This document shows positions 1 through 64,000 of a stretch of 64,000 nucleotides of DNA, piece after piece. The notes below the pieces were generated by a model. It saw only the letters and a program-made list of their open reading frames with translations. It was not told the DNA's origin and did no database searches. The stretch is from Amphiscolops sp. MND2022 (taxonomy: Eukaryota): contig OZ076409.1 of assembly GCA_964187785.1 (NCBI GenBank), forward strand, positions 49,168,001 through 49,232,000. The letters are read 5' to 3'. The first letter of the stretch is position 1, and the number at the start of each line of letters is the position of its first letter. The translations under genes were made by a program, and so were the position numbers.

Positions 1-3000
1 ATTAGATTGATTCTAGCTTACAACTCACGGACCATTTTTGGTACCGTGTCAACCCGCAAAAAACCAAAACTGTTACTCAGAATGTCGGCAAAATACGTCG
101 ACAAAACTTTTGACCAATTGAAGCCGTCAACATCCGCAATGCTTTGTGTGATTATCAAACTTAGCAACGAAGCCCAACCACTTTTCAAAAAAGAGAAAAG
201 CAACTTGCTAGATTACATTGAGTTGCTGCGTTACTGGGAAAAGCTTGAAACCAAGGTTGAGGGAATTGCTCGTCTGAATGCGGCAATTGTCCAAGTTACA
301 CCAGACAACGATGCGGATATGGAAAAGAGCTTGATGCAGAAAATCTTGAAAAGGTTGTACCCTTCTTAAAGCAGTCAGTCGCATTTTGGAAAAATTCGAA
401 GAAACTGATGCGGCATCGCTAGCCTCCTTCAAAAGTCAACCAACGTCACATCAAATGGTCACAGCAGCCATATCAAGATGCCCAAATTGAACTTGCCGAA
501 ATTCAATGGCGAATACAAGAAATGTATTCCGTTTCATGAGCAATTTACAGCCTCAGTTGATGAAAATTCCAACATTCCAGCAATTCAAAAATTCAATTAT
601 CTGAAAGCCTATATTACTGAAGAAGCTCTTCAATTAGTTGCTCACTTGCTATTATCAAAATCTATCCAATTGCCTTGAAGTCACTCGTTGATCGCTATAA
701 CAAATCTTGATTCATTCTCAACAATCATCCGGATGTTATTTTCGGTTTGTAGCCGATGAAAGGCGACTCTGCATCTGATTAACTCAAATTGTTTGTCACC
801 TTTGAGAAAAATTTGATGGCAGTCAAGGCTCTAGAATTCGGAGATATCTTCGAAGACTTCATTTGGGTACGAATGATTGCAGAAAGGTTGGATCAAGGTT
901 CGAGGGTTATTTGGTAAAACGATTACCCTGGGACGAAACGACAAACCTTGAAGCAGCTACGAGAATTTACCGTCAGAAGAGCTCAAGATCTTGAATCAGC
1001 CACACAATCAACTTACAAGACTTCAGAAGGTTTACATCACAAAGGTAATTTTCAGAAATCCCAAAATACTCAAAACTACAAGGCCAGTGTAAAAAATTGT
1101 CCCTGTTCGGAAAATAATAAATTTTATACGTGCAAGAAATTCCTTGACATGAGTTCTAAGGACCGGAAAAGTCCTAATTGTACATTGAAACTCTGCTTCA
1201 TTTGTTTGAATTCTGGTCACAGCACTAAGGATTACTATTCGAAGAGACATGCAAAACATGCCATTCAAATTACAACAAGTTGTTACACTTACCTGATGCA
1301 CCAAATGGAGCTGGTCACAGCAGTAAGGATTACAATTCGAAGCATACATACAAGACATGCCATTCTAAACACAACACGTTGTTATACTTACCTGATGCAC
1401 CAAACAGAGCTGATTCCGGTTCACTTACCACACCAGATGAATACTGGAATTGCTCCTGGCATCGTGCCTACCGCAAAGGTTCCCGCTGGAGATGATTCTT
1501 CAAAGTTCATGTGCCGAGCCATGATCGACACAGGATCACAGATCAAGTTTGATCTCAGAGTCCGCAGTGCAGCGGATGAATTTGAAACGGCATGAACGGA
1601 CACTTACCATCAATGGAATTGGAAATGTGTACAAAACCTATCGTTCCGGTAGTGTTGGTTAACGATTAAAACCACTTTCTGGGCCAAGTGTCAACACCAA
1701 AGTTTTATCCGAACGTGAATTCATCATTGCCAAATGATTTCATCTGAGGTCTGTGGATTGAGCAGACCCCGAATTCAATGAACCCGGAAACGTGGAAATG
1801 ATTTTGGGTTCTGATGTTGCAGAGCAAGTTTTAGTTGATTACAAATTTACAGACAATGGTCTTCATTTCAGAAATACTTTCTTGGACTGGACTCCATCTG
1901 GTGTTACAAGAGCATCGATTAAACGTGGTTACCACTTCACTTTGCATCACCACTTCCATCAACCTGAAACCTTTTTGGGAGCTTAAGGAAGTCCCTGAAT
2001 CAAAAAAAAGTACAGTGATGAAGAAGTTCCTTCGGAAATGCAATTCAAAGAAAGTACCTACATAGGAGATAACAGATTTCATGTTGGTATGATTTTCAAA
2101 CCTGACAGTTCTCCATTGGAAGATTCTTTTATTACAGCGAAACGTCGTTATCTAAATCTTGAAAAGCGGCTAGATTCAAATCGTGATCTCAAAAAGAGTT
2201 TCACAGCTTGCATTCACGAATTCATCGATCTCAATAATCTGGAACCTGCTCCTGAAGATGAAATTGTTAAACTTGATAATCAATTGAACTTGCCGCATCA
2301 TTGCGCTCACAAGGAGGATTCAACTATCACAAAGTTGCGTGTGGTATTCGACGGATCTGCCCAATCCAATTATGGCAGTTCTTTTAATGATTCTCTCATG
2401 GTAGGACCAACTGTACAACAAAATCTGTTCTCCAATCACATCCGTTTTCGGTTACATTAAGTTGCTCTATCGGGAGATATGAGATATGGTAAAAAGGTGC
2501 CGACGAATTGCCCAAGATCCAGCTTCAAAAGATTTTCACAGACTTCAAGGCGAGATTCAAATTTGAACATCATCAAGCAGTTTCGAATAACCCACGTTAC
2601 CTATGTAATTGCTTCCTCGGAATTTCACTCAACTCGAAGTGTGTCAGACGTCGCCAATTAATGTAAAGATCAAGCAATTGTTCAATCAATGAACGATTCC
2701 TACGCTGAAGAATATTCATCTGGTGCCGGAACAGTTGAAGATGCCAAAAAAGAAGGTAGATGAAATTTGTCCAGGTCTCAGAAATTACGGATTTGAGCTT
2801 CAGAAATGGGCGTCTAGACATCATGAAGTCACAGTCTTTCTGCCAGAAAGTTTACGAGGAAGTACGGACCAAGAAAAATTCATTGACAACAATTACAAAA
2901 TTAAAAATCTGAGTGTATCCTGGAAACCCAATTCAGATCACTTCAGTTTCTATTCAAATTTGACAGTTTGTTGTAACGTGACAAAACGACAGTTACTTTG

Positions 3001-5241
3001 GGAAACAGCGAAGTTAGTTGATCGAGTTAGCTTTCCCCAATTGTCATCAAATTCAAGGTCTTACTTCAAAACATCTGGGTACAGGGTATTGAATGGGACC
3101 AACTAGTCTCCAAAGAAATTCAGGATGAATGAGAGCAAATGAAAGATGATCTCTTCAATTTATCAGAATTTAAGCTACAGCAATGTATCTCTCCTCAAAG
3201 GACAATTGCAAAGGTTCAGCTTCATTTGTTTGCAGATGCCTCGGAAATGGTATATGCTGCTGTTATCTATGCACGGATAACAGATATTGAAGGACATATT
3301 GACTCAAAAATTGTCGCAAGCAAGAAACTGGTTTCACCCAATAAAACGGTCTCTTTGCCTGGAGTGGAACTTTGTGCTGCTCATCTTGGAGTGAAGCTAC
3401 TTCACACTCACAATTCTTCCGAGCCCCACTATCTATGGATGGACAGATTCCACGATAGTTCTGCAATGGCTTTCACAACTACCACGAACATGGACCTTTT
3501 TTAATAGTTTCCGAAATTCAGCAAACTTTTCCTAGAGAAAATTGTAATCACGTCAGATCCATTTTGAATCCAGCAGATTGTGCATCAAGGGGGATGATGG
3601 CCCAAGATTTGCTCAAGCATTACCTCTAGTGGTTCGGTCCCACTTGGTTATTGCAACAAGGGTCTAAAATATCTTCGCGAATTAATGATGAAATCCAAAA
3701 CCTTGTTCAAACAGAACAAAAACAAATCTATCAGCACTGCAGTCACTGCTTCTCTAGTTTTGGAATCTCTATTTGACCTTACACGATACAGCAACCTCAG
3801 TCTTTCGTGTAGTAGCAAGCGTGCATTTAGCGATTGATTTACCCAAAAATGTCGACACTCATCTGAGTCTAAATTTCTCAAGACTCGCGAGAGGAAATAT
3901 CTGATCATATTACTTCACCAACTAGATTTTTTCTCAGAAGACTGCCTCTATTTGGAATCTGGACTAGAAGTAAGCAGAATAAGTAAGGTTGTCTACTTAT
4001 GGCCTTTCTATAATGGCGATACGGGCACAATCCGCGTCGGCGGCAGATTATCTCAGCTCACTTTCCGAGTATTAAAAATGTCCTCATCTCATCCACCCTG
4101 ACTATCATCTGACAGTGATCAGAATAGTGGATAATGCGAGTCAAAACTGTTGCTAACATGTTTATCCGGAAAGTGTCAAAACGCAGTGGATTCCCTAGTG
4201 GAGTTCCAGCTCAACTTATGATTGATTTACCTTTCGAGAGTCACGCCTACATAATGTTTCGTAAACGTTGGTTCCGACTTAGCGGGACCTATTATCATTA
4301 AACCAGAAAAGACCTGGATTGCAGTTCTCGTCTGTTTTTCCACAAAGGCTCTTCACTTCGAATTAGTCACTGATTGGACCAAAGACTCTTGCATCGCAGC
4401 CTTGAAATGATTTGTTGCAAGACGTGGATTAACAGAAAAGCTATTCAGCGACAATGGCACCAATTTTATAGGAGCCAGATACGGTATTGCAGAAGTTCAA
4501 AGTCTTCAGTAAAGACACAAATGAAAATTCAATCGCTCGTTATATCAATGGTCGTGGAATTGAATGGATTACTATTCCTTTTAGAGCTCCACTCTTCGGT
4601 GGATTCTGGGAAGCCGCCATCAAATCAATGAAGTGACACTTGCGGCGTTGTGTGGGCACACAAGTCTTGACTCACGAATATTTGAACACGTTCGTGATTC
4701 AATTCGAAGAATTTCTCAATTCTAGAACTCTCACCGCAATGTCTGCTGATCCCACAGCTTTGCAGCCACTCACTCTTGCTCTTTTCATACTCGGACGAGG
4801 AATGAATGATTTACCTTCACCCAATGCAAGCGAAAGTGACATAAACTTACATCTTAGTGTCAAATTGAAGCTTTTGGAAAAATTGAAATCTTTTTGGAAC
4901 TCTTGGCATCGTATTTTGTGGTTACTCTACAATTACGAAAACGATGGCTCACAGGCGGTCCAGAATTCGCAATAGGGTATTTAGCTTCAATTGCTGAGGG
5001 TAATCACTTGAAAATGGCTAGTGTAGATCTTTATTGTGCAGTTGATGAGAAGTCGTGTTGCAAAACTCAAAACAACTAGTGGCAGAGTGTCACTCAGAAT
5101 GTCGGCAAAGTACTTCAACTTGCTCTCCCACTTTTCAACAAATTAGATTGATTCTATTTTACACTTTCAATAAATTAGATTGATTCTAATTTACAATTTG
5201 CAGCAAATTAGATTGATTCTAATTTACAACTCATGGGACCG
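1..5241 (+). mobile_element. Decayed BEL/Pao LTR retrotransposon (5' LTR cut by window edge; short 3' LTR ~5088-5241)
   Basis: Frameshifted fragments in BEL order: gag PKLNLPKFNGEY (478), Cys knuckles (~1100-1230), protease IDTGSQ, RT LPHH...TKLRVVFDGS...LMVGP (2038-2460), Pao RNase H LHLFADASEMVYAAVIY...ELCAA (3139-3504), integrase GGFWEAAIKS-like and TLTAMSADP...LT (4600-4800). Bases 1-34 match 5209-5241, and TGGTACCG (PBS-like) follows at 39. Confidence 0.9.
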
Positions 5242-5534
5242 TTTTGCCTTTAGACGTTATTCCCGCTCGGCTTTATTTCGCTCCTAGAATGCGGCCAAAT
5301 TTTGTCAATTGAAAGATCTACCTGATTGACATGAAGCAACACTTTCGTTCCTTGATCCGGGGTAATCCTAGCTAATTTTAACCGCTTATTAAACAATGAT
5401 TAAATCGCCAATAATGCGACAAAGGTTTAGCAAAATTCAATTGACTTCGATCTAGATCATTGATAAAGTCTGCGTAAGCTGTAATTATATTGGTATCGTA
5501 AAATAAACAAGTGAGTGAATGGAAGACTTTTTTC

Positions 5535-5587
5535 AGTCTTAAGAACATCTCAGTCTTAAGAACATCTCAGTCTTGAGAACATCTCAG
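5535..5587. repeat. 17-bp tandem repeat, about 3 copies
   Basis: (TCAGTCTTAAGAACATC)x3 is directly visible. Confidence 0.9.
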
Positions 5588-7885
5588 CAACACGATTTCG
5601 AACTGTTAGCGGATATTCCTTATAAGCTACGTGAGACAGTTTTTGTTGATATCAAGCGAATGAGTGTGTACTAATTTCTAGTTCGCTGAAATCTTCGCCT
5701 GAATTCAAATAAAAGATACTTACTAGTAGTAGTATTTTATTCCAGTAATAAAGCAGATGTGTGGACGTTTTCCAGAGATGTGGACGGTAGCGATATTGTG
5801 TTGACTTTTGACTAATTAGTTAGTCGTTCATTGAGAGCTTTGACTTTTTTCAACGGGGTGGAGCAAAAATTCAATGCCCTTCATCCGTAATCTTTTGTTC
5901 AAGTGTTAAGGATTATTCTTTTATTCAAACAACCAAGTCATTTCAACGATCCGGCATTTTTGCCCTCACGGAATACGGTGAAAGTTGCATGTTTTACTGT
6001 AAACCAATGGGAATGAGTTGACGGACATTGACCAGGTATCTTGAAATTACATAATAAGCTTACATGAAATTTTTAAGCTCAAGGCTAAAACAATTTCAAA
6101 TTGCGAAAAAGGAAAACGATTCCAGTCCAAGAAAACTCAGAGGTAAAGTCGTGTTTCCGTGAACCACCATATCCAAGTTTGATACCTCATCGTGTAATGG
6201 TTTCAAGGAGGGGAGAAGTTTGAAATCCTCTTGCCAAATTACTGTAGATAGCCATTTGTGGTCATACATGAAATCAGTTATATTGGAAAACTTGTTCCTC
6301 TGATTACTTATGTTCATAATCTGGAAGTGTGGAAGTCACAGATTTGTTGACAAGTTCTCTTGGAAGAATAAAAGGAACATTATTCGTATGAATAAAATGG
6401 AGTTGATGGAAAAGCATGGGGATTTCTTTTCCGCTTGCTGTGCTCTCTGTTCCTTGGAGCCATAGAACAGACCACGTGATCATCCCCCCTTTGCCTCACT
6501 TTCTTCCTCGCTATCAGTGGTTGAGGTTCAATGAATATTCTTGACTGCTCAATACAAAACGGGAAGTTACAAATCCGTGGGGACCTGAACGGCTAAAAAT
6601 AAAAGCATGTCTAACCAAATTCATGAGTTGCTCCAATTGATGCTTTATGAATACTACACCGTTTTTGAAAGTTTGCCAACTCAGCTGCCATTCGGTGATC
6701 AAAGTCGATAACTTCCAAGCCAAAAATTACTAGTACTTGCTGTATGAAGTTGTTTCTGAATAATTGTTACCAAATCTATAGAACGGTTAGATGTTATTGA
6801 GAAACGTAATTTTTCTGTGAAAACTTAAATGGTATTCTAGGGTACTTTTTCCCAATGTATCAAACTACTGTTTTTGTGTAGCTACTTGAGGGTGAGAATA
6901 ACAGGTAGAATACATCTCTCGCTTTCATTGCGAAGAACCCAGAGAATAAAATTATACTCCTTCTCCTAAACGTTCGTTGAATTGTAAGTAAATTAAACGT
7001 AAAAGAAAATCAAAAAATAGTCGAAGCATATGATGTAATGGGCCTGAAACACTCACTAACGCATTTGACTTTAATGAGTTCGGAGAACACGAAGTGTTTA
7101 CGGGACTGGATAAGCTATGTCTCAAGTGACGTAGAGGTCTGGCACTTTAGTCCGCAGAACAAAAACCCGGGTAGTTAACTGCTAATGGAATTTTGATGCC
7201 CGCACCGGAAATTTGATTGACTATATTGATATCTATGACGAAGATGAAGAAATACCACCAAGATTTATTGAGGACTTGAAAATTAATACGAATGGTAGAC
7301 TACTGATCGATCTGTGTAAAACCATAGAAATGCTGCTTGTGAATGGAAGGATAATTAATAGGACGATTACACCTGCATAACACATAACGGGAAAGTGCAA
7401 TAGACTATTTCATCGTTGATTATGGTGTTTTCGACTATTTAAGTGAGCTATCAGTACTTGAATTTGATCCATGCCTGTCCGATGTTCACTGCTCTGTGGC
7501 CGTGGAACTCAAAAATCTGAAACACGTTCCGGTAGAGGTTTATGAAATGAACCATAAGAACGGGAGATGCATTCAGCTAATGCAAGAAATGTTTCATGAG
7601 AAAATTAACAAAAGAAATCTGAAAGATTGATATATAATGAAGTAAATACCCCGAATACGCCAAATTAAATTAATAGTGCTTATACCTGGTAGTGCAAGTA
7701 GAGCAGGAGCCTCGAGGAAAAGTGAGGGGAAAACTACTTATATCTCCAATAACGGGTGGTTCGATAGAGACTGTCAATCGAAACGCTCGATATCCCCAGA
7801 TCGATTACGCTGGACTAACAAATGGAACGATAAAAATGAAAGAAAAACAGCCTCCAGAGAACATAAGTAATATCTTAGGCAGAAA

Positions 7886-8485
7886 AAACGAGCCGGGAAC
7901 GGCCCAAGTCGGCGCCATATCTAAGGCTCAAAAACAGCAAAAGGACTTCAAAGTGTCAAAGTATTCTCTTCTACGGTACCGGAAAAACCCAAAAGTTGAA
8001 CCGAATTGGCGCACCAGAGGGGAAACTTTGAGATTTTTTATCAATTCTGTCGCAAATCATCAAAAAAATTGAAGGAGGGGCACTTTTGGTGAAAAAATTA
8101 TTTTGAAAACTCTCACAATGCCGAAAAAACTGAAAGAGGGGACCCTTTGGGATTTTTCAACATCCGATCTGTCGGAAAACTCCAAAAAAAATTGCAGGGG
8201 GACCCTTTGGGGAAATTTTTTTTTCGAAAAAAAAGCCTCACAGAGCCGAAAATACTGTAAGGGAGTACCCTTTGATCCCTTTGAGTTTCTTACATGATGT
8301 GAAAATACTATTTCGCAAGCTTTTAAAGTACTTTAAATTTGCTAATTAAGAATTGTGAGATTTCAAGATTGTAAGAATTGTAAGAAAAGTGGACCGATCA
8401 GTGTGAGGATTGTAGTCTGAAGAAAAAAAAGGTCACTGCTATAGTCGGGCATTTTTCCTTAAAAGGATAAAGCGCCGACTAAAAA
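7886..8485 (-). mobile_element. Non-autonomous Helentron-type (DINE-1/HINE-like) element
   Basis: On the minus strand: TTTTT-AGTCGGCGC subTIR with a nearby partial inverted copy at the 5' end; GCGCCGACT subTIR followed by a GCCG-TTCC-CGGC hairpin and T-run at the 3' end. Inserted in an A/T run with no TSD. Confidence 0.75.
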
Positions 8486-9438
8486 TTGGATGGTTGTTAC
8501 AAATTCGAATTTGAGAAGCATTACGATACATATGCCGCAAAAGTGGATTTTATCATCCAGTGTAAAGTGTATTTTCCGTAAAACGAGAGCGAACCCTATT
8601 CCAGTCAAATAGTGCACCGTGTTCATCGCGGATTGTGATGCACAGCGTAACGAGAAATTTTGTATTGTGATCATTGAGCGTGATTGTGTAAAGTAGACAT
8701 TTACTGTATTTTGATCACTACGCGTAACACCAAATCACACAGTGTAACGAGCAAAACACGTAACACGTATCTGAAATAATAACGTGTTTTCATTGGCTGT
8801 TAATCGAACTAGCAAGATCTTTCTAGTTCGTTGCGGCATGTGTATCGTAATGAGGTAACAGTCTGAAAGTCCTGGAAGCTACTGAGCTTTTTTCAAGAAA
8901 CTGGATAGAATAGACGAAAGAATACCAATTGAAATGACAAAAATGTATAAACACTTCAAAATTCTCAATTCCAAAAATGTTTGCTCTCAAATCTGTTGTT
9001 CAGATATAAATGTAAATGATGAATTGAACAAAGCCTTGAGAGAAAATGAGGTGACTAAATGTATGAAAAAATTAACAACGGTAAATCAGCTGGTATCGAT
9101 AATTTTCATCCGGAATTTATCAAGTATAGTCCTGACCCTCAATAAACGTAATAACTAAATTTTTCAATCGAATACTAGAAATGACTCAAATAACTGACGA
9201 ATGGACGAATCTATCTGCCAACCCGTTTTCAAAAAAGGTAAAAGGAATTATCCAAACAACTTCAGGGGAATCTCGCTTTCGAGCTGCCTATGTACACTGA
9301 TCTAACTGTACCTGGCCAGGAAGAAAAAGTTGTTTCTGATGTTGTTTCAAAAAGTTGTTTCAATGATTACGAGAAAGCATTTGACCGTGTTGACCACGGC
9401 TGATTATGAAGAAAAATGCAGTCGGTCATATCTATATC

Positions 9439-10038
9439 AAACAAGCCGGGAACGGCCCAAGTCGGCGCCATATCTAAGGCTCAAAAACAGCAAAAGGACT
9501 TCAAAGTGTCAAAGTATACTCTTCTACGGTACCGGAAAAACCCAAACGTTGAACCGAATTGGCGCACCAGAGGGGAAACTTTGAGATTTTTTATCAATTC
9601 TGTCGCAAATCATCAAAAAAATTGAAGGAGGGGCACTTTTGGTGAAAGAAATATTTTGAAAAGTCTCACAATGCCGAAAAAACAAAGGGGGGACCCTTTG
9701 GGATTTTTCAACATCCGTTCTGTCGGAAAACTCCAAAAAATTGAAGGAGAGACCCTTTGGGGGAATTTTTTTTTCGAAGAAAAGTCTCACAGAGCCGAAA
9801 ATACACTAAGGGACTAATGGAGTACCCTTTGGTCCCTTTGAGTTTCTTAGATGATGTAAAAATACTACTTCGCAAGCTTTTGCGCCAGTATTTTAAATTT
9901 GCTAAGTAAGAATTGTCAGATTTTAAGATTGTAAGAATTGTAAAAGTGGACCGATCAGTGTGAGGATTGTAGTCTGAAGAAATAAGTCACTGTTATAGTC
10001 GGGCATTTTTCCCTTAATGGAAAAGCGCCGACTAAAAA
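9439..10038 (-). mobile_element. Non-autonomous Helentron-type element, near-identical to 7886-8485
   Basis: Same termini and body; interrupts the LINE RT just before ...TEACVRVN. Confidence 0.75.
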
Positions 10039-10875
10039 CGGAAGCATGTGTCAGAGTCAATAGAGAGCTATCAGACGTATTCAACTGTCGAATGCGCGTA
10101 CGATAAGGGATTACATTGACAGTTCTGTTTCTAATTTACATATGATTTTAAAATTTTCATTGGAAGTTCTCTGGAATCGAACTTCAGTTAGCAACAAGTA
10201 TAATGCGGATCTCTCAGATCCCGAGTTGTGGTTAAAGATGTTCGCTCTTCTATATGCATGATACCGTGTTTATGAGCGAAAGTGAACTTAAAATGCAAAC
10301 AGCACTCGACGCAACAGCAGAGTACTGAATGGAAAACAATATGAAAATTATTGTTGCTCAGACAAAATTTATGGTCACGGGGAAAATTAGAAATTTGATG
10401 TCTTTGTGTATGGTACACCAATTGAACGCGTTGATACCTTTCTGTATTTGGGAATTGGTAAGTTTAATAACACTTTTCAAACAACCATAAAAACAATGTG
10501 GATAAAGCTAAAGTTATCACATAAACTATCAGTCTATTCGAGTGAAATTGAATTAGAAGTTGAAACACAACTACATTTTTTTGACGGATTGATCAAGCTC
10601 ATCTTATTGTACGGCTTTGAGGTGTGGTGATATGAAAATGTCGAACAAATTGAAATTTTCTACCGGAATTTTCTGAGAAAGATATTCAGAATTATTGAAG
10701 GTGCCCCTAAAGCAATGATTTACAGCTAATCAGGACAAACAGAGCTGAAGTTTTCTTTCTGGCAAAGAATTGCATCCTACTGGAAAAAAGGTAACATGAA
10801 AAATCAGAAACTTTCCAATCTGATGTTCAAATGGTTAAACTTAATCAACTATGAAAATAAGTGGTCCGAAGGTGT

Positions 10876-11286
10876 AAACAAGACGGAAACGTTTAAAGTC
10901 GGCGCTTTATCTAAGGCTCAAAAAGAGCAAAGTTTTTAAAATTGTAAAAGGGGACCCTTTCGGCTTTTTGAAAATCCAGTTTGCCGCAAAATATCAAAAA
11001 AACTTCAAGTGGCACCCTTTGGCGACAAAAAATTTCGAAACAGAAGTCGCACAATGCTGAAAAAATTCAAAGAGGGACCCTATAGACTTGTCCGGTTTTG
11101 TATCTTACGTTAAAAAGGGAGTAAATGAAAGGGGGACCCTTTGCGCTAACTTTGGTGTTTCCGTTTGCCGGTTCAGTAGTTTAGTAGTTCTGTAAAAAGT
11201 TTCCACTACGCATACATTCTGTTACCTGACAAAAAACTTGCCACTGTAATAGTCGGGCTCATTTGTCAAAATGCGCCGACTAGAAA
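10876..11286 (-). mobile_element. Non-autonomous Helentron-type element, divergent subfamily
   Basis: AACAAGACGGAAACGTTTAAAGTCGGCGC ... AGTCGGGCTC..GCGCCGACTA termini. Confidence 0.7.
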
Positions 11287-12946
11287 CATGCTGATAAACT
11301 GCGGCATACCAGCGATTGAGAGTCACGTCAGCTACGTTAATGACAATGAGTTCAACAAATATATCAAAAGATACTGTGAGGATCTTGCTAACCAATCCTG
11401 GCAAACATTGACGCGCGCAACGCCCATGTGTGAATATAACAGTATATACAAACAAAACTGCTGAATTAGAAATGTATATTCGCAAAATGAATTTTGAAGA
11501 AAGGGTAGGACTGACCCATCTCAGGTGTATACCTATAACTTTACCAACGGTAAAAGACAAAATCCTAGTGAACGAAAAAATACATGTCCTTTCTGCCGAG
11601 AAATATTTAAATCGGCCTTATTCCACCTATTACTAGTCTGTAATTTTTTCCAAACTGACCGTGAAATACTCTTGCCGCAGTATTTCTGTAACTACCCGAA
11701 TTTGATAAAACTAGCTGATGAATATCGTGAAAATTGGTAACTTGAATAACCTTTCTGTTTTGTGCAGAATTATCTGCAACGCTAGTGCTTCCATAACTGG
11801 TGACAATCAAACTAGGGCATCAAAATAATTAACTCTTCTTCTTGCAATAACAAATAGCTGATATTCGCATGTCTTGAAAACTTGTCCTGTTGGCATCAAA
11901 TGCAGAAGAGGTTTACGAAATGATTGCTCGCTCAGCTGTTTCTTCATTCAAGTTACACTTGTTTAATGTTAAAATGCTTCACTGTATTCAGCCGCGAAGA
12001 AGTAAAAGAAGTTTCTAAGTTGGTTGTGATGTGAGATTCCGTTTCGATCGCATAATTCCAGCCCATGTAACCTTTGGTCGAGAAAACCACTTTGACCCTA
12101 AAAGTCCTTGCTAATGATGCATTCCGTGGAAGATCTTACACGGTAACGTACTTCCTGCAATGATCCTACGAGGAAATATTCCCTTTCGAGATCCTGGGAA
12201 GAAACTAGAGAAAATATATTAACTTGCAGCGAAAGAATTTTTCCTCAACCAGGGTTACCCCCATAAATTTTTAAATTTCAGGCCCTGAGAAAGGCTATAC
12301 ATTTTAAAATCTTGTTTATGTTGAAAAGATCTGTTGAGGAAAACGCTCATATAGCGGTGAGGGCATATCGAAGAAAGATAGGGTGTCATACGCTGCACAG
12401 CCTCCTTGCAGTGTCAAATAGAGATACCAATAAACAGCAAAGACCTTGGCAAACTTAGGCATTTCACGTCAACAGTTGAACCTAACAATTTCACGTCATA
12501 AGATACCTTGCGGTGGTGTTATTACTTTCACTGTTGCACGAATTGCCAAATTAATGCAATTTTGTGTTTTCGTTTGAGTGACGACGCGGAACTCAGCTTT
12601 TCAGCAGGTCAAAAAACTTCTCATGCAGTCCATTACTGATTGTTTCAAAGCTGCGTAACGTCAGATGGTATACATTTCTTGATTTACTTTGAATCTTTTC
12701 ATCGGCTACAGAAGTCGCATTTCAACGGGATGCCTTGATACCTTGGAATGGCTTCAATTTTAGCAAAAGTGTTCAAATCCCTTGGCATTTAAAATTTGGA
12801 ATTGAATTCAAGGTGACTCAAAGAATCTCGAAAAGATCAAGGGTCTTCTTTTTTAGAAATACCATCTTTATGATTTGACCTCTCTATCTTGGAAACTCTC
12901 GCATAAAAAGCTCTCCAAGGGAAACTTTGATTTCAAAATGTTTCAG

Positions 12947-15208
12947 TCGGCAATAGAGCAAGCTGTTGAGTCTAAAGTGCGTGGCAACAAGTACTTCAAA
13001 GGTCGAGAGTATCACAAAGCCATTGAGTGTTACAAGAAGGCTTTGGAGCTGGCAAGTGCAAATGCAGCAACCACTGGAGCTGAGTCACTGCAGGGTGTCA
13101 AGTCACAAGAAATGGCTAACACCGAGAGGGCCACTTTCCATCATAACTTGGCAGCAGCCTATGAGAAATTGGTACGTCCTCATGCATATTGGTTGGGCTA
13201 AACTGCAGTTAGTTAGGCTTGACCTGCATTTGAAGTTCTAAATTATAATATAATGTGATTCACGCTAAAAATCAGCAAATGACGCTTTGAGTTTCGAAGA
13301 AATTATAATAGTTCGGACCGAAAAAACATTTATGATCATGAGTCGTTCGATAAGAAACTAAATTTCCTTTCTGAACCAAACGTTATTAGAATAGTACAAA
13401 TTTATGATAAGTCTACTTTTGTTTTCCAGGAACAACACGAAGACGTAATCAGGGAATGCTCTTCGTGCCTTGAACTCAGTCCGAGATACGTCAAGGCACT
13501 TGCAAAACGAGCCAAAGCCTTCAAAAACTTGGGTCAACTAGAAAAAGCTCTTAATGACATTACTGCCGCTTCCGTTTTAGAGGAGCTTAGAAACGTTGAT
13601 AACTTGCAACTATCAGAGTCCATTACTCGGGAACTCAGTGAGCAAAAAGCCAAAGAACGTTATGCTAACAAGATTTCCAGACAAATTCCGTCCCAACATT
13701 TTGTTGAAACTTATTTCCGAAGCTTCACTTTTGATATTTTTGACACGCAATCAGCTGAAGAGTCAGGATCTCATTTAGATGACGTTAATGGATTTGGGAA
13801 GGCCAAGCGTCTCTTCAAAAACGAAGAAAATGACGGAATTGAAGCAGCGTGCTCTCATGAAATAGAAAAGATAGGAAGCGAATCTCCGTTTTACATTCAC
13901 GCTCTTTTAGTCCGGGCAACATTCCGATTACTGTCAGGTGCCACAAAATTAGCTCTGGAAGATCTAGAAATAGTTATTTCGGATCCCAGTAAAAAGGCTA
14001 CTCCTCTACAAAAGTCAAATGCTCTAATCAAAAGAGGTTCTCTACACATGCAGAACCAAGAACACTTCAAGGCTATGAATGACTTCGAGGAGTCAGTAGT
14101 TGTGGCCAATGACAGCGTGGATGCTCATCACCACAGGGGTCAAGTTAGTTTATATTAAATAATTTACAAAATCTCCCCGCGTCTTGTGATTTTAAGTTTC
14201 TCTGCAAGTCAAAAGGGGTCTTATGGTAGTTGGAAATTTCAGAAATGTACTCAAGTGACAACAGACTTTCCCTGAACTTATTAGCACTCGCTTTTTCAAA
14301 CCACAAAATTTTACCATTTGAGCGAGTTCAATGTCTAATTGTACTGATATGTCATAAGATTGGACAAAAAAGGATTGTTTCAGTTATTTTTGTTGATTGA
14401 TGACACTCAGAGATGCATCGAGGAGTTCACCAAATGTACTAAGCTGGCGCCTCACTTTGACCAACCGGCGGTGCAGTTGTGCTATGCCAAGTACAAAATG
14501 GCGAGTGTTGAGAGAGACATCTTGAGAGTGAACGAGTCCATCGAGCAGTTCAAACAGGTGCTCAGCAAATTCCCCAAATGCGCCGATGGTCACGCCATGT
14601 TTGCCCAGGCACTGGCTGACTCTGGCCAGGCCTCCGAGTCTCTTAGCAGTTTCGACAAGGCTATTAGCCTCGATCCTAAAAATGCCGCTAATTATGTTCA
14701 TAAAGGGTAAGTCTCTAGTGTCTGTTGACGTCAATTGATGATTGTTGATTTGATTTTCACAATGTATGAAGCAAAATGAGTATAGACTTGTCAATGTTTC
14801 CCAACTTTTCCGCGGATTTGATTTGTTTCATATGTTCGTAAATCAATTCAGTGACGAATGCTTTTAGGTGACGAATGAAGGTATAATTTTTGAGAGAAGT
14901 TGTGTTTCAGAATGTTGTTACTACAATTGAAAGGCGACTATAATGCTGCCATTGATTTGATAAACAAAGCTTTGGAGGTTGACGGACGTTGTGATTTTGC
15001 TTGGGAGATGTTGGGCACGATTGAGATCAAGAGGGGTGATTATGCGGCAGCCACCAAAGCATTCGAGAAGGCCATTGATATTGCCAAATTTGAAGTGGAA
15101 ATATCACGACTTTACTTTCTCTACTATTCCGCTATCGCGTGGAAAGAAGTGAGAGACAAGTTTGGAGCCGACATGTCTTCAATTTTGGCTAAGAGTATGG
15201 GCCTTTAA
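12947..15208 (+). CDS. TOMM70: Mitochondrial import receptor TOM70 (TPR protein). Exons 12947-13171, 13430-14143, 14384-14706, 14911-15208; 5' exon(s) not located
   Basis: KVRGNKYFKGREYHKAIECY, FHHNLAAAYEKL, PRYVKALAKRAKA, PSQHFVETYFRSF, NALIKRGSL, HHHRGQ, YVHKG, CDFAWEMLGTIEI match metazoan TOM70. All three introns are GT..AG and phase-compatible (0,0,2) with no internal stops. Confidence 0.93.
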
Positions 15209-16280
15209 ACATTGAAAAACTCCACAGATGATATGGCTAAAAACGTGCTGAATTTTTTCAATGATTTGTTAAAACTTTCTGGTTTACATTGTCGTCATGA
15301 TCGCTGCTTGCAAAATTGCTTTTTATGCAAAGTTCCAACTTGTTCAAAAAGGATACTTACTTCGCCGGAAAAACTTTGTTCCAATCTGGTAACGTTTCAG
15401 CACGATTTGATGCCATGCGACTGAAAATATGAATATAAATGATTTAAATGAATGAAGACATTTTTTGTTCGTTTTCAGATCGGTTTTCTTCAATGATTGT
15501 ATTTTCTTTTCCTCATGATTGAAATATAAACACTGAAGGTTTTAATACATCTAATAGTTTCACTTTTTGCTTTATTTCGTTGAGAAAAAATCACTAGTGT
15601 TGCACTTCAGCCTTTTGCAGATGTATCTGCTCCTTTAAACAGTTAACTGAGCAAGTTTCACCGTGAGAATTGAGATAGAGGAATTCCGCTACTAAACAGA
15701 GACTTGAAGAAATAAGTGTTGCTCCCTTCATCAATTTTTCAAATCAAACCATCCCGGTTAGAAATATATTCGGTTGTAAAACTAGTTTTATTGAAAAAAT
15801 AAAATTAGGCACTGCACGGAAATGGTTGATTGATTTCTCATCAAAAAATGTAGATTAGCAATCGAAGTTTTATAGCAGTTTTGTCGCTGAATTCAAGAAT
15901 ATATTTTTTGTTCCTTGATTTTATATTGTTTCGCCATTCTATGGAACAAAAAATATTTTGAAAAATCTCGAGGAAATTTAAAATTCAATCATGTAGCAGA
16001 GCTTAAAGTCAAGGATGCTTTCAGTTTTGAATTAAACCGAATTAGAATTTTTTGTAAAGAAATGCATATCTATCATATTTTAAGAATCAAGGACTCAAGA
16101 AGTTCGAAAAAGTTTTTTAAAAATAAATTCGTCAGTGGAAAGTCATCGTCAATGAAAACTTTTTCGCCAAAAACTGTAGCTAAGAACAGCTTTGCTGAAG
16201 CGAACAACGTACAACTTCGATAGCATGCTGTCTTCATAACTGAGTGGAATAATTGACATTTTCCCCGTCCTTTTTTTCAC

Positions 16281-16353
16281 GCGTTCGTGGTCTATAGGTA
16301 AGATGCTTGCTTTTCAACCCAGAGGTTTCGTGTCCGAACTCGTGGGTATGCGC
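16281..16353 (+). pseudogene. tRNA-like (Glu, TTC?) degenerate sequence, possibly a SINE head
   Basis: A-box-like TGGTCTATAGGT, anticodon-like loop TT-TTC-AA and B-box-like GTGTCCGAACTC at tRNA spacing; stems pair poorly. Confidence 0.4.
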
Positions 16354-17342
16354 TTATTTATTTACAAGTATTCCGAAGCAGAAAGTTCTCACTTTTTTCG
16401 GCACTATGAGACTTCGGCTTTGTGAGACTTTTTTTCGAAATTTTTTAAATGTCCCCGAAGAGTCATCCTTTCCATTTTTTTGATATTTTGCAACAGACCG
16501 AATGTTAAAAATCCCAAAGGGTCACTTTTTTCAAAATTTTCGGCACTATGAGACTGTTCAAAATTCTCATTTTTTGTTTTTCGAAATTTTTTTCAAAGAC
16601 TCCTCATTTTTTTCCAAAAATTTTCAAGGTCTACAAAAGGTCCACCATTCTCTTTGTTTGATATCTTGCAACAGAACGAATGTTGAAAAATCCCAAAGGG
16701 TCCTTTTCAAATTTTTTGGCACTATGTGAAGTGATTGAAGTTTTATTTTTCTTCAACGTATGCATATTACAATATAGCAATTATCAAAAAAAATTAAAGT
16801 AACAAAAAACGTCCAAGCACTATGTGACTGCCATTAAAATTTCTCATTTTTCGAAAAATTTTTAATTAAAGACTCCAAAGAGTCCCCCTTCAATTTTTTG
16901 AAATTTTGCGACAGAATGGATGTTTAAAAAATTTAAATTGCACCTTTTACAGTTTTCGGAATTGTGAGATTTTTCAAAAGGAATGAATTTCGTCATAAAA
17001 TTAGGTTTTCTCAGGCCCAGCACGCTATATCCGATTTGGTTATGCGACTTTTTAAAAATTTTTCACCGCAGCCCCTCCTCAATTTTTACAAGAAATGAAA
17101 CGTTTTGCGAGAGTTAAGGACTCCTCAAGGTTTTTGGCACTATGCGAATTACCGGAGACCATCAAAAACATTTTCAGAAAATTTCCTCAATTTTCTGTTT
17201 TTTAAAGGTTTTTCGTTAAGAAAGATGGGTTATTTGCTGTTTTCAGTTGGGGAAGAATGATTTTCGAGACTTATGCGTATCCTTTCGGGTATTTTTTGGC
17301 GCTGTATATTGTAAAATTGATGAAATTTTAATGTCCTTTTAC

Positions 17343-17836
17343 GAATGTGGCAGATTTCGTCCCACGTCGAATTTTGACAGATTTCGTCCCAAACAGATTT
17401 CGTCCCATTTTTAACAGATTTCGTCCCATTTTAGACAGATTTCGTCCCATTTTTGACAGATTTCGTCCCGGATTACTAATAGTATGGGAAATTATTCTAT
17501 GCTATACACAAACTTAAGTGCTAATCGGTATAATCTATCCGGTGATTCTTCATTCGGTGCTGTTACAGCCAATATGTACGGAACTTGATTTTTTCGAAGA
17601 AATTAGCATTTGTTGTATGGCTCGGTCGCTTCGCTCCCTTCCCCAAGTAAGAACCTTGAGGCATGGCCATGTGGCACGTCGCTCCGCTTCGCTTCGCTCC
17701 TGCATTTAGGGCACTAGGGGTATGTGAACATAGCTGACTACGTAATAATAATTATTTGGGACAAAATCTGTTTTAATGTTAATAAATGGGACGAAATCTG
17801 TCAAAATTTCCATGTGGGACGAAATCTGTCACTCCC
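17343..17836. mobile_element. MITE with 9-bp TSD (Mutator/foldback-like) and subrepeated TIRs
   Basis: TSD TCCTTTTAC at 17334-17342 and 17837-17845. TIRs are built of CAGATTTCGTCCC units (7 on the left, 3 inverted on the right). Confidence 0.85.
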
Positions 17837-19125
17837 TCCTTTTACCCTTGGTTCTCCTTATGATATTGCTTTTGTTTGAAAAGAACTTGGTTTTGTTCAA
17901 AAGTTCGCAAGTGTTTGCGAAGCACGGCTTCGCCTCTGTCAAATCTTGGATCGTTCCCGAATTGTTTGAAAAGTTCATTCAACGCATGGAACCGAAACTT
18001 TATCTATAACAGTTCCTGTTCAAAATGTATTGGAAACATGTTTTTCTTGTAAAATAAAGCATATCTATCATAGGTTAAAAGAATCAAGGATTCAAGTTTG
18101 GAAAAGTAAAAAAATACGAATTCGACACTAGGAAAATATCGTGTGTGAAAATCTGTTCGCCAAAATGCTGAAACAACTGTAACTTCGATAGCATGCTGTC
18201 TTAATATCGGGTTGATGGAATACAAACATTTTGCGAGCAAATAGGGCCCTCCTCGAGTTTTTCGGCACTGTGCGACTTACCTAAGAAATAGTTTTCGAAA
18301 TTGTTTCAACAATTGTGGATGTTTTAAAGGTTTCTGATTTAAAAACGCTTTCAGAGTCTTAAGAGTGACTTCTTTGAGTTTTTTGGTACCGTGGAACAGG
18401 TTGTTTTCTGAACAATTGTGAAAGTGAAATACGGTTGTTCCGCTCCGAGCGACTTTTCACGAAATTGATTTCTCTAGAAGTTCGCTGGCTGCTTCATGCA
18501 GTAAACGCGTTTTTTGAATCTGAAAGGTGACCGGTTTGCGTAACTTCGGCACTGTACTACTTTTTAAACGAATGGTTTAATGAAAATCGCAATTCTTCGT
18601 TTTTGTGTTGTTTTTAGGGAAGAAAGACTTTTTTCGGCGCATTTTAGTAACAGTGTCAGTTTTTTTCGTCAGATGACAAAATGTATGCACAGTGGACACT
18701 TTTTACAGAACTACTGGACCGGCTAGCGGAAACGCATCTAAGTTAGTGCAAAGAGTCCCCCTTTCATATATTCAATTTTAAACGTAAGATACAAAACGGG
18801 ACGAGACTATAAGTTCCCCCTTTCTTTGAACTTTTTCGATACTGTGCGACCTCGTTTTCGACTTTTCTTGTCTCGAAAGGGTCTGCCCTTCAAATTTTTT
18901 GATACTTTGCAACAAATTAGAGTTTTAAAAACCCAAAGGGTCCTTTTACATTTTTTAGACTGTTTCAAAACATTTTAATGTTTCAAAGAAGGTTTTCTGA
19001 ATACAAACCCTTAAATAATTTCTATCAATATTTTCCGAAATAATATCCGGAGAAAATGCTATACCCGAGCTTTTGCGTTATAACCGAAATAATTTGCTCT
19101 TTACTGGAGAGAAGGCGTAGGATCG

Positions 19126-19619
19126 AACAAGCCGGGAACGGCCCAAGTCGGCGCCATATCCAAGGCTCAAAAATAGCAAAAGGACTTCAATATGTCAAAG
19201 TATTGGTGAGTTGAGGACCCTTTTATGAAAAAAAATTTTTGAAAAAAGTCTCACAATGCCGAAAAAAATTGAAAGGGGGGACCCTTTGGGATTTTCCAAC
19301 ATCCATTCTGTCGCAAAACAGCAAAAAAATTGAAGGAGGGACCATTTGGGGAAATTTTTTTCCGAAAAAAAAGTCTCACAATGCCGAAAAAAACTGAAAG
19401 GAAGGACCTGGTATACGCCCGGTATGGTATGTTACGCGGGAAAACAGGAAAAACCTTTTTGGTTCAATTCGCTAGGCCAAATGGTGCAATTTGGTGCAAA
19501 ATTATTTTGTAGAACTTTTGTAGAACTATTTTGGTCAGTTCATGTGGTCTTAAAAAAACACTGATGAAAAGCCATGACTATAGTCGACTCTTTTCTAAAG
19601 AAAAGCGCCGACTAAAAAA
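19126..19619 (-). mobile_element. Non-autonomous Helentron-type element
   Basis: AACAAGCCGGGAACGGCCCAAGTCGGCGCC ... AGTCGACTC..AAAAGCGCCGACTAAAAA. Confidence 0.75.
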
Positions 19620-20938
19620 GGCTCACATTTGTTTCAGCACATTATAACTTGTTTTCTGAAGCGTTCTCCGAGCACGAAAGGCACCCTTACGGGGCTTCGA
19701 AACCGACTTTTTCATCAAAGACACGTCCTGAGCATATCCTAAAATATTTGCGCTTTTTGCGCCTTAGAAATAGCAAGACGTTCCCGTCTTGTTTATACTG
19801 AAGATTCTCCTTGGAACTTAAAAATTTTTCTATCTTTACCAGTAAATGAACAAAATGGCAGTGGAACGGCCCCTCTCGTGAGTATTTCTGGTTGGAGCCT
19901 AGAAGGTTCCGCTCTTATCTTTTTCCGCGCTAAGATTTCTTTTAAAGAGTCCCTGATTATATTCAATAGACTTCCACTTCTAACAACTTTCTTCGAGTTT
20001 GTTATTGGGATTTCTCAGTATTGTATTGTGAAGAGTACAAGTTGATGTTTCACCTGTGTTAGACGAAGAATGTTTTTCAATTTTTCGAGCTTTTTTCAAC
20101 CTTTCTTTTAGTCAATCTATTGTATCAGGAAATGTTCCCCACTATTACGGTCAGTAGTTTTTTGGCCAGACAACAGATTGTATGCGTAGCATCTATTTTT
20201 TGAACAGAGTTTTGTCCCAAGGATGGTTGATTTTAATTGTCTATTTTCCTTTTTTCAAAGAACTGTTCAATGGTTATCAGCAGTAGTCAGCTGAGCAGTG
20301 GTAGTTTTTTGCAAAGTACTTCCAGGTGACTGTTCTATCATTGAAATGAGTAAGAAAGACTCAATAGCTTACTCCGTGTATTATCGAAAAGGAAGTACTT
20401 TGCGTGTACGTGCGAAGAAAAGACATTGTGCGAGTGAGTGCAAGGCGGTATTTGTAAATGAGCTGTCTGTTTTGAGAAAACGTTTAGGAAACATTTATGT
20501 TAAATTTTGAAAAAGTAATAGTTAATAATACTGAATGATATTTTGTAGGCACAGTAGTATCAATTCCCCTTGCATTTGCAAATCAGTTGCTTCAGAAAAT
20601 TCAACAATTTACTTATCTACAACCGAAGTATTGTTGCCTTTACGTACTATGATATAGGGCAAATTTTTAGGGAAATTTAACTTCGACCAGGTCCTAGGAA
20701 TTTTTATTCATCTTCCGAAGTTTAAACATCAGACACAATGAATTCGTAATAATTTAAACGAAAACGTTCATTATGATGTCCCTATTCGGGTGAATTTGAA
20801 TAGCATTTATTCACACAAGGAAAATGAACTAGTGGAGTTAACATTGAAATTATACAGCATCGTGAGTTGAAATGTGGTCGGTTCAGAGTTGAGAGGCCTA
20901 ACAAACTTATGTAATGTCAATTAGAGGGATATAGTTCA

Positions 20939-22738
20939 TGTCGCAGGCTGCCGCCTGTGACGGCACGAAAATTACAACGACCTCAATCGGAAACAGCAAC
21001 AGGTACTCTCCCAATCTAATAAACTTAAACTGATAGTGAAAATTTGAACATTTTGTGTCACTTTTCCCTTCTTGCACAAATTTGTATTTGATGATGCTAC
21101 TTATTTTATTTTACTTTAATTAAGCCTTAAAGTCTGTGAAGGCTCACACTTGGAAAGATCAAAGTTGAGTGTTTTGATGTATAACAGGGCAGTTATATAC
21201 TCCAAGTAATTGAAGCTAGAATGTAAGTAAATGTACGCAGTATCGGAAACGAGTTTTCAAGTGAACGAAACTCCTATTCCGGAGACGTCACTTGAGCTCA
21301 TTATATCAACCAATCAAATCACTTCATTTGTAATACTAGTATAGTTTTCATTTAGTAATGGCCCAATAAGGCCAGTTGACTTAATATAGTTGCTTTTGTT
21401 TAGTATTTTGGTCAAATGGCCGGTTCGGGCTATTTTGTGAAAAGTAATGTAGTTATACGAATTATATTTGTGATTAACCGGTATTACTACGATTGTGCTT
21501 CTTGTGCTAAATAATCACCCTTGTGCAGTATTAGTTGCTAAATAAGCTAGATCCGAAATTAATTGACGGCTTAGGCCATTTACGTATTTTCCTCTGTTGC
21601 TAGTTTAATATCATGGATTTGGCCAATTTCGGCCGTATTATGAAAGTGCCTTTGTTCCGATCCAATTATGATGAATTGCATTGTACTGAAATGTTTCATG
21701 AGCCTATGCATGTGATATCGTGTTTTCACTCCTTAAGAATTTCAGCAATATTCGCGTGGTGGCACGTGTCATTACCGCCTTCTGATGTTGAATGCACTAA
21801 ATTCCGATGATAGCGAGTAGTATTTGTTGACACTTCGATGCTAATAGTTTACTGACGATTTGTTTGAAGTTGCGGTTTAGATTAAATACCTCTTAGAACG
21901 TTGCTTGTTGAACTTCCCGAATTATGTAAAATGTCGGGAAAACGCCATAAAAGTCATGTATCATATGATCTTATCCTTAACTAGAGAATGTAAAAAACGT
22001 GAGTGCCATCACCTCAGGAGTATATAAACAGATATCTTGCCTGAGTGGGACACTTATCAAATTTGCCTGTTCTAGTAAAGATACTTTTCCAAACGGTAAC
22101 ATTGTTAATTTTTCGGCTTAGATAATACATTATTTAACTCGGATTCTTTTCAATGCCTTGCACTAGAAAACAAAAGAAAGCTAGAAAGTCAAGAGGACTT
22201 GAAATATTCTCAGATGTCAAAAATTTCGACGTTATGTTAGGTGAGAATCACTTCAACGAGATGAGTAGAGAGGAAAGCTTAGATAGCAATTCAGCTAGAA
22301 GGCCTGAAAGTACCACTAGTAACAATCTTGGAAATGAAGAAAAGAAATCATATCTAAATCATAGAAATGTTAGTTCAGGGATCAATGCAGAGTACGGCCA
22401 AAACTCAGTTGATGCTAGCTCTCACGCTGAGATCAATAGACTGTCGAGCGAATTTAATTCCAGAATATCCAGGGAAATGGACGAGGTGATAAAAAGTGTC
22501 AGTGTTCAAATACAAAGAGCCATAAATGATGAACTTAGTAATCAGGTTTTGGCCCAGATTCGAAATGCCATTATGGCCGATTCAGGACACATGACCAGAA
22601 AAAGATGGGATGTTCCGACTGAGAGACCGGAAACAAATTCTGCAGTTCTGCGAAATGTAGGTACTAGAGATAGTTCAAAAAATGAGCACGTCCAAAATCG
22701 TCAAAACGACGATCAGACTTACCACGCTGCTTACGACA
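20939..22738 (+). repeat. 5' LTR (1800 bp)
   Basis: TG...CA with imperfect terminal inverted repeat; TATA-like GGAGTATATAAA at ~22017; aligns along its length with 42150-43947. Confidence 0.93.
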
Positions 22739-23863
22739 TGGTGACAGAAGAAAACGAATCTCCAATTGATGTTCCTGAATTTCTCACAGGACGAATACCA
22801 TCAAGAAGTCATCTCCATGGATCCCATGATGACCTCAATCAAATACTTGACACGACGATCCCAGCGCAAGAGAGGACCGTACCGGCCCCAGAACAAGATC
22901 CGATCAACAGGCTAGCTGAGGTCTTGACGAGTATGCAGAATCGCCCAACAGCCCAACAACGCACCATTCGCCCGGTCAACTTCAACACTATGACCTTTGA
23001 CGGCAAAAGTGAGAAGTTCGAGCTGTTTGAAGATCTTTTCCACCCAATGGTCAAGATGCAGCCTGAAATGTCCGAACAGATGACAATTAACCATTTTCAT
23101 TCGTTGCTGTGAAAGAATGCTCTACAAACATTCAGGAATATCAGCACGGTTAGTAGACAAACTCTTGAGGTTGTATTAGTGATCTTCAGACGCAAATACG
23201 TCAAATCTGAGTCGCAAACGACTGCCAAACACAAATGGCACCGCTTGGTCTTTGACCCCAATAGAATGAAATTACCAGACTTCCTTGAAGAATTGAACCG
23301 AGGCGCAGAAAAGGCGTTTGGAGACAACGCCCAAAAGATGATTGACAGTCTCCCAAACGCAAAACTGTCGTCGAAATTGAAACGATCAGTCAACATGGCC
23401 AGATTAGAAAATGGATCATATGACAAGATAGTTGCTCATTTAGAGAGAGAACTAGACCTTAACGGCCTTGAGGAGTCAGATGACCTACCCATGGCAACGA
23501 TGACCTCCTCATCGTCTATGCCCAAAACCCCTCTCTCCACTGGTCAAACATCACTTGCAATTATTGCAAGGACAAGGGCTATATGGTCAAGGACTGTGAC
23601 AAATTGAAAAAGAAGAAAGAAAAAGATGCCCAGCAAGGCAAAACTACTCAGAAGAAAACATATCCCAAACACGGGACTTGTGGCAAGACCAACAACCCAG
23701 AGGAACGACGTTGGCAAGGTGCCCGTGCACATCTTAAACCCAAGCGCACCAGGCCCGAGGATTCGACTGACAACGATCCCGACTCGAAAGCCTCAAAACC
23801 CCATCATAACCAACATCGTCCAACTCCCAGTCTTCATCCAAGGAAGATGATATTAAAAACTAG
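22153..23863 (+). pseudogene. gag: gag, starting inside the LTR; disrupted by stops/frameshifts
   Basis: ORFs 22153-23112, 23179-23607 and 23583-. FDGKSEKFELFEDLF capsid-like motif; degenerate zinc knuckles CNYCKDKGHMVKDC and TCGKTNNPEE; ends DDIKN* at 23863. Confidence 0.85.
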
Positions 23864-26800
23864 CTTCGCGACAACTCCAATACGATCATTTCGTCTCTGT
23901 CTGACAATACATCAAATCGGACCCTCCTACAAAAACTTTTCAAAACTATAAACAACAATTGATGGGCTATCCCTCTGTTGTCTGGCAGCAACAGATGGAA
24001 AAATCTATCATCACTACCTATAATAATACCCACCTTTACCAAAAACCAATTCCTGCTTGTGATCCTGATTATAAGACAACCTTCACTACCCGATTCAGGC
24101 CCATTCCCTTGATTGATGACTACAATCCATCGTATATTGACCCAGACTATGGCATAGACCCCTTTTGGGACTTTGAGCTCTATAACCAGGACCTATTACA
24201 ATTCCAATATTTCCTAGACGACATTGAGCACTATAAAACAACAGTCCACGAAAATCCTCCAATAACCCATAACATAAAAACAAGTGGTGATCGAAAATTG
24301 GCAGATGAATGATGGAACCAATCATCCAGTGTTCCCAAACACCTGGGGATCGAGAATTCCGAAAACAAAGATGAATCGATTCCAAAATCACTACTAGACG
24401 AGAAACAATTCCAAAACGTCCTCATTACCAAAGAGGGTGAACCAGACTCTATACCGCTGTCAACCAATATAAACCTCAAATGCAAGAAGCGTATGTTGTT
24501 TTTCCCAATGGGTTTTGGGGAATTGACCATAAATGGCCTAATAGACACTGGGGCATTATCCAGTGCCCTTCCTGAAGTGGACTTTCGGAAAATTCGACTC
24601 CTTTCGGCACAATCTGTTATCCGGGAAGGTCAGCCTCCGAACATTCAAATCATGGTCGCAAATGGGCAATTAGAAACTCCTAAAAGTACTATAGAGCTCA
24701 AATTTCAGGTTGGTGACATTGAGTTTCATGAAATCTTCATAGTAATGGAGAACTTAACGGGACCAATCATTGGACTGTTTTTCCTCCAGAGAAATCATAC
24801 AGTTTTGGATATGAGGCGAGGAAATTTGAATTTCCGTTCTTCTCGATGCTGCTCAAAACAGCTGATCACCGATACTCCAATGTCTTGGAGCCAATCCTCA
24901 ACCCGACTGAAATCACCATTCCACTAAATGACAGAGTCCTGTTCAGGACAAATTCTTTACTCTACCCTGAGAACACTGTCACTGGCATACTGCAACCAAG
25001 TGATCTGCTAAACAAAGAAGGCGACATTACCTTTTGCCCAGCTTTGGTGACTCTGAACGATGACAAAATATCGATTCCTGTGAACAACTTCACAGTTGAC
25101 CCCTACAAACTCAAGAAAGGACTCCATATTGCCAGTTTCTCTGTCGTGACGCCAGAACAAATGAAGTACGTCGAACCGGTTGGTCCGGTATCGACCTGGC
25201 ATCTCTTACAAAATGACTAAGAGCAGGCAGCCCATTATGTCAGCAGTCTCATCAAGACCAATAAAATTCCACAGAATAGAGAAAAATATTGGTTCCCAAA
25301 TCCGGAAAACCCAGGTAACACGGAGGAGCACACGCCAATCTAGAAACGAAGACAACAAAAACTACAGGCCCAACAGGACCTGGAGACTCTAGACCCGACT
25401 AAAGATGAAGAATCTAGGGAAAATTCCCAGGAAATTTTGATTGGAAGGATTCCGTTTCAACTGCGGACGAAAGAGCAAAAATTGAAGAACTATTAGTGGA
25501 ATTCCATGATAATTTCTCCAGACACGTATTTGATATAGGCATGAATGAAGAATTCAAGGTAAAACTAACGCCCAAGGATGATTCCCCAGCCTATAGCCAG
25601 AGCCTCCCAGGACCAATAAACCTAAAGAAGGACATCCTAGTCGAACTAGCTATGTTGCATAAATATGGATTCATCACTTCTCTACCATTCTCGAAGTACG
25701 CTAGTCCGATATTTGCTGAAAAGAAGCCAAATGGAAAACTGCGACTCCTGGTTGACCTGAGAAAAATCAACAACCTAAATTCGGATGATTACATAAACAA
25801 TAATCACCCTGTCGGTACCCTAGTTGATGCCGCCCAGCACATAGCAGGCAATAAGCTTTTTTGTAAATTAGACTGTTCATAAGAGTATCACTGCCTCCAG
25901 ATGGCCGACCAACGGTCAATTGAAATGTTAACCTTCAATTTTGCAAGTCGCACATTTGCCTACAGACGTTTGGCACAAGGCCTCAGTCGGGCGCTATCCC
26001 CGTTCTTCAGTTTCATGCAATACCTTGATAAAATTATCAAAGCGGACCGGTGTGCCCAGTACGTGGACGATATTGGCATCGCAGCCAACGACGCTGATCA
26101 TCTCATCGCTAACCTTAGAGCAACATTTCAATGCATTCAGGAAGCAGTCTTAAATTGACAATGCACAAATGCCATTTCGGTGCTAGAGAGATTGATTTCC
26201 TAGGACGAACAATTACCCCACAAGGTGTTAAACCGCAGAGGCACATTGTTCAAAACTTTTTTGAAAAAACCAAATTTCCGAAGTCAAAAAAGGCCTTACA
26301 AAGATGTTTGGGATTCTTGAACTACTACAAAAACTACGTCCCAAGACTTTCTGAACGCCTTGCGCCATTCTACAAGTTGCTGAAGAGTGACGAAAAGGTC
26401 CTAATATCGAAGGAATTGGTTCAACAATTTGAGGAAATCAACCGAGCATTAGACAATTGTTGCGACTTGGCCCTACAACAACCGATTCTGAACAAACAAA
26501 TCGCACTGAAGACAAATGCTAGTTTTGGGGCTGCTGGATACGCAGTGCTAATCGATGTTGACCCAAGTCAGAAATTCACTTCAATCCGCAAATCCTATGC
26601 TCGATACCGACATTATGCAAGCAACCAAGAACGAATTGTAGTCAAGGAAGAGATCCTGACCAGGCACTACTTCGACGAAACAGGGAATGTAAAATACCAT
26701 CAAATTCTACTCCCGCAGCACTTGCTTCAGGAACTGCTTCAGTCTTTTCACGGGACTGCTCTTAAGCACCCTGGCATATTAAAGATGTTACAGAAGATCA

Positions 26801-29472
26801 GGCAGAGGTATTACTACCCTAGCATGGCAAAGTATGTTTAAAAAGTGGGTAGAAGGGTGCGAACAATGCGCCAGGGACAAACACGTCCCCAATGCAACGA
26901 TCACGCCTGAACTACGCAACTTGCCGGAATGGGACCTTTTTGCAAGTCGCACATTTGCCTACAGACGTTTGGCACAAGGCCTCAGTCGGGCGCTATCCCC
27001 GTTCTTCAGTTTCATGCAATACCTTGATAAAATTATCAAAGCGGACCGGTGTGCCCAGTACGTGGACGATATTGGCATCGCAGCCAACGACGCTGATCAT
27101 CTCATCGCTAACCTTAGAGCAACATTTCAATGCATTCAGGAAGCAGTCTTAAATTGACAATGCACAAATGCCATTTCGGTGCTAGAGAGATTGATTTCCT
27201 AGGACGAACAATTACCCCACAAGGTGTTAAACCGCAGAGGCACATTGTTCAAAACTTTTTTGAAAAAACCAAATTTCCGAAGTCAAAAAAGGCCTTACAA
27301 AGATGTTTGGGATTCTTGAACTACTACAAAAACTACGTCCCAAGACTTTCTGAACGCCTTGCGCCATTCTACAAGTTGCTGAAGAGTGACGAAAAGGTCC
27401 TAATATCGAAGGAATTGGTTCAACAATTTGAGGAAATCAACCGAGCATTAGACAATTGTTGCGACTTGGCCCTACAACAACCGATTCTGAACAAACAAAT
27501 CGCACTGAAGACAAATGCTAGTTTTGGGGCTGCTGGATACGCAGTGCTAATCGATGTTGACCCAAGTCAGAAATTCACTTCAATCCGCAAATCCTATGCT
27601 CGATACCGACATTATGCAAGCAACCAAGAACGAATTGTAGTCAAGGAAGAGATCCTGACCAGGCACTACTTCGACGAAACAGGGAATGTAAAATACCATC
27701 AAATTCTACTCCCGCAGCACTTGCTTCAGGAACTGCTTCAGTCTTTTCACGGGACTGCTCTTAAGCACCCTGGCATATTAAAGATGTTACAGAAGATCAG
27801 GCAGAGGTATTACTACCCTAGCATGGCAAAGTATGTTTAAAAAGTGGGTAGAAGGGTGCGAACAATGCGCCAGGGACAAACACGTCCCCAATGCAACGAT
27901 CACGCCTGAACTACGCAACTTGCCGGAATGGGACCTTTTTGCAAGTCGCACATTTGCCTACAGACGTTTGGCACAAGGCCTCAGTCGGGCGCTATCCCCG
28001 TTCTAAAGTTGCATGGACCCGAAGACGCCATGCAGATTGACCTTTTGCCGAACCTTCCCCCTAGTTGAGGATATGAAAATGTCCCTAACTGCAATTGATG
28101 TCTTCGCTCGATATCTGTTCGCTTATCTTCTTACGGACGCTTCAGCAATCAATATAGCAAGAGTGCACATTCATATAATGACGAAACATGCGTATTTACC
28201 AACAACACTCATTACTGACAAAGGAACTGCATTCACTTCTACGATTATTGCGGAGATTACGCAAATTTTGGGAATCACACTCACATGTGCAATAACTCAA
28301 CATCCGCAAACAATCGGGAAATTGGAACAAACACATGCTTCACTGAAGACGAATCTAAAAATGGCATGTGGGGAAAATCGCCGACAATGGCATAAATACT
28401 TGCCATTAGCAGTTCTCAATCACAATACGAGCTATCACGCAAGCACCGGTTGTGAACCAACAAGAGTATTCCATGGACGAGTTCCAGACGATATCTTGGA
28501 TCACAAACTCGGAAATAATCCAAACGAGCAGATCACTCCCACAACTGAATTCGCGGAAGAAATCCAGAACCGGACAAAACTTTTGATTGACAAGACAAAG
28601 CAGAATATCATGCAATACTACATTGAATACAAGGAATATTTTGACCGCAAAGAAAAAGCGGCACCGCTCAAAGAAAACGATTACTGTTTTGTACTACAGT
28701 CAAAAGCGGGTCACCAAGGATCAAAGATCCCATTCAGATATTATCATTGGAATGGACCATTTGTAGTCCAGAAAATTTTACCTAATGAGAATTACATCAT
28801 CCGCAGACTCAATACAAATAAAACTCAGATCTTGCACCGAATTTGCCTTAAAAAGTTTGTTCCCAATCAACCACTTGAGGACAATTTCCGAGATGAACGC
28901 TTGCAACCAGACACAAAAATTTTCATTCCGCAAGACGACTTATATGAAATAACGCGGAAACAAACATCGGTGACCAGCTAGCTACACGAGGCAATGAGCC
29001 TATTCCGACTAGCTTACCGAATGGCGTACAGCCGGTTAGGACAGAAACGAATTCAAGTGACACACACGAGAATGAAGCGGATTACATAATCACGACTGAC
29101 AGTCCGAATGCCGTCAGCGACGCAGCTCAAAATCAAATTGAAAGAGTGAAAAGTGACGTCAGTAATAGAAATGAAGCTATCAAAGCTGTTAGAAATGAAA
29201 ACTCTGATTGGCCAGATTCGGCCGTTCACCACAAAGATCAAGACAAATCTTTGCCGGATCTGTCCGAAAGTCAGAACAACGATGCAAATTTTTCAGAAAG
29301 AAACTCTGCTAACAAAAACGATGCACAAAACTCTCCAAAAAAGGGGGATGATATTATCGTGCCCGAAACATTGCAAAAAGATAATAAAAACGAAAGTCTG
29401 AGCCCTAGAGGAGGGAAATACAATCTTAGGCCTAACCCCAACCCAAACTCCTTAGAAGATTTCAGATACTAA
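23860..29472 (+). pseudogene. pol: pol (protease, RT, mostly deleted RNase H, integrase), with a 999-bp internal tandem duplication
   Basis: LIDTGA protease, KKPNGKLRLLVDLRKIN, KLDCS, QYVDDI, IDFLG, LGFLNYY, H..KHPG..C..C integrase zinc finger, ITDKGTAFTS, HPQTIGKLE, W.GPF, terminal YNLRPNP. Confidence 0.92.
25939..28004 (+). repeat. 999-bp tandem duplication (2 full copies plus ~68 bp of a third)
   Basis: ORFs 26131-26841 and 27130-27840 are identical 236-aa translations; junction GAATGGGACC|TTTTTGCAAGTCGC. Confidence 0.95.
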
Positions 29473-31177
29473 AAGATTGAATTTACCCAAAAACGGGCAT
29501 TCTTCGTTTTCTGTTATCTTTTCTTTTCAGTCCCTTTTTTCTTCGCAGTTTTAGAATAAATACTGGGGCAATACAACAAAGATCCCTTACAAGCAAATAA
29601 ATACGGGATCAAGAGTGACAGAAACTAACAAAGGTACATGAATAATTACAGGAAAGTGCAGAGAATTAAACAAAGTGTACAAAAGCACTGTGTACATAGA
29701 TACAAATGTACACTTAGTTTTTAGAGTGTCCTGCAACGGATTCGTCAACTACTGAGGAAGTTCTCGAGCCTGAAGAAGCTCATTTCATTTTCCTCCGCTT
29801 CCTATCACTGGGAGTTCGGACAGCAGGAGTGTCGCTTATGGTGAATACATCTTGATAAGGTGGGATGTTGGCCCTATCCAGTGACTCAGATACAGCGGAA
29901 CGATAGGCAGATACCTTAGACTGGTAAATTTTACCTCTTCCAAAGCCATCGACATATGTCCAAGGGTCATATGTGGGAGAGAAGGACAATTGACCCAAAG
30001 AGGCAGACAGGAGAGAGAAGCTATTTAGATTAGTTTTATTGCTGCAAAAGGCAACGGAACCAGGGACGGACGAGAGGTAACTCTGACATGGCAGGACAAC
30101 ATCAGTGAATCTGCTCTGATGTCCTAAAGTGCTGATTGACCCCATCGTAACTGCGGGATAACTAGGACTAATGGAGGTGGCACACAGGCAACATAGTTTG
30201 GATAAATGAAGCAAATGCTGCATAAACTCCCGATTGATGAGGAAATCAATCAGAATCCTGAAGCATTTTCAACTCAAACCCTACAAACTTCAGAACCCAG
30301 GCACAGATCAAGATCAGAGTGATTTAGTTACTCACCCTAGTCCGTACGCCTTGCCCTTGCTGTTGTGGAGCATGAAGCGTTAAGTATGCTATCACCGATT
30401 TCCACTCCTCAATGAGTTCTTGGCAGATTGTGGGTAAAGTCTGCAAATCCAGTCTGCAGCTGGTTACTGCCTAAAAGGAAAGTCCCGAATTCGCCATGTT
30501 TTAGGAGAGTTAACCTTAATCTTGTCCTAAGCATTCTTTACTAGCATAAAAGTAGGGTTTACTTACTTGAATGAGTTCAGGGCTTCCTTGCATCCAATCC
30601 TCTGTGAGCGATCCTCCTAGAGAAATCACAAAGCCCCTCAGCACAGAGAAAAAGTCGATGTGTCCAAAGACACTGTAGCTGGTCTTATGCATCAAACGCG
30701 GCAGGTCCAGTTGTTCGAAGCGAAAGCAGCTTTGGACAGAGCGGGTAAAGCTTGGCATCTCATCGATTGTGCGGACGAAGTCGACTGGACACCCGGAACA
30801 GGCCACTTTATCAGCTTTAGTCGAGGGCACAGACAGCAGTCGAGCAAGGGACCCCAACTCTCCAGTTAACTCAGTAGAGGGCATTCCACTGCGGCAAACC
30901 AGGACTCGGCATAGCTCCGAAATCTTCCAAAAGCGCAGGGACATGATTCTGCTGGCCCCCTCGTCCTCAAATTCAAGTCCGAAACACTGTTCTGTGGCAA
31001 CATGCTCAGCGATGTCGCTCATCGCGCAATTGAATATGTGCTGGAATATGGCTTGAAATGGAAACAAAATGTTAAGGACCTTATTAGATGACTGTTACGA
31101 ACTTTGTTCAATCGCTACTTTGGCTATTTTGGGTGTTTTTTGCTAATCTCCTGCTAGGACTGTTTTCCGAACTCTAG

Positions 31178-34100
31178 TTGACATCTTGATGAAGATATGA
31201 TTGTTTTGAACAATGTATTTGAATTGTAAATTTTGAGCTTTGCGTTTTACGAAGGTAGATATTCAATCAAAATGGAGAACAAAACTGAAACGCAGGTTAA
31301 ACAACAAATTGAATTGAATAATTTTACAGGTACAAGCAATAATACCCTCCTAGCATCATCTGTTCATACTCGCGTACTTTAATTTCCATCGAGATATTAG
31401 TCACTTCCTGTAATTTTGCGTCAAAATTTTGATCTGCGTTCGTCAATTTTCAAGACACAGCAATTCTAATCTAGTATTAGTCATCAACCATGATCATATC
31501 ATTTCATTCCGGTGTCCTTTTGTTTCCTCCCAAGCAGAAAGTAGTTATTACTTCAGTCTGTCAAACCGGAAATTTCCCCGTTTTACTGCTTTGGTTCGTA
31601 AGAAACCGACGCGTATATGACGCTGACGTGAACAACTAATACCTGATTTTGAATTTTTACTTGAAAAAAATATGACTAATTATCTTGATTTAGACAATTT
31701 GGTGATGCTAAAAGAGTGACTGATTTACATGAGGTTAATCAATTATATATTTCAACATTTAACATTTATTTATCTGAATAAAGTTAAGAGGAACACCTTT
31801 GAGCAGCAATATAAGACGACTTGACATCGTCAAACAGTCAATGAATTTATAAAATTAGGTAATCAAAGCATACATTTAACACGCCTGCTTAGACTGCACT
31901 TTATTAACACAAACTGAAGATAAACTGTGACTCTCCAATTTAAAAAGCGTTAAAACACTGGTATTTTAAGTTAGTCTGAAAAATCCTGGCTTAAATACCA
32001 TATTCCGTTCCAATTCAATCTTAGTCGACGCAATACAGACGTAGAAAAAAGTTTTCTCAACTTCTAGTATATTAGTTGACGTAGCGTTGACGTAGATTCA
32101 AAATTTGGCTTGGTTAGTTAAATTGTGACGTAGTGTTGACGTTGATTCATATTCTAGCTTCGACTAGATTTACCGTAGTAAAGTAAGGCTTCTTTTAAAT
32201 TCAATACTGACTTAAACGCCTAATTTCATAAATTTGGGACGTAGTGTGGACGTAACTTTGGTATTAGACTTAGTCCGCAATTATAGTGGCCGTAGCGTGG
32301 ACGTAAATTTGGTATATTGGACGGATTAAACCAGCTATTTTGATGGAAAATACTCAATTACGTCTAATTTCATTATCTTGTCAACGTCATGTTGACGCGT
32401 TTTCTTGGCAGAATTTAAGCTTCATAAACTTGTCAACGTCATGTTGACGAGTTTTCTTGGCAGAAATGAGATTTTGACTAGTTTGACGTGATGCTGACGA
32501 GTATTTAGAAATAGACTTTAGCTAGTTAGCTGCCAGCGCTGTGACGTCACATTGGCGGAAAATTGGAATGTTTTCTAATAAACTATTAGTATAGGAGGAT
32601 AATCGGAATGATTTTCTGGTATGCGTAGACAAGGCTGTGACGTAGCGTAGTCGCGACGCAAATTCAATCGTTTTGGCGAAGCGGTGACGTAAATTAGTTT
32701 TAGTTTGCTTTTAATTCAATCCAGTCCGGGCGCGGACTGTGACAGGGCCACTGTCATGGGAAGAAGAGTTCCCGTGGGCATGATAAAATACAAGAGAGGA
32801 TAGTGTGATTTGTATACTTTCAAGACGACTGTTTCTGTACTAGGAAAAAAATTTCCATTCAGATTTGGAGAAAATTTTTCTCTTCACTTGTTTGTTTATC
32901 AATCTCCAGCTTTTCTTTAATCATAATTGTTGACGTAACTTCATTCTTTTTGCGGCAGCTAATTTTAATGATATGTTTCCGTTGTACTTTGCAGGAAAAT
33001 TATTAAAATGTAGTCGCTATGTATGAGCGGAAATGTGTGAAGATAAGTTCGTTATGACTTAGGCTATAAAATCATTCATAATTTAATTTAAATTTTGATG
33101 CTCTTAACTGGTCACAGTTTATTTCAGCTTAATAAAAGCGTCTAACTGTTTTCATAATGCATCCATGACAACGGACAAAACGGCACCTTTTGGCAAGCAC
33201 AATCCAGGCCGGGAGCGGACTGTGACAGGGCCACTGTCATGGGATAAAACACTCTCGTGTTGTTGAATCGTGGTCGAGGTGGACATAGCAGCTCGTGCCC
33301 ATTTGAGTCTGTTACTTTCTCTCTAGCCGTTGATAGACTGACTTATTTCACTGGCTCATTCAGATCATTCAGCCAATTTTTCCTGTGAGGATCCCACTTA
33401 CGTAGACGACCAACGGTAGAGGGTTTTTTTGAGGTTTTAATGAGGTCACTTTTACGTCACTTTATAGAGGGTTGTTTTAACCCTGTTTTTTCCCAATGAC
33501 AACAATCTTGCGTCCTTTTATACTGGGTTGTTATAACCCGGTCATTTGCGACGTCAACTTTGCGTCGTCTTTGTAAATGGGCTGTTATATTGACATCTTG
33601 ATGAAGATATGATTTTTTTGAACAATGTATTTGAATTGTAAATTTTGAGCTTTGCGTTTTACGAAGGTAGATATTCAATCAAAATGGAGAACAAAACTGA
33701 AACGCAGGTTAAACAACAAATTGAATTGTATAATTTTACAGGTACAAGCAATAATACCCTCCTAGCATCATCTGTTCATACTCGCGTACTTTAATTTCCA
33801 TCGAGATATTAGTCACTTCCTGTAATTTTGCGTCAAAATTTTGATCTGCGTTCGTCAATTTTCAAGACACGGCAATTCTAATCTAGTATTAGTCATCAAC
33901 CATGATCATATCATTTCATTCCGGTGTCCTTTTGTTTCCTCCCAAGCAGGAAGTAGTTATTACTTCAGTCTGTCAAACCGGAAATTTCCCCGTTTTACTG
34001 CTTTGGTTCGTAAGAAACCGACGCGTATATGACGCTGACGTGAACAACTAATACCTGATTTTGAATTTTTACTTGAAGAAAAATATGACTAATTATCTTG

Positions 34101-36001
34101 ATTTAGACAATTTGGTGATGCTAAAAGAGTGACATTTTACATGAGGTTATTCAATTATATATTTCAACATTTAACAATTATTTATCTGAATAAAGTTAAG
34201 AGGAACACCTTTGAGCAGCAATATAAGACGACTTGACATCGTCAAACAGTCAATGAATTTATAAAATTAGGTAATCAAAGCATACATTTAACACGCCTGC
34301 TTAGACTGCACTTTATTAACACAAACTGAAGATAAACTGTGACTCTCCAATTTAAAAAGCGTTAAAACACTGGTATTTTAAGTTAGTCTGAAAAATCCTG
34401 GCCTAAATACCATATTCCGTTCCAATTCAATCTTAGTCGACGCAATACTGACGTAGAAAAAAGTTTTCTCAACTTCTAGTATATTAGTTGACGTAGCGTT
34501 GACGTAGATTCAAAATTTGGCTTGGTTAGTTAAATTGTGACGTAGTGTTGACGTTGATTCATATTCTAGCTTCGACTAGATTTACCGTAGTAAAGTAAGG
34601 CTTCTTTTAAATTCAATACTGACTTAAACGCCTAATTTCATAAATTTGGGACGTAGTGTGGACGTAACTTTGGTATTAGACTTAGTCCGCAATTATAGTG
34701 GCCGTAGCATGGACGTAAATTTGGTATTTTGGACGGATTAAAACAGCTATTTTGATGGAAAATACTCAATTACGTCTAATTTCATTATCTTGTCATCGTC
34801 ATGTTGACGCGTTTTCTTGGCAGAATTTAAGCTTCATAAACTTGTCAACGTCATGTTGACGAGTTTTCTTGGCAGAAATGAGATTTTGACTAGTTTGACG
34901 TGATGCTGACGAGTATTTAGAAATAGACTTTAGCTAGTTAGCTGCCAGCGCTGTGACGTCACATTGGCGGAAAATTGGAATGTTTTCTAGTAAACTATTA
35001 GTATAGGCGGATAATCGGAATGATTTTCTGGTATGCGTAGACAAGGCTGTGACGTAGCGTAGTCGCGACGCAAATTCAATCGTTTTGGCGAAGCGGTGAC
35101 GTAAATTAGTTTTAGTTTGCTTTTAATTCAATCCAGTCCGGGCGCGGACTGTGACAGGGCCACTGTCATGGGAAGAAGAGTTCCCGTGGGCATGATAAAA
35201 TACAAGAGAGGATAGTGTGATTTGTATACTTTCAAGACGACTGTTTCTGTACTAGGAAAAAAATTTCCATTCAGATTTGGAGAAAATTTTTCTCTTCACT
35301 TGTTTGTTTATCAATCTCCAGCTTTTCTTTAATCATAATTGTTGACGTAACTTCATTCTTTTTGCGGCAGCTAATTTTAATGATATGTTTCCGTTGTACT
35401 TTGCAGGAAAATTATTAAAATGTAGTCGCTATTTATGAGCGGAAATGTGTGAAGATAAGTTCGTTATGACTTAGGCTATAAAATCATTCATAATTTAATT
35501 TAAATTTTGATGCTCTTAACTGGTCACAATTTATTTCAGCTTAATAAAAGCGTCTAACTGTTTTCATAATGCATCCATGACAACGGACAAAACGGCACCT
35601 TTTGGCAAGCACAATCCAGGCCGGGAGCGGACTGTGACAGGGCCACTGTCATGGGATAAAACACTCTCGTGTTGTTGAATCGTGGTCGAGGTGGACATAG
35701 CAGCTCGTGCCCATTTGAGTCTGTTACTTTCTCTCTAGCCGTTGATAGACTGACTTATTTCACTGGCTCATTCAGATCATTCAGCCAATTTTTCCTGTGA
35801 GGGTCCCACTTACGTAGACGACCAACGGTAGAGGGTTTTTTTTGAGGTTTTAATGAGGTCACTTTTACGTCACTTTATAGAGGGTTGTTTTAACCCTGTT
35901 TTTTCCCAATGACAACAATCTTGCGTCCTTTTATACTGGGTTGTTATAACCCGGTCATTTGCGACGTCAACTTTGCGTCGTCTTTGTAAATGGGCTGTTA
36001 T
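31178..36001. repeat. 2412-bp tandem duplication of LTR plus adjacent internal sequence
   Basis: 31178-33589 is nearly identical to 33590-36001 (e.g. ORFs 31429 and 33841). Confidence 0.92.
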
Positions 36002-36177
36002 AACCCGGTCATTTGCGACGTCAATCTTGCGTCGTCTTTGTAAATGGGCTGTTATAACCGGGTCATTTGCGACGTCAATCTTGCGTAGTCTTTGTATATG
36101 GGCTGTTATAACCCGGTCATTTGCGACGTCATTCTTGCGTCGTCTTTGTATATGGGCTGTTATAACCCGGTCATTTT
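35916..36177. repeat. 54-bp minisatellite, about 5 copies
   Basis: GTTATAACC(C/G)GGTCATTT recurs at 35943, 35997, 36051, 36105 and 36159. Confidence 0.92.
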
Positions 36178-39100
36178 CAGATCCTTATGGTCTTAAAAGA
36201 TCATGATCTGCAAAGTGATAATTAGACTCATTTTTGTTCTCTGAGGGAGATGTGCGTATTAGTGACGCCGACGCGCCGGTTATTCGACAACCCTTAGGTT
36301 TGTAACATTCCCCGTTCCATTAAGCTTTTGTGAATCATACGAAACTGCAGATAGGCCTTTTCTTCTTTTGTATGTTCATAGCTTAGATTTTCTGACTAGT
36401 CGATTCGGGAATGTGTGCTTCAGAGACTACGTCATTGTCATCTTTCGAACGCACGTCTCAGCCTCAGGGAGAGTCTACTTTTTTTAACTTACCGATGTAA
36501 CACCCCAGAGAGTATGCTGCCGATTTTGGAATCACGTGTTGTGGTAATTGATGTCCTCGGCGAGTGTTAGACTGCATCTGACGATGAGCTGACGGGGTGG
36601 TTGTTGTTGGTGGAGTCGTCGAATTCTAACTCGTTTATCATCAGTAGGTCAACAAGTCTTCATTTGCCGTTTGGGTTGCGTTGCTCAACTTATCAAGTTT
36701 GCGGGTTTGGAGAATGGGAGGGTAGTGATTATCGTGTATTTTTGCATAGACTCAAGAGCGACTGTGAGGTCTTCTATGACATTGATGGGTACGGCTAGAC
36801 TTTGGGTGTAGACAGAGCTGTTGTTCTTTTTGGTTATTTTCACTTTGAAACGGATGTTGATTCCAATGTCGAGTCGGTGTCTCGTAAACATGTCATTGTA
36901 CTCAATTATGATTGTTTTGAACAATGTATTTGAATTGTAAATTTTGATTTGATTGATTCAATATTCAATCAAAATTGAGAACAAAACTGAAACGCAGGTT
37001 AAACAACAAATTGAATTGAATAATTTTACAGGTACAAGCTATAATACCCTCCTAGCATCATCTGTTCATACTCGCGTACTTTAATTTCCATCGAGATATT
37101 AGTCACTTCCTGTAATTTTGCGGCAAAATTTTGATCTGCGTTAGCAGTTCGTCAATTTTCAAGACACGGCAATTCTAACCTAGTATTAGTCATCAACCAT
37201 GATCATATCATTTCATTCCGGTGTCCTTTTGTTTCCTCCCAAGCAGGAATAGTTATTACTTCAGTCTGTCAAACCGGAAATTTCCCCGTTTTACTGCTTT
37301 GGTTCGTAAGAAACCGACGCGTATATGACGCTGACGTGAACAACTAATACCTGATTTTGAATTTTTACTTGAAGAAAAATATGACTAATTATCTTGATTT
37401 AGACAATTTGGTGATGCTAAAAGAGTGACTGATTTACATGAGGTTAAACAATTATATATTTCAACATTTAACATTTATTTATCTGAATAAAGTTAAGAGG
37501 AACACCTTTGAGCAGCAATATAAGACGACTTGACATCGTCAAACAGCCAATGAATTTATAAAATTAGGTAATCAAAGCATACATTTAAAACGCCTGCTTA
37601 GAGTGCTGAAGATAAACTGTGACTCTCCAATTTAAATAGCGTTAAAACACTGTTATTTTAAGTTAGTCTGAAAAATCCTGGCCTAAATACCATATGCCGT
37701 TGCAATTCAATCTTAGTCGACGCAATGCTGACGTAGAAATGTGTTTTCTCAACTTCTAGTAAATTAGTTGACGTAGCGTTGTCGTAGATTTAAAATTTGG
37801 CTTGGTTAGTTAAATTGTGACGTAGTGTTGCCGTTGATTCATATTCTAGCTTCGATTAGATTTACCGTAGTAAAATAAGGCTTCTTTTAAATTCAATACT
37901 GACTAAAACGCCTAATTTCATAACTTTGGGCCGTAGCGTGGACGTAAATTTGGTATTTTGGACGGATAAAAACAGCTATTTTGATGGAAAATACTCAATT
38001 ACGTCTAATTTCATTAACTTGTCAACGTCATGTTGACGCGTTTTCTTGGCAGAATTTAAGCTTCATAAACTTGTCAACGTCATGTTGACGAGTTTTCTTG
38101 GCAGAAATGAGATTTTGACTAGTTTGACGTGATGCTGACGAGTATTTAGAATTAGACTTAGCTAGTTAGCTGCCAGCCCTGTGACGTCACATTGGCGGAA
38201 AATTGGAATGTTTTCTAGTAAACTATTAGTATAGGCGGATAATCGGAATGATTTTCTGGTATGCGTAGACAAGGCTGTGACGTAGCGTAGTCGCGACGCA
38301 AATTCAATCGTTTTGGCGAAGCGGTGACGTAAATTAGTTTTAGTTTGCTTTTAATTCAATCCAGTCCGGGCGCGGACTGTGACATTGACTTGAACGAAAG
38401 TTTCAGTTGGGAACATACTTACAGACATCCGTTCTTCACCCCAGTCGAAACCACAAAGAGCAAACTGGTGATCGGTGAAGGAACTGATCCGTGCCCATTT
38501 GTTACGGAGTATGGACAAGTCTCCTTGAGTCTGAAGCAAATCCGAGACGATGCTTAGTTTGGTGCGGGCTCGTGACTCAGGCGAGATGAGGGGGAGGGGG
38601 GTTGTTCGGCCTCTGACGAAGTTGTCGTAGAAGGGGAAACGCTCACCCAAATCTACTAATTCAACATTGATTGAATTTGGTAATTCATTTGCCAGCTCTA
38701 TTTTCGTCAGCAGCTTTCCGTTTCGGCCTCAAACTTGGTGTTGTATCTTCCCAGTCACCGGGTCAACACTCCTGAGGTGTTCATACCTCCATCGCTGGCA
38801 CGTCTCAGGTGTTTCTCACTGCGGTGATGCCCAAGCATTTCGAAGTGGCCCTTGGTCTTGATCGAAAAATTCCTCTTACCCACATGACACCAAACCATGT
38901 GTGGGTTGTTTACTGGGTCCGCAGGTCCAGAAATGAAGGACCTTGTCCATCCAATCTTTGCGAAGAACTCATCGCGCACTGGAACTCCACGCTGCTGTTG
39001 TCGCTTGGATCGAACTGGTTTTTTGGACTTACTCCTCCTCTTAGATGTAGAGTCCAGCACTTGTTCCCTCACTTCAGAGAGGGTTATGTCTTGGCTGCTG

Positions 39101-41449
39101 GGATCCGTCTCTAGGGTTTTTTCCTCAACTTGCCCGGGAGAGGTCCCAGGACTAGGGCGCTGGTGAGAGTCATCCTTGGGTCCTGTCTTCAATGCGGCAG
39201 TGATCAAGGCCATTTCTCGGGCGCTGTCGCTCTCTCCAAATGAGGAAGAGACGCCTACTTCCCCAAGATCTGTTGAGTCTGCGCCATGCGTGTCTACATT
39301 TGAATCGCCTCCACCTTCTACATCGCTAGAGTCACTGGAGAGTTCTCTAAAAGGGGTGGAAGCCCTAGCTCTATTGTAGAAGTGTGCTGTCCAGGATGGA
39401 GCTCTAGCAGCCTTGCCCCTCACTGCATCGAGGATCATTCTTTCTCTCCATTGTTACGTAGGACATTCGGAGAGTTTCATCTGTTAGGACCCGCAATAGG
39501 TGGTATACTTGTGGCTCGGTAAAAGCCACTGTGGAATGTCCTGGGGGCAGTTTGATAGCTCGGGCCTCGTCAAAATGGGTCTCAGGAATTTCCCTGGCTC
39601 TTTCTGACAATTCGGGGAGGTTGTCTTTCATCCCTCTGGAAGTTGTGGCAAAGTAACACTGGTGAGAGGGACTAGCAACTTGCGCGGTTGATTCATCCCC
39701 AGCCTCAGTTCCTGACTCCGACGTGTTGGGAATGTTGCCGTATAATTGAAGATATCCAGTGTTGCTTGCCTCCTCAACAGTTTTTTCGCTTTCACTCAGA
39801 TCGGTGAGGAAACGTACCTTCGGGTCATTACTCGGCAGAGCAGGGACTTCATACTTAGACGAGCCATTATCATCATCAGTTTGGGCTGCCAGCGCAGGTG
39901 TCCCTACAGGATTATGGCTTGATGCAGGTAGAAGTTCTGGCAATTGTAATGCTGAAGTGTCAACACTTTGTAAACCAGATTCTAAGGCAGCTAAACTGGT
40001 ACTTGCCGCCACTCGTCTGTCGTTGGAATAGGGGTACTTGACCGCAACATCACTAATGGCAGAAGGCATTGACTGGCCACTTCTTTGGTTTGGATTTCTG
40101 ATCCCGCTTCAGCAGCGAGGGCAACTAGTTCCACATTGGAGGAAAACCCATCAGACTCCATACTTTGAATTTTCTCTTCAGCATACGCGTTGATGTCCTG
40201 TTCACTATCAGCACTATCAGTTGAGGAGGCCAGCAACAGTCTGTGGATCACGAAAGGTCGTGTCCGCGGAAACAGGTGGAGAGGCTACTGGTGGTCTTGT
40301 TGCTGCGTCGTTCTCGGGAATTTGGCTCTCTAAATGAAAAGAAATGAAACTTGGCGGTAAGCTCCCTCGAAATGAATCCACTTGCCGCATTAGAAATCTT
40401 CTGGAAGTGACTCTTGAATTTGAAATACGTGTTTTCATACGTTCAAAGATGGAAAAAGGAAGCGCTTTATGAACAAAAGTTAGCTCTGATCAAGTTAAAC
40501 TAGTTCAAAATATGAAACGTGAACCAACCTGAGTTAGAAGACAATCTATTGCTGTGACGTGATCTTCCAGGAAACAGTCCTCAGTTGGATGATCAAAAAT
40601 TGATGGTGTTTGGGACGTTGGCCGAAATGGGCAAGGAATGGATAAGACCTGGGGAATCCAGGAAGGGATGTGGTTGACAACAAGAGTTGGAGGCAAAGGA
40701 AGATGGAAGTGGGTGAAGAAATCCAGACAATGAAGAATACAAATATAACAGATACAAATTGTAAAAGGAATTGAAATGGAATAACAATCAAGAAGATTGA
40801 AAGTTGGAGTTCGTGGCTGAAGACTTTACCAGACTGATATTATATGGCTATTTACATATTTAAAGTGTACATGGAGTCTGCCAGCGAAATGTACAGGAGA
40901 TTCTTCACTAAATACAACATTATTAGTTAGGAGCCGATTATGGCCGTTTACTCTATTTCGTTTTGCCGTTTTGTTCCGTTATCTTTATCATTTTAGCTAG
41001 AGTTCCACCACTTTGAATTATTTAGAATTATTTTTTCGCCATTTTATCATTCATTTTCATTTCATCGAAGCTCATCTCTGATTGGCTTAAGCCATTTTGG
41101 AAGAAACCTAACGGCGCGTGTCGTTAGTTACACCCAAGCACGCTGCTAATTACCCACTTGATATGGAGATATTTGTTGTTAACAACTCAAAGACTCTTCT
41201 CTCGTCCATTTGAAAAGGTGAGAAAGGGGGTTGCATTCAAGAATTCAAGGACTTGTTACCGCTGGAAAATTCCATTCAGAAATGTTTATGCCGAATTATG
41301 ACAATTTACCGACAACCTAACCGCCAAATACGACTTGCCGGGAAACGGCCCGACTCAGCTTGTTTCAAAAAAATAGATGAAATCAGTCTACTCAATATTT
41401 TTGTCAAAGTCAGCTGCCTTCTGACAAAGCCAAATTGCTAAGAAACTGA

Positions 41450-42238
41450 TAATGCAGAATTTTATCCTATCGAGGAAACTCTTCGATTTCGAAGAGCAGA
41501 GCTGAGAAGACTCGGCAGAGTCTGTCATCTACATCTCAAGCGATGAGGAAGATGAAGATACAGACTTCTATGACTCGGACTGGACATCGGACACCGAAGC
41601 ATTGATCAGCAGGATCGAGAGAGGTCAAATCTAGCCCAATTTTTTTTTGCTGGACGCGCCATGACCACAGAGAGGCTAGATGACGAGATGGAAGCAGCCC
41701 CCAGTAGCTCGCAACCGGTTACGCCAACTACCCCCAAGTTAGGATTTAAATATTTTGACGAAAAACTCTTCTACGCGCCTTCCCGGAAAATAGAAAAGGC
41801 AAAAATTGAGCTCTGCAACACAAGTCTACCAGTTTTGGAGTCACCCATGTCACCCCCCGAACATGAAAGGGGGCCTTCGCTGGACACCCCTATGCCGCAA
41901 TCGACGGTCGATATTTTGCACGCATCCTACCATTAACAGAGTGTACAGCCTTATGCCGACCTTAGCAACCAAAGGTGCCACAGTCGTATGGTATGTGGCA
42001 AATCTGTCGACGAGACAATCAAGAAAAAATAGACTGGTATATTGAGAGGTCTACACCCTGGAGCGAACCTGCCTACATAACAGCCCTGAGACGGGAAGCG
42101 TATACAAACGGTCTTAATGCAGGTAGTTTGCTTTTTCTGGCACCCGCTGTGTCGCAGGCTGCCGCCTGTGACGGCACGAAGAATATAACGACCTTGATTG
42201 GACAGGAGACAGCGACAGGTACTCTCCCTATTTCTTAA
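41450..42238 (+). pseudogene. Sense accessory ORF ('ORF3') of the Gypsy element, ending inside the 3' LTR
   Basis: Fragments VIYISSDEEDEDTDFYDSDW (41520-41585), 41661-41936 and 41975-42238 join through stops/frameshifts. The last ~29 codons come from the LTR. Confidence 0.55.
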
Positions 42239-43947
42239 ACTTAAACTGATAGTGAAAACTTGAACCTTTTGTGTCAATTTTCCATTTTTGCACAATTTTG
42301 TTTTTGATGATGCTACTTATTTTCTTTTACTTTATAAGAATTAGTCTGTTAAGGCTCACAATTGGAAAGATCCAAGTTGAATGTTTTGATGTATAACAGT
42401 GCGATTATATACTCAAAGTAATTGAAGCTAAAATGTAAGTAAATGTACGCTGTATCGGAAACGAGTTCAATTGAACGAAACTCCTATTCCGGAGACGTCA
42501 CTTGAGCTCATTATATAAACCAATCAAATCACTTCATTTGTAATACTAGTATAGCTTTCAATTAGTAATGGCCGAACAAGGCCAGTTGACTTAATATAGG
42601 TGCTTTTGTTTAGTACTTTGATCAAATGGCCGGTTCGGGCTATTTTGTGAAAAGTAATGTTGTTATACCAATTATTTTTGTAATTAACCGGTATTACTAT
42701 GATTTTGCTTCTTGTCCTTAATAATCACCCTTGTGCAGTATTAGTTGCTGAATAAGCTAGATCCGAAATTATTTGACAGCTTAGGCCATTTACCTATTTT
42801 CCTCTGCTGCTAGTTTAATATCATGGATTTGGCCAATTTCGGCCGTATTATGAAAGTGCCTTTGTTCCTATCCAATTATGATGAATTGCATTGTACTGAA
42901 ATGTTTCATGAGCCTATGCATGTGATATCGTGTTTTCTCTCCTTAGTAAACTCAGCAATATTCGCGTGGTGCACGTGTCATTACCGCCTTCTGATGTTGA
43001 CTGCACTAAATTCCGATGATAGCGAGTAGTATTTGTTGACACTTCGATGCTAATAATTTTTTGATGATTTGTTTGAAGTTGCTTTTTAGATTAAATACCT
43101 CTTAGAACGTTGCTTGTTGAACTTCCCGAATTATGTAAACTGTCGGGAAAACGCCATAAAAGTCATGTATCATATGATCTTATCCTTAACTAGAGAATGT
43201 AAAAAACGTGAGTGTCATCCCCTCAGGAGTATATATACAGATATCTTGCCTGAGTGGGACACTTATCAAGTTTGCCTGTTCTAGTAAAGATACTTTTCCA
43301 AACGGTAACTTTGTTAATTTTTCGGCTTAGATAATACATTATTTAACTCGGATTCTTCTCAATGCCTTGTACTAGAAAACAAAAGAAAGCTAGAAAATCA
43401 AGAGGACATGAAATCCTCTCAGATATCGAAAATTTCGACGTTATGTTAGGTGAGAATCACTTCAACGAGAAGAGTAGAGAGGAAATCTTAGATAGCAATT
43501 CAGCTAGAAGGCCTGAAAGTACCACTAGTAACAATCTTGGAAATGAAGAAGAGAAATCATATCTAAATCATAGAAATGTTAGTTGAGGGATCAATGCCGA
43601 GTACGGCCAAAACTTAGTTGATGCTAGCTCTCACGCTGAGATCAATAGACTGTCGAGCGAATTTAATTCCAGAATATTCAGGGAAATGGACGAGGTGATG
43701 AACAGTGTCAGTGTTCAAATACAAAGAGCCATAAATGATGAAATTAGTAATCAGGTTTTGGCCCAGATTCGAAATGCCATTATGGCCGGTTCAGGACACA
43801 TGACCAGAAGAGGATGGGACGTTCCGACTGAGAGACCGGAAACAAATTCTGAAGTTCTGCGAAATGTAGGTACTAGAGATAATTCAAGAAGTGAGCACGT
43901 CCAAAACCGTCAAAATGACGATCAGACTTACCACACTGCTTACGACA
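42150..43947 (+). repeat. 3' LTR (1798 bp), containing a copy of the gag N-terminus (43362-)
   Basis: Matches the 5' LTR; followed by TSD GTTCA. Confidence 0.93.
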
Positions 43948-44739
43948 GTTCAATATCGTTGATTGAAAATATTCTAAGTTGAAATTTTATCAACCGCAGA
44001 TTGAATTCAGCGGGAAACAATCGAAGTCAAAAATTCATCAACCGGAGAGTATTATAAGCAGGTGACATGCAATTTAAGATCTAGCCACCAACGGAAATAA
44101 ATTTAAGATATCAATGCATTGTAATGAAATAGTTTATAGCATACCCCAAGTCCTTGTAAAGCAGTTCTGGGCAGATATCGACTGCCAACAACATTTAGAC
44201 CCTCTTCTGACATTAATTTTGTGTGGAAGCAAAACCCGACTTTTGTTCGCCTCAATGCTGAAAACGACAAATTTAAAATCGTGAAATTTCAACTCGTTTC
44301 GTTCACTACTTCGCTTCCACGATAATTTTTTGTATAAACGAGCAGTTATTTTCAGTGAGTGTTGCAGAAAAGTGGCATCGGTTCGATTAGTTTGTGTCCA
44401 AAGTTTCAGAGCAAGGTGCTACAAATCAGTGGCTGAGAACAAATTGAGTTACTATAGTTTGTTTTTAACTCCGCTTAGAGCTTAACGGAGTTCTGACCTG
44501 CAATGTATCGTTCGCAGATACAAAAGGTCGAATGTGGCTCCATTGCCCTCAGCCTATAAAGCTGGCTGTTCTCAATATTTGAAAATTTTTGTTTGAAAAT
44601 TAAAAAATATATAAATTTAAAAAATTATGATTCCAGGCTGACCATACTCTGAACCATATATGATTCCAGGCCGATCATACTCTGGATCATATATAATACC
44701 AGGCCGATCATACTCTGGTTCATATATCATATATGGTTA

Positions 44740-44972
44740 CCCGGGTTTCCCGACCAGGCCGATCATAATCTGACCATATTATGGCACCATAAAAATCATA
44801 CAAATTTCCTTACTTAGATCTTGCTATGATCGGCCTGGAATCATCATGAGTGCAGGCTGCACTCATGATGATTCCAGGCCGATCATAGCAAGATCTAAGT
44901 AAGGAAATTTGTATGATTTTTATGGTGCCATAATATGGTCAGATTATGATCGGCCTGGTCGGGAAACCCGGG
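44740..44972. mobile_element. Perfect fold-back MITE with TTA TSD (PIF/Harbinger-like)
   Basis: 116-bp arms are exact reverse complements around a single G at 44856; TTA at 44737-44739 and 44973-44975. Confidence 0.85.
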
Positions 44973-45792
44973 TTACAAAAATCAGTCCAACATGGACTTC
45001 AAAATGGAACTCTTGTACCTGTTGTTCGTGATCGTATTCACTGTCACTATAAAAACTTCTGGAAAGACTCCATCTGCTAAATGTTTCGCCCTCGGTGAAT
45101 CAATTCGCTGAAAATGCTTTAAATGATCGATTGCACCATTTTTGTGCCAATGGTGTTTCGTCTCAACGGATTGGGCTGAAGCAAAGTCGTGCCCGAGGAA
45201 CGGTCATTCAATTGATGTTTTCCACTTTCATGTGGTTAACCTCATGGCACAAGAAAGTAGTACATCTAGTTTTTCGCAGTATGCTAACGATTGATAACTT
45301 TTTGAATCGATAAAAAACTGCGGCTGCTTGCTAAATACAACAAGACAAAATAAACAAATTGGAGCAGTAAACAAATTGTCATCGATAATAATTTTCAGGG
45401 AAGCAAGCTGAAGTATACTGTGTCTTCTTCAATGATGTTTTCTCAAAAACTCATTTTTTGCTCTCACTCGTTAAGAAGATGAATTGGGCTTCGAAAATTT
45501 TGTTTCATTTTGTTCCAGTTTGAATCATCATATGAATTGAGACAACACAAAAGTATATTCACCTCATTGGTCTAAGCCTCGATCTACATCTTTTACTATG
45601 AAAGTTTCTGTTAATTGTCAATTTTTCCCGCGTAACAAGTATAAATACATTTAAAAAGTATGAAAGTCTAATTTAATATTCACGATAACCTCAGACGAAG
45701 CTGCATCCGGATCAAAAACAATTCTATTTATTGCAGGTGATCAAAAAAGCCGTATGAGTTTGTTCTTATATGTCCGAAAACATCAGGTGTTC

Positions 45793-48700
45793 AGTTACGA
45801 TTTATGTTCGTATCGTCGTTTAAGGTAGAATTGATCCTCACTGATCTTGTCGGAGTATAAAATTCTCTAGGTGCATTTCCCAAAGAATTATCCTCTTGTT
45901 CTCTAATGGATTCGGTCGTTTTGGATTTTAATAGTTTCAGAAGTTCCTTTTGGGATTCTCTTAGGAGACCCTTTATTTCTGAAGTGATTTCTTCTTTCAA
46001 GGAGGTTCTGAGCCCTTCCAGTACACTATTCTCTATCCTAGGGGATTTAGCTGAAGAAGGCCCCGCAACAGACTCGTCTTGGTCGCTAGACTCTACATTT
46101 TCTACCAAAATTGGGGAACTTACGGTTTCATTAACGTTCTCGGAACTCTCTTGTTGGTTATTTCTTCTCTTCTGGCTTCTAGTTGACATTTTGGAGACAA
46201 GTTTTCATTTTCCAACTTGCATTGATTCTTGATTATTAAGTTTTCACAAAGAAGATTGACATGAAGGTTTGAAATTCTGAGTTTACTGAGACAACTGCTT
46301 ACTCAAAAGGCAAAGGACTGAGTTCCTCAACAATTTGAATGCATCGTATTTATACACTCCTAGCATCATTTGATCACGAATAAATCCCTAATTTCCTACG
46401 AAAAATTAGTCATTTCCTGTATTTTCGATGAAAAAAATCTTTATGATCCCAAATTTGCGTCGACATTTCGTCAAATATTAGGACACGGCAATTCTAATCT
46501 AGTATTAGTACTTGACCATGATCATATCATTTCATTCCGGCGTCCTTTTGTTTCCTCCAAAGCAGGAAATAAGTATTACTTCAGTCTGTCAAACCGGAAA
46601 TGTTTCCCTGTTTTACTGCTTTGGTTCCTAGGAAAATTGACGCGATGACGCTGACGTGAACAACTAATGCCTGATCTTGAAATTTTGCTTGCAGAAAATT
46701 ATGACTAATTCCGTTTGCTTGAAATTTCCAATGATGCTGAGAGGGAATAAGGTTATAAAAAAGCAACAAACTCTGAGTTAACCTATTTGAACTAGTTGTA
46801 CATTTTAATCAATAAAAACACAAACCAGCGGGGGCATTGACGCCTACTAAATGTTAAAAATGGGTCGCAGCTCCAAACAACCAATATTAACATCAACGTT
46901 TAGTACGACAGTAAAGAGGTTTACAAAATTTTAACGATTCAATAGAAGCTTGCACTTAACTGATGAAAAGTTCTATTAAGATCATCAAGTTTACAAATCT
47001 GCACACTATTGGTGAGCGACGTGACAACGTCATGTCTAAAATGGTTCAACAAATTCAATACACCTTGAGTTATTAAACGTTTTGAATATCACATGATATA
47101 ATTGAATAACAATTGAAAAACTACCCCGACCTTGTGATTAGGTAAAACTTATTGTTCCTTTAGTGATTATACATTGTACAGAAATATCAAAGCACACTAG
47201 AACAACTCTGCTCGATTTAGGCCACGACAATGTGACGAAAATTTCAGTTTACTGTATCATAAACCAACTGCAAGGTTTAAAAAGACAATACTACTAATAC
47301 AAAAACATTCTCGTGTTACAAAAAACAATTGTTGGTTCTGTACTGAATATCGACTGTGACTACCGCATATAAAGTATGTAGAAATTCCACTTATTTCGGA
47401 CCCTAATAGATTCCTAATTCTGTATTCAAAGTAGCAGTAATTGGTTCGACGAAGGACAGACGTGTACTACAAGTTTCTTACTTTTATTCTAGCTAAGTTA
47501 TGCATGATTTAATCATTTTCTTTGCATCATTTTCGTTAAATTAGCGTTCATTTTACTATTTTGGATGGATTAAAACAGCCATTTTGATGGATTTTGGACG
47601 TAACGTGGACGTGAATTTGGTGCTAGCCTCAGTCCGCCATTATAGTGGATGTAGCGTGGACGTAAATTTGGAATACTTTTAATTAGCTGAATAGCTAGTG
47701 ACGTGTTGCTGACGTCACAAATATGATAATATTTGCATGTGCCGCTGTAATTGTTTACTTAGCGATGAATCTTCGTCATAATTCAATTCAATTGCTGTTC
47801 GAAAAGCAATCAGGCTGCTGCCTTCCTTAGAAAAGGCGTAATGCTTTATTCTCTATTTTTCAATGTACTTTTCATTTTAGATATGCGTATGTTCTTTTCT
47901 GTGAAGTGACTTTTTCAATTTCGGTTCTATTTAGATTTGTTTTGATCTCTTTCAATTTGTTCAATTTGGTAGTTGTCGCAGGCTGCCACCTGTGATCTTA
48001 GTTTATTTTATGTTCCTTTGCCTGTCGTCTTGGACAGCCAGTCCTGTTGAATTTAGACCAATCATATTGCAGTAATAATCTGAGTGCTCTGAAATATTGC
48101 TTTCAATTAATAGACACGATGGCTGTTCACCGCATGTCAACTAATAAACCAGTACGTTTGCGGCAGTCGGACATTGAGTCCCAATTTAGATTTCAAGTGC
48201 TGTTAACTTTCATTTAAATGCCATTCATGGCTGTCCATCTGAATAAATCTTTCACTTGTGGCTAGTGGACACCTAGTCCGGTTAAATATTAACCAATCAC
48301 AGCGCAGTATTTGTTTGAGTATTCTAATTCATTACTGTAGTTGTTGGACACGATGGCCATATGCCTTTTGTTCTAGTATAATGATGCTTCATTTATGGCT
48401 GTGGGACATCCAGTCCCAAATTATATTGAAGTACAAGATTGCTGAAATGAATGATTGGATATGGCCCTTTATTGTCTGATGGAAGTATTTGTTCATAACC
48501 ATAGACCTATGAAATCGTTGCTGGAAATTGCGTGCCTTATATAAAATTGGTCAAAGTGTCCTTTCCCCCTTTTGGTATTGCCTTTAAGGTGAAATGACCT
48601 ATATTGAGTGTAAAATTGTTCACTGTTATGGCATATACCAATATATATATTGCGGCCCTTATGGCCCAGTGTTATATGATGATACATGAAAAGTGTATGT

Positions 48701-49810
48701 ATTGTTTCATTATCTAGAATCATATGTAGTCACGTTACAGTTACTAATATTACGTTGATGTAGACCGTGAGGCTGCATAAACAATTTGTGCCGACAAAGT
48801 TTTGATGCTATTATTAGGATGACGAATTACGTCACCAGATGTTTGTAGTGACACGCTGTATCATTTATTACTATTTCTAGATAATGTGTGCTAAACATAG
48901 TTTTATGACTTTCCATATTTTGTTGGTATTGCATATTTTAGTATAAATACTCGGGACTCCTAGTCCCGGGGACACAATTCGACTTGTAGCTCTATTATTG
49001 AGACCGTTGGTCAAACTCACCTTATTTTACCGTAAAAGAAGTAATTGACTTCTTTCCCTACAAAAACTTTGTTCAACAAGATAAAAGACTGAACTAGACG
49101 ATCTAGAGAAATGGACATGAGGTCCAATGATAACAACAGGGACATGATGCTTGGTGGAATCAATTCAAATTCTATAGAAAGGAAATTCGAGATCGTAATA
49201 AATCATTCTCTCGGCCAAGGTGACACCGAGGCTATTCTTACTTACAAAATTCCGTCACAGCAAATTGAGAATAGAAACATTGGCTGTAAAATTGAGATCA
49301 CTAGGTCAGATGGACACTTAGAGTCTATGGAATTGTTATCAGAGAAATTGAATCTCAGGTTATCGCAAGTGACGGATTCACTTATGAACATCCTACAACT
49401 CCAGATAACTAGAACGATCAATTCTGCCATCAATGATAGAGTGATCCCAGAGCTTCAAAATGCTGTCTTCAGGACAGAGGGACACTGAGTCCGGTTCGTC
49501 ACCAAATAATCAGGAAGATAGAGAAGGATCAAATGGGCTCCAAACTAAAATTACAAAAAAGGACTCAAGGTCCGCCTGTGATTTAAGAGACACAGAGGGC
49601 CTTAGTCCTCACAGTAGTCATTCCCATTTTAGATTTTGCGCAAATCGAACGTACGTCTTTTATCTTTAGTCACAGATTATTTCAGGATTAGAATTAAAGT
49701 TTGAGTTTAATTACCGAAATACCATCTCGGGAACCTCAGGTTGCACCCGTGACCTCTGCCGATCCCTATTCGTTTACAGCAACATCCCAGACCGGGAGCG
49801 GGCTGTGACA
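45793..49810 (-). mobile_element. Solo LTR (~2.37 kb net) of the same Gypsy lineage, containing the gag N-terminal ORF 46189-45791
   Basis: TSD TGTTC at 45788-45792 and 49811-49815; minus-strand start TGTCACAGCCCGCTCCCGG and end CGTAAC(T). 46480-46700 is similar to 31430-31680. ORF begins MSTRSQKRR. Confidence 0.85.
47974..49613 (+). mobile_element. Solo LTR (1640 bp) nested in the previous solo LTR
   Basis: Begins TGTCGCAGGCTGCCACCTGTGA like the giant element and ends CCTCACA. TSD GTAGT at 47969-47973 and 49614-49618. TATA-like AGTATAAATA at ~48940. ORF 49111-49488 is homologous to the gag N-terminus (LSEKLNLRLSQ..QITRTINSAINDRVIPELQN). Confidence 0.88.
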
Positions 49811-50544
49811 TGTTCCTCATAATGTCCTTTTAGAAGAATTTTGCCCATTTTCTAGGACTTTCTCGTTTACCCATGTGGTTCTACTGATTCGCCTTTTGAC
49901 ATGAGATTTACAGATAAATTCAGTCAAACTTTTCAAGTAAATGTTTTTATTGTACAAAAATTTACGAATGATTAAAAACACGTACTCTTTTGAGCCTCTT
50001 CCTATCAATAACAGCACTGTTTGAGGTTTCAACTGGGTTGAACTTTTGCAAAGTTTCACATTCCTTCAGAGTATCGAGTTTCTGCGAAGGGCAACTTTGA
50101 GTTTTGTGCAGATGCAAGTTCATAGGATCAACATTTCTCATCCTACCGGCTGATATTTTGCTGCTAGTGTCATCACTTTCTGAACGCGTGATGCAGCGCC
50201 TCTTTTACATCTAAAATCAACGGCTTTCTTTGTTAGCCATGTTCCCAATTCTCGTTTTGTGATCCCATTTCTGCGTCTTCTCTATATTCACCTTACCTTT
50301 TTCCTCCTAGTCTTCTGTGCAAAAATCTAAACCCCACTGGTGAAAATGAATGAGAAAGCTTCAGGTTGTCTAATGAAGGAAGATTTTTGCATGAACCATT
50401 CAAACAAATAGGACTGTGTTCAAAGCTTGTAATTTCAGAACAAAGTTGAATAAATTGAATTACGGCTTCGCAAAAATTCGAAATCATTTTCGAAGAACTT
50501 TTTTGTGAAACAAATTTAAGTTTGAGTTTAATAACCGAAATACC

Positions 50545-51090
50545 GTGGGCACAAACTACGATCTAAGGAATAAGATCGAAACGCACTTCTGTAACTAAGA
50601 TCTAAAGAACTAAGATCTAAATGTCATTTTTCGTAACTAAGATCTAGAGAATGCCAGCTCCCGAATCGTACCGAAAGTCTAAATTTCAGACGTTATTCCC
50701 GTTTTAATTTCCGTTATTCCCATTTTTTAGATGTTACGGTAAAGTATAAAATGCTTTAAAGTATAAAACGTGCCTCAGATATGTCCCAATTTCCTCTAGT
50801 GCCCTGCGGCCCCTTGGGGCCGCTTATGTTCCCATCTTGCTAAGCGAGGTCGAACAGGAGCAAAGACCTAGCGGGAACGGAGATCGCGAAGCGATCGTAG
50901 TGGGAGCTGGTCTTTGCGACGGTGAGGGCGAGCGTGCATACACCGTATATGACCCCACATTATTCCTTAGACGTTATTTTAATTCAATTTAGACCTTAGT
51001 TACGGTGCATGCTTTTTAGATCTTAGTTCTTTAGATCTTAGTTACGAAATTTCTTTAGATCTTATTCCTTAGACCTTAGTTGCGGTCCCC
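50545..51090. mobile_element. MITE with 9-bp TSD and TAAGATCTAA-subrepeated TIRs (Mutator/foldback-like)
   Basis: TSD CGAAATACC at 50536-50544 and 51091-51099. The empty-site-like sequence occurs at 49696-49738. Confidence 0.82.
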
Positions 51091-51116
51091 CGAAATACCA
51101 TCTCGGAAACCTCTTA

Positions 51117-52487
51117 GGGGAACGGAATAAGATCTACGGAATAAGACCTAAATCGAAAACGGGAATAAGACCTAAAAGAAAATTCATTTTTCAGGAATAA
51201 GACCTAAAAATTAAGGTCTTATTCCTACTTTTTGGAAGAAGACCTATTAGCGAAATAAGACCCAACAAGACGGGAACGTCCCAAGTCGGCGCCATATCTT
51301 AGGCTCAAAAATATTCAAGGAACAACTATTGTAAAAATTTGGAAAAAAAAAATTTTCAAAAAAATTATTTTTGAAATTTTTTTTCGAAAAAAAGTATTTT
51401 TTAAGTCGCAAAATGCCGAAAAACTCAAAAAAAGGCCATTCAGGCTCATTCAACGTTTTCTACAAACCGAAAATTTCAAAAATGCAAGGGGGTACCCTTT
51501 GATAAATTTCAAAAATTTTCGAAAAAAGTCGCATAGTGCCGAAAAAAACCCAAAGGGGGGGCCCTTTGGTCTCACCTGTACTTTTGGAAGCATTAAAAAA
51601 TTTATGGTTTAGTGCGAGAATCGAACCCACGCACTCCGGCTGGGTCGAAGATGGAAGATGAACAAATATGAAAGATGAACAAATTGTAAGAAAAGTGGAC
51701 CACTCAGAGTGAGATTGTCAACTGAAAACAAAAACAAACTACTCACTGTAAGAGTCGGGCTTTTTTCCTTAAGGGAAAAGGCGCCGACTAAAAACGACAA
51801 ACAATTCCTAAAAAAGTGGGAATTAGACCTAAATGCGGAATGAAACCCAAGGGGAAAACAGAATAGTCTTTAAAGGAATAATATCTGAAGTGTTATAAAG
51901 TATGAAACGTGCCTCTGATATTTCCCCTGTTCCTCTTGAATAAATTGATTTGAGATCTGACTTTTATAAAATCAATGGGAAGAAAGAAATGATGGTGAAA
52001 AATTTGTTTTTTAATGGTTTTTTGTGTTGATTGCCTCAATTTCATCTGCTGGAGGTTTTTCTTTTTTTTTCACGCAATATTTTTCGATGCTTAATGGTTA
52101 TCGAAAATTTTTTTATGTTTTTTTTGTTTTTATTTATTTTTTTTATGTTTCCTATGTTGGTTGGATTTTTTTGTCTGCCGCCCGGGCTGGGGGCACATGA
52201 TGAATACAGAAGCGTTTTTTAAGAAACGCTGATTGATGACTTAATGGTTATCTGTGTTGATTGCATTAATCTTCAGATTTTGGAATAAATTTTGGCTCGA
52301 AATGTTTTTTAAAAATAGTTTTTAGGTCTTATTCCGCATTTTAGGCCTTAGTTCTGTTTTTTAGGTCTTATTCCGCATTTTAGGCCTTATTGCTGTTTTT
52401 TTAGGTCTTATTCCACTACTTTTGAGTTTTAGGTCATTCCTTTTGAACTTTTAGGTCTTATTCCTTAGGCCTTATTCCCGGTCACCC
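51117..52487. mobile_element. Related foldback-like element with GGAATAAGACCTA subrepeats, containing a Helentron-type insertion
   Basis: Left arrays of GGAATAAGACCTAA and right inverted arrays of TTAGGTCTTATTCC; no TSD found. Confidence 0.6.
51264..51794 (-). mobile_element. Non-autonomous Helentron-type element carrying a tRNA 3'-half-like fragment
   Basis: Same subTIR/hairpin termini; 51605-51637 reads GGAGTGCGTGGGTTCGATTCTCGCACTAAACCA on the minus strand. Confidence 0.72.
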
Positions 52488-53507
52488 TTTGAGAGCTGCG
52501 TAAATTTTCTTTTGCAGATTGTTAGTGAATTGAGACCTATCACGCGATACGTTATTCGCACCCCTAGAAGCAACAAGTATTGTAGAATAGAGGCGCAAAT
52601 AAAGTCTGTTTTGTGAATAACGTCTAAAGTTTAATGTAAAAGAGAAAATGACCATGACTGGGCTTCAGACGTAGTGACGTAGTGAAGAAATTGTCAAAGT
52701 GTTTCGGGATTAACGACTAAAACATCTAAAATTCAATGTATGGATGTAGGCATGATTTGGCTTTAGACGTTATTACCGCTAGCCCTTGAGGCGTTTTTCT
52801 TGTTTTGCTTTTGGACCTTGTTCTGTAGACGTTATTCCTGTAGGCCATTGTGGAAGTGAACTTCACTTTTCATTTACATTACTTGGCAAGTTGCCTTGTG
52901 GCCATCTTCTGATGAATTGAACTCATGGTTCAGACAAGATCCTCGTTTTCGTATAATCTAAGAATTTCTTGTAATACCTCGAATGAATGGGCGTCAACTT
53001 TTTGTATGCACGTGCTAAAAGTGTCTGGATTGTTCTGGAATTTTCTCAAGATACCACGAGCTCATCATAGCATCTGAAAGAAAAAAAATGAATTAAGTTC
53101 TGTATCGAATTACGAAATGGATCGAAGTTCATCTTTTTTGAGTTGAATTCCTAAACGTAAGCAGCAGTATTTTTCGCCAAGCAGTGAAAAATACGGGGAT
53201 ATGCAAGCTTCCATAGTTTTCGCGGCTTATCGAGTCAGAGTTATACTTTAGCAGAGTTGTTTCCCTCATATAGATTGTAAAAAGGTTGAAAAGGTGTTAG
53301 TTGTATCCATTCATCTTGAACTTTCAGAAAAATATGATATGGCTTCTATTGTTAATTACCTCGTCATAGACATTTTAAAAACTGCGTGTTCATATAGAAA
53401 AAAAGTAGCTACACTTCAGCAGTTTGTGGATTTTAAGTTTCCGGAATAATGTAAAATAAGTTCTCATTCCGTTTTTCAAAATAGCCTTTTTCAGATCAAA
53501 ATTGAAA

Positions 53508-54197
53508 ATGTGGGGCCGTGGCTTCGAAGGTTTCAATAATGACCCTTTTTTCCAATCGCATAATGACGCCTTCCGAAATATGTTCAACCACGATCCATTT
53601 GGTCAATTCGGATTTTCGCAGAACATGCCTGCTATCGGTGGTGCAGAAAATGTGGCTGCAAACAGAGTTGCCACTAGACAGGACGACATGTTTAGAGACC
53701 CTTTTGCTCATATGAACCGCATGATGCAGGAAATGAGCAGAGGTTTCGGCGGAGGTATGATGATGCCTGATATGGGACAAATGCAGCCAAACGGACAAAG
53801 TCAATCCTATTCTTACTCTAGCGTTATGAGTTACAATAGCGCTGGGAATGGAGGTGAACCCAAGTTTTTCGAAGCGACTTCTTCCTCTCGTCAAGGACCC
53901 GGAGGAGTAAAAGAAACACGCAAAACGCTCAGAGACTCAGAATCAGGTGTCAATAAAATGGCGATTGGGCATCATATCAACGACCGTGGGCATGTGATAG
54001 AGCGCTCAATGAATCGAAATACGAATGAGAGGGACGAAAGACAGAATTTCATCAACATGGATGAGAGTGAAGCAGATAGATTCAACCAGGAATGGTCTCA
54101 TGCAACTCAAAACTATCGAGACCACGGCAGAGCTATTGACGATGGAAGACGCCGAAACCGTCATGGCCATGGCGACCATCGTTCCATAAAATACTGA
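53508..54197 (+). CDS. MLF: Myeloid leukemia factor family protein (229 aa), intronless CDS
   Basis: SYSYSSVMSY, FFEATSSSRQGPGGVKETRKTLRDSESGVNKMAIGHHINDRGHVIERS..ERQNFINMDESEADRFNQEW is the MLF1/MLF2 core. AAAATG start; splice acceptor TTTTTCAG ends at 53494. Confidence 0.92.
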   Translation: MWGRGFEGFNNDPFFQSHNDAFRNMFNHDPFGQFGFSQNMPAIGGAENVAANRVATRQDDMFRDPFAHMNRMMQEMSRGFGGGMMMPDMGQMQPNGQSQSYSYSSVMSYNSAGNGGEPKFFEATSSSRQGPGGVKETRKTLRDSESGVNKMAIGHHINDRGHVIERSMNRNTNERDERQNFINMDESEADRFNQEWSHATQNYRDHGRAIDDGRRRNRHGHGDHRSIKY

Positions 54198-55324
54198 AAT
54201 TCGTAGTTGCTGCTGTTATCAGTGATCACGTGCCGACTTCGACAAAACTCGATAGGGTGTAAAACTAACTACCAGCTTGCATACACTCACTGCAGTCTAA
54301 CTATTTTTGATGTGCTATCCGAAGAGCTGTCGCGTTTGAAATACCAGTTTATCGCTGATGTGTCATTATCACCAACGAACGCAAAACCTGGCGGCAGTTC
54401 CTCAATCCAGTAAAACAAATATAAAATCTGTTTATAGCAAGCTCATTACTTAGAATAGCTGTTATTACTAATTCTTATTGTGTAATGATTTGTAGATGTT
54501 CAGGGGTGCGTTTTTCTATCGAGTCAACTGATGTTTATCAAGCATCACACATGAAGAAAAATGCTCAACTGACGATTGGCGATTTTCTTAGTATATTACA
54601 ACATTTTCGGTCTGTTAGATTTCCTTTTTATATTGGTTTGATGTATTACCTGACTTTGACTGACCGAGTAAAGAACGGCAACTGAATTCAAAATTAAATT
54701 TTATGTTCGCGTTCAAATTCAAGGTTGCAATGATTAAGCAGTACAGATTTGACTTGGTTCCACTGTTATCGGTCACAGTAGGTGTGACACTAAGCCCAAA
54801 CTTGTGTGACTCAGAAGTTGTGAGATTTGAAATTCTTACTTTGAAAGTGAAAGGTTCGTGTTTGCTTTTAATTCGTTAACAGCTGGAAAATCATTCCGCC
54901 CAATTTTTCTGAGCCGCGTTTTTGATTTCATGTTTATGCTATGCTCCAAATTTATGAACAGATGACAGAGGTTCTCCACAGATTTCAACCACCATAAACT
55001 AGCTTCGTAGCATCTTTGTGGAGATATTCATTTTTTTTTATTTCCCCTCATTTCTTAACTATTTCAAGGTAATTTTTGTATAGTTTTTGAATGTTTTAAT
55101 GAGTTGGAATATCCACAGATTACAACGTATGATCTATTAGCTATCCAGAACACTTTCAAGAAGAGGGATCTCAAGTTTTTGTTCTAAAGAGCACCCAAAA
55201 ATATTCGTCCGATTTCGACTTGGCTAGGCAATTTTGTTTTGCGTCTGAAAATGAATTGACTTGAAAGACTAAAATATCTGCTGAACACAGTTTTATATAG
55301 CGAAATCCGAAGCTTCTCCAAAGC

Positions 55325-56557
55325 AAACGACGGGAACTCTTAAGTCGGCGCCCCACTTAGGACTCAAAAAGTGCAGTTTTTCAAATATGCTCAGGAATTT
55401 TTATAAATGAAAAACACATGAAAGTGTCGAAACACCCAAAGGTTTGGAACACGCAATATAGTTTGGATTTAACGCAAAATTTCATAGTGTTGAAAAAAAT
55501 TATTGGTGGATATATGTTGAAAAATTTTAATTTCACAAAAGACATTTGTGGCAAAATTTGTGGCAAAATATGAAAAATCCAAATGGGGGACCCTTTACTC
55601 GTGCGGTTTTGTATGATTTGTTGAACAAGCAGGGACCGGCCCAAGTCGGCGCCATATCCAAGGCTCAAAAATAGCGAAAAGACTTCCAAGTCTCAAGTAT
55701 TCTTTTTTACAGTAATCGAAAATTTTTCGAAAAAACTTTCGAAAAAATTACATACTCAAAAAAATGGACCGAGTGGCGCTAAAAGGGGGAAACTTCCGAA
55801 ATTGTCAACATTTTTGTCGCAGTTGAAGGTGGTACCCTTCGGAGAAAAAACAAATTTTCAAAAGTCTCACAATGCCGAAAAACAGAAAGGGGGGACCCTT
55901 CGGGATTTTTACACAACCATTCTGTTGTAAAATATCAAAGAAATTGAAGGGGAAAATTTTTTTTTTCGGAAAAAAATCTCACAGTGCCAAAAAAACTGTA
56001 AGGGGGGACCCTTTGGAGAGAAAATTTTTAGGAAAAAGTCTCACAATGCTGAAAAACTGAAAGGGGGACCCTTCGGGGTTTTTCAACATCCATTCTGACG
56101 CAAAACAGCAAAAAAATTGAAGGGGAACCCTTTGGGGAATTTTTTTTCCGAAAAGTGTCGCAGTGCCGAAAAAAAATGAAGGAGGACAGTTTGGTCTCGC
56201 CCGGTATGGTATGTTACGCGGAAAACATGAAAAACTTTTTTGGTTCAGTTCGCTAGGCCTAATAGTGCAATTTGGTGCAATAATTTTTTGTAGAACTTCG
56301 TGTGGATTCTGGTCAGTTCGTGTGGATTGAAAAAAAGAAAAACCACTATAGTAGTGGCGTTTCACTCCATGAAGCGCCGACTAAAAATGAAAAAAGGGGA
56401 CCCTTTGCACTAACTTAGATGCGTTTCCGAGGTGTTCGTTAAGTTGAACAAAGTGAGCAAAATTTTCGTCGCGTTTGAGTGTCTTAATGAAAAACAAGAA
56501 AAAAAACGAGCGACTGTAATAGTTGGGCTTTTTATTTCATAAAAGCGCCTACCAAAA
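55325..56557 (-). mobile_element. Older Helentron-type element with a younger copy nested at 55624-56387
   Basis: Two successive hairpin/subTIR ends (55325, 55624) and two successive subTIR+IR ends (56387, 56557). Confidence 0.7.
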
Positions 56558-56850
56558 TACTAAAATTGGTAAGTTAGTAAACTGTTTTATGCACGTTTTG
56601 ATGTTTCCGTGTATGTAGATGCTGAAAGTTGAGACACGAAACGATTATTACTTGGCATAAATTTGTTCATCGATTCAAAAATAGGAATAAGATGAACCGA
56701 AGTGTCGACTTCGAAAGGTTTGAACTTTTGTTCGGCTTAGTTCATTGGCTACGCTACTGAAATCCAATTCATTCTGAAAATAAAGCCAGTCGAAGAACCG
56801 ATTTTGAAGCAAGGTTATGGCGGAGAATATTGAGTCGTCAATTACGTCGC

Positions 56851-56908
<58 letters not shown>

Positions 56909-59900
56909 GACTCAATTCTCACAAGAGATTCCAATTCAATTAGCAAAACAAAATATAGAAAGCTAATTCAGAGAATGCTGAGAGTACATTTATTACATTA
57001 ACAACAAATACAATAATGCGTTCTTGTCAGTGGATTGAGACATAGCACTCGACACTTGATACTACCGTGTTTCCCCGATAATAAGCCCTCCCCCGAAAAT
57101 AAGCCACCCCTCAAAAATTTTTGCAACCACTGAAAACAAGCCCTACCCCGAAAATAAGCCACCCCATAAAGTAACCAACGAGTCGAACTGCTTGATTGGT
57201 TCCATCTGGAAAATAGATTAGCGTGCATGGGCGTGTGAACAATCAATTCGCATTTTGTCAAAGAGATATGAATCATTATCTCTACACGATATTGTCAACT
57301 GAGCTGATTTCTTTTATTTTATTTACACGCATTTAGTTTTGACAAGATGAGTGCCAATCGCAATTCTTATAGAACTAATTAAAAAACCAGTTGAAGAAGC
57401 GAAGGGTAAAAATTTGGCACAGTTTTGCCGACAAAACAAATTGGAGCTCAGAATGGCATCGGGCGTTTATATTAAGGAATCTGGCAAAGCCTGGATTACT
57501 CAAGACGTTGTCAAATCATGGGTAGATGTTATGCTGCCACTCTTTAGTTGAGGCCAAAAAAGGGCTCTTTTGTTATGGGATGCCACAAGTATTGAAAAGG
57601 CCTGAAAAGTTGACGAAGTGATGATTCCCGCAGGAATGACAGGATTTCTCCAGAGTCTCGACATCGGGGTCAAAAGACCGCTCAAGCAGTATATGAGAGA
57701 AGTCAACGATTATATTGAAAATCGGTCTGAACGCAATTGCCGGGGAAATTTCATTACCTAAATTATCTGAAACAGTGAAGTGGGTGAAGAATGCTTGGGA
57801 CAAGGTTACAGTAACAACTCAAAAATTCCCTGATTGCCGGATATCTGTATGAAAGTGCAACTTTCGAGGAGATTTATATCGTAAAGGACACTGAGTATGG
57901 ACACGAAATTATGAAACGAATAAATGAAGAAAACAGTGATTTTGAAAATGAAACTGGTACTGATATGATTGATGTGCTTGAGGATGATGAAATTGTAACT
58001 GATGATGATTAATTCAATTCTTGTACACTCTTTTCACCAAAATAAGCCCTACCCCGAAAATAAGCCCTGTTGTTAATGCTCACTCGGAAAATATGTCATG
58101 GTTTATTATCGGGGAAACACGGTATGAGATGGATAGACTTGGATACAAAATGGATCGACTTGTCTCCTGACAAAATACAAAGCTACATGAACAACAAATG
58201 AAATTGCGCGTTGTTTTAACGACACGTGATACTATGAGATGGATAGACTTGGATACAAAATAGATAGACTTGCCTGCTGAGGTCATAGAAAGCAGAGTCA
58301 GATAATACTGAGAGTACATTTACGTGTACTCCATGAACAACAAATGAAATAAGTGCAGATATTGTGTAAATCAATTGGTTCAGTTAACAAAAATGTCTGG
58401 CATTTTCACTTATCTTTAGTATCATTGAGCTCAATAATCGAGTGTCGATGTAGATAATTATCTATATTAGCAGATCTTGAGAAGAACGAGTCGTCTGCTG
58501 GTGAGCCACGCAGAAGCTTTATTGGGTTGAAACCTTTCCTTCTCTTGTTTTCCCTGTGTTCAAGTTTGATCTGGACATATTCACTATGATTGAAGATGTA
58601 TTCGTTAGAAATAATATCAACAAACATGCATATTAGACTCAGCTGGATATGGAATGCCAGAGGGAGCTTTTTGTATTTGTGTAGTATTTCGGAATAGGAC
58701 AATCGGCAGCCAAAAATCCAATGTAAACAAAATTTTCGAAAGTTCTGCAATATTTTAAACATCTGCTAAACTGCATGCCAAACTTGCGAACCATAAAAGA
58801 TGATTGAAACGACAGTGGTCATGTAAAGGTTGTAATTGACATCCGATGGGGTAGACGAAGGATTAGTTGTTTTCAGAAGGAAGATTATTCTTCTTGCTTT
58901 GTTCAGTTTACAGTTGATATGGTTTGTCCATTTGAGATTAGAAGTAACAATCAAACCCAAATGTTTTTGCAGAGTAACCTCAATAATTTCATCAGAATCC
59001 AATTGTAACATCACTCGAAAGTAAGACATTTGGTCATTTCTACATTTGCAATCACACCGTTTTAGAGATTCCAGAGAGCGAGTCTAGCGATGTCATTTTC
59101 AAAGTTTAGAGAACGAAAGAGCAGCTTCAAATAGTCTGCGAAAAAGCCAGGTTATAGAGTCAAGGAATATGCTGGCAAATCGTTGATGAAAATTAAAAAT
59201 AACAGCGGACCCAATACCGATCTTTGAGGGACACCACTTATAACACGAATGGTGTTTGACAAGTAGCCGCAGAAATATACAAGCTGATGCCTGTCCTTGA
59301 CATAGGAACTGAGAAGTCCAGGAATTCATCATCAAATCCAAACCTAGAAAGCTTCGATAACAGAACGTTCAGAGGAACTTTATCGAATGCTTTGGCATAA
59401 TCGAGATATAGAATGTATTGTTGTCCGAACTTACAAAATTTGATAGTTTCAATGAAATCAACCAGCTGTAAGACAGCCCTCTTTCGTGACTGTAATCCAA
59501 ACAGACTTGGATTGATATGGTGCCTGTTTTTCTCAATAAGAAAGTTAAAGAGAAGTCTTTCAAATACTATCGAGACTTTTGGTAACAAGCTTATAGGCCT
59601 ATAGTTGGCAATATCGTTTTTGACTCCAGACTTGAACATGGGATTGATATACGAACTTTTCCAGATAGGAGGAAATGAGCATGTTGAAAGATTGACAAGA
59701 ACAGTGGAAGGAAAATACTGGCGAAAAATTGTGGCCAAAGATAAAAAATTTTACTTGGAAAACTGTCCGAAGTTACAGCTGACGAGCATTTAGTTCTCTG
59801 AATGGAGTTCAGTATTAGGTTTCCGTTGAGAGACTGAAGAAATTCGACAAATTTTAATGTCTTGGAGGACGCCGCAGAGGGAGGAGCAAGCTGCAGAGCC

Positions 59901-60060
59901 TTAGGACTTCAATACCGGTCTCAAATTTTGAGACCTCGGCAAGAGGAAAGTTTACGAAGTACTGCATCGTGTCAGAATGTTACAAAGTTCAAAAGAAATA
60001 CATCTCGTGGGATGCCCTACGAAGGTATCATGTTGACAAACGATTCCACTATTTAACCAA
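56851..60060 (-). mobile_element. 5'-truncated LINE (CR1/L2-like RT) with repeated 3' UTR and (TC)n tail; interrupted by a pogo-like element
   Basis: FPPIWKSSYINPMFKSG..ANYRPISLLPKVSIVFE, YLDYAKAFDKVP, SGVPQ, KHLGLIVTSNLKWTNHI, IFYGSQVW. (GA)n at ~56858-56904 on the plus strand is the putative tail. 5' boundary approximate. Confidence 0.8.
57065..58122 (+). mobile_element. Internally deleted pogo/Tigger-like DNA transposon (DDE_1 remnant)
   Basis: TIR CCGTGTTTCCCCGATAATAA at both ends with TA TSD; subterminal CCGAAAATAAGC repeats. Remnants WITQDVVKSW, RALLLWD, IPAGMTGFLQSLDIGVKRPLKQYMRE. Confidence 0.9.
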
Positions 60061-63000
60061 TTGGTATCAGAATGATGGAAGCACACTCTGGAAAATAATT
60101 TTATTTTCGTTTCGTCAAGTTTCTCCTACACTGTATGAACTATTTTTGTTGATTTTCCCCCATTAAAGCAACGAAACTTATAGTACAAGATTTGGATGCT
60201 TTCAGTGAACCTTATCAGGTTTGCACTTTTGTAAATTGCGAAACAGACTGGGAAATGTGCCTGAAATTGAATTTATCTTCTAACTTTTATAAAAATAGAA
60301 ATCTATGGCAAAAACGTTGTGGAAATAAATATGCTTTTTGATTTTTCAAGAAATAATTTGCAGTTGCAAAAATTTAAACTCGAAGATACTGAATTTTGCC
60401 ACACAAAATCTCACTACTTCAATCAGTCCCCTAATATATGCTGTGATGTTTGACATCAAAAAGCAGTCATATAGAAAGATAAAAATCGCGTTCTTTAGAA
60501 CTACTTGAGCAAATTGGCGGCAGTGGAACACAATACAGAGACGGTTCTTTGATCATCTTATCGTAGAAACATGGCCATGAATCGGGACTCAATTGTTCCT
60601 AATTACAATTGAAGACCAACTTTCAACAAACTGTGTCTTCCTTCATAACTTTATTAGCAAAATCGTGAAATTGCGACAAAAGCATAATTTTTTGCATTGA
60701 TTTCATGTCTTACTTACATGTGAAAATTTACGGAAATTTGAAATTCCTAGAAGTTTTTGAAAGAGGGAGCGAAATCGCGATAAACCGAAATCTTGTTCGA
60801 GACTCAGCTCGTCCAGTTGTTTGAACTTAAACCCTTAAATGCGAGGAACCATTCAAGTTTGCCTACTGAAATGGTTTTTTGTGTTCTGAAAAGTAATTTT
60901 CGAAGTTTTGAAAAATTCGATCTAAAATAGCTCCTGAAATCGACGGATGAAAAGGACAGTTGATACCCTGTTGTAATGCCCATCATCGATATCGAATATT
61001 GCCGATTCCAGACAAGCCTTCCAACAGAAAATTGATTACAAATCTACTTTTGACATCGCGCAATTGTTCTGAAAAAGATGATGCCGTTTGTAAAAACTTG
61101 CAAAGGCCACTTTTATCATATAAAGCGCGTTGTTGTAACGACACGTGATACTATGAGATGGATAGACTTGGATACAAAATAGATAGACTTGCCTGCTGAG
61201 GTCATAGAATGCAGAGTCAGATAATACTGAGAGTACATTTACGTGTACTCCATGAACAACAAATGAAATAAGTGCAGATATTGTGTAAATCAATTGGTTC
61301 AGTTAACAAAAATGTCTGGCATTTTCACTTATCTTTAGTATCATTGAGCTCAATAATCGAGTGTCGATGTAGATAATTATCTATATTAGCAGATCTTGAG
61401 AAGAACGAGTCGTCTGCTGGTGAGCCACGCAGAAGCTTTATTGGGTTGAAACCTTTCCTTCTCTTGTTTTCCCTGTGTTCAAGTTTGATCTGGACATATT
61501 CACTATGATTGAAGATGTATTCGTTAGAAATAATATCAACAAACATGCATATTAGACTCAGCTGGATATGGAATGCCAGAGGGAGCTTTTTGTATTTGTG
61601 TAGTATTTCGGAATAGGACAATCGGCAGCCAAAAATCCAATGTAAACAAAATTTTCGAAAGTTCTGCAATATTTTAAACATCTGCTAAACTGCATGCCAA
61701 ACTTGCGAACCATAAAAGATGATTGAAACGACAGTGGTCATGTAAAGGTTGTAATTGACATCCGATGGGGTAGACGAAGGATTAGTTGTTTTCAGAAGGA
61801 AGATTATTCTTCTTGCTTTGTTCAGTTTATAGTTGATATGGTTTGTCCATTTGAGATTAGAAGTAACAATCAAACCCAAATGTTTTTGCAGAGTAACCTC
61901 AATAATTTCATCAGAATCCAATTGTAACATCACTCGAAAGTAAGACATTTGGTCATTTCTACATTTGCAATCACACCGTTTTAGAGATTCCAGAGAGCGA
62001 GTCTAGCGATGTCATTTTCAAAGTTTAGAGAACGAAAGAGCAGCTTCAAATAGTCTGCGAAAAAGCCAGGTTATAGAGTCAAGGAATATGCTGGCAAATC
62101 GTTGATGAAAATTAAAAATAACAGCGGACCCAATACCGATCCTTGAGGGACACCACTTATAACACGAATGGTGTTTGACAAGTAGCCGCAGAAATATACA
62201 AGCTGATGCCTGTCCTTGACATAGGAACTGAGAAGTCCAGGAATTCATCATCAAATCCAAACCTAGAAAGCTTCGATAACAGAACGTTCAGAGGAACTTT
62301 ATCGAATGCTTTGGCATAATCGAGATATAGAATGTATTGTTGTCCGAACTTACCAAATTTGATAGTTTCAATGAAATCAAGCAGCTGTAAGACAGCCCTC
62401 TTTCGTGACTGTAATCCAAACAGACTTGGATTGATATGGTGCCTGTTTTTCTCAATAAGAAAGTTAAAGAGAAGTCTTTCAAATACTATCGAGACTTTTG
62501 GTAACAAGCTTATAGGCCTATAGTTGGCAATATCGTTTTTGACTCCAGACTTGAACATGGGATTGATATACGAACTTTTCCAGATAGGAGGAAATGAGCA
62601 TGTTGAAAGATTGACAAGAACAGTGGAAGGAAAATACTGGCGAAAAATTGTGGCCAAAGATAAAAAATTTTACTTGGAAAACTGTCCGAAGTTACAGCTG
62701 ACGAGCATTTAGTTCTCTGAATGGAGTTCAGTATTAGGTTTCCGTTGAGAGACTGAAGAAATTCGACAAATTTTAATGTCTTGGAGGACGCCGCAGAGGG
62801 AGGAGCAAGCACAGGAGTTTCAATACCGGTCACAAATTTTGAGACCTCGGCAAGAGGAAAGTTTACGAAGTACTGCATCGTGTCAGAATGTTACAAAGTT
62901 CAATAGAAATACATCTCGTGGGATGCCCTACGAAGGTATCATGTTGACAAACGATTCCACTATTTAACCAATTGGTATCAGAATGATGGAAGCACACTCT

Positions 63001-64000
63001 GGAAAATAATTTTATTTTCGTTTCGTCAAGTTTCTCCTACACTGTATGAACTATTTTTGTGGATTTTCCCCCATTAAAGCAACGAAACTTATAGTACAAG
63101 ATTTGGATGCTTTCAGTGAACCTTATCAGGTTTGCACTTTTGTAAATTGCGAAACAGACTGGGAAATGTGCCTGAAATTGAATTTAGCTTCTAAATTTTA
63201 TAAAAATAGAAATCTATGGCAAAAACGTTGTGGAAATAAATATGCTTTTTGATTTTTCAAGAAATAATTTGCAGTTGCAAAAATTTAAACTCGAAGATAC
63301 TGAATTTTGCCACACAAAATCTCACTACTTCAATCAGTCCCCTAATATATGCTGTGATGTTTGACATCAAAAAGCAGTCATATAGAAAGATAAAAATCGC
63401 GTTCTTTAGAACTACTTGAGCAAATTGGCGGCAGTGGAACACAATACAGAGACGGTTCTTTGATCATCTTATCGTAGAAACATGGCCATGTATCGGGACT
63501 CAATTGTTCCTAATTACAATTGAAGACCAACTTTCAACAAACCGTGTCTTCCTTCATAACTTTATTAGCAAAATCGTGAAATTGCGACAAAAGCATAATT
63601 TTTTGCATTGATTTCATGTCTTACTTACATGTGAAAATTTACGGAAATTTGAAATTCCTAGAAGTTTTTGAAAGAGGGAGCGAAATCGCGATAAACCGAA
63701 ATCTTGTTCGAGACTCAGCTCGTCCAGTTGTTTGAACTTAAACCCTTAAATGCGAGGAACCATTCAAGTTTCCCTACTGAAATGGTTTTTTGTGTTCTGA
63801 AAAGTAATTTTCGAAGTTTTGAAAAATTCGATCTAAAATAGCTCCTGAAATCGACGGATGAAAAGGACAGTTGATACCCTGTTGTAATGCCCATCATCGA
63901 TATCGAATATTGCCGATTCCAGACAAGCCTTCCAACAGAAAATTGATTACAAATCTACTTTTGACATCGCGCAATTGTTCTGAAAAAGATGATGCCGTTT
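58206..64000. repeat. ~2.92-kb tandem duplication (LINE body plus flank): 58206-61124 and 61125-window end
   Basis: ORFs recur at offsets of 2919/2911 bp (58406 and 61325; 60346 and 63257) with few substitutions and an 8-bp indel. Confidence 0.95.
61125..62971 (-). mobile_element. Duplicated copy of the truncated LINE
   Basis: Same RT fragments and same frameshifts as 58206-60060. Confidence 0.85.

What the first reader, a model, noticed from the sequence alone, without database searches (positions are those of the whole stretch)
22153..22750. gag begins ~590 bp inside the LTR and reads through the att site and PBS, echoed in four LTR types
The ATG at 22153 lies 586 bp before the LTR end and ~130 bp after the TATA-like box. 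The frame continues through ...TAC GAC A|TG GTG ACA GAA (YDMVTE). LTR-internal ORFs also occur in the 3' LTR (43362), the minus solo LTR (MSTRSQKRR, 46189-45791, open to the LTR end), the plus solo LTR (49111 onward) and the nested LTR (MSTRVRK, 31183, short). Every solo LTR therefore deposits a promoter plus a coding start that can read into flanking host DNA, a possible source of chimeric genes. Ty1/Ty3-type gag overlaps with the LTR are usually much shorter.
Basis: partly seen in the sequence, partly recalled or inferred. Interest (0 to 1): 0.7.

Follow-up and report, generated by a model that had tools for sequence, protein, structure and literature searches.

The report
Gag gene starting inside long LTRs
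In a large family of jumping genes, the repeat at each end of the element also codes for the first 130-200 amino acids of its coat protein, so every leftover repeat carries a ready-made gene start, but there is no sign yet that the host has turned any of them into useful new genes.

Summary
The core observation holds. A decayed Ty3/Gypsy element (1.8-kb LTRs, 5-bp TSD) has its gag ATG 586 bp inside the LTR, and the frame runs through CA|TGG. It is clade-wide. Of 120 listed long relatives, 115 have the junction peptide after 189-198 residues and 112 share the same start. In 97 of 120 listed short relatives the frame runs off the LTR end into flank. Solo LTR C matches a second gag family (about 132 codons in the LTR), D a third. 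The LTR-coded part has two conserved blocks: a basic N-terminus and a 53-residue helix that models as a homotrimer (0.76, best control 0.01). The start site was not measured; replication logic puts it upstream of the ATG.

'Four types' is overstated: D lost its start and B is cut just after its ATG. Chimeric genes are unsupported: tails have random length (median 16 aa), no LTR here yields a host fusion, and one single-copy fusion to a C-type-lectin-like frame was found, unverified.

Verdict: a real, much longer version of the Ty1 arrangement.

The parts
20934..20938 (+). left target-site duplication GTTCA (right copy 43948-43952)
20939..22738 (+). 5' LTR of element A, 1800 bp, TG...CA
22020..22028 (+). 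TATA-like box GTATATAAA, 133 nt before the gag ATG; like motifs lie 128 nt (D) and 166 nt (C) before the equivalent position
   Evidence: function inferred
22153..22738 (+). LTR-coded first 195 codons of gag (inferred R/U5)
22153..22251 (+). conserved basic N-terminal block (codons 1-33)
   Evidence: pairwise identity 0.87 among 115 intact gags
22420..22578 (+). conserved amphipathic helix (codons 90-142), modelled as a parallel homotrimer in a relative
22734..22750 (+). att site and PBS, read in frame as D|MVTE; the Met codon is made by the LTR's last A and the PBS's TG
22739..23860 (+). rest of gag (capsid, zinc knuckles), broken by a stop at 23110-23112 and later frameshifts; end approximate
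24241..29470 (+). decayed pol: protease, RT, integrase in Gypsy order, with a 999-bp tandem duplication (25939-28015); ends approximate
31183..38384 (-). nested element B (C-related LTRs, an RT fragment seen by eye, a 2412-bp tandem duplication), flanked by TTGAC; its LTR is cut just after the ATG at 31184
42150..43947 (+). 3' LTR of A; its ORF from 43362 has a stop at codon 75
45793..49810 (-). solo LTR C (about 2.4 kb without the nested D), TSD TGTTC; ORF 46189-45793, 132 codons, open to the LTR end and stopped there
47974..49613 (+). solo LTR D, 1640 bp, nested in C, TSD GTAGT; broken ORF homologous to A's (49096-49600)

Best explanation
A Ty3/Gypsy clade in which the 5' end of gag lies in the transcribed part (R/U5) of a long LTR.

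Shown: the ORF starts at a conserved Met 586 bp (family A) or about 397 bp (family C) before the LTR end, crosses the att site and PBS in frame, and continues into capsid and zinc knuckles. The LTR-coded part has a conserved basic N-terminus and a conserved long helix, joined by variable linkers.

Inferred: transcription starts about 25-30 nt after the TATA-like box (near 22050), giving a leader of about 100 nt and about 690 nt of R+U5. Reverse transcription from the PBS makes an unusually long minus strong-stop DNA, which copies these gag codons into both LTRs. The helix is an oligomerisation domain of Gag and the basic block a nucleic-acid-binding or nuclear-import signal. The Met at 22738 is a by-product of CA|TGG, not the main start.

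Solo and 3' LTRs therefore carry a capsid-less Gag N-terminus with a random tail as a passive by-product, which decays neutrally after insertion.
For: -: 112 of 120 listed long relatives begin MPTTRKQK; 115 of 120 have [YH]D|MVT after 189-198 residues.
- 98 of 120 listed short relatives leave the family sequence at that D (97 after removing one gag variant). All continue with N, T, S, R, I, M or K, the residues an A-first codon can give (43.5% of random residues). This fixes the LTR end inside the frame.
- family C has 64 of 75 relatives continuing as gag through RN|MVTG.
- further lineages with 113-212 residues before the same junction peptide; the residue before it is D, H, N or Y in 25 of 25 matches among 150 representatives.
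- among 115 intact gags, identity is 0.87 (N-block) and 0.82 (helix) against 0.46-0.48 (linkers); shared variants are depleted in the blocks relative to private ones (58:44 against 118:250, p=9e-6) and are conservative there (mean BLOSUM +0.6 against -0.65).
- the A and D LTR ORFs align as protein (E 4e-10; 0 of 1000 codon shuffles reach the score), while blastn finds only the first 22 bp.
- trimer score 0.76, best control 0.01, runs agree in at least 96% of contacts, pLDDT at least 82. The mark was reached by 21 of 30 solved homodimers and 0 of 23 single chains in microbes, by 7 of 16 animal pairs; the calibration held two copies, not three.
- Established replication scheme: U3 is copied from the RNA's 3' end, so an ATG upstream of the start site could not be held in frame with gag by selection.
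Against: - No RNA, start-site or ribosome data.
- No DNA of the relatives, so no dN/dS between subfamilies.
- The A-D codon-position pattern (0.47/0.59/0.32) is not evidence by itself: shuffled controls give 0.43/0.52/0.31.
- A and C LTR-coded parts share only the first 9 residues in a profile comparison (probability 1.4%), so common origin of that segment is not shown.
- The window's C copy has three ATGs between its TATA-like box and the gag ATG.
- Protein searches see only open frames, which biases towards intact ORFs.
- For the lineages beyond A, C, D and P0425's, the LTR boundary is inferred from the peptide alone.
- Helices with a hydrophobic stripe may pass a trimer test generically.
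Confidence: 0.86

Rival explanations
1. Gag starts at the junction ATG (22738); the upstream frame is a separate LTR-borne accessory ORF (like MMTV sag in U3, recalled) or is kept for RNA-level reasons.
For: The junction Met is nearly invariant (115 of 120) and has a purine at -3 and G at +4 when preceded by a D or N codon (sequence). Some gene calls start there (P0422, P0446, P0475).
Against: The Met is forced by CA plus TGG, so its conservation says nothing about use. No stop separates the two parts in lineages whose upstream lengths differ from 113 to 212 residues. Conservation follows a helix with 3.6-3.9 periodicity and survives loss of DNA similarity.
Confidence: 0.06
2. One reading: solo LTRs regularly seed functional chimeric host genes with a Gag N-terminus.
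For: Frames do run into flank. P0099 continues 261 aa into a C-type-lectin-like domain (Pfam E 0.009, below the cut-off; langerin E 8e-5). LTR promoter plus AUG founding a gene is known in mice (PMC5538554, passages). One splice-donor-like site lies at 22241 in A.
Against: Tails: median 16, mean 22.6 aa against 14 and 21.6 expected from window DNA. Only 1 of 120 listed long A relatives is a non-gag fusion. Of 11 such fusions among 75 C relatives, three exceed 200 aa: one runs into a viral-type fusion glycoprotein ORF, one into another family's LTR ORF, one into an unnamed ORF. P0099, P0385 and P0354 are single-member clusters, as is P0373. Gene calls may read TGA through (P0001 does), and P0099's DNA was not seen. 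Donor-like sites occur at 0.27 per kb by chance and C and D have none. 5' against 3' LTR pN/pS is 0.74, not different from 1 (p=0.47).
Confidence: 0.1
3. The capsid-less product of solo and 3' LTRs is made and acts as a trans-dominant brake: it joins full Gag through the helix and spoils particle assembly as solo LTRs accumulate.
For: 705 clusters of 107-342 aa match the LTR-coded part and most listed ones are LTR-only products. The helix models as a homotrimer. Truncated Gag restricts Ty1 (p22; PMC4974528, passages).
Against: No expression data. The many intact copies may only be young. All four non-5' LTRs here give broken or short products. p22 keeps capsid sequence, this product has none. 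Mixed trimers were not modelled.
Confidence: 0.15

Closest known systems
Ty1 of Saccharomyces cerevisiae (Ty1/copia)
   Same: PBS lies inside the GAG ORF, so gag starts in the LTR (PMC4974528, passages).
   Different: Ty1's PBS is at RNA nt 94-104, which caps the overlap below about 94 nt (about 40 nt from recall). Here it is about 397-586 nt, holds a folded domain, and the element has Gypsy domain order.
Ty3 and Ty3/Gypsy-derived capsids (PNMA2, Arc, dArc)
   Same: Integrase closest to Ty3 (E 6e-15); capsid model ranks PNMA2, Arc and dArc first (best E 4e-3). Arc's N-terminal coiled coil ahead of capsid is recalled.
   Different: Ty3's PBS is next to the 5' UTR, outside GAG. No purine tract precedes the 3' LTR here.
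Mouse MT/ERVL LTR exaptation (D6Ertd527e)
   Same: An LTR supplies promoter and AUG to flanking sequence (PMC5538554, passages).
   Different: Those LTRs give a short exon with a splice donor and proven expression. Here the LTR gives 130-200 codons of Gag by direct read-through, with no expression shown.
Ty1 p22/p18 copy-number control factor
   Same: A truncated Gag made beside full Gag (PMC4974528, passages).
   Different: p22 lacks the N-terminus and comes from an internal RNA; the product here would be the N-terminus only, from solo LTRs, and is hypothetical.
Microsporidian gypsy elements with gag starting in the LTR
   Same: Gag start and a conserved helix inside the LTR, frame through the primer site.
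   Different: 20-60 codons and no tRNA-type PBS there; 113-212 codons and a TGG-type PBS here.

Membership tests
Ty3/Gypsy LTR retrotransposon | Two direct LTRs with TG...CA ends and a short target-site duplication | tested here: met
   93.7% identity, TSD GTTCA
Ty3/Gypsy LTR retrotransposon | pol order protease - RT - (RNase H) - integrase | tested here: met
   gag-asp_proteas at 24493, Integrase_H2C2 and rve downstream of the RT region. RNase H gave no Pfam hit in this decayed copy.
Ty3/Gypsy LTR retrotransposon | Integrase related to Ty3 | tested here: met
   best solved relative Ty3-G Gag-Pol, E 6.2e-15
Ty3/Gypsy LTR retrotransposon | Gag with Ty3/Arc-type capsid and CCHC knuckle | tested here: inconclusive
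   on a relative (pLDDT 77): PNMA2, Arc, dArc fill ranks 1-8 but none reaches E 0.001; zf-CCHC below cut-off, MLV NC E 0.001
Ty3/Gypsy LTR retrotransposon | RT phylogeny and named clade | not testable with these tools
   no named reference set on hand; some searches gave only short zinc-knuckle matches or nothing
Ty3/Gypsy LTR retrotransposon | tRNA primer site directly after the 5' LTR | tested here: inconclusive
   TGGTGACAG follows the LTR; no host tRNA to match (0 in window); likeness to a tRNA-Leu site is recalled
Canonical PPT-primed LTR element | Polypurine tract before the 3' LTR | tested here: not met
   Searches (A; B): no purine run abuts the LTR
Ty1-type gag-in-LTR arrangement | gag ATG in the LTR and PBS inside the gag frame | tested here: met
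Ty1/copia superfamily | integrase before RT | tested here: not met
LTR-founded chimeric gene (MT/ERVL type) | Active LTR promoter and expressed chimeric mRNA or protein | not testable with these tools
   no reads could be laid
LTR-founded chimeric gene (MT/ERVL type) | Splice donor in the LTR | tested here: inconclusive
   one site in A, none in C or D; 0.27 per kb in the window
LTR-founded chimeric gene (MT/ERVL type) | Long frame fused to a host coding sequence and kept | tested here: inconclusive
   none in the window; one single-member candidate, P0099
p22-type Gag restriction factor | Truncated Gag is made, binds Gag and lowers transposition | not testable with these tools
   only self-association of the helix was modelled

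The most novel reading that the evidence does not exclude
The LTR itself is a small gene. Every solo or 3' LTR encodes a capsid-less, trimer-forming Gag N-terminus behind the element's own promoter. The by-products of LTR recombination would then make a dominant-negative protein whose dose rises with element load, a built-in copy-number brake that mirrors Ty1 p22, and would now and then graft a basic N-terminus and a trimerisation helix onto host domains such as a C-type lectin (P0099).
Probability: 0.15. Interest if true: 0.82.

Novelty: new variant of a known kind. Interest (0 to 1): 0.52.

Why it matters
LTRs are treated as non-coding control regions; here a quarter to a third of Gag, with a conserved folded domain, sits in the LTR of a whole clade. 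It implies a minus strong-stop DNA of about 690 nt, an att site and primer site that must also be protein code, and several hundred protein clusters that are stray 200-residue ORFs which annotation will call genes. It makes two questions testable in one genome: whether solo LTRs restrain their own family through a protein, and how often an LTR-borne domain is taken up by host genes.

Tried and rejected
- No whole genome is held for this window, so copies could be studied only as proteins.
- No RNA holder listed; no reads were laid, and this is no evidence either way.
- Searches for DNA of relatives: 1 viral and 10 metagenome loci matching only the zinc knuckle, none in prokaryote genomes; not used.
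- ESM Atlas: no usable hit for the LTR-coded part; best 0.76 for the tail of P0354, a lead at most.
- Full-length Gag fold was poor (mean pLDDT 41); only helix 90-142 (block means 65-76) was taken from it.
- Codon-position identity between A and D rejected as evidence after the shuffle control.
- Homology of the A and C LTR-coded parts not shown.
- B as an independent fourth type rejected.
- Pfam hits below cut-off on the LTR-coded part (Zw10_N, YpjP, DNTTIP1_dimer) treated as generic helix matches.
- Host identity: I guessed an acoel from memory. The look-up of a host ORF failed and no relative carries a name, so the host is unidentified; the acoel papers (PMC9911081, PMC6451197, passages) are background only.
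- Phrase searches for a long gag stretch inside an LTR found no such paper (listings only). Passages of PMC5408684, PMC7175516 and PMC3601003 do not describe it. No supplements or repeat libraries were seen, and these may already hold such elements.

Full report
Anatomy. The window holds a decayed LTR element (A) with LTRs at 20939-22738 and 42150-43947, 93.7% identical, TG...CA ends and the TSD GTTCA. Protease, RT and integrase follow in Gypsy order; the integrase is closest to Ty3 among solved structures (E 6e-15), and a capsid model of a relative ranks PNMA2, Arc and dArc first, though none reaches E 0.001. This copy is dead: gag has a stop at 23110 and pol is frameshifted and partly duplicated. 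The host is not identified; the window has animal-like genes (MLF1IP, TPR).

The observation. ATG 22153 lies 586 bp before the LTR end and 133 nt after a GTATATAAA box, with no ATG in between. The frame crosses the junction as GAC A|TG GTG ACA. No such frame arose in 20,000 resampled sequences. Solo LTR C (45793-49810, minus, TSD TGTTC) has a 132-codon frame open to its end in the same phase. Solo LTR D (47974-49613, TSD GTAGT) is nested in C, has lost its start and is frameshifted, but ends in the same phase. B is related to C, has its ATG where C has it, and is cut there; TTGAC flanks it on both sides. I infer a deletion between the matching bases in the ATG region and the target duplication. 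So three LTR types carry the ORF and the fourth only its first codons.

Relatives. A search with the 195 LTR-coded residues found 195 proteins of 343-2000 aa among 574 candidates (120 listed) and 705 of 107-342 aa among 745 (120 listed). Apart from the window's own protein, all listed ones are from ENA contigs and unnamed; they probably come from one organism (inference), so the taxonomic range is unknown. Of the 120 long ones, 112 start MPTTRKQK and 115 have [YH]D|MVT after 189-198 residues; they go on into capsid and zinc knuckles. Of the 120 short ones, 14 stop before the junction, 8 continue as gag and 98 leave the family sequence at the D (one of these is a gag variant, leaving 97). Every one continues with a residue that an A-first codon can give, which 43.5% of random residues do. 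This marks the LTR end inside the frame without needing DNA.

Other families. The C ORF found 75 proteins among 715 candidates. The script classed 54 as gag, 14 as flank and 7 as unplaced; by inspection, 3 of the 14 and all 7 are gag, giving 64 gag and 11 flank. Its capsid region is 37% identical to A's. A profile search of 50%-identity representatives (2399 hits, 150 listed) added P0404, the gag closest to D (E 3e-31), and lineages P0407, P0412, P0425, P0441, P0455 and P0502, each with 113-212 residues before an MVTG-like peptide. For P0425's family a run-off copy exists; for the others the LTR border is inferred from the peptide.

Selection. In 115 intact gags (of 205 proteins then held) identity is 0.87 in residues 1-33 and 0.82 in 90-142, against 0.46 and 0.48 in the linkers and 0.96 in capsid. 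Shared variants are depleted in the blocks relative to private ones (p=9e-6) and are conservative there. A and D align as protein (E 4e-10; 0 of 1000 codon shuffles) with no DNA match beyond 22 bp. The low third-position identity is also seen in shuffled controls and was set aside. A and C share only nine residues by profile. Between the two LTRs of this copy pN/pS is 0.74 on 28 changes, not different from neutral. dN/dS between subfamilies could not be computed.

The helix. Residues 90-142 form one long helix in an otherwise low-confidence model. Seven segments from six lineages show a hydrophobic period of 3.6-3.9. Three copies of residues 84-146 of P0312 scored 0.76 against a best control of 0.01, with at least 96% contact agreement and pLDDT of at least 82. 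The mark was reached by 21 of 30 solved pairs and 0 of 23 single chains in microbes and by 7 of 16 animal pairs; the job had three copies, unlike the calibration, and other copy numbers were not tried. The model supports self-association; it does not show it.

Mechanism. Shown: geometry, frame, conservation. Inferred: the RNA starts shortly after the TATA-like box, so the ORF lies in R/U5. By the established scheme U3 is copied from the 3' end of the RNA, where an ATG cannot be translated into gag, so a start codon kept in frame across lineages must be downstream of the start site. If the box is instead a poly(A) signal, which is the better conserved motif in animal Gypsy LTRs (PMC3601003, passages), the ATG still lies in U5. 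The junction Met follows from CA plus TGG; a second, shorter isoform is possible and untested.

Chimeric genes. Tails have a median of 16 and a mean of 22.6 residues; window DNA predicts 14 and 21.6, or 25 and 37.5 if TGA is read through. One of 120 long A relatives (P0099) runs 261 residues into a C-type-lectin-like domain. Three C fusions exceed 200 residues: into a fusion glycoprotein ORF, another family's LTR ORF and an unnamed ORF. All four are single-member clusters, their DNA was not seen, and chance insertion into coding sequence explains them. In this window the 3' LTR stops at codon 75, C stops at its end, D is broken and B gives 13 codons.

Comparison. Ty1 has its PBS in GAG at RNA nt 94-104 and Ty3 does not (PMC4974528, passages), so the arrangement is known but at most a sixth as long. 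LTR promoter plus AUG founding a gene is known in mice (PMC5538554, passages). Unchecked notes of this scan describe 20-60 gag codons in microsporidian gypsy LTRs. Eight phrase searches showed no paper on 100-200 gag codons in an LTR, but they match words only, miss subscription journals, and no supplements or repeat libraries were seen.

Verdict. A real, clade-wide and unusually long LTR-gag overlap with a conserved, probably oligomerising domain: a new variant of a known kind, interest 0.52. The chimeric-gene reading has little support. The boldest reading left open is a solo-LTR-encoded brake on transposition (probability 0.15).

Noticed in passing
window 40069-38390 and 31177-29780, minus strand: Element A carries a long broken antisense frame between pol and the 3' LTR, split by the nested element B; it has a zinc-finger-like stretch by eye and no Pfam hit.
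   Followed up: partly
window 42120-42185 and 32710-32775: No polypurine tract precedes the LTRs of A or B; both LTR types begin with a GC-rich hairpin. How the plus strand is primed is unexplained.
   Followed up: partly
window 22153-22197; family A and P0404: The basic N-terminus holds ARKS at residues 10-13 in at least 222 of 288 family-A proteins and in P0404, but not in family C. It recalls the histone H3 K9 motif (from memory); a plain nuclear signal is the ordinary reading.
   Followed up: no
P0407, P0419, P0422, P0434, P0441, P0446, P0534: Several lineages repeat the junction peptide in tandem, which suggests duplicated att/PBS segments inside gag.
   Followed up: no
P0097, between protease and RT: Weak dUTPase-like match (Pfam E 0.036); the same region is present in the window near 24825-25418.
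   Followed up: no
P0385: The genome behind these proteins holds a Monjiviricetes-type fusion glycoprotein ORF (PF24664, E 7e-17), probably the env-like gene of another retroelement, hit by a C-type LTR.
   Followed up: partly
window 53508-54197 (+): Single-ORF MLF1IP-family gene (E 3.5e-53), 3.9 kb downstream of solo LTR D on the same strand; no link shown.
   Followed up: no
window 12857-15205 (+): Multi-exon TPR gene with short introns, TOM70-like by eye.
   Followed up: no
window 31178-36002, 25939-28015, 58206-64000: Three near-perfect tandem duplications (2412, 999 and about 2915 bp, 99% or more identical): recent events or assembly artefacts.
   Followed up: no
window 44736-44976 and 1-3504: A 120-bp near-perfect palindrome, and fragments of a BEL/Pao element at the window's start (Peptidase_A17).
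   Followed up: no

Follow-up and report, generated by a model that had tools for sequence, protein, structure and literature searches.

Background

The locus raises a simple question: how can an LTR retrotransposon hold an intron-bearing gene on the strand opposite to its own genes, and what would this gene be for? In the sections of a review available to us, the origin and role of antisense accessory ORFs of LTR elements are stated to be open (PMC7264820). The window (i.e., the whole stretch of 64,000 nucleotides that was analysed, C1:49168001-49232000) had been read, in a preliminary description, as carrying such a gene, with a hAT-transposase-like product, in the interval from pol to the 3' LTR. 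The comparisons below use sister copies from the scanned genome of 1.07 Gb.

Results

The host element

Judged from its sequence, the host is a Ty3/gypsy LTR retrotransposon; the claim that the locus is an LTR retrotransposon is borne out by the LTR pair (20939-22738 and 42150-43947, 93.7% identity) and by the 5-bp TSD GTTCA. Its parts in the window are as follows.

20939-43947, + strand: LTR retrotransposon, with paired LTRs and a 5-bp TSD
20934..20938 (left copy) and 43948-43952 (right copy), + strand: TSD GTTCA, 5 bp
20939..22738, + strand: 5' LTR, TGT...ACA ends, 1.8 kb; holds the first ~200 gag codons
22129..23804, + strand: gag, disrupted by stops and frameshifts
22739..22750, + strand: PBS-like site, begins TGG, abuts the 5' LTR and lies within the gag frame
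23857..29473, + strand: pol (protease, RT, RNase H, integrase order), disrupted
42150..43947, + strand: 3' LTR

Gag starts about 600 nt within the LTR (window 22129-22750 and 43338-43947), and on the gag of an open sister Pfam reports DUF1759 and zf-CCHC, both below cut-off. On the window itself Pfam finds protease and then integrase, which is the gypsy order; in an open pol of 1,738 codons, the YVDD motif of RT and an RNase H can be read between the two. No tRNA was matched to the PBS-like site, and ahead of the 3' LTR there is no clear purine run that could be taken for a polypurine tract. A 5-bp TSD was read in 10 of the 16 sister elements, the other six being cut off, ambiguous or mismatched.

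The pol of the window includes a 1-kb tandem duplication (25939-27016/26938-28015). Exact tandem duplications of 1-3 kb occur in several elements (window 25939-28015 and 58206-64000; L126, L127-L128, L129) and are either real or assembly artefacts. Elsewhere in the window, a gag-like fragment (49093-49488, + strand) is 32% identical to the gag N-terminus of the host element family; a palindrome at 44736-44976, with 120-nt arms that are 99% complementary and 1 nt between them, adjoins a 33-bp array (44626-44731); and dispersed non-coding repeats with A-rich and GGGACCC-type units lie in both orientations (7883-8485, 9436-10038, 10873-11247, 16413-16956, 18650-19618, 51260-51794, 55620-56387), forming a MITE- or Helitron-like family.

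Structure of the antisense gene

The antisense gene has six exons (16, ~1,890, 486, 135, 82 and 1,163 nt) and five GT-AG introns. The window retains the following parts.

40529..40544, - strand: exon 1, 16 nt long, with a mutated start codon in this copy
40330..40528, - strand: intron 1, 199 nt
38423..40329, - strand: exon 2, encoding a long acidic Ser-rich N-terminal region, a conserved helical block of ~65 aa and then a C2H2 finger (~38880-38800); three frameshifts in this copy
31053..38422, - strand: intron 2, 73 nt, split by the nested element, acceptor mutated
31093-38384, - strand: nested non-autonomous LTR-type element, 7,292 bp, TG...CA ends, 5-bp TSD with one mismatch
30567..31052, - strand: exon 3, 162 codons, open
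30471..30566, - strand: intron 3, 96 nt
30336..30470, - strand: exon 4, 45 codons, open
30252..30335, - strand: intron 4, 5' part, ends at a deletion of ~786 bp
29714..30254, - strand: what is left of exon 6, encoding a basic tail that resembles an NLS; early stop near 29778, stop codon of the family at 29716-29714

The preliminary description had glimpsed four of the five introns in part; it mentioned neither a second start, nor ORF X (see below), nor the exchange of the gene between elements. Its 73-nt intron with the donor at 38422 is real, with the acceptor at 31053: once the nested element of 7,292 bp and one copy of its TSD are taken out, 33 and 40 nt remain, which gives 73. The odd CAA that it noted at this acceptor is a mutation of the window copy, since four close sisters have a 73-nt intron that ends with CAG. 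The 96-nt intron at 30566-30471 and the open exon of 45 codons after it hold up as described, and the acceptor suggested at 40330 does exist and closes the 199-nt intron 1, which follows the 16-nt exon 1 (40544-40529). As to the third intron proposed there, the donor at 30335 is correct while the acceptor at 30258 is wrong: in the closest sisters this intron has 112 nt, and the TTCAG differs in the nearest sister. We can dismiss a cryptic third intron that shifts the frame; the offset of one base results from the deletion of ~786 bp.

Splice signals are kept across the family. Canonical dinucleotides occupy 306 of 330 positions in 33 aligned loci (L033, with its large insertion, was excluded), three degraded copies accounting for 14 of the 24 misses, and 147 of 150 positions in 15 annotated elements; column identity is 0.95 at splice dinucleotides vs 0.63 in intron interiors. 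The signals thus are not due to chance. Reading from ATG to stop gives 1,256-1,278 aa in 9 of 16 elements, where one unannotated element and one distant copy with a mis-called exon 5 were scored as not intact. One exact degenerate pattern for an intron-less exon 4/5 junction had no match in the genome. We believe that this is almost certainly a real spliced coding gene on the antisense strand.

The gene likely has two starts. Exon 1 is 16 nt long and has ATG in 15/15 annotated elements; in the same 15 a second in-frame ATG stands 52 nt ahead of the intron 1 acceptor, the peptide motif that follows from it is present in 77 of 119 database proteins, and there pN (0.15) is lower than pS (0.37). 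In the window the second start (40381, within the last 52 nt of intron 1 and behind a conserved block) is mutated. The block itself (window 40330-40440) is kept even in the most distant types and includes, ~25 nt ahead of the second start, a nearly palindromic motif; the block is possibly an internal promoter.

The window copy of the gene is broken. Mutations have hit its two start codons and the acceptor of intron 2, the frame of exon 2 is shifted at three places, and the nested element sits in intron 2. The deletion of ~786 bp, which starts inside intron 4, took the true acceptor of that intron, all of the 82-nt exon 5 and of intron 5, and ~200 exon 6 codons; at 30253 the sisters (34 loci) carry sequence that the window lacks, ~790 bp in most of them. 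The nested element is absent from 34/34 sister loci and includes three repeat copies of ~1.5 kb, a tandem duplication of 2,412 bp, a 54-bp array and an RT remnant (36564-36918). A diverged piece of it (about 80% identical) is found just beyond the host element, at 46352-46710.

A profile search of protein databases returned 723 representatives at 50% clustering; among the 150 listed, most start or finish at exon borders of the antisense gene, and many may be decayed copies. The distant relatives P0220, P0300 and P0321 are without intron 2 and keep the position of intron 3; the best matches of P0321 in this genome are 28-37% identical. In one cassette type (L055, L058-L063, L080) intron 2 is expanded to 222-249 nt (~73 otherwise), and its two splice sites are intact.

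Copy number, context and selection

The gene is a fixed component of the family. A DNA search gave 61 matches from 40 scored of 837 candidates, and in all 34 fetched loci the region is present in the stretch from pol to the 3' LTR, the nested 7.3-kb insert being absent; a one-off insertion of the antisense gene is thereby ruled out. A search with exon 6 gave at least 107 scored matches (63-100% identity, from 7,683 candidates). The exact finger motif is present at 2,423 sites in the genome and the pol-end motif at 3,911, the reversed controls giving 0; among 100 pol ends listed, 54 had no match to the finger motif. Of the 58 finger matches over the initial 28.5 Mb of C1, 46 are on the strand opposite to a pol end and 2.7-3.0 kb from it, with 0.8 expected, and none of the 58 is in a sense-oriented copy. 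The integrase adjoins the gene in the opposite orientation in all 16 elements read over 20 kb (picked as young, open or divergent, i.e., not a random sample), also in two that have a gene of only 30-50% identity; no stand-alone copy outside LTR elements was seen in these 16 full contexts, and no inverted repeat of at least 40 nt was found to flank the gene.

The substitution pattern indicates purifying selection at the protein level: dN/dS between cassette types is 0.04-0.06, or else synonymous sites are saturated (pS 0.77-0.83, pN 0.18-0.26), and exon lengths preserve multiples of three. Column identity at codon positions 1, 2 and 3 is 0.85, 0.90 and 0.64 in the 33 aligned loci. Between two copies of one cassette type dN/dS is 0.95. 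An alternative is that the antisense RNA itself matters, as self-limiting double-stranded RNA, the protein being incidental; multi-exonic non-coding antisense transcripts of Arabidopsis Copia elements, reported in the part of 10.1101/2024.04.02.587720 available to us, speak for it. We find this very improbable in view of the low dN/dS and the preserved exon lengths, and of the gene end, which lies ~210-260 nt from pol and so stops before it.

The protein could also tether or target integration, through chromatin and the integrase complex, instead of controlling transcription. A predicted DNA-binding finger and a basic tail would fit this, and no chromodomain was called on the integrase ORFs of the window, which is a broken copy. 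On the other hand, the ten TSDs read have no common sequence, the copies lie on many contigs and on both strands, and the protein would come from a separate opposite-strand transcript and not from the Pol polyprotein; we therefore consider targeting unlikely.

Exchange of the gene between elements

Upstream of the antisense gene, and head to head with it, lies a second accessory ORF, here called ORF X.

40545..41270, no strand: interval that separates ORF X from the antisense gene; putative promoter region
41272..42232, + strand: ORF X, extends into the 3' LTR, broken in the window copy

In sisters ORF X encodes ~260-290 aa with an acidic stretch and Cx2C (also L070:5465-6427, + strand), without a match to any Pfam family. 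It is 50-98% identical among close elements and follows the LTR type, not the cassette type.

The whole gene is very probably exchanged as a cassette among near-identical elements. Comparison of the C8:4.9 Mb element with that at C2:32.1 Mb, by segments of 400 nt, gives an identity of 86-99% outside the gene (mostly at least 94%) and of 49-70% inside, the drop extending from the stop codon to ~200 nt upstream of exon 1, i.e., ending within the interval between the antisense gene and ORF X; for the same pair, pS is 0.127 in pol vs 0.807 in the cassette. The opposite pattern appears against C3:26.0 Mb, where the gene is 85-94% identical and ORF X together with the upstream two-thirds of the LTR 45-65%. 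Four elements whose ORF X is 95-98% identical group in a single clade (100/100), but their cassettes belong to four clades. The tree of gag-pol has little depth, and most of its branches lack resolution.

Pol itself is mosaic, so recombination is general in the family; the exchange is remarkable for how deeply the cassette types have diverged and for a block as large as the gene. Template switching is a known part of retroelement biology. Short conserved blocks are present at both cassette ends, and switching at them between co-packaged RNAs would place old, diverged cassettes onto young backbones.

Is the product of hAT descent?

The answer is plausibly yes, with a slight lean in favour. In hAT transposons, which have TIRs and an 8-bp TSD, the transposase is laid out as a finger, a strand-rich block, a long helical region and a Cys-Ala-Thr-Ser-like block. 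The zinc finger claimed earlier is confirmed: the Cx2C...H-x5-H ligands are kept in 29, 27, 37 and 33 of 38 rows (gaps included). Exon 3 is predicted to form a helix, three strands, a helix and a strand, which is the order in the first half of the RNase H fold. The description of the product as hAT-like keeps two points in its favour. The Atlas features lean to hAT, below the Atlas reliability marks (recognition 1826 vs 2300; shared features 117-133 vs 170), and the strand-rich block has a weak structural match to Hermes 151-264 in the expected register, from a model with pLDDT 42 and with unrelated folds ranked above Hermes.

Sequence profiles do not follow. None of the 113 exon-6 proteins matches a Pfam hAT family at E<=1, nor do the other exon ORFs; the dimerisation domain PF05699 (Dimer_Tnp_hAT) is found in 0/113 at the same threshold, and Pfam gives no match to zf-BED either, though the finger ligands are conserved. 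Against 20 native hAT ORFs hhalign gives a probability of at most 0.45%, and the C-terminal profile comparison to native hAT scores 13.3, no better than the 10-22 of 30 reversed or shuffled controls; the templates were mostly Ac/hobo-like, with one of DUF4371 type. The motif read earlier as LSKL is in part a change specific to the window copy, Phe standing in place of its Ser in 110 of 113 relatives. An Atlas query with the finger and exon 3 gave no usable match, exon 6 found no homologue among longer proteins, the DUF4371 family search had no match (nor did its controls), PDB sequence searches with three profiles yielded nothing credible, and metagenome contigs contained no relative of the finger region or of the native DUF4371-type hAT. 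Uninterrupted Ac/hobo-like hAT ORFs of 496-697 codons occur in the genome (L105-L110), some with several equal-scoring matches.

The negative profile tests would also suit a captured host gene, or another origin outside hAT, with the same gene structure and selection and a merely convergent motif likeness; five introns with stable phases are host-like, and the long intact native hAT ORFs examined are uninterrupted. This possibility is taken seriously but is doubtful. No host-type relative was found, the matches listed in three database searches looking like exon pieces of the antisense-gene family; the order of finger, strand-rich, long helical and Cys-Ala-Thr-Ser-like parts fits the hAT layout; both the Atlas and the Hermes leads point toward hAT; and the templates of the negative profile tests were mostly Ac/hobo-like, just one being of DUF4371 type.

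If the product descends from a hAT-type transposase, its catalytic triad would be lost. The Hermes triad is D180, D248 and E572; in the register proposed from the usual hAT motifs, an invariant Glu stands where the first catalytic Asp is expected and the other two places have no acid. A still active nuclease or recombinase with an unusual active site, which may drive the cassette exchange, could be supposed because of the invariant acids (the first predicted strand ends with a Glu in 29/29 ungapped rows, and an Asp of exon 6 is present in 112/113) and of breakpoints that recur at the gene ends. We regard it as improbable: stand-alone and sense copies number 0/16 contexts and 0/58 matches, in that register no acid takes the place of the second Asp or of the last Glu, and the conserved end blocks account for the exchange by template switching.

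Discussion

The best overall explanation that we can propose is a Ty3/gypsy family with a reversed cellular-style gene, encoding a regulator of hAT descent and subject to cassette exchange; as a whole, it could prove right or wrong with equal chance. A promoter of its own, situated between exon 1 and ORF X, would drive transcription of the gene, and the transcript would be spliced. The packaged genomic RNA would be the opposite strand, and the introns would for this reason survive, passing through reverse transcription. The product of ~1,256 aa would enter the nucleus, bind DNA via its C2H2 (BED-like) finger and in trans keep the elements transcribed, as an activator or by anti-silencing. The case for a nuclear regulator of the element's own expression is evenly balanced. 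Near-identical LTRs are paired with very different cassettes, so any target of the protein is not type-matched in the LTR. A further reading, that an LTR lineage captured a whole intron-bearing hAT gene, switched its catalysis off and now shuffles many old, diverged types (to about 30% identity) among near-identical gag-pol backbones, each type having its own specificity for DNA or host factors in the contest with silencing, is tentative and rather unlikely to hold in full.

The observation matters for several reasons. A complete gene, introns included, can stay in an LTR element until its synonymous sites are saturated. Old cassettes on young backbones are natural pairs that differ almost only in the antisense gene, so its role is testable by comparing expression, small RNAs and chromatin. 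Should the hAT ancestry be true, we would have here a clear instance in which a retrotransposon, and not a host, domesticated a DNA transposase; should the type-specific reading be true, a class II enzyme would now serve a class I element as an exchangeable cassette that sets specificity.

Comparison with known systems

Catalytically dead hAT-derived proteins are known (FAM200/GTF2IRD2-like). Our product resembles hAT, and Hermes in particular, in the N-terminal C2H2 finger followed by a strand-rich block and in its Atlas neighbours; it differs in that no profile match is significant, the triad is unrecognisable, and the gene is carried in an LTR element with 5-bp TSDs. Among the papers listed in literature searches, no title or abstract opening describes this element or a hAT-derived multi-intron gene in an LTR element; PMC12477816, in the part available, deals with DNA transposons.

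The VANC proteins, as far as the available parts of PMC13317346 and PMC13547354 describe them, are anti-silencing factors of VANDAL DNA transposons that bind short motifs in related elements. By analogy, both systems have a transposon-borne accessory gene, diverged types and, as proposed here, a similar role; however, VANC genes belong to DNA transposons, whereas here the carrier is an LTR element, in which a repeated target motif was not found (no 10-mer occurs more than four times in six elements), so that VANC-like motif arrays are ruled out at this level. According to the accessible part of PMC5408684, the ORF3 of bdelloid LTR retrotransposons is env-, GDSL- or DEDDy-like, and such extra ORFs were gained repeatedly and are common to several retroelements. 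These too are accessory ORFs acquired by an LTR retroelement, but, in that part of the paper, they are expressed from spliced element messages, and here we have an opposite-strand gene with internal introns. The spliced antisense transcripts of Arabidopsis Copia elements are non-coding in the part of 10.1101/2024.04.02.587720 cited above.

The closest likeness is to the plant gypsy elements Tat/Retand, Grande and RIRE2, which also have an antisense gene between pol and the 3' LTR in most family copies. From the parts of the papers available, Retand, Grande and RIRE2 carry antisense ORFs after pol, with TRP28 in 97% of Retand clusters (PMC11963269); gene23 of Grande has its own promoter and a nuclear product, with origin and function called unknown (PMC7264820); and the plant mobile domain (PMD) that Tat ORFs encode shows a relationship to Mutator DNA transposons (PMC4408406), a precedent for a DNA-transposon link. 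Pfam finds neither TRP28 nor PMD here. Our gene has five conserved introns, while the word "intron" is absent from the accessible part of the Retand paper (PMC11963269), and the review calls for a search for spliced antisense transcripts (PMC7264820, in part); whole-gene exchange among backbones, as seen here, was not met in the available parts of PMC11963269, PMC7264820 and PMC4408406. Antisense accessory ORFs in LTR elements are known mainly from plants, and the present one adds a gene of five introns and about 1,250 codons in more than 2,000 copies.
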